DNA from: Amphiscolops sp. MND2022
Lineage: Eukaryota
Assembly: GCA_964187785.1 (NCBI GenBank)
Contig: OZ076409.1
Location: 37,822,001-37,886,000 of the forward strand
DNA: 64,000 nucleotides
Direction of reading: 5' to 3'
Shown here: piece by piece, positions 1 to 64,000 of the stretch
Position numbering within the stretch: the stretch's first letter is position 1
Layout of the letters: each line of letters starts with the position of its first letter
Notes under the pieces: model-generated
Database searches by the model: none
Told to the model about the DNA's origin: nothing
Seen by the model: only the letters and a program-made list of their open reading frames with translations
Translations under genes and position numbers: made by a program

Positions 1-2420
1 CGAGCTAGCTACACCATCTGATATAGCTCAATTATCAACTTGGTTACTTTCAAAAGTCAAAATTTTTCAGAAGAGGGTACGGCCAGTGGGAAAACAATAA
101 AAACGTTCCATCAATCCTGCTAGGTCAGGAACAGAAAAATTTGCTCGGCTAAAATGCTGAAACATCGAAAAATTTAGCGATTTTTGTTGAAGAAACAACA
201 ATTTTGGCCTAGAAAACAAAAATTGGTGAGGGCGAAGCCTTGGGCGTGTGTTCCCAAGCTTTTAGATCGACCCAAAAACGTTGTACCCGAGCTTGGTAGT
301 ACAAAACATTACTGCCAAGACGTTTTTTACCCTTCCCCAATATAAATTGATAGTTTAACCCTTTACTTTCTTTTGTTATACATAAACCTGAGTAGAGGAC
401 CCCCTAGACCTGAGAGTTATAACATCAAAACTAATAATTGAAACAACCCCAGTCCCCTGAATAAAATTATTACACCTTGTTACGTTACGTTTAGAACTAT
501 CCCCAATATCTGGGAACCGAGAAATAAATAGTTACTAGGGAAAATACATATTTTTCACATTGTTCCCAGAGTGAAAAAAGTGTAACTTGAAAATTTTTTG
601 ACAGACCTTGTTTGGAACCTGCCAGGTTTTGCTTGCCTATTTTCTGTTAGTATAGAGTAAAACGTTGCTAACGCAGAAAATTGCGAGTAATTCCAACCAG
701 TGGTTGCCGAGAAATAGCCAAAAACGTGCTGTTTTAGTGACAATATCGGGACATTGGTGTCTGCTCCCAGAGCAGGTCGAAATCTCTCCTAGTAGGAGCA
801 ACCCAAATCGAATTGCACCATCGTGTAGACCACAAAAAGTTACGCTAGTGGTGTAGTTTTCTATGCGCTAGCATTACTAGTTATTGAGAAAACTTAGCCG
901 CAGTTTTGCCTCAAAAGTGTACGAAATTGTTGAAAAAATTGAATTTTAGTTGAGCATAGTGCAATACCTTCGGAGTACCCCAGCACTAAAATTATTGCAA
1001 TTTCGTACATAAGGCACTCGATCCCGACGATTTGTGCATTTTGAGCAGCTTGCTTTTGTCCAACTTGGAGAAATTGACAATTTTGTGAATTTTGACCCCA
1101 AAAAGTGAACTAAAGGGTACATCACAATTTTGTCAACTCGGATTGCCGAATATTGACCTGGGCACCCCGCTATATTGTTTTTCTGTTAGGCGGGCATAGT
1201 TTACGCTCGCATACAAAATTTCAGGTAACTAGGACGCCTAGAAGCCGCGTTTGACCAATTTTTGTGAATTTCACGACGTAGTCAAATTTTCTGTGAACAT
1301 TGTTAAGTGACCGTAACACCCACAGAGTCAATTTCTTTGCAATCGGCAACAATTTTCCCACGATTTGACCACAGTAGTATACCGTGTTAAATTTGCAGGT
1401 CGCAACTAGCTCTAGAAGTGATTTTCACCTTTCCCAGGCGTGCATATTGGCGAAAAAATTGCCGAATCACACAGTTTTCGTAGGTGTAGTAGCAAGTGAA
1501 GGCTCAAACAACCCTATTTCTACTCTAGCCACCCATGGCACGTCTCGTTGAAGCACTTTAAAATGAGCTAAGTCAACCCTTAGATCTTGGGTTCATTAGA
1601 AAACCGTCTACGAGACGTAGAAGCGAAAAACACCAAAATCGTGTTTTCTCTACCAACAACCACTAAAGTCACCTAAGTGCGAACTGATAGTTGCAGCCAC
1701 GCTTACTTCGACTGAGAAGCAACGTGTGAGAGCTAGAACGCATTTAAGAGTTCTCTAGGAGACTTAGACTTTGGACGCGGTGCGTCTCGAAACAGAACAT
1801 CAAGTGTAATAGCAATTAAAAGTGTTAAGAACTGTGTTTCCCTTGATCGCGCTACGATCAGATTTGTACAACTCTCTTGTTTGCCAGTGTTCTAGCACCT
1901 ACTCACCCCCAAGATCTATTACCAGAATCCCCTTTTTGTAGTAACACCACTTGTGCTCTCCTACTAGAGGGCAGTGCGAGTGTCATAGTGTACGCTGAAG
2001 GAGTAAAGTGCGGCGATTTCTTGAATAAATCCCCGTAAAGCTCTGTTAGCGTGCCAAAACTTTTCTATTCATTCCAAGCGCATAGCTTGTGGCTGGAGAA
2101 AGTGTTGTTAAGTGTGAGTTCGTATAGCAACCTTAAGTAGTACTTCAAAAAAAACTTTAATTTTTGTTATTCGTAGAATAACTGTCTCCAGTTAGTGGGA
2201 AAGCAAACCTTTCTGTTCTAATTAGTGGTGGTTAGCACCAGCACCAGTGCCTGTAATCTGAAGATTGTAGTTTGTAAGCCAACTTCATTCAACTCAGAAC
2301 ATAGTAGGCAATTACGAGCTGCAAGCTCCAGAACCTAGTGGTCCCATAGTTTAGTTTGCATAATAGTGAGGGAGTACATCAAAAACTTCAGTTTAGACTT
2401 TATAAGAGAAAGAGTCAGTA

Positions 2421-4723
2421 TTGGGAGAAGCTAAAGCCCTATTCAAAAGCTGGGTTACTAGAGGAAACAGTGGTCAGAGCAGTCAATCGAGCATGAACTC
2501 TGGCGAGATTGAGCATCTGAAGTCTTGGAATGAATCGAATAGGCAGACGAATAGCTTCCACGTTACGAATCCATTTGCAAGCGATGTAGAGGAGTTGTCT
2601 AGGCTTAGTGCACGTGCTGAGATAGCAGCGGAAAACATGATTGCAAGTAGGTTGTTATGCTATGTCATGTCGGATAATGTGCCTATCGCTAATCAAAACT
2701 CGCAAATGGCATAATTCAGCCAACTAAACTCATCTCGAGCATCTTCGGATAGCGCTAACTTTGTAAGTGGCACTGCCATGAACTGTGGTAGCGTCTGGCC
2801 TCCCATGAATAACTCTGCGATTGATTGAGGAGATTGGCCAAATTCGAATGGAGAACAAGATACCAGCTTGGACATCAGCAAATGGGTAGAGAACATGAAT
2901 GCAGGCATGGCCTTCGAAAAGATTACACCACAGGTGAGTCTGGATGTGGACCCGCTGGGTTCCGGAGTTCCAGTGTTTGCTGCTAATAGAAACGCCGTTG
3001 CTGACACCGCAAGTACTCCTTCAGGAAACCAGCTGGGAAAGCGGGAGACAGTAAAAGAGGTAAACCTCCAGAACTATACCTTTACCACATCACCTCTGCT
3101 AGGTCATAACACCTTCCAACTAGAAAGCACGGCCATTTCTCAATATGCAGGCTCAGATAGCAGAGCGTCCCCAAGCTCGGCCATTACTGGAGGCATCAAG
3201 GAAACTGAAGTCACTAGGGAAGACTCGGGACGGAGCATGGCACAGTTGAAACAAGTCCAAGCCCAGTTAGTTCAAGAGAATGGTGACCATGCTCAGCGAG
3301 CTGAAGTCTTAATGAAGGAAATGGACGAACTCAGAAGAGGAGTGATTCAAATGAAGGTGGAAGAGCGCATCAATTAGGACAAAATGGAAACGTCAATGGC
3401 ATCTGTCAAGGGTCTAACTGAAAAGCGCATATCGGAAATGACGGCGATAATGGCGCAAAGAGACCAACAAGCCGATGAACGACTGAAGTTTATATCCGAA
3501 ACGATGCATCACAGAAACATAGATGTCGACAAGCGCATGGTGGACCTCATAACTACAGTTCAAAGATTTACTCTACGGGAAAAGCTGTAGTGGCAACGGT
3601 ACCAAGTCGTCCTTCACCTGTGCCGGTGGCACTAAACGCTGCGAACGTACCATCCACAAGTGCATTTTCAACCCAGCCACTCACAAAAAGAGAAGTAGTT
3701 CAGCGCCAGAGCGGGGCGAAGCCCGATCAAAGAAATTTGAATCCAGAAACAGTAGAAGAGGCTGCAAAAGGCAATACGCTGAACACAATACATGAGCAAG
3801 CGTTAGCCGAAGCAATAACAACCGCGATGTCCAAAGGTTTGGAACCATTGCTAGCAGCAAAAGAAGCCAAAAATATACCAACCAAATACCGCGGTACGCG
3901 CGACGGGATAATAGATGGTTGGCTAATGCTCATGAAACGTTATTTGGAGAAAGGACACGCAAAAGATACTCCATTGGACAGAGCATGGACCATCGTGGAA
4001 TTCCTAGAGAATGAGGCACAAGATTATATAACAAACAAGTCAGAGGCCGAACTTGACACGGATGAGAAAGTCTTCGCGCTATTAGCGCGGCGATTTGGAA
4101 CGGGATCTAGTAAGATCCAAATACAGCAGCAGTTCCGAACGCGCAATCAGTCCAACGATGAAGATTACATGCAATACCTTGACGCACTTGAAAGTTTGCG
4201 CAGCCAAGGTTTTCCTAACGAAGAAGCTACTCTAAGGCGCTACGAAATCATGCAGAGATTCATCGAAGGGGTTCGCAGCTTTGAGTTGAAGCGAAATCTC
4301 GCACTCATGTACGCACAAGAACAGTACGTGGATACACCTCCAACAGTGGAAGCACTACGGTTCACGGTACAACAATACTTGCACATGCGCGGCCCTATCC
4401 GCTCTGAGAACTATCCAGCGCCTCAGCAACAGCCTTTACTTGCAAGCCAACAAAACCCGATACCGGCAGCGGCTCCTCAAGCGCCTAATGTGCAGCTTAC
4501 TCCACAGCCTGTGGCTGTTCGACAGCAACCACCTAGGGCATGTTTCAATTGTGGCGACCCGTCACATTTTGTCCCCGATTGCCCCTTGAAAGATCGTGCA
4601 CGCAAACCAGTGCAACAACTAGTTAATTCGTGTCAAACGAACCCAGCTGGTGAATGGACTTGTCCTTCTAACCCTCATGGCATGAATAACTACGTTGTGC
4701 CTGCATTTTCCGCATTTTCCTAG
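2421..4723 (+). pseudogene. gag: gag: low-complexity/coiled-coil N-terminus, capsid region, CCHC zinc knuckle; in-frame stops and one frameshift
   Basis: ORFs at 2421, 2868 and 3384 share one frame; 3590-4723 contains KYRGTRDG..WL capsid-like start, QQFRTRNQ..E..Y major-homology-like motif and CFNCGDPSHFVPDC. Confidence 0.88.
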
Positions 4724-5354
4724 AGATGACGAGACCAAGCTAGCGCAAATACAGAAGGTCAAAACAATCGCGCCAGTCCCCATAGCAATCACGGTTGATG
4801 GTGTCGACATGAGATTCGATGCGATTGTTGTCCTGGAAGGACACTTTCTACGAGGCCTGTACTTGGGCAGGCAAGAACTGCGCTATTATAACATCGGAGT
4901 GCAGGATGCACATGAAGAGGCCCAGATTGATGAGCGAGCCTCGCTAGTGGTTGCATTCAGAACTCCTTTGCAAAAACCGATACCACTCTTAGGCAGGATA
5001 GACACCGGTTCGCGAGTCTCTATTCTCTCACTTAGCGTGTACAGGAAAATTGCATCCCAGCATGAGCTGAGCCTGTCACTATATGACCTTGAACTCTTCG
5101 CTGCCAATGGCAAGAACATCACCACCGTTGGCATTGTCGAGGATGTAAGCTTTCAGCTTGGCGGACATACTCTGAAGACCAACTTCGTAGTCATAGCAGA
5201 CCACATTGGTTCAGAGGACTTTCTCTTGGGTCGAAACTTCTTGCGCACATACAACGTGTTGCTGGACCTGGCTGCCATGAAAGTAACCATCCTAGACCCG
5301 ACAACGCCTAGGATCTTCAAAGCAGTTCACGAAGTCAGTGACCAAGAGCCATAA
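4695..5354 (+). pseudogene. pol: Retropepsin-type aspartic protease region
   Basis: IDTGSRVSIL catalytic motif and FLLGRNFL C-terminal motif; an extra LYLGRQEL motif lies upstream. Confidence 0.88.
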
Positions 5355-5899
5355 ATTGTTGTTTCTGCAGAGGAGGTTACTTTAGGGCCTTTCGAACGAA
5401 AAGTTGTGCGCGCAAAGATCATAACACAACAGCCAGATGAATTTCACTTTCGTAATGTAATGGTTCACACATGTAGCATGAAGTCCAATTCGGTATTTGT
5501 TTCAGAAGATACACTAACTTCCGTGGGAGATTACGGTGTAGTTTTCTTAGCCCTAAGAAGCCAAACTGCTAAAGAAGTGTTCAGAATCAAAGAACAAACT
5601 GTAGTTGGAAAAGCGGTGCTCACCAATTTTGTGTTCAATCCCGTTCCCATTCAAGACAGTCGTGAAGCTTCGAAGCTTTCAGCTGAATTTGTGAATCAAG
5701 TGCACAGAGACTTAGATTTGGACACCAGTTCAGAATTCAGTTCCTTTGCACAGAACTTTTTGTCTTCAACTGTACCGTCAGACATAGATCTATCGGAAAA
5801 CGGAAAACGCAAAAGGACAGATCCACAACTGCTGAAGCCAATCCCAGGCCCTGATATCTCTTCCGTCCTTTCTTCTTGGGGGGAAGAGGCGAGCGTTAA

Positions 5900-7350
5900 A
5901 TGAAAAATAAATCCGACATAGGACGATGCAAATCAGCAAAACACCGCATAGAGCTAGAGCCAGAGGCTATACCATACAGAGAAGGGGCAAGGCGCATGTC
6001 CGACATTTCTTGAAAACCCACGTAATGTAATCGATGTGAAGAATCCACACCACACTGCAACAGATCTGTTGCAGTCAAAAGTTCACTGCTTGGCGTCGTA
6101 ATGTCTCCCGACAAAGCAGCCAAAGCAAACCAAGAAGTACATAATTTGTTAGCTTTAGGTTTGGTTCAACCCTCTTACTCGCCGTGGGCTAGTGGGATTG
6201 TCATGGTGAAAAAAAAATCAGGCGAGCTTCGCTTTTGCTGTGACTTCCGCCCGCTGAATGATGTAACAATGAGAGATGCGTTTCCATTGCTCAGGATCGA
6301 TGAAAGTCTTTCAAGGATCGCGAACGCAAAAATCTTCACTAGCATTGATCTAGCGTGGGCCTTTTGGCAGATTCCGGTGAAGAAGCGTGATCGCAGAAAA
6401 ACTGCGTTCGCGTGTGAGCTTGGCCTGTTCGAATGGCGGCGCATGCCTTTTGGGCTATGCAATGCCTCGGCCACATTTCAGCGATCTATCACGAGAGCTC
6501 TTCAGAAGATTTAACAACGATATGGAAGTGTTGTCATGGCCTATATTGACGAGATAGTGATTGCGACGGAAACTATTGAAGATCACTTGGAAAGAATCAG
6601 AGAAGTATTCGAGTGTCTCAGAGAGGCAGGTTTCAAGATGCGAGCCGAGAAGTGTGATTTCGTGCGCACCGAAACCAAATACCTCGGAAGAGTAGTCTCA
6701 GCCGAAGGCATAAAACCAGACCAGACTGCTGTTAGCAAAATCCAAGAATGGATGCCCCCGAGAAATAAAAAAGAACTTCAAAGCTTCCTCGGATTTGCGA
6801 ATTACAACCGAGATTTCATTCCTTTTCACGCCGCTAAGGTGCAACCTATGCAGGAGTTGTTAAGGAAGAATCAACACTTCCAGTGGAAAGAAAAACATCA
6901 AGAAGCATTTGATTCTTTGAAACAGGCATTAGTCGATGCCACAACTTTGGCAGCGCCAAACGAAGACGGACGTTTTGTTTTGGACACAGATGCCAGTGCA
7001 GTTGCTGTAGCCGGTATCCTACACCAGGACCAAGAATACAATGGGAAGACCGTTCTACGTCCCATCGGTTATGGTAGCAAGTCACTAACGCGAACACAAC
7101 TGAATTATGGTGCCCCGAAATTGGAGATGTATGAGTTTTCTATTTTATCGAAAATTCCATTCGTACCTTGCAGGTCGGGAGTTCACGCTGCGTGTGGATA
7201 ACCAGGCTCTCTCGTGGCTGAAGACATATTCAATGGATCAGGCCATGATTGGACGCTGGATTGCGCGTCTCGACTAGTACCACTTCAAGACGATCCACAG
7301 ACCACGCACGCAACACAGAAATGCAGACGGTCTCAGCAAAAAAACCAATG
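5900..7350 (+). pseudogene. pol: Reverse transcriptase and RNase H, disrupted
   Basis: SPWASGIVMVKKK..RFCCDFR.LN, IDLAWAFWQI, MPFGLCNASATFQ, YIDEI (YxDD mutated), LQSFLGFANY, DTDAS, NYGAPKLEM, HRPRTQHRNADGLSK; stop at 6512, frameshift near 7135, insertion at 6001-6100. Confidence 0.95.
6001..6100. mobile_element. 100-bp insertion in pol with ATGTC target duplication
   Basis: ATGTC at 5996-6000 and 6101-6105; removing the insert restores GARRMSPDKAAKA; internal 22-bp palindrome at 6054-6075. Confidence 0.75.
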
Positions 7351-7714
7351 ACTATATGCATCGGGAGAAGATTGTGGAAACTTTACCAGAAGTGAGCAAG
7401 GGTTTCAGTTTCATGTCCCAGAAAGACTATGAAGATCTTCCCACTGTGCCATATATCGACAAACATGGAAAATTCATTCCAAACCACCCAAAACTCCCTC
7501 CTGAAGCTAGAGAACAACTCCCTGTGCTCTATATTTTGAAGAGACCGAAAGAGGACTCAACCTCAGAGCACTCCTTGAGCTCCATACCGTGGTACCCACA
7601 GGTACAATGGGAAACAACCCCGATATCAACTGAAGACGATAGACCGATTTGTATCCTTAGCATAACAACCAAAGTGCCGCCGGCACGTCTCGACACCACT
7701 AAACGCGACCTGCG

Positions 7715-9106
7715 TTGCGGAGATTGCCAACGCAGTGTCAAGAACAAGCTGATGTCCTCAGGTTATTCGGAACTGAGCTTCACGAGCATCAGTCGACAAT
7801 GCGTGGATTGAAGGATCTACATTTAGCTCAAAACAGAGACGTACACCTTCTAGCGCTGAAGAAACTCATGAAGAAGCAGCCATTGGAAGACTCCTTGTTC
7901 CCCGAGGACGTGCAGGACTTTGCCAAACGGTACTTCCATCAAAAGAAAGACCTCCTGTTCCTGAATCAAAATGACATCCTGTGTGTCAACTATATTCCGC
8001 ACCAACGCGCGATGCACGTACGACCGTGTATGATTGTCATGCCCCAGCTGTACCAACACGAAATTTTGTATAGAGCGCATGATGAATCGAGACACCAAGG
8101 TGTTGGCAAAGTGTTGGCAAGGATCCAGGAGCGCCACACTTGGCCAGGCATCAAGCGTGATGTCGTCAATCATATTAAGCACTGCTTAACGTGCCAACAG
8201 ACGAAACATCCCGCTGGGAATCCCTGTTACCCTTTACAAAGTATCAACAGCAACAATTTCAGTGACCTGGTGCAGTTTGACCATTTGAAGCTGTGCAAGA
8301 CAACGTCAGGAAACATTGGACTGCTAGTCATCATCGACCATTTCACCAAGTTTGCGGAGGCAATCCCTTGTGCGCATGATGAGTATGATGCACAGACAAC
8401 TGCAAAGATCATCTTGAATAAATGGTTTGCAAGACATGGTACTCCTGCCAGGATGCAGTCTGACAATGCCACAAATTTCACTGCCCAAATTGCACAGGAA
8501 CTGATGAAAGCCTCGCAAGTAACCAAGGTGACGTCTACTCCAGCTCACCCGAGAGGCAATGGTTTAGTAGAACGTCAAAACCGAACGTTGCTCACCTTGC
8601 TCAGAGTCTATACGTCACGCAGGATGTCAGATTGGGATGAGCACATACCCGGAGTCTTGGGTGCCTACAATTCAGCCAGACACGCTACAACCGAATTTTC
8701 TCCGTACATGCTCCAACATGGCGCAGAAAAATCCATTCAGCTCTCGTTCATATATCCAGAATTCGCAGCGCGAGAGTTTGAGTCCAAGGAAGAATTCGTA
8801 GAGCACGTACTCGCTAGACAACAAGAAATCCACGAGCTTGTTCATCGAAACACTCATCAGGCGCAAGTACGACAAAAACAGAAGTTTGACAGGCATTTGA
8901 AAGCAAAAGCTCACGCCGTGGGTGATGCTGTGTGGGTTTTCTGTCACATAATTCCCAAGGGTGGTACCCGTAAACTTCTTCGGGCCTGGCGTGGACCTCA
9001 CATGATCACGGATGTATTACAAGATGGACGACTATACGTGTTAGACCCAGGCCAAAAAGGTCAATTTGAGCGCTTGAAGAAGCATATGCCTGCACCCTGG
9101 GATTAG
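7715..9106 (+). CDS. pol: Gypsy integrase (HHCC plus DDE core), open over 463 codons
   Basis: H..RHQG..WPGI..C..C zinc finger; QFDH, QSDNATNF, NGLVERQNRTL catalytic motifs; WRGPH (GPY/F-like) motif. Confidence 0.95.
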   Translation: MRRLPTQCQEQADVLRLFGTELHEHQSTMRGLKDLHLAQNRDVHLLALKKLMKKQPLEDSLFPEDVQDFAKRYFHQKKDLLFLNQNDILCVNYIPHQRAMHVRPCMIVMPQLYQHEILYRAHDESRHQGVGKVLARIQERHTWPGIKRDVVNHIKHCLTCQQTKHPAGNPCYPLQSINSNNFSDLVQFDHLKLCKTTSGNIGLLVIIDHFTKFAEAIPCAHDEYDAQTTAKIILNKWFARHGTPARMQSDNATNFTAQIAQELMKASQVTKVTSTPAHPRGNGLVERQNRTLLTLLRVYTSRRMSDWDEHIPGVLGAYNSARHATTEFSPYMLQHGAEKSIQLSFIYPEFAAREFESKEEFVEHVLARQQEIHELVHRNTHQAQVRQKQKFDRHLKAKAHAVGDAVWVFCHIIPKGGTRKLLRAWRGPHMITDVLQDGRLYVLDPGQKGQFERLKKHMPAPWD

Positions 9107-11408
9107 CACATCAACCCTTTGGGTTGGATCAGAATGTAGCCATCATCGCCGATCCGTACGTAGAAGAAAGCAATGAGGAAAGAACATCTGACATATCGCG
9201 TGACTCATTCCTTCCAGAACAACTGCCGGAGGCATCATTCGAAATGGAACCAACCGCGCCTGTCCCACCGCTCACGATTCACACACGTACTCAGTCTGCT
9301 TTGGAACGAGGAATCACACGTAGACGATTCAGTCAGTTGGATATATGTCTGAGTCAGAATCTGACCGAGAACCAGTGGATCCCCTTATTGAAGAAGCACA
9401 GCAACCAGTAGTTTTTCCTGACATTGATGATCTAGAACCATTGTTCTCTGATCAGAAAGAAGTCTTGCCTGAACCAGCACCTAGTCTGATGCCCCCACCA
9501 TCAGGAACGTCAGCACCACTACTATCGAACCCAGTTTAAACCGATACATTGAGTAACTTTCCACTGTTCAGTCCTCGAGCTGGTAGCTCGGTAGGACTAG
9601 AACTTGTCGAGGAAGCCGAGCCCCAACAAGGAACTGACAGGGAAATTCAAGAACAAGGTCAAAGCATAAAAACATTACCGACATCAGGGAAAACTACAAG
9701 TGGAAGAGGCAGACCAAGAGGTAGACCTCCAGGGCGTAGAACAGCAAGCACCACTTCATCAAGCAGAGCACTTACAAGAATGAAAAGACCATACACTCGA
9801 TCGAGAGGCCGAATCAGAAGTAGAGCTCGGTCTAGAACATTGGAACGAGCAATGACACTGCCAGACATAGCAGAAAGCATGTCACCAGAGCAGCGAGAAA
9901 CAAAGCAGCCATCTCTTTCACAGGCCCCGCCTTATCAGCTACGACGTAACAGAGCACCACGCTACAGGTGTGAAACCTGCGGTTCCCGCAACTGTAGTTG
10001 CGTCAACCTAGTTGAAGTGAGGACACCGGACAAGCGATTGGCCCGGGGAGTGGACGCTCCTGCTCATGACTCAGCCGACACCGAAACGTCCGAAGACCAT
10101 CTACAGCATACAATTCGGTCCATAAAGTCAAAGGACCAGGTTGTTCCACAAGTGTATCATGTTGTAATAACAATAGAAAAGACATACTCGAGCATTGGAC
10201 CAGGTGTGGTCCCACCATTGGAAACCACACTCAATGCTATGCAAGGAACATCGCCCCCAGACTGTCCCACCTATCATTTCAAGGAGTGGACGCGGTACGA
10301 CAAGAGTGGATTAGAATTTACAATAACCGCTATTATTCCCCCACTCCCACCATCGATGGTGTTTGGAGAAACAGAGCCAGAAGACACAAATATAGCAATG
10401 GTACGCTGTATCATCGCGCAGAAGCTATGGCAACAATATGGTGTGACCTCCCCTCCTGGAGACGTATATCACCCAACGGCAGGTTGGTGGCTACTAATCA
10501 CCTCCTTGGACGAAACATCACCAGTGACACCAGGAACTCTATTGATTTGTTTAGAGAACTTGCGTACACTATTAGAGTTCGAGGACACACTTTGTTTCCA
10601 TCTAGCAGACATCTATCGCGGAAAATTCCTTAGTCAACATTGGTTACAGCTACTAGCTATCACTTTCTGTCGGCAAGCCAAAATACGCCTCTTGGACAAA
10701 TACACGTATACGTTCGAGAACCCAGTGACCGTGCTTGAAGCACTCTCCGTAGTCCATGATTGGTCCTGCACGAACGTGGGAGACAGACCTTTACGCAGAA
10801 CAGTGTGGCAAGACCGTAAAACCATTCTGGATCATCTCACACCAAGGCAGGACAATCAAAGCACTGTCACGGGAAAACTGTTGACAACGCACCCGAAAGT
10901 CAAGCCGAACTACCTACCATGGAAAACCTGTGATGAAACCGATATATTGCAAACGCGTGGTACCGTGGTAATATGCTGTCCGGCAGATCTGCTGTCATAT
11001 TCAGCAATGGCGCGTTATGTAATCCGGGAATATGGCCAAGAGGAGATTTTCCGACTACGACCAGCTGTAGGAAAAGCCATTCATCTCGTCAAGTCACATA
11101 AAGCCCCATGAAATAATGACATGTTCCTATTATTCACGAGAGCCTCCAACAAACAACCCATGCTACATGATGTGCTACATCTGTGCCTGATTGATCTGGT
11201 ACAGAAACTCGCGTAAGCCCACATCACCCAAGTTCACCTTCCTATCTATGATCCTGAAAGGTCGATCAACATACTACCAGCTTGGTATTCCATGTTGAGA
11301 GATCATTTCATCGACTCAGACATTGACATAGTTCTCCATGATAGGGTCTATGTGTCAATCGCATCAGTCAACGCATATGGCAGCAACACGAAGCACAAAT
11401 TGGATTGA
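9107..11408 (+). pseudogene. Post-integrase extension: acidic linker, AT-hook, Cys cluster, two putative TARG1/OARD1-like macrodomains
   Basis: ORFs 9124, 9345 and 9549-11111; the last frame reads on through TGA (11109) and TAA (11214) to TGA 11406-11408; contains GRGRPRGRPP, CETCGSRNCSC and VVICCPAD...FLLFTR...VHLP...W..MLRDHFIDSDIDIVLH. Confidence 0.65.
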
Positions 11409-12467
11409 GCACCAAAAGCCCCTATAAATAGCCCTTCCGAAGACGTATATGTCACGTGACGTTATTCAATTCTTTCATTCTACTTTTCAGTTGACCAATT
11501 GAATTTACTTCTTTAAAAAACCATTCCTTTATTTGACTAACACTTGTAGGACTGGAGACAATGTATGAATAACATTAGATCGACTTAAGGGCGGGTTGAA
11601 GGAAAAAGAAACAATCATTAAAAAGAAATATTATGGAATACTGAAACTTCGTAATACGTCTAAGACGTTTGGTTGAGAAACAAACGACAAAGACCATTAT
11701 GTCGACAAAACAATTGTTATTAAGAGGTGTTAATTGTTATTAAGAACTAACAACCACTAGTTTTTAAAACAATTAAAAATTAACAACAAGCAATTAAGAA
11801 ACGGTTTTTATCTACGGGGGGTGAGGCGTATTTGGATCTCATATAGGAATAGTGACCTACTTTATTTTCTTTGAGAAGACTTGGATGGGGGGGTGTTGTT
11901 GGATAAGAAACAGTATTTATCTGAGGGAGGATAAGGCACATGGTCCAAACTTCGTTTTTAGTTCAATAATTCAAGATTGGTTTTCCATAAACTACTGTTT
12001 TCGGTTTGAGAAAGTTTCAACTTCGTATAGACTATTTGTTACAACTTTTCTTGATGTTGCTCACGACAGGGATCAAAATAGATCCTTGTCAAAACCCTGG
12101 CTCAAAATACCCAGACCAAAATGACAAGTTAACCAATCGTTCCGGTGACCGTGCTTTGCTCACGACAGGGGCCAAAATTAAAATTAGTTGAGCTACATCT
12201 GATGAGGGCTGCAAATAGGAAACCCGGTCACAGATCAGTCAATTGTTATAATTGTACTAATTAGTAGATACGAGGCAGTTTATTTGCACGTAAACGCGTG
12301 GATGAAATACAGGTGTACAGGTGCGCAACTTGCATTGAATGCAGTTTATACGTACTATGCACGGTAGAGCTTAGTAATGATAACTAATTATTTTTTGAAT
12401 CATTGTTTACTTTGACTGGTTTACGATGCTGTGGTAAAATGAACACTGAATTTTGAATGCATATAAA

Positions 12468-12702
12468 CATGGTGTAAGTTAGTCAAAACTTTGACTAACT
12501 TCCACTTATTGCAAGTATAGCGATCTGCAATTTGCAAAAAGTGGAAGTTAGTCGAAGTTTTGACTGAATTACGAAAAAAAGTAATTTTGGATCAACTTCC
12601 ACTTTTCACTAACAGTGTTTGGCTAGTTTACACTAATTTCCATTAAGCGCGTTGACACAGCTACACCGTTGAAGCATAGACCGTCTTGACTAACTTACGC
12701 TG
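12468..12702. repeat. Array of inverted GT(G/A)AAGTTAGTCAA / TTGACTAACTT motifs, MITE-like
   Basis: AGTTAGTCAAA-AC-TTTGACTAACT palindrome at about 12477-12500; further copies near 12541, 12587 and 12686. Confidence 0.5.
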
Positions 12703-13830
12703 AATGACCATTTTACGGATTACACAGATTACGGTGCGTGACTGAAATCCATTTTACCGGGATGTGTATCGTAATGTCAGGTGGCCAAACGCCTTCTTTT
12801 AAGCGTATGTGTCGTTTTAACTAATTGTTGGATTTTCTTAATGCGGATTGTCAAAACTGTTGATTAGTTGTTTCCTCAGCGTTTGATTGTTTCGTCTACA
12901 TTCATTCAAAAAAGGTTTTAATCTACAACTGCTGCCTGTTTTACAGTTGTGTCCTATTACGCTGGAACCATGCAGCATTCCGAGCAATGTGGATCCAACT
13001 GACAGCGACAAGAAATCAATATAATTGTCCGGAGATCACTGTTGACTAACTGCTGTTATCAACTATGGAATGGTGAAACTGTACATGACAAGAGACGAAT
13101 ATGAAATCAATTTTAGTAGTGTTTAAATCACCAGTCTCCAAACAAATGACTAAGGATGGGATTTGTGCGAAGCATCCCATACGGAACTGGTTCCAGATGC
13201 AATCCCGCAATCTCGTCTGAATAGTGTGATACGTTCTAGTCACATGGTTGGTGGCTTCAGAAATGCTTATTCTGCCAGACCTTCAAACACTTGAGTAGAC
13301 GATGAGTGAGCTCCTGGAACTCAAAATGAGCGCAGTCCCTGAAATGGATCCCAAACAAACATCAGAACACAATGGACTGAATGGACTCTCCCTTGGTGAT
13401 TTTCTTTGATGTATTACATGTTGTGTCCATGTTGGAGCTGTTCATTTTGCATTGCAACGCTTTGATCACACACGATTCAAGTGCTATGATGCATTCTGTA
13501 GTACCCAACCTGGTAGGTGGACCCCAACTTGGTGCCTCCCTGCCTAAAACAAAAGAAAAATTGCAATTGAATTTCTTGCAACTATGCTTTCTTGCAATTC
13601 TTGGAATGCCGCGTACATTACCACCCTTAAAAGAAGTTTAAACTGGATTGAAACGAGTGGAAAGAGTTTTTTTAGAGAAATTGTTTTTATCCTCTAGAAT
13701 GCTGAAAAAGTGCTAAATTCAAAAGATCAAAAAGTGCTAATGTCAAAAAAAGTGCTGTCAAAATGGTGCAGAACTTTGGAGCAGTAAAAAAATTGAAATC
13801 ATGTTGCTAAAAGACCCGCTGGGTATGTAC

Positions 13831-13876
13831 CATCCTCTCTCGTTTGCCGAGGACGACAAACTACGGCCCGGGGAGG
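13831..13876 (+). promoter_or_regulatory. Pre-PPT stem-loop and short polypurine tract of E1
   Basis: GTTTG-C-CG-AGGA-CG-A-CAAAC followed by GGGAGGG directly before the LTR; near-identical copy at 31551-31595. Confidence 0.75.
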
Positions 13877-14573
13877 GTGTAACGTCCAGCAAACGTTGCA
13901 AAATTTCGTTCAAGAAGCAGAAAGTGCGCGAGTCAATATGGCCGACCTTGCAGGTCTTTGAAATCGAAAAGAGAGACAAAAAAATGACACAAAAAAGACA
14001 CAGATCCCCGATAGCGAAGAATAGGGTACCAGAAGGACTTTCAGAGGACCGAAAGTAGCGGTTTGTGTCGTCTTACCGAGAACAATGCCTCTGAAGACAA
14101 GAAAAAGGCATAGAACCCATCGATGGCTTATCCCAGAAACTCGAAAAACTAGATGAAGAAGCCAAATATGCAATTTCTTGTTTATTTCCTGTTTGTTATT
14201 AATGGAAATTTGCAAATTATTGATGGTGCTGGATCTACTAGATCCACTTTATCCCTGTTATTTACATTATTCTGCAAATTAATGTACTGTAACAGAAACC
14301 CCTGTTTTGGACCTCGGAGGTATGTAGGTACACGCAGGAACCTTAGGATACGTTTTTACGTGCTTGTGGGACGTGTCCAGACTTTGAGTGTGCCGGCACG
14401 TCGCCACGGAGCTTTAAAATGAGGAGTCTCCACGACGTCTTGGAAAAGTCCCTACTGAGACCTTTACTGGGACCAAAAACTGATGTTTAGGTTGTTATAA
14501 GACACTGGTCTCTTGTTGAGGCAACCTGGGCATTGTCCCGGTTCTAGAATTTAGCTGTTAGCTTGACGTTACA
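13877..14573 (+). repeat. 3' LTR of E1 (697 bp)
   Basis: TGTAACGTC...GACGTTACA termini; follows the PPT; block-wise similarity to the E2 LTRs. Confidence 0.9.
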
Positions 14574-15555
14574 ATGGCTTAAGGACCCGACAGCGATCGA
14601 TGGTGAGAGTGGAGGATTATTCGTAGTGATTGTGAGTTCACTTCCCTTTGTTTCAGACCGTGTTCACTGCTTAAAATGGTAGGTGAAGTGGTTTGAAGAA
14701 GATCTACTGTGGTAGAATGACGCCACGATTTTACTATTCACGTCTTTTCTGCCAGATTTTTGGCTTTCATACTTTTTTTGGCTATGATATTCGATTGGTA
14801 TGGGAAAACCTCAACTTGTAGGTGATTGAATACGCACGAGCACGATTCATCTCTGCCTGGTACTGACGGGGCCAATCCATGATACGGTGTTTTCACCTCA
14901 ACGTGATTAATGCAATGACCGTTGCGAAACCACATGTTCTACATCCATAGAGATGCGCTCGATTGTGTCTCAATTGATTGTAAGCTTGAAATGCGGTAGT
15001 CACTCCATCAGAAAGAAGTTCTGAAAACGTGCTTGATAGAAACATTTTCGATGCTGGACATTTCAATACCTTCGCTAAATAGTAGTAGCTCCACTATGTC
15101 GTTTCAGAATGTATTGGTGTCTTGGAAGCAACTGGATGCATGGTTGAGCCTGTCTCTGGACGTGAAAAACTTTGATGGGTGCTCAAGTCCATAAAAATTC
15201 TCTCAATTATAACATACTGAACGGGAGAAAACTGTTTCTTGCACTAACCGCACTTGTATTCCCTTCCACTTACCAACTCCTTTCCACCAACGAATCAAGA
15301 GTACATAAACTACAAGATAATAATGAGACAACTCAAAAAATTGTCATTGTTTTTACAAACTAAGAGTAAATTTTTTTGTGTCAGTCTCAAATATAGGTGC
15401 CGTGGCGTAGTTGGGGAATGATCCGAAACAATCAATCTAAACTACGATTACAATGGCTTTGAATGTCAAACCAAACTTTGAAGACAAAAAAAACATCTAA
15501 AGTTGGTTTCCACTAAAGTTCAATTTGTTTCCACTCGGGAATTCGTGTACTCAGT

Positions 15556-15556
<1 letters not shown>

Positions 15557-15590
<34 letters not shown>

Positions 15591-15612
15591 ATCTATCTAT
15601 CTATCTCTCTCT
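15557..15612. repeat. (CT)n/(CTAT)n microsatellite
   Basis: Read directly from the sequence. Confidence 0.95.
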
Positions 15613-15905
15613 TCTCAATGAACAGGCCTTATTGGCCTCGCAACTATACACCATTTAAACAACAGGGTTTGCGACTTTGTGAAAGCAGAAAGAATTTGGC
15701 GTTTCTAGTGACTTTTACATCGAGCGTCAAAGTTGACACTCTACATTTAATACAGTGAAAATTTTACCCTTGTCGCCCTGTACTACAATTGGAGATTAGA
15801 ATGGGAAACGCTGAAAGGGCAGGGGCTTAGACGGTAATGAAGACGAAACAGAGGAACGCCTTTTGCTGAGGTCTCTGTTCAATTTTAGATGTAAGGTCGG
15901 GATGT

Positions 15906-16118
15906 AAAGGGGGGACCCTTTAGTCTCGTCCGGTACTGTATGTTACGCGGAAAAACAGGAAAAACTTTTTTGGTTTAGTTCGCTAGGCCAAATGGTTCAA
16001 TTTCACACCATAATTTTTCGTAGAACTTTTGTAGAACCAATTTGATCAGTTCGTGTGGATTGGAAAAAAAGAGTCACTATATTAGTCGCGTTTCACTTCA
16101 TGAAGCGCCGATTAAAAA
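15906..16118 (-). mobile_element. Helentron/DINE-1-like non-autonomous element, 5' part
   Basis: Reverse complement of the repeat at 23143-23320; ends in GCGCCGATTAAAAA, matching the family 5' end TTTTTAGTCGGCGC. Confidence 0.65.
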
Positions 16119-17899
16119 CGATCCAGGACAATCAAGAATGTTTTCCTACACCAGCTCTTCAGAGGGCCGGAAAGTATAAAAACATTTGGAAATAAATTAT
16201 GAATAATAACCCATTGTGATTGCCAGAAAAACGGATCCAGTTTTAAACAAACATCATAATTCAGAGCTGGAAACGTGCTAGGGTTGCCGAAACAGGAAAC
16301 TTTGGTCTCAAAGAAACCTGAACATCACTTTGAGGGACTTTTCGTGTGAATAAGAGGCTGTTCTTTACATTGTTTACGAGTCCAAGGACAAGCAGGTAAA
16401 ATAACTTCCCCGGGTTCCTGGGTGATGCTATGAAAAATGTAACGGCAAGCTTTCACCATTGCCGCTGCTCAATCATAGAGATGGAGGAACCTATGACATG
16501 GGTATTTGCCCTGGACAGGCTCCCACAGCCATCGGCCCATTTTGCCTCCTGGAGTAAAAGTTGTCAATTAAGGAGGGGGTCGTCGTCTCTTAAGGAGCCC
16601 TCGCCAGCTTGGTCCAATCTTTACTTGCTGTCAGTAACGTGAATTACGCTTTGTCTTCGAAACTACCGCTTAGACAGCCTTTTAAAAACGTTCCAAAAGG
16701 AAATATAAATGTAAAATTCGTTTTTCATGGTGACTTGGGGAATAAGATCTAAAAGTAGCCATAAAATCACAACAAAATGCAACGATCTCGTCAATAACAA
16801 ATCTTTGGCAAGGTCCACATTCAGCTCGCAAGCTGGGACCCCACAGGCACAGATTTGTGACTTAGACGGAAAGACTCATCTTTACGGTTTTCGCTATTCA
16901 AGGTAGCACACTGCTGAAATCAAGGTTAGCACATGTAGAAGAACCTATTTTCAGAGGTTTTTGCAGTCTCTGGTGTCTGTTGTGGCGGCTCCCTTTTTGT
17001 TTTTGCTCGATCTTGCTCTTTGTTCTCGAAGTACCTGCCAATTCCGTAGAAGCAGCGAAAAGAGTAATCACATGCTCAGTGCCACGTCAAGCATTGAAAT
17101 AGAATTTCTCACGAAAGATCTTCAATCGCAACATCTTTGTATTTGGACATTAGAGGGTATCGTTCAACCTTTTTTACTCTCTAAATGGTACCCTTTTGGA
17201 ATTTTTTGTTTTTACAGTATACAAAAAAATCGCAGAGCCACCGCGCTTCAAAAAAATTTTGGACATGTCGAAAGTCTAAATTCCAATATCGACTGAATCT
17301 GCTGTACCAGAGGGTGTCGTTACAATTTTTATTGAGGTCTCAAAATGTGAGTTAGGCAAAATTCATTACCTTAAACGAGATACATAAGCTCGGCTAGAAC
17401 ATACATTTACAAAAACCTGCAAATCCTAAGTGGATGCAGTCTTTTCTCGTCTTCTCTGCAATTTTTCCAGCAAACTGTTGCTACTCTCCGCGAAACTTGG
17501 ATCTACTGAACATTCCATACAGTGTTTGAAGCAAACCAATTTACTTGATTTTTTGGATTAGGTCGTCCAATTTCTTCATTCTTGCAGTTATTGAGTGCAT
17601 CGGGATGTGCTCTGGATTCTGTGGTTTGGTATAGGATAGTTTTTGTTGTATGATTACTTTTTGCTTTTTCCGAGCTGACTTTGGACACGTGCCAAACTCC
17701 AAGGTTACGTCGAATTGCTAATCTTTACGTTGCAGGTTTTGAACCAGCTTTTGGTCCCCACGCTGGTTGACTTTACAATCGACAATGGAAACTATACGCC
17801 ATCCAAAAATTATTTATGGTTAATTTATGACAGAAACGTTTTCAAATATTGGTCATTCCCTGAACTAAACCTAATAAATAGTTTCATAGTTGGAATGGC

Positions 17900-18720
17900 C
17901 ATTTTTGACGTTGATGGAAAATACTCAGAAGTGTGCAAGCAATACAAACAATTGATGGGCCAAAGTGAAGCAGTCTTCAGATGTCTGTCGTGCTGTTGTG
18001 AAATGCATCTCAACGAATGTGCTGGGTTATCAAAGAACCTATTCAAGGCGATTCAGGAACTTGGGAGCAACATCCTACTTCTCTGCAATGAATGCGTAGA
18101 GGTGGGAAGACAGGATGCAATTGTGGAAGGGGAAGCTTCACCGAGATGGGAAGAGAAAAACGAAGATAAGCTTGATTTTGGTTAAAATTCAATTGTCTGA
18201 AATCAAAGAAACAATGGCGGATTTGAAAGATAGATCAAATGTTAATTCGATCTCTGCACCCACTGAACGTAGACCCACCCCCTCACGAAAAATATGATAC
18301 CAACGTTGAACGTCGTTTATAAGGTCTAGATGAATACAAGTCAAAGCCAAATGGAAAACTCTTTTCCGCCATTTTAGACTTTGAAACTCAGCAAGTTCAA
18401 GCAATTTTTGATTTCCTCGGACAAAAAAAACGGACATGAAAAACATTCGAAGGTTTGGGAAAAGAACCACTGAAACCGAGCGACATCGCACTATGCTACT
18501 AACCCTGTCAAACCCTTTGACGGCTCGAAACAATCTGTCAAAGGCACCGATGCCTAAAAACTTCAAACCTCAAAATGCGAAGAATGTATATATGTCCAAA
18601 TCATTGACAAAAGGTGAACAACTGAAGGAAAGCATGCCTTCAAAAAAGAAGGAAGTTAATAACCGAGGTTGGTATCAACCGAAAGATATTTCTATACGAA
18701 ACAAACTTCGAAATTTATGA
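17900..18720 (+). pseudogene. LINE ORF1 remnant with PHD finger
   Basis: CKQY...FRCLSCCCEMHLNECAGL...LLLCNEC; IRRFGK...R.MLLTL RRM-like segment; YMSKSLT. Confidence 0.75.
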
Positions 18721-19852
18721 GAAAGGGCAAAGAGTTGAAATCGACTACAAAATACAACCAAAGAATTCTGTATCTTGTGTTTCAACATTCGACATTTCAA
18801 CATTCAACAAAGTGAATAGACGCCAAACCTGTTCCAATTACCTCATGAGTGAGAACTAATGACAACATGCAGAACTAATGCAACAACTAATGCAGAAATC
18901 TGGGTCACCGAGAAGATAACAGAAAATGAATTATTTCTCCCTCAGTATCAATGTTTTCTCTCAAAACCCAAATCAACCCCGAAATCCACTTCATATGGAT
19001 TTACTATGATTTGTATCAAAGAACTATAAACTCTGAACATCTATACTTCGACTACTAAAAGAATGGATCGGTTACAGCGTGTAATGTTACCCTAGGGAAA
19101 AAACACCCACTTTTGTGCTCCTATTTCTCTCCTGAAAACGGCAAGTATGCGTATAACGAAGACCATTAGCAAGCTTTCGTCAGGAATATTGGAATCTCAC
19201 AAAAACATTTTGACGAAGTACTGATTTACGGCGATTTTAATTTTCCGACAATAGACAATAAACTGGAAGAGTCTTTCATCTTCTGTCTACCTTGGAAAAA
19301 AGTTCCCTGAACACATTGAGTCACACGCACTACAGCAGAGAGTAAAATTCCATACGGCTAGTTCTGGAATCTTGGATTTGTTTCTGGTGAGTGACAATGT
19401 TCAAGTAGTAAACGTCGTCCGCACATATCGAAACTGTCCAATCATTATCCTTTTGAAGCCCAATTAGTAGTGAAATCAAGCGGCCTACCACTAAGAAGTT
19501 GTGTCACACAACAAAACTACAGTTTTTGCATTGGAAATAATAGAGAACTCTCAAAATACACCACTGGAAACAAATTCTTCGATTACTGCTGGTCAAATCC
19601 AAACAAAATCCTAAAACTAGGCTATGAATGGTTTGATTGCGCTTTAGAGGTATAAGTTCCAAAGAAAACCATGCACTGATCATCATTACCACCCTGGATA
19701 AGAAGAGAAACCTCGCATTTGATAAAATGTCTGAAAACTGCTAGGGAAAGATATGGAGAGTCGCATACGAAAGTTAAAGACAAAATTACCTACGAACAGA
19801 ACTTGGCTGGGGAAAGGTCTACGACAAAGCTCTTCAAATGTTTCAGACATTA

Positions 19853-20735
19853 CAGTGGGGTAACCGGCAAGGCCTTCCAAAACTCGGAAAATGTTGAGCG
19901 AAAACTCGGGAATGCATGGGCGAGTTTTGTTGTTCATAACTGAAAATCTCGGAAACGAATGGTCTAAATCAACTATTCGTTGAACAATTTAATTTTATTT
20001 GTTTTAGTAAATTTCAAAAAAGAAAATACATCAAAATTACATACTAACACATCATAATACACATACACATCTCAAAACGTCAAAATATTTGTCATTATCA
20101 TAATTGAGCGATCATAATTGCCATTACATACAAAAGAACTGTTAAGTATTAAACAGTAATAAAATATAATAAATCAAAACTTATCAAGGTAATAATCCTG
20201 CAGAGAATGGCTCCGGAACGAAAAATAGTATTAAGGTAAGAATCCTGCAGATATTGGCTTCGGAATGAAGCTTTTCGTCATTGCCATTTTAAATTGTCCC
20301 CCCTAAAATATTGGGAAAATTATAATATAACTGATACAACTTAGTCAAAAAATGTTCCCGAATTAATTTGATAAACCAAAGAATGAACATTGAAAATCTG
20401 CATGTATAGATGAATTTTGAGACACTTCCATGTCAAAGCAATGTATTGAATTGGCAGAAGCGAGTGGCATATCTGTCTACAAATTGGGTTTCTTTGGGAA
20501 AGCGATGGAACTAATTGCCCGATTTCAACTCATCTGCGATTATGCATGGGAAATTAATTCCATCGCTTTCGCAAAGAAGCTCAATGCGTAACTTGTGCTG
20601 CTTCGGAAACCAATAGGAAATGTTTTTGGCTGCGAAACGATTGGGCATTTTCGGCCCATACCTTCAAACATGTCCATCGCTTTCCGAGCCGCACAACGAG
20701 TAAAATCGGCATTTTCGTTGCCGGATACCCCACTG
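19853..20735. mobile_element. Tc1/mariner-type MITE inserted in LINE ORF2
   Basis: TIRs CAGTGGGGTAACCGGCAA / TTGCCGGATACCCCACTG, flanked by TA on both sides; LINE coding similarity resumes afterwards. Confidence 0.85.
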
Positions 20736-20849
20736 TAATGGAGCTTTTAGGAAAGAAAATTTTCCAAAAAAATGAATCATGAGAAAGCACCAGCGGACGA
20801 TGATTTATCCAAAACCTCCTTGCGACATATGTTGCCTCAGTATACCCGC

Positions 20850-22450
20850 ATTCAACAACCTTTCAGCACACAAGTGAAAAATCCGATGTGAAATTCAACA
20901 ACGATATTTGATTCAGCGAATAGGAAGTCATGACTATATGTAAAGATCTGAAACAAAAATAAGAGTAAAGGACCTGATGGCCTACCTCCTTTGCTTTTCA
21001 AGAAAATATGTCTTTTTTTCCCACACTCTCTATGCCAACTCAATCGAAAAAGTTTACAAACAGGCATTTTCCCGGATCTTTGGAACGACGCTGTTGTTAT
21101 TCCTATATTCAAAAAAGGTAACAAATTACACGTCACAAACTACAGGCCAGTTTCTCCATTGATCATTCTTCTAAAATCTTCGAACATATTCTCTCTAAAA
21201 AATTATACAAGCAATGTGGTGAATACCTTCGTGTGTCTCAGTATGGTTTCAGAAAAAAGTCTCCCACCCAATATTCAGTTGATTACGTTTCACCAAAATG
21301 TTTACAATGGAATTGTGTCTCAACAAGAAATCGACATAATGTTTACAGGTTTCTTTATAGACTTCGACAGACCCCATCATGGTACATTACTACAAAAATT
21401 ACATGATTTAGGTGTACGTGAGAATCAATTCGAAGTTTTGAAAACTTACCTCTCTGGTCGCTCGCAAAGAGTTAGGTTAGATAACGAGCTGTCAAAAGAG
21501 ATCCCGGTAACAAGTGGCGTTCCGCAAGGCAGTATACTCCGTCCACTGTTTTCCTGATCTTCATCAACGACCTGCAAGGAAAATGTGAACAAATTTTTCT
21601 TTGTTCTTCGCGGACGATGCAAAATTTTTAGGTATTGGCTTTTCTCAAAAATGGCACAAAAGGACACAGATGTACTGCTGGAGTGGACTAAATGAAGTAA
21701 ATTGCCCTTTGATATGGATAAATGCAACCACATGGAAATTGGTGAAATTCAAAAACAATTCAAGTTTGGAGACGAACTATTACACAGGGTGTCAGTTCAA
21801 TCTGACTTGGGCCTAATGATCTCAAAAGATTTGAAATGGAATCTACACCTAGACAAAGCCTGCTCGAAAGCTATCAGAGTCTTTCACATGATCAAACGCA
21901 ACGTATCAAATCTCAATACGGAAGCAAAATTAAACCTATATAAATTATGTGCGGTGCCGGTCATCTTACATGGGTGCCCATGCTATGGAATGAGCAAATA
22001 TGTAATATCTGAACTATAAAATGTCCAAGGAAGAGTCGTAACTGGATTAATTTGGGAATTAAATCTTACAAACAACGCAATAATCTCTATCAATTTTACC
22101 CTTACCTAGGTACATCCAGATCAACAATATTCTACTTTCTAAAAAGCTACCAGGTCTAAAATTGCATACGCCTCTACAATGTTAAAAAGTACTATGTACT
22201 CAAGTTTCTGCCGCCAAAGTTTGTCTCAGCTGAAAAGACCGAACAGAAAGATACTGGAGGAAGATTACTTCTTTCAAACATGCAGACTAGCAGACTCCCT
22301 AAAATTGACCTACTCAACCAGATCGACCTTAAGAACACGCTAATAAACTTCTTCTGGAGTAACTTCAAAATTTACGACGAAAGATTCAATTGCTCGTGGA
22401 GACTAGACTAGCATATGATTGTACGCTAAACAATTGCAGAAGCAAGATGT
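20850..22450 (+). pseudogene. LINE reverse transcriptase remnant
   Basis: GIFPDLWNDAVVIPIFKKGNK..NYRPVS; YLSGRSQRV; GVPQGS; FADDAK; DLGLMISKDLKW. Confidence 0.92.
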
Positions 22451-24274
22451 CAGTATACAAAAACAATTTGTGATTTATTTATGACTGAAAAGTTTCCAAA
22501 TAATGGTCACTTTTTGAACTATATGATTTGATATATGGACCTTGCATGAACTAAATGTTTTGTATATGGTCATCGAATGACTTGCACGCTTTCCATAAAA
22601 AATTTCAGTTAATTTGAGGTGATTCCTTTGGAAGAGTAGTGGCCTTCGGCTATTCATTCTGAAGGTGGAAACGGAGTGAAATATTTGGAAAACGTTTTGT
22701 CCATAAAACATTCTTGTGTTGTCATTGTTTAGATTGTTTTTTCTTGTATGGCTTAGCTGACTTCATACATCCATCACCATAAATGACTTTTAATGATCTA
22801 GTTAATTGAAGACCGGAAAAGTTAATTTGGTAGCTAGTTTTGTAAATTGGTTGATGGCAAGAGCCAATTAACATTCCCACATCAACAAAAATTTCCGATT
22901 GACTGATATTTACTAACATTGTTAAACAAAAGCCAATTTTTGTTTTCAGTAAACAATCAAGCAAAGGTTCACTCATTAGGCGAAAGTTTCAATGAGATGT
23001 TTTTGAAGGCAAACAGCTCTTGGAGCTACATTAAAGTTTTAAAAAAATATTTCAAAAAAGAATTAGCCGAAGGAGACAATGCAAATAATTGGGGAAAGTT
23101 TAGAATTTTGCGGACGTTGAAAACTCGCATCGTAGTAACTAGTTATTATGTGAAACGCGACTATTATAGTGACTTTTTTAATCCACACGAACTGACCAAA
23201 ATAGTTCTACAAAAACGAATTTTTAAGGTGTCAAATTTATCCATTTGGCCTAGCAAACTGAACCAAAAAGGTTTTTCCGCGTAACATACAGTACCGGGTG
23301 AGACTAAAGGGCCCCCTTGAGTTTTTTAAGCATTCTAAGACCAAATAAGTTTCCCCAAAAAATGGTCCCCTTCAATTTTTTGATGTTTTGCAAAAATGGA
23401 TGTTAAAAATCCGAAAAGGTTCTTGGTTGTGATCAGTATGGGAAATTATAAAATTATAAGTTCTTCAACCTAGGAAATTGTGCACGAATTTGCGATTGTT
23501 TTGTTTGAAAAACGTCATTAGACATAGCGTAAAAAAGAAAAACTTTCATTATTCGTCCATGTTCTAGATCGGAAAGAAAAGTTATCATTCGGTGAATTTG
23601 ATGAAAACTTTTGCTAAAACGAATTTCCACAGCATTGAACGATAAACAATTGGCAACTCAACAATTTTTGAACATTAAAATGGGAGTTTTTCCAGAATAA
23701 AAACCCCAAAGTTCCAAGACATTCAAACCTTTCATGGTAACCTTTTGTGCATGCGATTGTAGAAGCTCACGTCATTCTCTCTCTTCGATGTAGAGTCACA
23801 GACATTCACCGTCATCATTAAAAAAATCCCTGGACATCCTTTGTCGGTGTGATTCCTTGAAACTGTCATGAGCTACAACAACAGCTATTTTGTATCTGCA
23901 GAACAATCGTCTTAGATTGCTGTAATTAAAGCTCTTTGTTTTCTTGCATTCACTATGTTGCTCATGGGGCAATCATTTTTCTTAGACATCCGATGGGTTT
24001 GGTTTTTTCAGTATTGTCTCAAAAACCGAGTTTCTTTGTAATAACTGAGTCTGTGAATACCGAATTTGTAAATAAGTGAGTCTAATTAATCGAGTTTCTT
24101 TCTCCCTTCAAGATTCCGAACCACTTCTAAATTTTTTCATTGTCTTCGAAGACGATTCTCAGCTTCTTGATCTTTTCCGCTCCCTTAACCTGATTCTCAT
24201 CGGAGCTATCTGCCAAACTTACAATGTCTCATTCAATTCACTTCGAACTAGATTATCCTGGTATCACACGGAAA
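21588..24274 (+). repeat. Tandem segmental duplication, copy 1 (about 2.7 kb)
   Basis: Colinear with 24275-26810 plus 32310-32534; contains the LINE 3' end, a DINE-like fragment and unique DNA. Confidence 0.92.
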
Positions 24275-26810
24275 CACATTTTTTCTTTGTTCTTCGCGGA
24301 CGATGCAAAACTTTTAACTAATGGCTTTTCTCAAAAATGGCACAAAAGGAGCTAGATGTACTGCTGGAGTGGACTAAACTAAATAAGTTGCCCTTTGATA
24401 TGGATAAATGCAACCATATGGAAATTGGTGAAAGTCAAAAACACTGAACTTTAGAGCCGAACTAATACACAGGGTGTCAGTTCAATCTGACTTGGGCTTA
24501 ATGATCTCAAATGATTTGAAATGGAATTTACACATAGACAAAGCCTGCTCGAAAGCTATCAGAGGCTTTCACATGATCAAACGCAACGTATCAAACCTCA
24601 ATACAGAAGCAAAAGTAAACCTATATAAACTTATTGTGGTGCCGGTCATCTTACATAGGTGCCCATGCTATGGAATGAGCAAATATGTAATATCTGAACT
24701 ATAAAATGTCCAAGGAAGAGTCGTTACTGGATTAAATTGCGCTTCCAAACAAACGCAATACTCTCTATCAATTTTACCCTTACCTAGGTACATCCAGATC
24801 AACAATCTTCTACTTTTTAAAATGCAACCAGGTCTAAAAATGCTTACGCGTCTACAATGTTAAAAATAACTCTGTACTCAAGTTTATGCCGCCAAAGTTT
24901 GTCTCAGCTGAAAAGACCGAACAGAAAGATACTGGAGGAAGAATACTTCTTTCAAACATGCAGACTAGCAGACTCCCTAAAAATTGGCCTACTCAACCAG
25001 ATCGACCTTAAGAACACGCTAATAAACTTCTTCTTGAGTAACTTCAAAAATTACGACGAAAGATTCAAATGCTCGCGGAGACTAGCATTTGATTTTACGC
25101 TAAACAATTGCAGAAGCAAGACGTCAGTATACATAAACTATTTACGATTAATTTATGACTGAAATCTTTCCAAATAATGGTCATTTTTTGAACTACATGT
25201 TTTCATATATGGACCTTGCATGAACTAAATGTTTTGTATATGGTCATTGAATGACTTGCACGCTTTCCATAAAAAATTTCAGTTAAACTGAGGTGATTCC
25301 TTTGGAAGAGTAGTGGCCTTCGGCTATTCGCTCTGAAGGTGGAAACGGAGATCACCGCTCTTCCACATCCAGTATCAATATTTGGAAAACGTTTTGTCCA
25401 TAACATATTCTTGTGTTGTCATTGTATAGATTGTTTTTTTCTTGTATGGCTTAGCTGACTTCATACATCCATCACCAAAAATGAATTTTAATGATCTAGT
25501 TGTTCTTTGTATGGAGGTTAACCCAGGTTGAAATATTTGGGGAAAATTGGTGACAGGAAAAGTTAATTTGGTAGCTAGTTTTGTAAATTGATTGATGGCA
25601 AGAGCCAATTAACATTCCCACATCAACGAAATTTTCTGATTGACTGATATTTACCAACATTGTGAAGCAAAAGCCAATTTTTATTTTCAGTAAACAATCA
25701 AGCAAAGGTTCACTCATTAAGCGAAAGTTTCACTGAGATGGTTTTGAAGGCAAACAGGTCTTGGAGCTACAACAAAGTTTAAAAAAATCGTTCAAAAAAG
25801 AATAAGCCGAAGGAGACAATGCAAATAATTGGGGAAACTTAAGAATTTTGCGGACGTTGAAAACTCGCATCGTAATAACCGGTTATTATGTGAAACGCGA
25901 CTATTATAGTGACTTTTTTAATCCACACGAACTGACCAAAATAGTTCTACAAATACGAATTTTTATGGTGTCAAATTTAACCATTTGGCCTAGCAAACTG
26001 AACCAAAAAGGTTTTTCCGCGTAACTTACAGTACCGGGTGAGACTAAAGGGCCCCCTTGAGTTTTTTAAGCATTCTTAGACCAAATAATTTTCCCCAAAA
26101 AATGGTCCCCTTCAATTTTTTGATGTTTTGCAAAAATGGATGTTAAAAATCCGAAAGGGTCCTTGGTTGTGATCAGTATGGGAAAATATAAAATTATAAG
26201 TTCTTCAACCTAGGAAATTGCTCACGAATTTGCGATTGTTTTGTTTAAAAAACGTCATTAGCCATAGCGTAAAAAAGAAAAACTTTCATTATTCGTCCAT
26301 GTTCTAGATCGGAAAGAAAAGTTATCATTCGGTGAATTTGATGAAAACTTTTGCTAAAACGAATTTCCACAGCATTGAACGATAAACAATTGGCAACTCA
26401 ACAATTTTTAAACATTAAAATGGGAGTTTTTCCAGAATAAAAACCCCAAAGTTCCAAAACATTCAAATATTCATGGTAACCTTTTCTGCATGCGATTGTA
26501 GAAGCTCACGTCATTCTCTCTCTTCGAATTAGAGTCACAGACATTCACCGTCATCATTTAAAAAAAAATCCCTGGAGATCCTTTGTCGGTGTGATTCCTT
26601 GAAACTGTCATAAGCTGCATCAACAGCTATGTTGTATCTGCAGAATCATTGTCTTAGATTGCTGTAATCAAAGCTCTTTGTTTTCTTGCATTCACTATGT
26701 TGCTCATGGGGCAATCAATTTCCTTAGACATCCGATGGGTTTGCTCTTTTCAGTATAGTCTCAATAACCGAGTTTCTTTGAAATAACTGAGTCTGTAAAT
26801 ACCGAGTTTG

Positions 26811-27521
26811 TGTAACGTCCACCACTCAGCACCAAATTTTCGATGAAAAATTCGATCAAGAACCAGAAAGTGTGCGAGTCAAAATGGCCGACCTGGCAGG
26901 TCGTTGAAACAAAAAAGAGAGAGAGAGAGCACGCAAAAAAAGAGCAAGAGAAGAAAGGAACCAGAAAGCAGAGCGACTATTGACGTGAAGATTCGCACAG
27001 AGCCGAATGTGACGAGTGCTACCCGGTGTTATGTCATCCCTCTGGGAGAGAATGCAAAACCGTTCCAGAAGGACATGACTGGATTCCCGAAAACCTACAA
27101 ACAGTAACTGTACTCCCTTTTGGGGCTCGTCCCCCTTAATTTGTTGATTCGTAATATATTTTTCTGTTTCGCTTATGCCAGACCTTCTAGGTCAGCACAT
27201 CATGTCCCTAACTGTCAAAATGGTATTTTTTGGATAAACATTTTTTGGACCTCGGAAGTATGTAGGAAGTCGTAGGAAGGCTTAGGATTGTGTAGGAACG
27301 TTTTTACAGGCTTGTGGGGCGTGTCCGGACTTTGAGAGTGCCGGCACGTCGCCTCGGAGCTCTAACTAGAGGAGTCTCCTTAGACGTTAGAAAAGTCCCC
27401 CATGGAGACCATTTTGGGAGAAAAGCCAGTGTCTAGGAGTGTAGTAAGACAACGGTCTCCTGTTTAAGCACCCTAGACATTGTCCCACTTCCGGGATGTG
27501 CGCCGCTAGCCGGACGTTACA
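26811..27521 (+). repeat. 5' LTR of E2 (711 bp)
   Basis: TGTAACGTCC...GGACGTTACA. Confidence 0.96.
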
Positions 27522-27537
27522 TCTGGAATAGTTTTTA

Positions 27538-27555
27538 TGGCGACCACAGAGGGAT
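27538..27555 (+). promoter_or_regulatory. Putative primer-binding site, resembling the complement of a tRNA-Arg 3' end
   Basis: TGGCGACCACAGAGGGAT, 16 nt after the 5' LTR. Confidence 0.6.
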
Positions 27556-30304
27556 ATTTTTCCTTACCGCGTCCTGCGAGGAGCAACTCCTGCTTTCCGG
27601 CCCTGTAAGGTCCGGATCTAGGAGAAGCTTTTGGGAGGGTCCTAGATTGTTTTTACTGCTTTTTTCTAGCCCTTTGGGCCTCGTGTTAGTGTTTTTCCTG
27701 CGTTTCCTGCATGTTTCCGATGTCCCCAGCCTGAAAAAGACAGTTTGAAACAGTGTACCCCCTTGCACCTTATCTGTACTTGTTAAAAGAGCTATTCCGG
27801 CCTATCCGGAACGTGTTTTAACGGGTTTTCCAGCTTCTTTTCAGCTAATTGGCAATGTACAGGGACTGCGAGGACGGTTCGTGAAGACCCGAGCTAGCTG
27901 AGTGCAGGACTACAAGTGCTTCACGTCATAGCCTCTTCCTCCCCACCTGGTGCCGATTCACTGAAGACAGCTGGGTTATTTCGTTCCCTTTACGTTTTCT
28001 AGCCCAAAATTAGTATTCCCAGGCCTGTTTTTGCATAAACTAACTGAGAAAAATACCCACAGGGTGTTTGCATCAATTATTTTAAAGTTTGAGCTCGAAA
28101 ACATCGAAAATAACACTAATAATAGCTCAAATATCGAATTTTCCCGTTTTGGAAGCCAGAATTTTGTAGAATTGTATACGGCCTATGGGAATACCTGAAA
28201 AACGTTCTGTCAGACCTACCAGGTCGAGAACAAAATTTTTGTTGGGCTGATTTTTCGAAAAACATGAAAAATTCAGCAATTTTTGTTTAAAAATCGGCAA
28301 AATTGGCCATTTTGACCAGTTTTAGTAAGGGCGAAGCCTTGGGCGTTTGTTCCCAAGCCTCTTGAAAGGCCCAAAAATTTTGTTGTTGAGCTTGGTAGTA
28401 CGCAATACTACTACCAAGACGGTTTTTGATTGCCCCCATTATAAATTGAAGTTTTAACATCACTTTTCTTTCATTAAAATAGACCTGAGTGAAGGACCCC
28501 CATAGACCTGAGAGTTATTGAAATCAAATTAATTATTGCAACTACCCCAGCCCCCTGAATAAAGTTATTACGTGTCCTAACTCTACTAATAAAACCAAAC
28601 GGAACACCAGAGAACCAAAAAAACATCGGATTATTGACGAAAACACGTATTTCCAGTACTGTTCCGAGGGTGTAAAAAGTGCAATCGAGAAATTTTGTGA
28701 GAGACCTTGTTTGAAACCTACCAGGTTTTGCTTGCCTATTTCCAGTTAATAGAGAGCGTAACGTTGCAAACGCCGAAAACCGCAAGCAATTCTGAGCAGT
28801 GGTTGTTGAGAAATAGTCGAAAACGCACAATTTTTGCGTCAATTTCGGAATTCGGCAACCTCGTATTTTCAACAAGTCGAAATGTGTCCTAACAGGAAGA
28901 GCTAAAAACAGATTGCACAATCGTGTAGAGCGCAAAAAGTTACGCTAGTAGCGTGATTTTGATAGCCCTACTGTGAATACCCGCAGAGATAACTCAGCCG
29001 CAGTTTTGTTCAGAAAGTGTACCAAATTGCCGAAAAATCGAAAATTTGATTGAGCCTGGTGTGATATCTCCGGGATATCCCGGCACCCTAATTTTCCTAT
29101 TTTCGTCCTCGGGGTACCAAATCCCGACGATTTGTGCAATTTGAGCAGCCGACTACCAGCCGAAGCTGAGAAATTGACATTTTTGTGATTTTTGACCCGA
29201 AGAAGTGGTACCTCTGGTACATGAAGGTTTTGTCACTTCGGACCGCCCGATATTGATCCAGGCACCTCGCCGCCAAATTTTTCTGTTGCGTAAGCATAAG
29301 TTACGCTCGCATGCGAAATTTCAGGTAGCTGGGACGTCTAGGACGCGAGTTACACCACTTTTTGCGAATTTCACGACATGGTCAATTTTTCGGTAAACAT
29401 TGTTAAGTGGCCGTAACACCCATTGGGTCACTTTTGGCGCAATCGGAGAAAAATTCCCCACGATTTAGCCAGTATAATACCCAGTGTGAAATTTTCAGGT
29501 CGCTAGCAGCACTAGAAGTGATTTTCACCTTCCCCGGAGGTGTTACTTGACGAGAAAAACAGCGTTTCGGGCGAATTTTGACTGAAAACCCGCGCACTTC
29601 TAGTCCTGACGTGCCTCACTCAGGGCTGAAACGACCTGTTTAGCGCATCAAGCAAATCCCACACGGCTCACTGAACTTACAAAATCCGCGTAAGGTTGGC
29701 CCCAAGACCAGCGACCTCCCACTAAACACTCTACGAGACTAAGAGACGGTAACCCTGAAAACCGAAATTCGTTTCTTGCCCGCCACCAAAGTCGCCCAGG
29801 TGCAATTTGCTCGTCATAACCACATATACTCTGCGCCTCGTGTACCCTGAGGGTGCGAGAGTGTGCCCGGGAGCACCAAAGTAGTCACAGACCAGGTCTG
29901 CGGGACGCGTAGAGAAAGTAGAACAAGTACACAAGAGACCACCCATATCGTTGTAAACACTTTTACCCACGAGCCGTGAGGCTATAGACCAGAGTACCAC
30001 TCAATACTCAACCCCCACATTCCCAATCAATCCCCAGATCATTCCCCGTCCATTGCCCATCCATTGTTCCCGAATCAACCTCGTCGTACAAGCGTATAAA
30101 ACAACCTAAAGTGACCCCCACTGCGCCCTGCGCGGGGGATACAATAAGAAATCTCCGCCGACGAGTTTGAAGCTAACCCAATAGTTTTCAGTTAACGGTA
30201 GCAACAAGGCTTGCGGTCACCTAAAAGTAGAAGTCAACTTAGCGTGTAGTAATTTGTAGTGGTGATCGCCAAAAAAAATCAAAAAAAAATAAAAAAAAAT
30301 TTTT

Positions 30305-31000
30305 TTGCTAAGAAAGCCAAACCTTCTCCTAAGTGAGGGAAAAGCAAACGAACATTCAGTTAAACCAACCAGCGATAGTGTGCCTAGTGCACTCCGAGAG
30401 TGCAGGAAGGACCTGCCCGTGAGCAAAGACGTTCCCAGTAACCCGCGCATTGCGCTAGAGATATTCGTGCGCCTGCATGGTCTCCAGCGAGAACAGACTC
30501 GAGCTGTAGGCGAACAGTACGCTAGGGGAATACAAACATTTAAGCAGCTATTCACCCAGCATGGTCATCAAGAACTGGCGGACGGACTGCCAAACCTGGA
30601 GCCAACCGAAGCTATCCCGGGAACTAGCGGGTTGGGCGAAGCTGCCTCTGGCAGCCCCCAGACCGTCCCTCCCACATCACACCTCATTCAAGACACCGAT
30701 GAGTCATTGATGGAAGGGGTACAAGACGATATCTCAAACGTCATGCCACCATCAGAGGAGCCCATGACCGACAATAATTTCACACTCTCTGATGCCGCTA
30801 CCCCTGTAAGAGACGAAGTGGAGACTAGTATCTCAAACATGGAGGCGGCGGACATAGAGTCGGAGATTAACAACCTACTGACTATGGATGAGGAATCATC
30901 GCCCCCCTCCGAGGCGCCCGATTCGGCCGTCCAAAATGCAGTGAACACCATGGCCAGCACTTCCACGCAGGAAGCCCCACAAGATCAGCTGTTGGGATAA
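30305..31000 (+). CDS. Orphan ORF of E2: helical N-terminal part and acidic, Ser/Pro-rich tail
   Basis: 231 open codons with higher GC than the flanks, at the position where E1 has gag; first in-frame ATG only near 30710. Confidence 0.5.
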   Translation: MLRKPNLLLSEGKANEHSVKPTSDSVPSALRECRKDLPVSKDVPSNPRIALEIFVRLHGLQREQTRAVGEQYARGIQTFKQLFTQHGHQELADGLPNLEPTEAIPGTSGLGEAASGSPQTVPPTSHLIQDTDESLMEGVQDDISNVMPPSEEPMTDNNFTLSDAATPVRDEVETSISNMEAADIESEINNLLTMDEESSPPSEAPDSAVQNAVNTMASTSTQEAPQDQLLG

Positions 31001-31595
31001 AGGAGTCCTCTGGACCCTCCAACACCACTGGAATACTGTAAAGCACAGAAGACCTTATTGTCAAAACATTGGTGCAAACTTTTGGTTTTAGTTATGCTAC
31101 GCTATCTCACTGGTGCTGAAAACTTTCGGTGCAATAAAGTTTGATTTCAAAATTTTTTGTTTGATATTTACTTTACTATGCTACCAATGCAACAATACGA
31201 TATCGCTACGTCCTCTGGGCGGGTCCCGGTTCGGTACCCTCCCGTTTCGATTTGAATTTAAAATTTCTACTAAGCCCAAAAGCTGTTGTTACTCACCTGG
31301 CCGCGCAGGGGCCCAATTTTAGAAAAAGAAATTTTAACTTGGACTGAGTAATTAGTGAAAAAGTTTCTTCTTTTTTTAAAGAGCCGACTGTAGAGTTTTT
31401 AACCTCGAAACTAGTGCTTTTTGAATTTGATGGCTTTGGAATGCTAAACATGCAGTAACGAAACGAAAAGAATAGTAATGTGAGATCAATTTAGTTCAGC
31501 TCTAATGTAAAAATTTTTGTGTAAATCTCAGAGTACCCTTTGGGTGCGAACATCCTCTCGTTTGCCGAGGACGACAAACTACGGCCCGGGGAGGA

Positions 31596-32309
31596 TGTAA
31601 CGTCCACCACTCAGCACCAAATTTTCGATGAAAAATTCGATCAAGAACCAGAAAGTGTGCGAGTCAAAATGGCCGACCTGGCAGGTCGTTGAAACAAAAA
31701 AAAAGAGAGAGAGAGAGCACGCAAAAAAAGAGCAAGAGAAGAAAGGAACCAGAAAGCAGAGCGACTATTGACGTGAAGATTCGCACAGAGCCGAATGTGA
31801 CGAGTGCTGCCCGGTGTTATGTCATCCCTCTGGGAGAGAATGCAAAACCGTTCCAGAAGGACATGACTGGATTCCCGAAAACCTACAAACAGTAACTGTA
31901 CTCCCTTTTGGGGCTCGTCCCCCTTAATTTGTTGATTCGTAATATATTTTTCTGTTTCGCTTATGCCAGACCTTCTAGGTCAGCACTTCATGTCCCTAAC
32001 TGTCAAAATGGTATTTTTTGGATAAACATTTTTTGGACCTCGGAAGTATGTAGGAAGTCGTAGGAAGGCTTAGGATTGTGTAGGAACGTTTTTACAGGCT
32101 TGTGGGGCGTGTCCGGACTTTGAGAGTGCCGGCACGTCGCCTCGGAGCTCTAACTAGAGGAGTCTCCTTAGACGTTAGAAAAGTCCCCCATGGAGACCAT
32201 TTTGGGAGAAAAGCCAGTGTCTAGGAGTGTAGTAAGACAACGGTCTCCTGTTTAAGCACCCTAGACATTGTCCCACTTCCGGGATGTGCGCCGCTAGCCG
32301 GACGTTACA
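31596..32309 (+). repeat. 3' LTR of E2 (714 bp)
   Basis: By eye it differs from the 5' LTR by a 3-nt A-tract extension and two substitutions; preceded by the PPT. Confidence 0.96.
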
Positions 32310-33990
32310 TTGTAAATTACCGAGTTTGTAAATAACTGAGTCTATTTAACCGAGTTTCTTTCTCCCTTCAAGATTCCGAACCACTTCTAAATTTTTTCAT
32401 TGTCTCCGAAGGAGATTTTCAGCTTTTTGATCTTTTCCGCTCCCTTAACGTGATTCTCATCGGATCTATCTGCCAAACTTACAATATCTCATTCAATTCA
32501 ATTCGAACTAGATTATCCTGGTATCACACGGAAATTGTGAAAGTTTGGTAATGTATCGGTTGCAATCGAAAAACGTTCTCGCTAAAAAGAATTGAGATTG
32601 GAAAATATTCCGGTGCTTATTGGTTGTCTTGCTCGACATTCTTTCGACCCGAATGTCGTCAATTCTTGAAAAGATGCCAGCTGTGTAACATGATACTTCA
32701 TCAAGGTTCAGCTTGAAAACTATGGAAATTAATTTTGTGCAAGTGATGAAAAATGAAAAATTAATTTTCTGATTGCTATTTTTTTGAATTCATTGAGAAA
32801 CTGCAAAAATCTAGACTTTAAAAAATGTGATTTTGCTGACTTCCGATTGATGAAGCGGATAGGGGAATTTGAAAAGTAAGAGGCAACCATGCTGAACCTT
32901 GATGCTATGATCTCTTGGCTTAAGCACTGACATAAAATTTTATGTCACTCAGTGCACGCTTTATGTTGTGCGCTGGGACTGAAAGAGAAAAACTTGGAAA
33001 AAAGTTCCTCACTGCTTGATTTGGTGCCAGTTAGTAGCGCGTTGAATATTCTGTTCAGAGGCAGATTACTTCTAATCATTGCTGGCGAAAAACTGTGATA
33101 GAAAAAATAATTTGCCTAACCAAATTTGCCTATTATTCAAACCAAATAACCCCTGTAATTAGCCTGTAACCCCTGTAATAATTTGGTTCAAATATATAAA
33201 TTTAGTCCGAATTTATATATTTGGTCCGAATCTGTCTTTGGTCCGAATTCAGCGCGTGCTCCGAGTTGTCGCATCACCCTTTCTACAAAACAAGTTTTTC
33301 TACAACCTAGATTTCAGAGCTATGTTATCTTTATTCCTTACATCTACATCTCAAGCTAAATAAATGTCGTGACCGGAAACACCATTCATTTTTGCAGAAC
33401 TTCTCCTTATAAGGCGGAACAATAGTGGCATTCAATTTGTTCACGACATGACATGAAAAGAAGTGGAACATTTCAACGTTGAATGATGATTGGCGTTTCC
33501 TTCCTGCTGGTTGTCTGTCTTATCTTGCAACAATAGAACCCCTCTCTTTTCATTTCACATAAACTGCTTCTTGTGATTTGGTCGCTGCTATTGACCCGTG
33601 CATACATTTACCAACATTGTCATTCGCCGCAACTTTCATCCCCAGAAACAAGGCTGTCAAGCAATTGGAAAAAGAGCGAAAAAAATACCAATTGGAACAT
33701 AGATTCCTTAAGGAGCATAGCCTTTTTGTTGTTTGTTAGCATTCACTATCTACTAGGTCACATTTTATATAGTCTACAGAAGCATATATGTAGTATACTC
33801 TGTTGGTATAATATATAAGTATAAGTGTGTGTATACACATTGAAGGTTCTCTGGAATAAGAGATGAATTTCATGCAAGCATATTTATATTTTCTCTCCAT
33901 TCTCCATCACCGCGGCTCCTAGCTGCCTAAAAAGGCGAAGACGTTGTCGACTGCGCTCACTTTCTATTAGTGTCTGTGTTTTTGTTGCAG

Positions 33991-34118
33991 TCCGGCAGTA
34001 CCACAGTGACCAAGAAGGTTCCTCGTCTGCTCGGAGACACGCATTCTCTCTCTCCACCAGATCATCAACGCCTTCAACCGCCTCCACTGTGATACACAAC
34101 CCACAACAACCACAACAG
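33991..34118 (+). CDS. Putative host-gene exon A (RQYHSDQEGSSSARR...HNPQQPQQ)
   Basis: TTTTTGTTGCAG acceptor; GC-richer open frame; ends CAG|GCATGA (possible GC donor), in phase with exon B. Confidence 0.55.
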
Positions 34119-35140
34119 GCATGACCGGTCAACTATTATTGCGACCACATAATTCAGTTCATACATTCTACATTCTGGACTATTTCTGATTATTTTGTTG
34201 GAGCATTTTGTAAAGTATTTTCAACTGAAATCAAATGAAGCAACCCTAGGTTACAAGAATCACAAATCTTGCAAAATTCTTCCCAAATTCTTGCCAACTT
34301 TGCATTTCTTACAAAAATCTTACAAGTTTGTACAAGAATCTCAAATTTTGCAAATTTGTTACAATGTCGAACATTTCTTACAAGATTCAGATAACATTTC
34401 TGCAAAAATTGTATTTTTCTGTTAAAAAATCTTACAAAAAATGCGATGTGTAATTTTGACTAAAAATTCGTTCAAGACGATAACATCCGTTCAATTTTGT
34501 GTCTTTTCTGAATAACATCGTTTTTAAAGGTCTGAATGAATGAGGGTCTGTTTCTCAAACAGGGTTGCCGTAATGGCCCGGGTAGCATCAAGGACGCTTT
34601 TCGACACCGTGTTTCCTGAAGCCGCTTGTAGGTAGGATTTTGGGTTATGGATTTTGGGTTAGATTAGCGTAAATTTTAGATGGAAATAGTCCACATTTAA
34701 ATAATCGATGGAATAAGATCTAAAAACACTATTTCACTGGAATTACGTTTGAAATTTACTGTTTTCTGATACAATAACGTCTAAATTCACTTCGTCCAGT
34801 TTAAACTATCGCTTTTTGGCGAAGTTACCAAACCTTGAAAGTTTTTTAGAAATTGCCTTGTCAAACTTTTGAGCCAAAATATCTTGAATCATAGAGACAG
34901 AAACATAAGGATTTTTGCATATGCCCTGTCGAAGTGACATACCTTTATCGTGAATGCTGTTTTTAACACAAAAAAGTGTGAGAAATTAATTTTAATCTTT
35001 GTCTAATTTGAACAGAACGAAATATATAATTTCTATTTTCGGAAGGAAGACAAAAACTAATTTTCTTTTGGGACATAGTACAAAAAGATATTAAATTGAA
35101 TAGCCTTTTTTCTCAAATTTATTCGGTCACTTCTGTACAG

Positions 35141-35423
35141 CCACAGCGTGGCGATCAGAACTCAAGCGGAGGGGCATTCAACAATGAATCTACGGATAGT
35201 TCGGCCAACGACAATTTTCTAAACTGGTCCATTCTCAAAAGGCACAACAAAAACAGCAGCAGCGGTGGTAATAATGCTAGTGGGGGTACCGGTGGCGCCA
35301 ATACTTCCCGAAAAGAGAGCTACAATGGCAACGGAGAAGGAAGTGGCAGTCTTTATACAGGTCAACTTGTGACTGTTACAGAAAACAACAAGAAAAATTC
35401 AAATAAAACAAACTACGAATCAA
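35141..35423 (+). CDS. Putative host-gene exon B (Asn/Gly/Ser-rich)
   Basis: CTTCTGTACAG acceptor, open frame PQRGDQNSSGG...KTNYES, donor AA|GTAGGT (phase 1). Confidence 0.65.
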
Positions 35424-35472
35424 GTAGGTCCCATTCTATCTGCTCAAATTTTTTGTTTATTTTCACAGCATA

Positions 35473-35799
35473 ACAGCCCAATATAAAACATCCTTGTGAT
35501 TGCTGTTTCCTATTTCGTTGACTTTTAAAAAAAATAATTATGGGGTGTTAATGTCGAGAAAAGAAATATAATTTCAAAAAATTACAAGCCGCTAAAATTT
35601 CAACTTATTTTCGTGACATGTAGATTACCAAGAGGTGCATCTCTTGGTAATCTATATGTCACGAAAATAAGTTGAAATTTTAGCGGCTTGTAATTTTTTG
35701 AAATTTTATTTCTTTTCTCGACATTAACACCTCATAATTATTTTTTTAAGTCAACGAAATAGGGAAAAGCAATCACAAGGATGCTTTATATTGGGCTGT
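35473..35799. repeat. Fold-back inverted repeat, arms about 160 bp, a few mismatches
   Basis: ACAGCCCAATATAAA...GATTACCAAGAG-GTGCAT-CTCTTGGTAATC...TTTATATTGGGCTGT. Confidence 0.95.
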
Positions 35800-36151
35800 C
35801 GGCGTAGCATGCTGGTTTTAGACGGAAGTGATGTGTTACGCCGACAGGCAATTGAACCTACAAACCATTGGGCTGAGAAGAATGGTTATTTTGAAGCATT
35901 GTTGATCAGTTTTAGACCAATGGCTTTGATATGATACTTTTCAACCAATCTTTTCAACCAACTTTATTGAATGAAATAGACGAATGATCGCGACTAAATA
36001 TTTGAACTTGTTGAAGTTAAGTAAACGTCTTTAGGAGTAGTCCTTTCTTTCAACGAGAATGAAAATTTTTAAAAATAAAACGAGATGAAAAATAGAAGCA
36101 AAACACGGGAAGATGACATAGTAGTATATACAACACCAGTCGAAAGTAATA

Positions 36152-37437
36152 CAGCCACTAGAAGAGAAATCGGGACAAAGCGTTTTTTTAGATGTAACAA
36201 AAAGGTTAGCACTAAATACTTTTTAGAAGCTGATGATATAAACAAAACGAAATTATTTAGTGTGATGGCCCCGATGTTTGAGAACGGCCCGAAGACGTCT
36301 CGGGATGGATTCAAATAACTTTTGAATGTAGCTGTCCGGAATGGAATAAAATTAATTCTCCAAAAAACTCCACAAATCGTTAAAAGTTGTAAATTCCTTG
36401 CCCTCCCGCTTGTCACCGAGCATCTTCCATACGTTTTCAATGTCATTCAGGTAGTGTGAGTGAGGTGGCCAGTCGTTAACTACCATTATGATATTTTCTT
36501 CCAAAAATGACAATTTTGAAGCTGCTTTATGAGGAGGCGCGTTCTCTTGGCGCTGCTAGAAGTCTTCGTCCCAAATTGGTAACAAAATCTCGTTGAGGAG
36601 TGCTTGGTACGCTGGTCCATCTAAAATATTGCGGATTCTAACAAGAAATCGGAACCCCAGAAGACCGAATTGCCCCCCAGACCATCAACTTTGGGCTCCT
36701 AGTGTTGGTACTTCTGGCTACGTACTGTGGGCGGTGACTAAAATCAGCGGGTTTTTTCGGTCGGCAAACAAACTCTTGCCGTAGAGGATCTAGCTCAAAA
36801 GTCGATTCGTCGGTTGCGATCTCTTTTGAAAACTCTGTGGGTAGGTTTTTAACATCTGCTTAGACAACTTTTTTCTTAAAAGGCGATGCCTTGCGGTAAG
36901 CATGAAATTCTTTGGAGCTACGCGTCTGTTCCAGCCATGTTTCTTTAAATTTTTCCGTACGGCATCAACTGTATACAGACGACCATCTGTCAAATCATTT
37001 TTCATTTGTCGGGCTGAAAGCCGGGGGCAAGTAGTTGCCATCCTTAACAAAAGTCAAAGCGAACTTTCAATAGATTTGGGTCGTCTCCCTGTACGTGGTT
37101 TAGGCCCTATGCTGTCAGTTTTTTCGAAATTGACAATGGTTCGATTAACAGAACTCTTGCTGGTATCTGTCAAGTCTTCAATTTCACGCTGCGTTTTGCC
37201 TCGTTGGAAAACACGAAGAATAAGTTTTCGAACAGAATACGTAGTATGAGGAGCCTAGAAAATTCACTCGAAACGAAGTAGTAAACTGTCTTTTTCGAGA
37301 TCAACGAGTGACAAAAATGATATCTGAACACTTGGACTGTTTCGATTTTGACTGGTTGTCTAATCAATTTCATTGTCAATTAATTTTGTTCGTTCGTCGT
37401 TGTTCAATTTTTGTCCCGATTTCAATACCAATGACTG
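36152..37437 (-). mobile_element. Tc1-like DNA transposon with decayed transposase
   Basis: TA-flanked TIRs CAG.CA.T.G....GAAATCGGGACAAA; minus strand gives HTH (KTQREI..SKSSVNR), GRRPK, DESTF, MVWG, ENAPPH, WPPHSHYLNDIENVW. Confidence 0.92.
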
Positions 37438-37733
37438 TATTATAATATAGCCAATTGCAAATTATTTGTAGTAAAAGGAGTAGAAGTATAAGTTTGAAGA
37501 CATTTTTACATAGCAGACTTTATAATAAATATCAATTTCTAAAGCGAGGCTGTAAGATGATGTCTGACAAACACAAAGTATCTTTTTTTGGCCAATCCAG
37601 AAAACGTGTCCTACTGATTCTACTGCTTACTTACTTTTAGATATAAAGTTCTGAAGAGCATTCAAAAAGGTCAAACGGTTCAACTCGATTATTCCATACT
37701 TTCACCTAAAATAAAAACCTACATGAGTACCCC

Positions 37734-38174
37734 TTTTTAGTCGGCGCTTTTTCTGTTAAGGAGAAAGCCCGACTATTAAAGTATTAAAGTGGGTAGTTAT
37801 TTTATTTTTCAGTTCACTCTGAATGGTCCACTTTTTTGTTCATTTGTTCAACTTTTTAGCCGAGATACTTCAGTTCGGATATAACGTTTCAAAGTTCGGA
37901 TGTAACGTTTTCAAAGTTAAAGATCGGATGTAACGGTTTCAAAGTTCGAATATAACGTTTTCAAAGTTAGGATATACCGTTTTCAAAGTTTGGATGTAAC
38001 GTTTTCAAAGTTCTTATATAACGTTTTCAAAGTTCGGATATAACGTTTTCAATGTTCGGAAATAACATTTTCAAAGTGTTTCCATTTTTCCCCAATTTTT
38101 TAATATTTTTTCCCAAAATTTTACAATTTGTTGAGCCTTAGATATGGCGCCGACTTGGGCCGTTCCCAGCTTAT
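37734..38174 (+). mobile_element. Helentron/DINE-1-like element with internal 22-bp tandem array
   Basis: 5' TTTTTAGTCGGCGC with nearby CCGACTA inverted copy; about nine TTCGGATATAACGTTTTCAAAG units at 37874-38076; 3' GCGCCGACT followed by a short stem-loop. Confidence 0.75.
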
Positions 38175-41100
38175 TTATGCTAACTGAGAGGCTTTGTCCT
38201 TTTTGAAAACTTTTTTTTTCGTAATTTATCCGACTGTGAGGATTAAGTCAGTTTTTATGGAAAGTTAGCTTGAAAAATCTGATTCTGTCAGTAGAGCAGA
38301 TTTTTATTCTTGCATGCAGTAGAAATATCTACAAAAATAAATGAATTAAACAAAGTCCATTTTTGCTCAAAATTTTTTTAAAATTTTCAAGAAAACACGG
38401 AAAACGGGGCGATTTTTTGCGTTTCTATCAAAATTAGCCTGTTGTAATTTATTAAAGGAAGGAAGACGTAATCAATTCATGAAATGGGGAATGCGAACCT
38501 TCGCTAGATGTTGGGTGCAAAACAAAAACTTCATTTCGCATGTTGCATTAGATTTTATACATGCAATCTAGCCCTTAAATTCACATGATCACGAACACAG
38601 GTCCATTTACCAACTAGTTTTCTCAGTTTTACAGAGGAGAGTCAAATTTTCGGTGATCGACAAATTGTGGCAAATGGAAGTTTTTTCATTTTATTGGTGG
38701 CCATCGGTTGCACGAACTTCAAAACAGTGACCGATAAATAGAATAATGTTGCGTTTCCAAGATATTGGCAAGTTCTATCAATGTTTTATTCTTATTTCTC
38801 TGGATGAAAATAGTCGCTAGAAAAAAACCAGATGTTTGAAAGCAAATGAAACCTTTTCGACCTGGTGTTGTGAATGTTACGCGAATTAAAATTACTAAAA
38901 ATACATCGCAAAAGTCTATAATACATTATTCAGTACTTTCCTGATGAAGCATTCAAGTAAATTTTAAAAAACTGCCGACGAAACAAATTAAAATGGCTTG
39001 AAAATGTCATTCTATCAAAAAATCCATAAATTTAGCTTTATGAATCATGTCACTGCAAATCTGGAAATCTTCATCTATAAATCCGCAATAGTTGTCCTAA
39101 TTTATGCGTTCTTTGAACTTTGCAATGCATTTTTAAAGTTAGTAAAATTAATCCGGTTGAATTTAAACTGCATCTAAATGTGGTGTTCGTGCTAATACAT
39201 AGATTTGAGTCAAAGTCAGTTATTGATTTATTAATGGAGTTGGTGAACGTCACGTGATCTCTTACCACGTGACATGCGACTGGATGCGTCCGGGGTCATT
39301 AATTTCACCTATCCGTGTAGGGTGACATATGCTGTAAAAATGGGTGACTAACAAGCGGAAAACACGCACGAACTGAACATTACTGAGGGGAAAACGAAGC
39401 ACTTTCATTAAAAAAAATTGACAGCACTTTTCTGATTTGCCAGTATAAATTGTTGTAACGAGTCCGTGGTTATTTTTGGGAGCAATAGAAGTAGCTTTTT
39501 AATCGAAGATGTTTTGGAAAATCGTTTTTAATGGAGTCCAACCTTGTCTGTCAGATCCCGGGGACCTAACATCTGAACGTTTTCGCTCTGGGTGGTTTCA
39601 CACGATGACTTTTCTCGGTAGCTGAACTTCCAAGACTGAGAATTTTTGAAGATAAGAGTGGCGGCCGGGGGTACAGATGTTACCAACCAATGTTAGGAGC
39701 ATGGTCTTAAAGTATCACCCCCTAAAGGAGCGTCACCCATGGGTGCATTACACCCCTCTTACTACAAATGACGTGGAAGCAATTGAGTGACAAGTCTTCG
39801 CTGTTTCCAATCCAATATGCGCGCTCTCTGAAGCTCTCTCAAATGTCAATCACCTAATCCAGATGTCGTTCAAATTCTACAATACATAATTCCTCCCCTA
39901 GAGCTCACACGGAGCACTCTTTCCCTCCACAATTACACGCTTTATCTTTTTGATGCCTAAAACTATTTTCACTTATTTAGTTGCTGTCTTCGCAGTTATA
40001 CATACACACACAACCGCGAATTATATAACAATACACTTGATTGCTGAACAAAAACCTCGCACTACAAAAAAGCACGGCTGACAAATGAATCTTTAAAAGC
40101 AAACTGAAGTAAGCAATTTATGTAAACGTTTTCCGTCGCTATTTTTCCTTCTCTCACGGTTTCTATATTCATTTATTCATAATACATCTTTAGATAATTA
40201 CAGTAGTGATTCGAGACTGAGAAGTAGTTATCTGTTGTACAGTTAATGAGATTTGCTAAAAAGCCGTCACAAGGCATATAGTGGGAATTGGTCGATTGAC
40301 TGTGCAACTAGTTTGTTGAAAATTGCGTTACTTATTTGTTAGTATTACCAACCTCGCCAGGATTGTTGATGGAAGCTGATCGATAAATTTTAACAGTGGG
40401 CCCACTGTGCTGTTTTAATTAACAAACACGTCACAGCGTAAATGCAGTAAGTCTTTTCCCACTATTTGGAAATTTCCATACCCCAAGGCAACCTAAGTAA
40501 AAATATATGTCAATAAACAGGAAATGACATTCGCTTAAGAACTCTCAAGACGTCGACACAAGCAACGCTGTGATTCCCTCGTGAAGAAATAAGTCACCCT
40601 CGAAATGTTCAACCAGGAACCCTCCAAGTTTAATTATTCTTGAAAAATCAACCCCATAATATGTAGATTGATGTTGATTTTGAATAAATTATGATCGCGA
40701 TTCAAGGCTACTTTTTTGAGAAAACTAGTGGAAAGACTGAACGATTTGTTGGATTGTCGATCTAACATGAAAAGAAAAAAAACGTTTTCAACTTTTTTCC
40801 GTTATTTTTCAATTTTTTCAAGGTGCCCATGATTTACTATAGCCTTTTTGCATCGTTGCAAGCCTTTAAGGTAGCTATTCATCATTTACAAGCTCAGCCA
40901 TTGCAGATATGAACCATGCTCAGGCTAACCCAACATACTCACCATGCTATGATCATAGTATGATCATATTATGATCATGGTCAATTCATGATCATGATCA
41001 TACCAAGATCTTAATCTTGAATTCATCTTTCCTAATACTATGATCCTTCTATGAAATACTATGAAATATGATGACCAAATGGTGGTCATACAATGAAACA

Positions 41101-41469
41101 TGGTCGCCATGGAATGATGAATTCAAGATTCAAAATCAAGATGTCGTACATGGCAATCTCGTGTAAACAAAGTGCCCAAATTGCTATGTATCAATTATGA
41201 TCATAGTCTTTGCCATGCAAATCATAATATCAACATACTATGATCACGCTATTGTGATCATTTGTACCATGATCATACTATGAAATTGTATGGTTCACCA
41301 TTTTCAATTATGGTGGTTATTCTTGGTGTATATCGTGGCAAGTGTTTCAAGCGATACCGCTCTCACCAGATTCTTGCAAGGTTCTTTCCAGATTTCTCCA
41401 AGAAACATCTGAGTGATCTCAAAAGTTATCTTACAAGAATCTTGGAAGTCTGCCGCTTTTGACAAGGTT

Positions 41470-44400
41470 GTATTCGTGTTCAGAGTAAAATAAGTTTTTA
41501 GTACAAAACTGTATTGTAAGCGCTATCCGTCTGTCACTAAATGTAGCTTACACAATGATAATAATATAAAGTAGCAGGTTCCGCGATTGGAGGAGAGTTG
41601 GCCAATTGGGGGAGCAGAGTTTTCTTTATGGCGGTGTTGCGTTCTCAGCCCTTTTACTGTATCCGCGGTGGTCCGCGTCGGGTAATGTTGTGTCATCCGA
41701 TCTGCATCTGTCTCCAAAAACGGTCCAATCAGGGTGTTGATTGTACAGTAGCTCGGGCTTTCGTCTGACTCCCGGTTGTTTTCCTGGTTGATTGCTGACT
41801 CTCGGTCGTTCAACTTTTTGACGGTCTTTTCTGTAACCCGATGGTACCGGATTATTCAATCTAACTAATGGGTTTGTTTTTGTTAGGCGTTCTGACCTAA
41901 CAAACGCCTAACGTCAGAACGCCTAACAAAAACAAACCCATTAGTTAGATTGAATAATCCGGTACCATCGGGTTACAGAAAAGACCGTCAAAAAGTTGAA
42001 CGACCGAGAGTCAGCAATCAACCAGGAAAACAACCGGGAGTCAGACGAAAGCCCGAGCTACTGTACAATCAACACCCTGATTGGACCGTTTTTGGAGACA
42101 GACGTAGGTTATTTTCTCTGATTTCTCGATCTATCCCTGTGCTTGAACATAGGTTACCAAGTAGACTCTATTTTCAGAGGTTGTGATTGTATGTTTAGTG
42201 CCCGACATTGCTATTTCTGATTTATCGGCAAATGCACTATGAAACTGAAGTTTTGTTATCTTTTTTTTTCAAGGAAAGTAAATGGATAGTTACTAACTCT
42301 CTTTGTCCCTTTCTTCTGTTTCATCGATAGCTAGCCAGAGGCACCGTCAGCTCAAATGAATGAGTATACCGGTAGGGTATCTGATTTTGTCTAAAAATTT
42401 ATTGTTATCTTTTTCAGTTTATCGAGATTTAACATATTGCTAATCTCGGTATCCGGTTCGCGGCCGTAGTGCATTTCAAAAGAAGTTTTTTTGGCCTTGT
42501 GTCAGACGTTTTCATCGGATTTTCCTATGCCTTGGTTTGAGTTAATATTGTTTCTTTTATTGTTTTTAATCCGCGTTCAACCAATCCCGTGGGAGTGTGT
42601 CTGTACGGTGTTCCGTATCTGAGCTTGATACGGTGGTTATTGCGACGTTTTCTGAAACGTTTTCACGGTAAATGCGGTTGCTTTGTCCGTTCTAAGTATT
42701 TTGGATGGTCGTTTAGGTTTATGAATGGTTCTAAAAATCTAACCACCGTTTCTCCTTCGTTTGTTTTACAGAAACTTGCCGCCGGCCATTTACTGTACCG
42801 GTCCACCGAGAGTGAAAGATGAAATCTTCAGTGATTGGACCCTTAAAATCCAATTTGATTCTTTCGTTCGATTTATTTATTGCCGATAGTTGATTTTTTT
42901 CCGTACTAGGTATGTTAAGTTTACCTTTCTCACATGACATCTTGCACGGGTACATCCGTCGCATTTGTTCTGAATAGCTTCCGTGATCTCTGGCCACCAG
43001 AATTGTCTGGCTGTTATAGACATTTTGATGGCGGGATAGCCCTTGCGGGAGGCTGATCAGTGTTGAAAGCACTAGGCCGATCCTTAATGAAAGTTTCTTC
43101 CCGTAGGTGATATACTCTTCCGGTAATTTGTCCTGATGTTGTAGTTCGAGATAGAATGGCGTTTTTAGGGGGTTGGGATCAATTGTCGTTTCTATCATTA
43201 GTAGTTGTAGGTCTGTGGGGAAATTATTTTCTGTCTCCTTCACCGCGTTGCCGAGGTCCCAGTCGTTTGATTCGGGGTGCGTTGCCCATCTCTATGCATT
43301 GGACGCTTTTGACGCCCACATTTATTGTCCAATTTACCGCTGGTATTTCTAGCACTGATGGGTCTTGGTCGGTATCCGACCCTATCTCTACCTTCTCCAT
43401 CGGGATGTATTCCTGGTACAATCGTGGCGTTGATGGTCTTGGTTGTTCGGGTGTTTCTTCTATCGCCGGTTGTTGTGGACGCGGTCTACTCCTCAGAACC
43501 AGTCTACCGTCGATTGGTCTTGTCTTCTCGTCTGAGGTTGGACGCTTCCCGCTTCTTGCTGATTTTCGCTGTGTTCGAGAATTCTTAAGGCTTGTTGTAA
43601 TTGTTCCTCGATTATCCATCTCTCGTTTCTGAGGAACTTTAGTTCGTGGTGCTTTTTCCATCGACCACCGGATTGACGCTATACACGGAGTTTGACTATA
43701 TCGCGCCACTTTGCGATTAATTTCCTTGTTTCAGCGGGCGGGATCGCTATTTCTAGGTCGTTTATAGTTCTGGCAACCATTTCATTATTATTTATAGTTT
43801 TTGTGCGGCTGTTTAGTGTAACAAAAACGCAATCAATGGCGGTTTGTTTACACGTTTTGAGTTGCGTTGGTTCGTTGTTTGTTTTGTGTGGTAAGGGAGT
43901 GATGGCGCCGTGCTGTGATTGGTTGAAATGGTTGCTAAGGCAACCGTATTCAATTACACAATTGTATTCCGGTACGATGTTGTTGATCACGTACTCTTCT
44001 TCGTAAGCGCCATCTGTTTGCGGTTGTGAGGGCGGATTTCTGCTACAATATTCCGTCATTGCTAAATGTATAACGGCTATATGACATACGTTAACTGAGA
44101 AGTTTGGTATTCGGTCAAGCCACGTCGTTAGCTGTGCGCTATTAGTTCAAACTGATCGGTTGTGTTTAATCAATGGTTCTCATGCTTGGTGGTCCGTGAC
44201 AAACTTCTTCGGTTTACGGTAGATATAGAGATGGAATTGTTTCAGTACCCATACGACAGCTAGTACTTCTAATTCGTTAATTGTGTATTTCTTTTCCGTG
44301 TCGGAAAGATACCGACTGTCAAGTCCTATCGGTTTTATGATACTATCTCGTTGTGTTTGCCACAGCGTGGCGCTCAGTCTTTTCGTACTGGCGTCCGTCG

Positions 44401-46335
44401 TTACTACTTTCGGGTAAATTGAGCTCTAGTGTGCCAGACACAGTATATCCGTGATTTCTTATTTCAAATTTTCGAATGCTTTTGTGTGTTCTCCCGTCTA
44501 ATTCCAAGAATTGTCTTTCTTGAGTATTTGTTTCGAAATGTCGGTTGGAGCTGATTTCAATATATTTGAATAGGTTTTGGATTGCGCCTAGGAACAATTT
44601 TAGTTCTTTTTCAATTTCTAGTTTTCTCAGTGCTTTTATGGCAAGTAATTTATCTTGCAACGGTCTGATACCGTTCTGGTCTATTTTGTGTCCAATGGAT
44701 TCGAGTTCTGTTTTGAATAGTTTGGATTTGCTTTCATTCAGTTTGTGTCCGGTGTTTTGTAATTTTGTAAATTCGCTTTTTAATTTGTCCATGTGTTTTT
44801 GTTTTGAACCATTTGTTACCACTTTAATATCATCTAACCAGGGTGGATGTTTGTCTTCCAGTGTCGGGTCATTTTTTTCTGAAATTTGTTGGAAAGTCGG
44901 CTAATTCATACAACCCTTTTGAAAAATCGATAGTATCCTGTCTTATTTTCTCCGGTAACCGCGAAAATTGATATGCCCATTCCTTTTTTAAAGAGATTTA
45001 GTTGTCCGTATGCGTAGTCTAAGTCAAATTTTGATATCGAGATTTCGTCTGTCGGTCCGTCCGCAATTTGTCTGGATATTATTGATGTCATTTCTTCCAT
45101 AATAGGAATTTGTGTCTTTTTACCGTTGTGTCTTTCAGTTTTCGTGAGTCTAAAGCAGTTTTTACCGACATGTCTTTTTATGGTGATCATTTTTAGCTTC
45201 TTCAATATTTCCTTGTTATCTAAGTTTTTGAATTTGTTTTCGACCGCGGGTTGCAAATGGAAAATGGATAGTTATTGGTATCGTTTTTGGTGGATCAATT
45301 TTCCCCCTTTTTCTAGTTGTATGTCTATTTTGAAGTTTTTAACTGTTTGATTTTCCGTAAATAGTTTCTTAAACTTAAGTGTTGTTATGTTTCAGCTTAT
45401 CGTGTTCTCCTATTTGTTTATGTGGCTGATGTTTGTGTTGATTCTTTCCGATTAAAGGGTTGTTTCCAATTTTCCCATCCAGTCGAGTCCGAATATTCGG
45501 TGTGTGTTTTTGGTAGTTATCAAAAACTACAATTGTTGTTATGTACCGTCTAGTTCGATGTTTGCTGTTGTCTTACCTCCGAACTTTTTCTGTTGTCAGT
45601 CACGTCCAGGTGGTTTATTGTTAGCGGTTTTGTTACTTTCGGGTTGTTGAATTTTGATTTTGGAATGAGAGACACTGGTTACCTGGATGGTGTCTACTAT
45701 GAGTTTGATTAATCTACTATTGACCACTAGCGATGCTAACTAGAACGGCGGACCGTTCCTTTTGTTCGCACCCAGTCAGCGGATCATCTGATATACTGAA
45801 TGTATTAAGTCTGGTTTCCAGTCGTCGTCTTCTGCACTGTTATGTTCCGCTACATGGTTTAGTTTCCGTGATGAGCGGCAGCATTTAGCGTAATCTCCGA
45901 TTTTACCGCACTTTACGCATTTCTTTCCTCTTGCTGAGCACTCCTGTTGATTGGACCAGTTGGGTGCTCCGCATCGGTTTAAATCCATTCTTCTGGCCTT
46001 TATGTTCCTATCTATTTGGTCTCTAGTAGGTTTTAGTTTTCGCTTGTCGAAATGCCGGATTTTTTTCTCCTCTTCAGTTTCTTGTGAGTCTTTCAATTTC
46101 TCATACATGTTTTCATGTATGGCTTCTGTTATTGCTTCGACCGACATATCGTTTTTGCGTATTTTCATTTTCAGTTCATTGTCTCCCGTGGATTTTCCTA
46201 TGAGTAATAAGATTTTACGATGCCAACAGTTCACCGGCTGTTACATTTTCGAATTTGCAATTTTTTCCACTTCTAGTATTCTTTTCCAGACGTCTGCTTC
46301 CAGACGTCTGCTGTATTCTTTTCCAGGCGTCTAAA
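41470..46335 (-). mobile_element. Heavily decayed Ty3/Gypsy element (Mag-like double zinc knuckle); boundaries approximate
   Basis: Minus strand gives RCGAPNW...CSARGKKCVKCGKIGDYAKCC, ISKFDLDYAYGQL, WLDDI, IGHKIDQNGIRP, LKLFLGAIQ, RNase H and integrase (LDFKGP) remnants. Confidence 0.85.
41707..42102. repeat. Perfect 190-bp inverted duplication with 16-nt spacer
   Basis: Arms 41707-41896 and 41913-42102; the same ORF peptide appears on both strands in the track. Confidence 0.97.
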
Positions 46336-46573
46336 GTTCTCAAAAAAATTCTGGCTTTGTTGCTGAATAAATTTCAATAACTAACTAACATCCGCAAAGT
46401 GACGAAAATGAAACAGAATTGTACACTGGGTAAAATTTCAAAAAAACTCTTTTGAAGAGCATTTGTTTTGATAATCGATAGCTTTCGGAGATATTGGCAG
46501 AGATTAACAGTTTTAAGTTCTCTAACAGTTTTATTATCAACTAATCATGGCGCGAAGTTGAGAATCTTGAGTA

Positions 46574-47062
46574 TTTTTAGTCGGCGCGTTTCTTAAGAAA
46601 AGAGCCCGACTATTACAGTCACTCGTTTTTTTTTCTTTTTTTATTTAAGACAGACTCGAAGCGACGAACGTTAAAATTAACGTTCAACTACTAAATACAG
46701 TACTAAACTACTGGACCGGTAAATGCAAACGGAGACCGCATTCCTTTACTTTTTAACGTTACCTACAAGCCCGGACGGGACTAAAGGGTCCCCCCTTTCG
46801 ATTTTTTTCGGCACTGTGAGAATTTTTTTTCGAAATTTTTTTAATGTCCCCAAAGGGTCCCCCCTTTGAGTTTTTTGTTATTTTGCTACAGAATGCATGT
46901 TTATAAATCAAAAAGGGTCCCCCCTTTTACATTTTTCGGCACTGTGCGACATTTTCCGAAAGAAAATTTTTTTTTCGAAAATTTCAAGTTTTTTTCCAAA
47001 AAAATGTTTTGCGCTTTTTGAGCCTTAGATATAGCGCCGACTTGAGACGTCCCCGTCTTGTT
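46574..47062 (+). mobile_element. Helentron/DINE-1-like element
   Basis: TTTTTAGTCGGCGC...CCGACTA 5' end; internal AAAGGGTCCCCC repeats; 3' GCGCCGACT-TGAGACG-TCCC-CGTCTTG-TT. Confidence 0.8.
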
Positions 47063-49855
47063 CAATCCTGTAGTGAAAGAATAGAACCTCTTCCTATAAC
47101 TGATCATCGAGTTTGGAACACTTATTTGTTAGCTGTTACATTCTTGAAAAATACTCATGCTCAGGTTCGTGCTATGATCCAGCTTCGAAATGAAACTGGT
47201 TGATTATTGAACATTGAACTTTTAGATGACTTGAAACTGTCCAAAAATTGTTGATTGATTTGTAATTTTCGCACAAAATTTGGTAATTAAATTCAGACCC
47301 AGTGATTTTAATACCTGGCAGTTCCGAGGAACTGTGCCAATTGCGAGGAGTTGGAATTGTATTTACTTGTGAGTTTTTGTCTCATGTCTTATATAAATAC
47401 TATTAACATAATAGGTACATTTTGCCTTTATAAATGTCGCTGCTGTGTTAGTTTTTTTTCAAATTGTTCAAGTAAGTTTTGGAAAAAACCGTATCTTCGA
47501 ACAGGTTTCTATAGAATCTTAGCTACAACCTTGCAACAATTCGATTGTTAAACATCAGCGTATCAAAATGTGTTCGTTGAAATGTTTGTTTCAACATGAC
47601 CTCAGAGCTATTGCACTGCGAAATGTTGCAAGGTTGTAGCTAAGATTTTGTCGTGACATTAGCACACTCATGCTAGAACTTACCACAGCTTTTACGAAAG
47701 TCATCTCAGGTAATTTGAAAAAGATCAAATTCAGTGTAGAGCTCCTCAAATAATTTAATGCGATGTACTACCGAGAATGCGCTCGCTTCTAGTAGCTGAC
47801 ATGTCACAAAAAGACGCTGGAAAAAAATTGGTTAAAATGCTTTTAACTGCAGTTGTTGTCACAACGAGGGAAACACGAGCGTTGCAGAATTTAGTTGCAA
47901 ACGTCAAATTACTTTGATGATTTTACTGAATTTAATCGGCATCGCCTCTCAGGCAACCTGTTTATTTGAATTTTTTTAAAATAGTTATCGACCAAAATTA
48001 ATCAATGGTTAGAAACTGATTATATCGGCTACTTACTTCCTGCGGTGCAATACAGCTATAATTGGCACAGATTTAGACTTCACTGGGTAAATCACAGGTA
48101 AACTGCCATTGTTATGCTCCCTCTAGAATATATCAAAAAACAGTTTTAGATTACCTGATTTAAAAATTGTGAAACAAGAGGCACGGTGGCACTTTTTTGT
48201 ACACTGTTGAAAAACCCATTTAGGAAGTGATTGGAGCCTCACAAACCTCAAAGGTTTGGAAAAGAAAAAGTAGTGGAACAATTTAAGCTAAAATGCCTCT
48301 ACACTCATGTAAAGTACCTCGAGCATGAACGCATACAGGGACTCAAATAGCAATTTGAAATGATTATTTCCACTGTTTCTCCTCGGAAAAGAGACAAAAG
48401 CTGGATGAAAGCAAACTCGAAACCATTTGTTTTTGGTAACACTTAATAAAGTTTGGATGAAAAACGTACGGTTATGAAGCTCTTTTCATAAAAGACAATA
48501 TCCAAAAACGGTTTTATCAAGACTCAAGTTGAAAAGGCGAAGAAGTTCAACAAATAAGAAGGACTTCTTTGCAAAAAAAATCTCTTCCAATTACAATGAA
48601 TTCGTAGCTTGGGAATAAAATGGGACCTTTCAGACTGAAAAATATTTTTTCGACAGAAAACATCGGAAAAATTGGACCCTTTAATTGGAACTATTTCCAA
48701 AATAGTCTAATAATACTCTTAAGACACAAACATGGTCTTTCAGTCTCATTCAGTTTTCAAAGATATTTAAAATTGTGGAAGAACGAAACAAGGAACACTT
48801 TGGCACACAGAGATTCACTTCAGCTTAGTTTGACTCTGTCTGAAAAATTAACCAGACGCCCGCAGACCAGCAGGATATTTTCCGTCCAAACTGCAATCAC
48901 ATGATTTGAAGCACAGAAGATTGCACTATGAAAACGCATAAATGTTGGCTGAAAAAAAGTTTCGACTCTTTTTGATAAATGTCATCCCATTTCAGAAGGA
49001 AACACTTGAAGAACACTCTGAACACCTATTTCTTTCATTCTCGGCCTGTGTGAATACCAAAACCTAAGCAATCAATTTTTTATAATCCTGCACGAGTTCA
49101 CCAAAAATGTCAAAACTTGAAAAATTTTGATTTTTCCACACTCTTGAAGTCATTTGAGGCACTTTGCTATGCAACTGCAGATGTCTTATCAAAAACACCA
49201 TTTGGATACCGGGTCCAGTCGTTGTTAAATTACGATATTGCACGAAAGGCTTACCAAAAAGTAGATACCCATTTTAAAAAAGAAACTTTTGAATTTTTCA
49301 CTTAATTGAAGTCGTTCTAACGAACTTTTGACATCCGGAATTGTGAATTTCTTTAATACGTTCTGCATGCCTATTTAGAAAGTTTAGAGTTTTCAAAATT
49401 TTGGTAACTTTTGTTTATGAATCCCGAAATTATCAAACTTCTGGCAAATTTGTATTTTATTATTGTTTCGGGGTAATTTTGAGGCTGCTTTCAAACGTGA
49501 AACTGAAATTGACCATCCAAAAGCCTACTGGATAACACATATGTCCGCTGTTGAACGTTTTGATTCTCCCAACGATGGAAAATTCTCGCAAAAGTCAGAA
49601 CTTGGCATTAGAAATGTTTAATTTTTTTTGGATTTCGGAATTTCCGATTCATCAGGGTCATTTTGGAAGCGTTTTTGAATCAAAACACTGCAACTCTTCC
49701 TTCATAATAGCATACTGCTTAGCAAGTTTGTTCAATGTTGAATGTTTTGAAATTTTCAGCTACAAAAATTTTCAAAAAATGTACACAAACTGCAGGAAAA
49801 ACGTCAAACTGAGAAGAATTGGGTTTTTGATAATTTGTGGAAAAATTGAGGCATA

Positions 49856-50444
49856 TTTTTAGTCGGCGCATTTTATCAAAATGAGCCCGACTATTACAGT
49901 GGCAAGTTTTAATTCTCTTTTTTTTTCGTCAGACCACAGAATGTATGCGTAGTGGACACTTTTTACAGAACTACTAAAAGTACTGAACCAGCAAGGGGAA
50001 TCACATCTGAGTAACTGCAAAGGGTCCCCCCTTTCGTGTACTCAATTTTTAACGTAAGATACAAAACCGGACGGGACTACAGGGTCCCCCCTTTGAAAAG
50101 TTTTCGGCACTGTGCGACTTTTTTCGAATTTTCTTTTGTCGCCAAACGGTCCCCCTTCAAGTTTTTTGATATTTTGCAGCAAACTGAAGTTTCAAAAAGC
50201 CCAAAGGATCCCCCTTTCTAGTTTTTGGGATCTGTGAGACTTTGAAAATTCTCTTTTTTTCGTTTTTTTGAAAGTTTTTTCAAAAAAATTCAAAGTTTTT
50301 TTAATGTCTCCTTCAATAATTTTGATATTTTGCAACGGACTGGATTTTCAAAAAGCCGAAAGGGTCCCCCCCTTCTACAAGTTTAAAAAAGGCGCTTTTT
50401 TGAGCCTTGGATATAGCGCCGACTTTAGACGTTCCCGTCTTGTT
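49856..50444 (+). mobile_element. Helentron/DINE-1-like element
   Basis: Same 5' and 3' structure as 46574-47062; 3' GCGCCGACTTT-AGACG-TTCC-CGTCT-TGTT. Confidence 0.8.
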
Positions 50445-50649
50445 TATGATAATTTGCTTTTATTTTTTCTTACATAGAAAAAAAATAGATTTTACATAGA
50501 AAACATAGTATTCAAATGTTCATGAAACGTTTCAAAGTTCTATATACAAAATCTCTCAATATTTCAAAAAAATGCGTTGTAAAACAAAACAGAATTTTAA
50601 TTTTTTCGGGTCATTTCAATGCTTTTTTCGAGCATGGAACACTCCAAAT

Positions 50650-52750
50650 AGTGACGATTCCTATTTAGCAATTGCCGCAGTAGCATACTCTGTTTACCAC
50701 TCTTCTACCTCTCAGCGTCCAACGACTTCTTTTATCTTCGGCAAAGCACGGGTTGCACCACTAAAACAGCATACTTTTACAAAACTTGAAATTCAAGCAG
50801 TTCTAATCGGATCTCCATTGTCGAAATTCGTCAAAAAAGCAAACAATTTTTACTGCGGACACTGTTCTTTGGACAGACAGCACCACCGTCTTGCAATGGA
50901 TTCGTGACTCCGAAAAACGGCAGCTAATTTTTGTCGCAAATCGTGTAGCCCAAATTTTAGACAACAGCAACGTTCGCCAATGGCAGCATTGCCCTGGAGA
51001 ACTAAACCCTGCAGATGACGGAACCAGTGGGTTACCATTGAAGGACTTCTCATCAAACTGCAGGTGGTTCTGTGGCCCATAATTCATACAGCAATTGGAA
51101 AATCAATGGCCTGCTGATCACTCCTCTGGTGGATTTCAAGAGGTGACTATCCAAAGCGCAGAAAGCAGCCCTCCATTGGGTCCAATCGTTGACTTCAAAA
51201 CATTCTCAGATTGGACGAAACTGGTCAGGGTCACTGCATCAGTTCTACGTGCAGTTCACATTTTTGGATCGTTTCGAAAGCGTGTTGATCACGATGACCA
51301 AGTGGTTGATTCAGGCTACTCGACAACCTCACGTGCCATCGAGCAAAATGTCTGGCTGGACTCCAGCACTAACAACTTGCTGCACGGCTCAAATCAGCCT
51401 GGCATTGCCCCAAGTTGCATTACGCCTCATGATATTTCAAATGCAAAACTTTACCTTTTACGTCAGTCCCAAAGAGACTCTTTTCGTCACGAAATGCTAG
51501 CTCTAGCCAACAAACAACGAGTTGAAAAAAGCAGTCGTTTGGTACAATTGAGTCCTTTTGTTTCAGCCGATGGCTTCATTCGAGCTGGAGGCCGCCTCCG
51601 AAAATCGGATTTTGATTATCGCCAAAATTATGCCATTATCTTGGATGGCAAACATCCTGTGGTTAAAATGTTTATACGCCATATCCACGTTACCAATAGT
51701 CATTCCTCTCTACAGCACACAAAAGCAATTCTTCAGAATGAGTTTTGGACGGAATTCGTAAAATGCTCAAACGTTGCCGCGATTGTTGCCGACAACATGG
51801 AGATGTCACCCCAATCACAGATGTCACCCCTCCCTGAATTCCGCTTCGCAGCTGAAAAACCTTTCCATTTCCAACAAACTGGTTTGGACTTGTTTGGTCC
51901 CATCGCTTCTAAATCTTCGTCTACCTACCACAAAAGATACGCTCTCATACTTACTTGTCTGACTACAAGAGCGGTTCATTTAGAAATGTGTGACTGATGC
52001 CACAATGAACGCCCTTAGACGTTTCTTTTCTCAGCGAGGTTATTCAGCGCAACTACTATCTGATCGAGGTACAAACTTCATTGCTGTCGAGAAAGAACTG
52101 CGAAAAAACTTTCGAGTCCACTCAAGTACATGACTTTCTCACAGATTCAGAAATACAATGGCATTTCAATCCTGCTCAGGCTCTTCATTTCGGAGGTGTG
52201 TGGTAAGGCCTGATTCGATCCTGCAAGGATGAGATTTACTCTATTCTCGGATGCCATGCCCTGACAGGTGACACCTTTACAACACTAGTCTGCGAAGTAG
52301 AAAATTTCTTGAACTGCCTTCCACTGACTAGTGTTTCTACAGATGTTCGTGACATAGAAGCGCTTACTCCTAATCTTTTTCTCTTGGAGAGAACTCATGC
52401 CAATATTCCTTTGACATTTTACCATGACAAGAGCACACCTTTGACTCGTCAATGGAAATTTGCCCAACAACTGGTCGACTACGTATGGAAGCAACTGCAG
52501 AAGAAAAAATACACAACTTTATTACCTAGAAAGAAATGGACAGCTAAAACAATAGATTTGAAACCTGGTACTCTAGTTTAGGTTTTAAAAGAGTTCACTC
52601 CAAGAAGTTTATGGCCTTTGGGTCGTATCATAAAGGCACTGCCACAAGATTCAACCCAATTCAAGAGATATCTTGTCAAAACTCAACTTGGTTGGAAGGA
52701 ATGTCCAGCTGTACGACTTGCACTTTTAAACTCAGTAGTTAGTTCCAGGT
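50650..52750 (+). pseudogene. pol: BEL/Pao retrotransposon fragment (RNase H and integrase)
   Basis: GKARVAPLK...KLE, FVANRV..I, NPADDGTSG, GGRLRKS, GLDLFGP, TCLTTRAVHLE, SDRGTNF, HFGGVW, WPLGRI. Confidence 0.95.
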
Positions 52751-54304
52751 AAACACCGTATGACAACGTTACGCATCGGGTGTTTTAATATTTCACCTTC
52801 GTAGTGATATGAATGTTTTTCTACACTTGATTTTTACAGCGCGGAGTTGTTTACGCCATTCATGATTAATGGCCTTTTTTCTTGCAGATGTTGATTGCAG
52901 TTAACGTTTTGTCAAAGTTTTTCAGTTTTGGATCAACTACTAGCAAAGATTTGGCGTTTTTTAGACCTTCAAGGTTTGAGACTACCTAAATGATAACCCT
53001 TATTTATTAAATCATAACAAAATAACTCAGCTCCAAAGGCGCATTGGTTGTTCCGTTTTATTTGGTTATCCAGTCATAGTGTTAGTGATCATCTCAAAGT
53101 AATATTCCACCTGGCTTCAAATCAATTCTCAAGAAAGATTCAACTCCGAGCTTCAGAACAAACTTTTCACACTTCCGGAATAGGCAATTAAACATTTCCG
53201 CCAACTTGGACTTCCGAAAAACTTTCTTCCACACAATTTATCATCAACTCAAACTCTTCCGTTGAATTACCTTTATTCAATCGATGCTTTGTTTACCTTG
53301 GAACTAAAATCTAATGAAAGGAATCTTTATATGAAATATTTTTCCCTTCAAAGCAATACACTCCCAGATTGATCGGAACGGTCAATAAACACTAGATAAT
53401 TGTTTCGAACATTGAAAAATCCGACCCTCCAATCCACCTGGGCCACTGCAATTACCCATGAGAAAAGGATCTTTGTTACAATATCGAACCCGCGACTCTT
53501 TTTCGAATAGCATAAACAAGCAGGGACCGGCCAAACTCGGCGGCCACTTAAGCTTCCGAACACCAAGTTTCTTAAATATGTAAAAGACAAATGTTTTGTG
53601 CCAAAAAAGAACTCAAGAGATACGCATAAGACTCGGAAACCACTGTTTACCCAACTGCAGGCACAAAAAATCCATTAAGTCATTGTGCCAAAAAAGTTTT
53701 CCAGCTCGCAAAATGCTTTTTCTCCAACCGAAATCAGCTAACCGATGGATTTCTCCCTATTTTTGCCAAATTAAAAACATTATGGTTTAGTGCGAGACTC
53801 CAACCCACGTACAGCTGCTTCTTAGACCTCGCCACCAGAACCGGAAATCCGCATTAACTACTAGGCCAGGTGGCAGTGACTTACTTTCAAGAAGGCCAAA
53901 ATTGAAGAAGAACCCATGTGTCGTATTCACCACCCAAGCGGCCGCAGGGGTAGAAATAAGACAAATAAGAAAAAATGGTTCAAATACCATATGTCGACAT
54001 TGTTTGCGTTGAAATTTTGGTCGAATAAAGTAATTGATGTCGACATAATCCTATCTATTACATTGACTCTCATTTAAAACTTGCTCATTAGATTTTATCG
54101 TGGAGAAAATCTGCGTTGGAATGGGGACCAATTTATCCGATTTTAACTTGTTCCAAACGTGGATTTCTGCTATTTGGAACAATTATCAGAAACTTATCAG
54201 AAAATTTTTGCCTGAAAATTTGTTGCCAGGGTAAATTTTCGCCTGAAGTGTCAAAACAGTTGTAGAGACAATCCTTTCAGTATTTACATTCATATATATA
54301 TGTG

Positions 54305-54562
54305 TTCGCGGACCATGTGTTCAAACCCCCCTAGCCCTCCCCAGGTACACCTTGTTGCGAATTCCCCCACCCCCCAACACGAGAGCACATTTTGTTCTTG
54401 AATAAAAAATATATCACAAATAAGAAAATACTATAGTATTTTCTTATTTGTGATATATTTTTTATTCAAGAACAAAATGTGCTCTCGTGTTGGGGGGTGG
54501 GGGAATTCGCAACAAGGTGTACCTGGGGAGGGCTAGGGGGGTTTGAACACATGGTCCGCGAA
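54305..54562. repeat. Perfect 258-bp palindrome with no spacer
   Basis: Centre AAATACTA|TAGTATTT at 54433/54434; arms 129 bp. Confidence 0.97.
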
Positions 54563-56011
54563 TTTGCTATTCGGATGTCAAATAATAAATTCACCAGATA
54601 ATAACTGATGTCACACTGAGCAGTTGAAGTGAATAGAATCGCTAAAGAATTGAATAGAATCGTTCAGATTACGTAACAAAATTTTGCTATCTTCACCAAA
54701 TATGGAAATTATTGACCCCAAGTTTGACATTGGGTAAATGAAAGATGACAAAGTGAAAGAAACAAACCAAAATTTCAACGCAAGCGATGTCGACATAATG
54801 GTATTTGAACCTTGCGTCTTATTTCCCCCCTGCGGGGGCGTAATTGAACACATGGTCCAAATTCGCTTCAAAAGATTCATAATTTCGATTTGCACGAAAT
54901 AAATTTGCTGTATTCTCCACTTGAATCCACCTGAAACCTTACCTTGAATTAATAAAGCTCCCCATCCTCCATTGATATCACAAAGAATCAAAAGTTTGTT
55001 TGAGCCGCACTCTTTGACCTCTCTGAATCTGCTTTTTGTTTTGATCTGACGTTTATAATAGTTTGAAATCTCAAATCGACCTTAAAATTTCTTCATTTAC
55101 TGAAGTAGAGAAGTCTTATTCTCTGTAATCACTTTTTCTTTAACCATTTTGACATTTTCAATTACACTATTTTGCGGCTTTTCAAATCTTCTGACAGCAG
55201 CAATTTTTTCTTCTCTTCAAGAGAAAAGTCTTGAGCAGAAAAAAACATTAAGGGGTGAACGAAAGATTGATCAAACACTTGTCAGAACTCAAGAAATCAA
55301 AGCTTCCAAAAATTTTTTGAAAACGAAAAAGCTTTTGAAAAAGTAGTCACCGTTCCGACCACTTTCTTTCACGTGTGTTCTTTCACTTTTTTTCACGTTT
55401 TTCAAGCGTGAATCAGTAATTTCAGGATTCGTAATAGGTTGTCCCGATAAGCTGAATTTTCATCCATGATTCATGGGTTCGTCATGCCAAGAATCTTTCC
55501 ATGGTCATGGAAAGATATCCATGATTCATGGATGATCATGGATGAAAAGCCATGAAGCCATGGATGACAATGGACGTAGACCCATAAAAAGGCCTTGATT
55601 TTCATTTATTTTGGTAATTGTAATACTCTTGAACACCAAACATGGTTACAGGTTTATAACTTTTTTCTCCAAGGTGACAGAGCTCATACTGAAAGGGTCC
55701 ATACTACTTTTTCCGAATAAACTCACTTTTTGCAACGCACCTTCAGCGTATCTGAGAAATAAACAACAGCCTCCGGTTTTTGTAACTTCTTGCAAACTTT
55801 TATGAAAATTTGATTGAGTTGCCATCTTTCTCTTATTATCCACATTTGATAAAAAAATAAACTACGAATAGAAATCTTAAAATCATTCAAACCTAGAATT
55901 CACAATAGAAACCACAAAATTGATTTTCTTCTCAACTGAATTTTTTGTTTCTGATTCAAAATTAATGTTTTCAGAAGAGATAATTGAATGTGGGTTGCAT
56001 TCTTGTTTCAG

Positions 56012-56140
56012 TTGAGTGCAACACGCGGTCACCCCACTCGAAAAGTGAACCCCCAAACAATACGGCCCAAGTGTACCTGCAGCAGGTGTTAGACGACATG
56101 CCCAAAACCGAGTCATGGGATCAAGCAACCACCATCACAG
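56012..56140 (+). CDS. Putative host-gene exon C (ECNTRSPHSKSEPP...DQATTIT)
   Basis: TTCTTGTTTCAG acceptor, CAG|GTTTGT donor, phase 1-1, compatible with exons B and D. Confidence 0.65.
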
Positions 56141-56168
56141 GTTTGTCACGTGACGATGAGTCACATTA

Positions 56169-57066
56169 CAGTGCATAGGCAAGCTATTTTGCTGCTTGTT
56201 GTGGAATCCGGGACACAAAATTGAGAAAAGTCGTGGAATCCAGGACAAAATTTCCCTTTGATGTTAGGCGTGTCTTGGAATCCACGACAGTGCTTGTCCT
56301 GGATTCCACGCCAATACTGCTGCTATAATGACGCTTTTGCCGCTGCTCTCTGATCCGCTGATTTTGAGTGATCATTATTGGAAAGGCAGGAGAACTTAAT
56401 TTAAATCAATTTTATATCGTTTGAAATTGTTTTGATTGACACGAAAAATCCCAAAGTACGAATAGAGATACTCATCACTGGTACCAAAATTGCAGCAAGT
56501 CATCAAATAATGGCAGATTGCGATGATCTGTCAGTTTGTTCAAAACTGGTACTAAACTTTAAAACATACGAATATTTGTGTAATATTGGTGTGTTAGTTT
56601 GAATGGTTTTGAATTAATTCATGAAAGGTAGTGCTGATCATGTTTGTTTATAATAATAATAATATTGAATTATAGAAAAATTAGAGAATTATTTGTTTGT
56701 ATTGATAATTTCGATGCTATGAATTGAATTATTTCAATTTAAAAAATTGTAATAATAAAAATCAATTGAATAATAATAATAAATCTTTCGGAGTCATGGG
56801 AATTAAGATTAATTTTCGGACTCGTGAATAGCAATCCCTCGACCGAATAAGTAAAAATTCACATTTTTGTGGAATCCCGGACTAAGCAGTATGCCGACAG
56901 TGCGTACAGCTAAGCATTTGTTACTGGAATCCACGACAAAATCCGTGGAATCCGGGACTTATGATGTAATTTGCCACTTTTGCACGGTTAAAGGTATGGT
57001 CTTGGAATCCGAGGTATTGAAAGCACAAAATTGTGCTTTGAGCAAATTTAGCTTGCCTATGCACTT
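56169..57066. mobile_element. TA-flanked Tc1/mariner-type MITE filling an intron
   Basis: TIRs CAGTGCATAGGCAAGCTA / TAGCTTGCCTATGCACT; subterminal TGGAATCC repeats. Confidence 0.85.
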
Positions 57067-57152
57067 TAATGCATACGACATTGGAAACGGTACATTGAAA
57101 ACGGTCAGAGCCAGCCGAAATAATTATTTGCTACTACTCTTGATGTTTATAG

Positions 57153-57354
57153 GCACTAGCGGTGGCACTTCTTCCCTAGAGAATGACTTCAACCTCGCCA
57201 ATGACCCCAGCGTGGGTCTCTTCGCACAAGGGGGAGGGGCAGTGCCCAAGGGCAAGCTGGGAAAGGTCGGCAAGGGATACAGTGCCAGTGGGGCCGTGCC
57301 CATCTACTTGGAGGGAAACTTAGAGGACGATGAAAGAGCTCCTTTGCTGGACAG
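57153..57354 (+). CDS. Putative host-gene exon D (TSGGTSSLEND...DDERAPLLDR)
   Basis: TGTTTATAG acceptor, GC-rich open frame, CAG|GTGAGC donor (or TGA stop at 57356-57358). Confidence 0.75.
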
Positions 57355-58430
57355 GTGAGCCAAGCAGTAGAGCAAGCGCTGAAAGACCAAATTTGTGAAA
57401 GAACGAGGCGGTAAAAGTAAAAGCTAGGAGCAAAACGCGTAAAACCTTGAAATACACTGAGGGGCTGTTTATGAGAAAGAAATTCACAATGCGGAAAAAC
57501 CATAAAGTAGTTGTCTGAAATGATACAGTAGTCCATTGGAAGTATATATAGGCTAGCTGGGCTTCAAAGCTAGGCTTCGAACTATTTTGAGATCTATCAG
57601 AACCAGATCAAAACTTCAAAAAACCCGTTTTAGAAGAAAAAACTTCTTGCTCTTCAGTTCCTTTCGGCACATTTCCAATCCCAACCGAGAACTAGAAACG
57701 GAAAACGCCCAGTTTTCACCACTTTCTTCCTTCCAGAAGCGTAAATAAAAATAATAAAAGACGTGGGCGTTTTTTCCGTTGCTTTTTCATGGGAGTTTTT
57801 TTCCGGACACATGTTTTTCCTACAACTTAAAAGTGTTATCTAGAACTTTCGAAACATCTTATCACCAATTTTTCTAATGGGCTGTTTTTGAATGTATGAT
57901 TTTTTTTAAAAAAGTTATAGCATATTTAAATATACAAACACTTTTTGAATACCTTGTTGTATTTTATTATACTTTAACAGCAACTCCATTGAAAAATTGG
58001 TTCAAAAATTTGGGGATTTTTGACTGCTCATAGCTAAATCCTTCAAAAAAGTTCGATATTCCATTTATAGTTATCAGGAAAAGCATCGTTGAGAGTTTTT
58101 GAAGACTTCATTAAAAATCTCTTCATATCTTGAGAAAAAGATACTGTTGAAGCATTTGCAAGAGACCAATGAAATGAGTTTTCTATTTGGTTTCATTGCT
58201 TATCGCAAGAGACATTCAGTAATGTCGTAGAGATACAAACGATCTATGATAAAGCACCGTCATGTACATGATTATTATTGTTGTTAGAACAACTGAACCA
58301 TAAAACGCGTTGACTATCTATGCACGTCGTAGTGCGCAGAAATCCTAGCCATAACCAAGCCACAATTCGTACTACAATTGGTGTGATGTCGTAGTGTTAT
58401 GCCGTAATCATGCGTATACGTAAGTGATAA

Positions 58431-59089
58431 AAGTCCTGTGATAAAAGAATGGAACCCCTAATTGATAATAATGTTTGTAACACCTAATTTCTCTGCCCAT
58501 ATCTCGGAAACTATTGATATTTAAAAAAATGCGTCTGTCTAATTTACAAACAGTTTTGATTACTTTTTGTTTATCAACCAGTTCGTCGCTGGCCACTGAT
58601 TGCACTGTCAAACTTTGAGGCACCTAGTATTAACATGTCCAAAGAAAATCGATAATCGTCACTGAATTAATTCCGGTACATGTATTAAGATTGGGTATAG
58701 ATTTAAGACTTATACATTTGTGATATTCTTTTTACATGTACACTCTAAGGTACTGAAAATTTTAGGGTACTGAAAATTTTCGAGTGTAATTAGCGAATGG
58801 GCACCTTTAACAATATTAAAAAGTAAATAATGAACAGCTTCCGCTCCTAATTTAGACTCAGCAACTGAATTTCCATATCTCTCTATGTCAAAATTGTTAT
58901 TTACAAACTTGTCTCACATTAGTTTTAAGGCTTCCAAAATTAGATGAATGTAAACTAGACAAAAATCCAAAAAACTTTTGTTTCCATCATATTTTGGAAA
59001 ATTTGACAGTTTTTGAGAAATTCGCAAACTCATTAGGCGTTCCAAACTTTAGTACCAAGCAGGGGTTCCATCCTTTTATCACAGGACTG
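58431..59089. mobile_element. Tc1/mariner-type MITE
   Basis: TIRs AGTCCTGTGATAAAAG.ATGGAACCCC / GGGGTTCCATCCTTTTATCACAGGACTG followed by TA. Confidence 0.8.
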
Positions 59090-59235
59090 TATACAGTCCT
59101 GTGATAAAAGGATGGAACCCCTGCTTGGTACTAAAGTTTGGAACGCCTAATGAGTTTGCGAATTTCTCAAAAACTGTCAAATTTTCCAAAATATGATGGA
59201 AACAAAAGTTTTTTGGATTTTTGTCTAGTTTACAT
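58948..59235. repeat. Perfect 288-bp palindrome with no spacer
   Basis: Centre GGACTGTA|TACAGTCC at 59091/59092; arms 144 bp. Confidence 0.97.
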
Positions 59236-59236
59236 A

Positions 59237-59380
59237 AAAATAGTTTGGTTTTCTGCTTCCGTCATCTAGTGACACGCTGTGTAGTCAACTAGATCGTGGT
59301 ACTGTGTATACACAGTACCACGATCTAGTTGACTACACAGCGTGTCACTAGATGACGGAAGCAGAAAACCAAACTATTTT
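59237..59380. repeat. Perfect 144-bp palindrome with no spacer
   Basis: Centre ACTGTGTA|TACACAGT at 59308/59309; arms 72 bp. Confidence 0.97.
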
Positions 59381-59851
59381 AAAGAACAATAAAGTACGAT
59401 TCAGTTCATCACACAACGTCACTCACTGAACGACAGAGATAGAAAAGCGGTGAACGTTACTTAAAAACAACCATCAGCAAGGTGAACGAACAGTAACGCT
59501 GCTTCCAACCCCAGCATCAATGAACTCTATCTCCAAATGCAAACTGAACTACGTGTGAAATTATATTGTAGCAGCAGATACAGAATAGGTAGTTTCACGA
59601 CCGAGAAAAAACTTTCGAAAATCGAAACAATCACCACTTGAAGAAATTGTCTAGAAATGTAAAATAATGCATCTGAGAGCGCCGTACTCTGAAGTGCCAA
59701 AAGCTGAATTGAAACGTCAGATTCGTTCACCGTTTAAGGCAATTTCAAGTCAGAAATAAATTTTATGATCAATCAATGTTATGCCAGAAGTTAAAAGAAA
59801 TGCTATTGCAAAAACAAGACGCCCGCTAAACACCGGGATATTTTTCGCCTA

Positions 59852-60920
59852 CCCGGGTCGACACTCCATGGATATCTTAGTAAGATCTTGGCAAGATCTT
59901 GCCAATATCTGGGAAAAATCTTAGCTAAGATCGTGACAAGATATTGCCAAGAATTGCAAGATGCCATGGTAAGATCTTATCAAGAGAGCCATGTTTCCAA
60001 GAAAAATCTTACTGAGAAGCCCAATATGGCAAGAAAAACCTTACTAAGAAGCCCATTATGGCAAGAAAAATCTAACTAAGAAGCCGAATATGGCAAGAAA
60101 AAAATTGCTACGAACTGCTCGATAGCGAGAAAAAGTAGAATCAGAAAACCATTAAATTAAGAGTTATGGAAAAATAATCTAAACATCACTCAAAACAAAA
60201 TTACTGAATGATTTTTATAACCATTTCGATATCGATATTGTTCTTTCAATTGCAAAATTGTCGCCAACAACCGCGTCAGAAAAGCCTTGAAGTGAATCAT
60301 TACCCGAATTAGAGCAATGACCGCCGTTTCTAGCAGTAGTAAGGCTGCTGAAACAGGCTCTAAGAATGCTGGAAATATGATATTTACAAAAATTTCAGGA
60401 TTTTAAGGTCTTTCCTTTGTAACTTTTCGATAGTGGGTCTGGATGTTTGGGAGCATATTTCTCCGCCTCTGGAATCGACAGGAGTGATAAATTACAAGTT
60501 TTGGAAAGCCCTTGAAATGACCTTTCATTTGGTACATTCGCATTTCTCAGTCCTAAACAGGTGAGCAGTTATTAGGATTCTCGTCAAAATTTTGGAAGCT
60601 AGACTACGTTATCGTAATTTTTCACGAATTTTTGCATGCAAAATGTTTTCAGCAGGTTTAAGCATTTTGATTATGGAAACGAGTAGAAATAGTCGTTATT
60701 GGGTGAAATGAGCCTTTAGATTGAGTCTCGGCTGCTTGTACCGAAGGTATAGTGTTTTTTTATAATCTTAAAATTTTGTCCATCGTGATAAGATACGATC
60801 TTGGAATAAGTATTATCTTAGTAAGATCTCAATAAGAATCTTGCCATGGGATCATCCATGGTTGCCAAGATGTAGTAAGAATTTGGCAAGATCTTGTCCT
60901 AGTAAGAGGGTCAACCCGGG
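59852..60920. mobile_element. TA-flanked MITE with subterminal AAGATCTTG(G/C)C repeats
   Basis: TA-CCCGGGTCGACACTC ... GAGGGTCAACCCGGG-TA. Confidence 0.8.
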
Positions 60921-60934
60921 TAGTCAAAAAAATC

Positions 60935-61004
60935 AGGCAGAAGCGAGATTTGAACCCATTCCCTACTGATTGATAGACGGCTGCACTACCAACTGAGCTA
61001 CATA
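60935..61004 (-). pseudogene. tRNA-derived SINE head or tRNA pseudogene
   Basis: Minus strand TGTAGCTCAGTTGGTAG (A box) ... GGGTTCAAATCTCG (B box) at tRNA spacing; acceptor stem does not pair. Confidence 0.65.
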
Positions 61005-63145
61005 CAGAGTTACATAAACCATTATATGGAGATTATGGAGATTTGGCAGAAATCTGAACAAAAGACGCAACACAAATTATAATTTAGTTCCCCTACACAT
61101 AAACTGTGGCGGAAAATAACAATGCGCCCGAGTAACTTAGTAAAATGGAAAAGTTATGCAGCATAACTATCACTCTGTAAAATTTATTGAAGTAGAACCT
61201 TAAAAGACATGCAATTCCTACTGCGATTCCTAGTTTCACGATTGATATGATCATACTACGATAAAAATGCTACATGTACTACTCCTTAGATAATCGTACG
61301 TGGAGCCATAAATAAGGGTCAACCCAGTAAAGTAGTAAAGTAAACAAAAAACAATTCGAGATACTAACTTTTTAGAAGCGTCAATTTTTTGTCTATTCCC
61401 TAGTTGAAAAATATCACATCTTTTACAAAATTGTTACAAAAACTCTTGTAACATAATGCATTATTTGACACTAACTCTAACAAGGTTCTTGCAAAACTTG
61501 CGAATTTCAGCTGAAAATTGTACAAAAAATGAAAAATTTTTACAAAACTCTTACAAAATTTGCATCGTTTGACTTGAGGAAATACTGCAACAAAAGTCGT
61601 TGCTAACTTAGATTTGACTCACGGCTAGCGTTGTTTGCATTCGGTGAATTGGAAAGTCAAATGCCCAGAATTGGAAATTTTTCGACGTTAGATATGAATG
61701 TGCGTCAATCTCAGCATGAAAGCGAATACGTTCTTTCGAAGGGATACAACGGCCTCAAAAGATGGCAATGTAGGCGAGAATCCAATACGTTGAAAACTGT
61801 CAACATCATCAGATCCTAAGCCCCTGTTCAACTACTATGTATTATATTGCTCTCACCCGAACTTTCCTGTGGCAGTTTTTGTCGCAGGCTGCCGCCTGTG
61901 ACGGTACGACAGTGACTACATCGGCAAACGGGCAGGAGTTTGTACCCGGAACACTACCTATCTATTGATCAGGTTAAAATACAGAACTTAAAACTTTCAC
62001 GCCATTTTGTTATTCAATACATATTATGTTTGTTAATGTTGCTAGCCTTAATATATACTTGTACATGTAAAATTAGTCTGTTAAAAGTTACATTTGAAGG
62101 TCCAAATAATGTAATTGTGGCTTTAAAGGTTGAAAGGTGCTTTGCAACTATAAAAGTAATACGTGGCAATATAGCTGTACAACGTAAAGGAAACGAGTTC
62201 AAGTGAGCGAAACTCTTATTCCGGAGACGTCACTTGAACTCAACATATTAGCCAATCACATCACTTCCCTTTGCTATATTAGTACTGCTTTGATTGTATA
62301 GTGGCCGAGTATGGCCAACTGACTCAATATATACACTGCACTACGCGCTTTGGTCAAATGGCCCGTTCCGGCCACATAGATGAAATGAACTGTATACTCA
62401 TGTAATTAACCATACTAATCGGAAACTGCTGTAAATGTACCCTTAAGGATGAATGAAAGCTTCCATACCAATCAGTGCACCTAATAGACCTAGTGTTAAA
62501 TTAAAGGCCAAATAAGGCTTTTGCCCTCCCTTATTATGATGCTAGATTAATAAACCGGATTTGTCCATTTTCGGCCTTGGTAAAAGGCGTGTTACTTTGA
62601 TAGTGTAGTATTGTTTTAAACAAGCCGAACATGTAATATTTGATCTTGTTTCAATCTATGTTAAATGATGAACACGGGCAACGCGTGTCAAAAGGGATGC
62701 CTTTTGCATTCCTTCAGTGAGTATTGATATTTGTTGACAAAGTAATAGTGATGATGTTTTCATAAAACAATACTTAAAGGTGCGGCTTGTATACTTATCG
62801 ATGCGTTATTTATTTGATGTTGAATTCCTTGGAATTACCTGAATGTCAGGAATTTACCCGGTTGAGGCTTCAAACAAATATGTGCTTTGAAGTGTTGGTT
62901 ACTTTACTAGTAATAATGATGATGTTTATCCCGTGACCTGTTACGGCCACGATCATGTAATATTTGTCTTGATCAAAGAATCCGTGGAATGTGACTGTCA
63001 CGTTTCGAGAGTATATATACCCATGTGTCGAGAGGAAAGGTCATGATTTCCACATCCTTGCTTTGATAAAGATTGAATTGACATAGCGATTCCTAACTAG
63101 TTTTCTGGTTTAAATAATTGAATTATTTGACCCAGTCCTGTCTTA

Positions 63146-64000
63146 TTGCCTACTACAAGAAAACAAAAGCAAGCGAGAAAATCGAGAGGAATAGAGATGC
63201 TCTCAGATATAGAAAACTTAGATATTATGCTTGGCAAAAACCACTATGACAGAAATGAAAAGGAAGAAAGCATCATTAGTAATCATGCTAGGAGACCGAG
63301 AAGTCTCTCAAGAGACGAGTTTGAAAACAATGACGAGAATAATTACTTAGAAACGGGTAGTTTGGCTCCCAGTACAAGTGCCAATCATGGCCAAAACTCG
63401 TCAGGAGGCAATTCAAGTGCTGAGATCAATAGATTGTCCAGTGAGTTGAATTCGAGGCTATCTAGAGAACTTGATGATATGATGAGTAGTGTTAATACCC
63501 AGATCCAGAGAGCAATCAACGACGCGATCAGTGGTCAAATTATACCACAAATCCAATCTGCCTTAAGTGCCGGATCTGGACAGTCGACACTAAATAAATG
63601 GAACATTCCGTCCGAGAGACCTGAAGCGAATTCCGAAGAAACCTATAGTGAGAAAGCCAAGAAGAGCAATAGAAGTGAGCAACGCTTTGATTGCCAAAAC
63701 GGCAGTCAGCCTAACTTGCGTGCTTACGACATGGTGACAGGAGACAACGAATCTCCAATCGAGGCTCCTGAGTTTCTCACGGGACGAATGCCACCAAGAA
63801 ACCATCTTCACAGTTCCCATGACAACTTCGATCCACTACTAGACACGACGATCCCAGCACAAGAAAGAAATGCTCAGACCCCTGAACTAGACCCCATAAA
63901 CCGACTGGCTGATGTCCTGACAAGCATGCAAAATCGTCCTTCAGCCCAACAGCTCACTATCCGCCCAGTCAACTCAAACACAATGACTTTCGATGGCAAA
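63146..64000 (+). CDS. gag-like ORF of another retroelement, running off the window
   Basis: 285 stop-free codons from TTG 63146 (first ATG 63197), absent from the ORF track; ends ...LADVLTSM...IRPVNSNTMTFDGK, with an FDG motif typical of Gag capsid starts. Confidence 0.65.
   Translation, partial: MPTTRKQKQARKSRGIEMLSDIENLDIMLGKNHYDRNEKEESIISNHARRPRSLSRDEFENNDENNYLETGSLAPSTSANHGQNSSGGNSSAEINRLSSELNSRLSRELDDMMSSVNTQIQRAINDAISGQIIPQIQSALSAGSGQSTLNKWNIPSERPEANSEETYSEKAKKSNRSEQRFDCQNGSQPNLRAYDMVTGDNESPIEAPEFLTGRMPPRNHLHSSHDNFDPLLDTTIPAQERNAQTPELDPINRLADVLTSMQNRPSAQQLTIRPVNSNTMTFDGK

Follow-up and report, generated by a model that had tools for sequence, protein, structure and literature searches.

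A spacing-constrained retrotransposon leader with helical and 180-bp periods: a candidate nucleosome array encoded in DNA

A non-coding stretch that changes its bases freely while keeping its length almost to the nucleotide raises the question of what selection acts upon. The stretch considered here lies in a window of 64,000 nucleotides from Amphiscolops sp. MND2022, a region that holds two related Ty3/Gypsy-type elements: E1, a decayed autonomous element, and E2, a non-autonomous one (Table 1). With direct LTRs ending in TG...CA and the domain order protease, RT, RNase H and integrase after gag, E1 is a Ty3/Gypsy LTR retrotransposon. E2 (26811-32309, 5.5 kb) has two LTRs and lacks pol, and its sole frame, of 235 aa, is without a Pfam match; in its size (>4 kb), its two LTRs and the loss of internal coding it agrees with LARD-type elements. 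A GGGGAGG tract precedes the 3' LTR in both. Pfam searches with the polyprotein extensions and with the second ORF of F2, a further family introduced below, gave no match below E 0.09. The stretch itself is 5' untranslated leader, from +595 to +2030 behind the LTR end. The leader of E1 begins where its 5' LTR ends (L031 4428), 572 bp upstream of the window, and where a copy has an open frame, this starts about 3.0-3.1 kb behind the LTR.

Table 1. Features of the two elements and of the leader (window positions, except where L031 is given).
Feature	Position	Strand	Remarks
E1 5' LTR	L031 3752-4428	+	outside the window, on its upstream side
E1 5' leader, part inside the window	1..1458	+	non-coding, spacing-constrained, ~180-bp units
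E1 gag-pol	2829..9106	+	broken frame (stops, frameshifts); Gypsy domain order: zf-CCHC, protease, RT, RNase H, integrase
E1 polyprotein C-terminal extension	9540..11111	+	no Pfam match
E1 3' LTR	13878..14573	+	93% identity with E1 5' LTR; polypurine tract just before
E2 5' LTR	26811..27521	+	TG...CA ends
E2 PBS-like motif	27538..27555	+	TGGCG...; 16 nt 3' of the LTR end
E2 5' leader	27522..29558	+	homologous to the E1 leader, same units
E2 3' LTR	31596..32309	+	99.3% identity with E2 5' LTR
Deepest conserved core	520..1120	+	colinear with F2 at +2/+3 bp, 40% identity
Core motif	808..856	+	imperfect inverted repeat around CAAAAAGTTACG; recognisable in F2
No-indel block	763..1458	+	199 substitutions against E2; 0 shared indels in 74 copies
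Phased A/T-tract patches	140..1490	.	~10.4-bp phasing
Three local hairpins	195..319	+	195-227, 229-272 (including 239-258) and 292-319; best candidate for a local RNA element

BLASTN aligns E1 23-1458 with E2 28122-29558 at 72.3% identity. Under stiff gap costs the offset stays between 28097 and 28099 over E1 23-762, and E1 763-1458 forms a single ungapped block against E2 at offset 28100, with 497 of 696 positions identical. The preliminary description of this DNA had placed the offset within 28098-28100. It is near-constant as claimed, with dips to 28097 in two short blocks, and the value of 28100 given for about 780 to 1445 proves exact over the whole of 763-1458. Over E1 60-780, stiff gap costs leave 6-9 gaps of 1-2 bp per 199-207 mismatches; over E1 781-1445, cheap gap costs insert 23 gaps, which cancel to a net -1. 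The homology reported for 60..1445 is real, and those bounds are too narrow: it begins within the last third of the 5' LTR (L031 4161-6458 against 27243-29558, 70.6%) and runs to 1458. Counted from the LTR end, the constrained leader is about 2.0 kb long, and the next 340 bp, too, have few shared indels.

The genome holds 662 exact matches to the core motif and 1,442 matches to the LTR-end pattern. Three autonomous families were found: F1, which is that of E1; F3, whose LTR and first 600 bp resemble those of E2; and F2, with an integrase 62% identical to that of E1. Related elements in other species stand at 53-74% integrase identity. A degenerate-motif search for further leader families returned one match, a copy of the same family, and a distant integrase (P0076) used as query led mostly to places in F2, with the closest family at 56% and no fourth family. 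The leaders are mosaics, in which segments have been swapped between subfamilies; between E1 620 and 1400 each 60-nt bin contains 2-8 allele groups, all of equal modal length. The autonomous families keep the leader constraint too, so that it is not peculiar to the non-autonomous element, which had first been said to need it.

F2 leaders give no BLASTN match to those of E1 or E2, and a profile search finds a colinear F2 leader match over 317 columns (E 1e-6). As the gapped profile alignment is too fragmented beyond the core, the comparison between the E1 group and F2 rests on a diagonal scan and on ungapped identity. From +1100 to +1700 behind the LTR end, the best diagonal among 161 offsets is +2/+3 in 10 of 11 windows; ungapped F2-E2 identity at +2 is 39.8% in this part and at background level outside it, while the other offsets tried give 25-30%. 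The distance to the LTR is kept as well. In a part of contig 1, 39 of 47 core-motif matches have an LTR end at most 6 kb upstream, and among these 25 lie at 1390-1416 bp, 6 at 1745-1768 bp and 8 elsewhere. In E1, E2, F1, F3 and unduplicated F2 copies the motif stands 1403-1411 bp behind the LTR end; these copies include an F2 variant with a 5' part that resembles other F2 at only about 60-65%. Across families, the leader keeps its register over about 600 bp and its distance from the LTR to within 3 bp. At +300 to +450, similarity to F2 is weak and stands at an offset of +44 to +45; given the offset of +2/+3 further on, the total length of the F2 leader seems to be restored downstream, a single coincidence that could be due to chance.

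The fate of indels can be followed in an alignment of 77 of 90 loci, from which seven tandem or near-duplicate copies and six repeats of loci already included were dropped. Similarity to E1/E2 was the basis for choosing 53 of the 77, which biases the sample towards few indels, and 24 were chosen by motif position alone. A change was counted as private when present in one copy and as shared when present in at least three, in four successive segments of 66-74 rows each. Private indels per substitution amount to 0.145, 0.140, 0.063 (25/395) and 0.170 in the four segments, and shared ones to 0.033, 0.021, 0/402 and 0.008 (Fisher p 1e-7 to 2e-11 for shared against private). With the same aligner, gaps per substitution in the 5' part of the LTR come to 22/137, 27/118, 11/82 and 15/78 in four divergent, intact-looking pairs (0.13-0.23); for two close pairs they are 0/3 and 3/35. 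In the leader from +1200 to +2030 they are 1/126, 3/234 and 2/222 in three divergent pairs of the E1/E2 group. An indel rate equal to that of the LTRs, which would speak against any constraint, therefore does not hold, shared leader indels being far below the LTR ratio. Small indels are removed in the lineages that go on spreading. The strong constraint on length and spacing inferred in the preliminary description is borne out by the ungapped E1/E2 block, the deficit of shared indels, the register in F2 and the fixed LTR distance.

The leaders also share a helical periodicity. In AA/TT/AT steps the 9.5-11.5-bp band stands at 2.4-5.0 times the flanking bands in five of six leaders (0/60 tract-keeping shuffles in each case) and at 1.69 in the sixth, where 4/60 shuffles exceed it. 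Its centroid lies at 10.4 bp, in line with the regularly spaced A/T tracts of phased DNA that had been listed as one option and a periodicity check suggested for it. The ratio is 1.1-1.3 in gag, pol, the 3' UTR and two further controls. The band is raised outside the leaders too, in one LTR (2.49), in the stretch behind the leader (1.58) and in one unrelated tile of the window (2.45). AA and TT steps are periodic in the leaders, and TA steps are depleted and without periodicity, a pattern nearer to bent A-tract DNA than to classical strong positioning sequences.

This 10.4-bp period is modulated at about 180 bp. The envelope of the 10-bp signal peaks at 178-182 bp in F1/F3 and, separately, in F2, and at 178-188 bp in all eight leaders (range scanned 90-400), which form two semi-independent groups only. 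In the 170-190 band, chosen after a 181-bp duplication had been seen, 0-6 of 200 shuffles exceed the leaders; for the maximum over the whole range, 0-51 of 200 do so per single sequence. One of nine controls, a tile of the integrase region, also peaks at 182 (3/200). The best two of 78 window tiles for the envelope signal both lie over the E1 leader. Mean 180-bp power relative to shuffles is 5.9x in six leaders, 0.8x in 26 non-leader tiles of the window and 1.1x in 18 coding tiles, and the 180-bp signal is absent from the host DNA tiles in the window. In E1 the envelope peaks near 171, 320, 549, 731, 922, 1092, 1260 and 1463 (fitted period 179-182 bp); with a fitted period of 179.25 bp, patch centres fall near E1 17, 196, 375, 555, 734, 913, 1092, 1272 and 1451. 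GC content is 0.37-0.41 in the patches against 0.44-0.47 in counter-phase, and A4/T4 tracts are about twice as many. A 147-bp coherence test did not tell dyad from linker and placed no dyad.

The duplications that have spread are of related size. A 181-bp tandem duplication is present in 26 of 30 F2 motif loci. A duplication of 360-365 bp occurs in seven loci selected for their motif distance; among 54 further LTR-end loci it is present in eight, in one of these decayed to lag 336. Its copies are 69-85% alike, and it is found in two different 5' backgrounds. Two loci of the F2 variant make up a ~720 class, with one block present three times at lags of 710-733. With a unit of ~180.3 bp, the three spreading duplications add 1, 2 and 4 units. 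The probability that three log-uniform sizes fit one period in 176-186 is 0.0011 when the third is taken as 720; this quantisation counts three events, with the ~720 class in only two loci and its lags spread over 23 bp. Private large indels (hand-listed, n=17), on the other hand, are scattered across the unit, and 1/17 comes to 5 bp or less from a multiple; among them is a duplication of 670 bp, its copies 74% identical, that looks old and is off-multiple. The ~180-bp unit and the unit-sized duplications lay beyond the reach of the preliminary description.

A nucleosome wraps 147 bp, repeats at roughly 165-200 bp and is associated with 10-bp phasing of A/T steps. An A/T dinucleotide periodicity of about 10 bp and a long period within the range of nucleosome repeats, as expected of an array, are both found in the leader, and the simplest structure having both periods is a phased nucleosome array. 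Taken together, the helical and nucleosome-sized periods, the purging of indels, the anchoring to the LTR and the duplication of whole units point to the integrated DNA rather than to the RNA. We consider it reasonably likely, from these sequence patterns, that the leader encodes in its sequence a nucleosome array anchored to the LTR, and that purifying selection maintains the register of this array. Such a leader would be built of ~180-bp units with one 10-bp-phased A/T-tract patch each, and its integrated DNA would serve as template for about 11 nucleosomes positioned in a row from the LTR. The 180-bp unit would presumably be the nucleosome repeat, and the A-tract-rich, GC-poor patches might perhaps represent linkers and nucleosome edges. 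A small indel would then throw all downstream units out of rotational and translational register; the duplication of a whole unit would leave the downstream register intact. Over 700 bp not a single 1-bp indel is tolerated, which is more strictness than one would usually expect nucleosome positioning to require. None of the models, in fact, clearly calls for it, and it is partly unexplained.

The array would probably keep the integrated copy transcribable. As for its purpose, it may, tentatively, shield the 5' LTR promoter from germ-line silencing, an idea argued by analogy with PATCs, or allow smooth elongation through the leader. The PATCs of Caenorhabditis elegans are described as non-coding clusters of An/Tn tracts, periodic at about 10 bp, with a proposed role against germ-line silencing (PMC4947018). 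It is conceivable, though we hold it with some doubt, that the elements carry their own chromatin blueprint, in which nucleosome positions anchored to the LTR would be fixed over 2 kb in single-base register, by selection that spans families with leaders too diverged to align, altered in whole-nucleosome steps, and would give a silencing-resistant state wherever the element is inserted. Such a blueprint could, with the same reservation, constitute a cis-acting anti-silencing device distinct from both protein-bound insulators and PATCs. To what extent the DNA of animals itself sets out nucleosome arrays, and whether this is under selection, is a long-standing open question, and it stays open because natural cases with a clear signal of selection are rare. 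Hundreds of copies with private and inherited mutations, together with variants of 1, 2 and 4 extra units, open this question to direct testing. An array that protected from silencing would be a new way for a mobile element to resist its host and a candidate part for transgene stabilisation.

The main rival to this array also acts at the DNA level, without nucleosomes, and has in our view a low though appreciable probability. The leader would be either a barrier of bent, PATC-like DNA from which nucleosomes are excluded, or a platform repeated in ~180-bp steps for a DNA-wrapping or DNA-bridging protein, encoded by the host or by the element. It takes this rank because PATCs are reported, in a recent preprint devoted to them, as nucleosome-depleted, and figure as anti-silencing barriers (10.64898/2026.08.08.743475; PMC4947018). 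The periodic AA and TT steps and the depleted, non-periodic TA steps of the leader are those of An/Tn clusters. A continuous bent tract, however, should bear indels of about 10 bp, and none is shared over E1 23-1430 in the copy alignment; neither does it need a 180-bp unit. The imperfect inverted repeats that return at a similar phase of the unit (-70 to -79) and the long regions of the polyprotein without a Pfam match also speak for this rival. No recurrent binding motif supports it, however: base-level autocorrelation at lag 181 has a z of only 2.6-2.9, and repeat finding in the leader, for tandem repeats or a recurring motif, gave only short two- or three-copy matches.

A large structured RNA, either a packaging or dimerisation signal or an IRES whose geometry sets the lengths, had been put forward in the preliminary description and seems unlikely. 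The leader follows the PBS, which is the site of retroviral packaging signals, and E2 needs such a signal. A weak pairing excess does exist on the sense strand, which folds better than dinucleotide shuffles (z -3.2 and -5.8); under tract-keeping shuffles, however, both strands score alike. The strongest consensus fold covers the hairpins at E1 120-320 (SCI 0.83, z -7.8). Two of these, at 239-258 and 292-319, had been noted as kept with variable loops, and both are present, although the loop of the first differs by one base only. Across copies neither has a common two-sided change; the common variants of the second (TA35/TG36, AT57/GT16) are G-U-compatible on the sense strand, and in the hairpin at 195-227 two-sided change affects four pairs, next to several mismatches.

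Comparison between families weakens the RNA explanation further. Among predicted pairs that have changed between families of the E1/E2 group, 26-49% are still paired (null 28-39%), with 4/12 tests of pair retention below p 0.05 on the sense strand (p 0.005-0.03) and 0/12 on the antisense strand. Helices of the E1/E2 group find 53-69 of 137 pairs in F2, against 50-52 when slid, the register being uncertain beyond E1 1050. Over the long region base pairs are not maintained across families by compensatory change, as would be expected of Psi/DIS or IRES RNA. A rigid global RNA fold of 1.4 kb finds no support, more than half of the changed pairs being broken and pairing in F2 being near background. 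Rfam returned one chance-level match only for L031 3700-7000. RNA loops usually absorb indels, moreover, and a structured RNA would leave the helical periodicity and the 180-bp steps unexplained. The hairpins at 195-319 may form a local RNA element, which could exist alongside a DNA-level array.

A passive pattern is very improbable. It would consist of an ancient 180-bp satellite, or of a nucleosomal mutation imprint behind the LTR promoter, combined with few indels made by reverse transcription and with duplications along residual repeats. Periodic mutation linked to chromatin is known downstream of start sites, and the weak self-similarity at lag 181 agrees with such an origin. It is largely refuted, however, by the counts of shared, private and LTR indels: the same lineages gain 0.13-0.23 indels per substitution in their LTRs. 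The private large indels of the leader are unquantised (1/17), and the LTR distance is constant across 5' parts that cannot be aligned. A hidden spliced or antisense gene, which the lack of indels at 71% identity might call to mind as it looks like coding DNA, deserves practically no credence, given 16-34 stops per frame (a shared long ORF is absent, as first claimed), mismatches of 69/59/71 by codon position in the ungapped E1/E2 block, a six-frame scan for the cryptic coding once thought worth checking whose best segment scores 11.9 against 8.3-18.7 in column-shuffled alignments, synonymous to non-synonymous counts flat at ~270:1000 in every leader frame, period-3 power that never rises above 2.3 in 90-nt windows across the leader, and 1 bp as the most frequent size of shared indels.

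Periodic anti-silencing DNA, nucleosome arrays organised by repeats, the gypsy insulator and LARDs are already known. Satellite monomers of nucleosome length and positioned nucleosomes on retroviral LTRs are known as well, and resemble the leader in a unit of about one nucleosome repeat and in phased A/T tracts. Unlike those of satellites, the units of the leader share almost no sequence, and their copy number shifts rarely and in whole units. The insulator of the Drosophila gypsy element lies in the 5' UTR and consists of an array of Su(Hw) repeats. The likeness is that of a Gypsy element with a cis element acting on chromatin at the DNA level, as that insulator is described (PMC4131230). The leader differs from it in having no tandem array of binding sites, in its length of 2 kb and in its periodicity.

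PATCs are closest to the leader in being non-coding, in their An/Tn clusters with a period of about 10 bp and in their link to transposons, as far as the descriptions in the two sources go (PMC4947018; 10.64898/2026.08.08.743475). The preprint's account has them arise from Helitron minisatellites after insertion, in host introns, and describes them as nucleosome-depleted; it also reports related periodic signatures in L1 ORF2, suggests that active L1 may retain such features for itself, and gives, in one figure legend, the overlap of PATCs with Gypsy annotations (10.64898/2026.08.08.743475). The leader shows the periodic An/Tn clusters and has no minisatellite unit, and so does not share the origin from Helitron minisatellites in host introns. 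It is, instead, an inherited part of an LTR element, has a second period of ~180 bp, is fixed in position relative to the LTR and is purged of 1-bp indels. In mammals, repeats that include LTR families have been tied to islands of regularly spaced nucleosomes; the arrays described in that source are phased by short motifs (CTCF, ZNF, microsatellites) rather than by a 2-kb element in which each unit is encoded and register is selected (10.64898/2026.09.30.755582). A literature search, whose coverage left out most subscription journals, found no LTR leader with base-exact register and nucleosome-sized duplications.

The internal domain of LARDs has a conserved RNA secondary structure. E2 resembles these elements, as they are portrayed in PMC4350172, in its 5.5 kb, its LTRs, the lack of pol and a conserved non-coding internal domain common to its autonomous partners. 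The leader departs from LARDs, and from Psi/DIS signals, in conserving spacing and helical phase more than base pairs, and in doing so in autonomous families as well. With regard to the RNA structure typical of LARDs, the leaders show the weak sense-strand excess, and most of their changed pairs break. Long retrotransposon leaders that are classed as packaging RNA may be constrained at the DNA level.

The leaders of the copies L062-L091, that is, the roughly 2-kb non-coding regions that start at the end of the 5' LTR, are mosaics in which alleles like those of the decayed autonomous Ty3/Gypsy element E1 and alleles like those of the non-autonomous element E2 alternate by 100-nt bin. Such changes from bin to bin suggest that the families often exchange segments by template switching. 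Leader-containing units are also found in recent tandem arrays, each at one locus, with periods of 2128, 4249, 2058, and 1074 bp. In addition, an inverted remote fragment (window 16109-16245, minus strand) matches the first 140 bp past the LTR end (E 2e-7).

The three elements checked (3/3) are flanked by target-site duplications of 3 bp, whereas LTR retrotransposons usually have longer ones of 4-6 bp. In all three autonomous families (F1, to which E1 belongs, F2, and F3), the PBS-like motif begins 15-17 nt past the LTR end, rather than 1-3 nt. This motif occurs in two variants, TGGCGCC and TGGCGACC, which may correspond to two primer tRNAs.

Copies with an open frame encode a single polyprotein of 3,000-3,300 aa, whose long N- and C-terminal parts gave no Pfam matches; the last part appears macrodomain-like by eye, and Pfam gave no confirmation of this. 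Elements of the families F2 and F3 carry a second long ORF downstream of pol, and E2 contains an acidic open frame; Pfam searches with the second ORF of F2 and with the E2 frame returned no match. The coordinates of these features are collected in the table.

Coordinates of features of E1, E2, and related copies (L-numbers, sequence stretches with genomic copies)
Feature	Detail	Position
E1 target-site duplication	ATG	L031 3749-3751 and window 14574-14576
E2 target-site duplication	TTG	window 26808-26810 and 32310-32312
Third element's target-site duplication	TTT	L093 647-649 with L094 5747-5749
PBS-like motif region		window 27522-27555; L031 4429-4462; L097-L109
Polyprotein of open-frame copy		L093 4395 to L094 3742
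E1 polyprotein, C-terminal part		window 9540-11111
F2 second ORF	1,430 aa	L110 4834-9123
F3 second ORF	at least 1,162 aa	L114 from 6515
E2 open frame	235 aa, acidic	window 30293-31000
Tandem arrays of leader-containing units		L043, L046, L047; L053, L054; L131, L132; L189

The integrase-region coding tile L094 1-1600, like the leader, has an envelope peak (the periodicity in strength of the 10-bp A/T-step signal) near 180-186 bp, and this peak is absent from the matching region of F2. The unrelated stretch at window 55000-57000 holds a 10-bp A/T band of 2.45 (0/60 shuffles), equal in strength to that of the leader, and a 180-bp modulation of this band was looked for there and is absent. Column conservation of the leader (E2 28120-29540, alignment columns) has an apparent peak at a period of about 29 nt, with a power of 16.

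E2 is inserted in the second copy of a tandem duplication of approximately 2.5-2.7 kb (window 21594-26811 and 32318-32534), whose copies are 91% identical.
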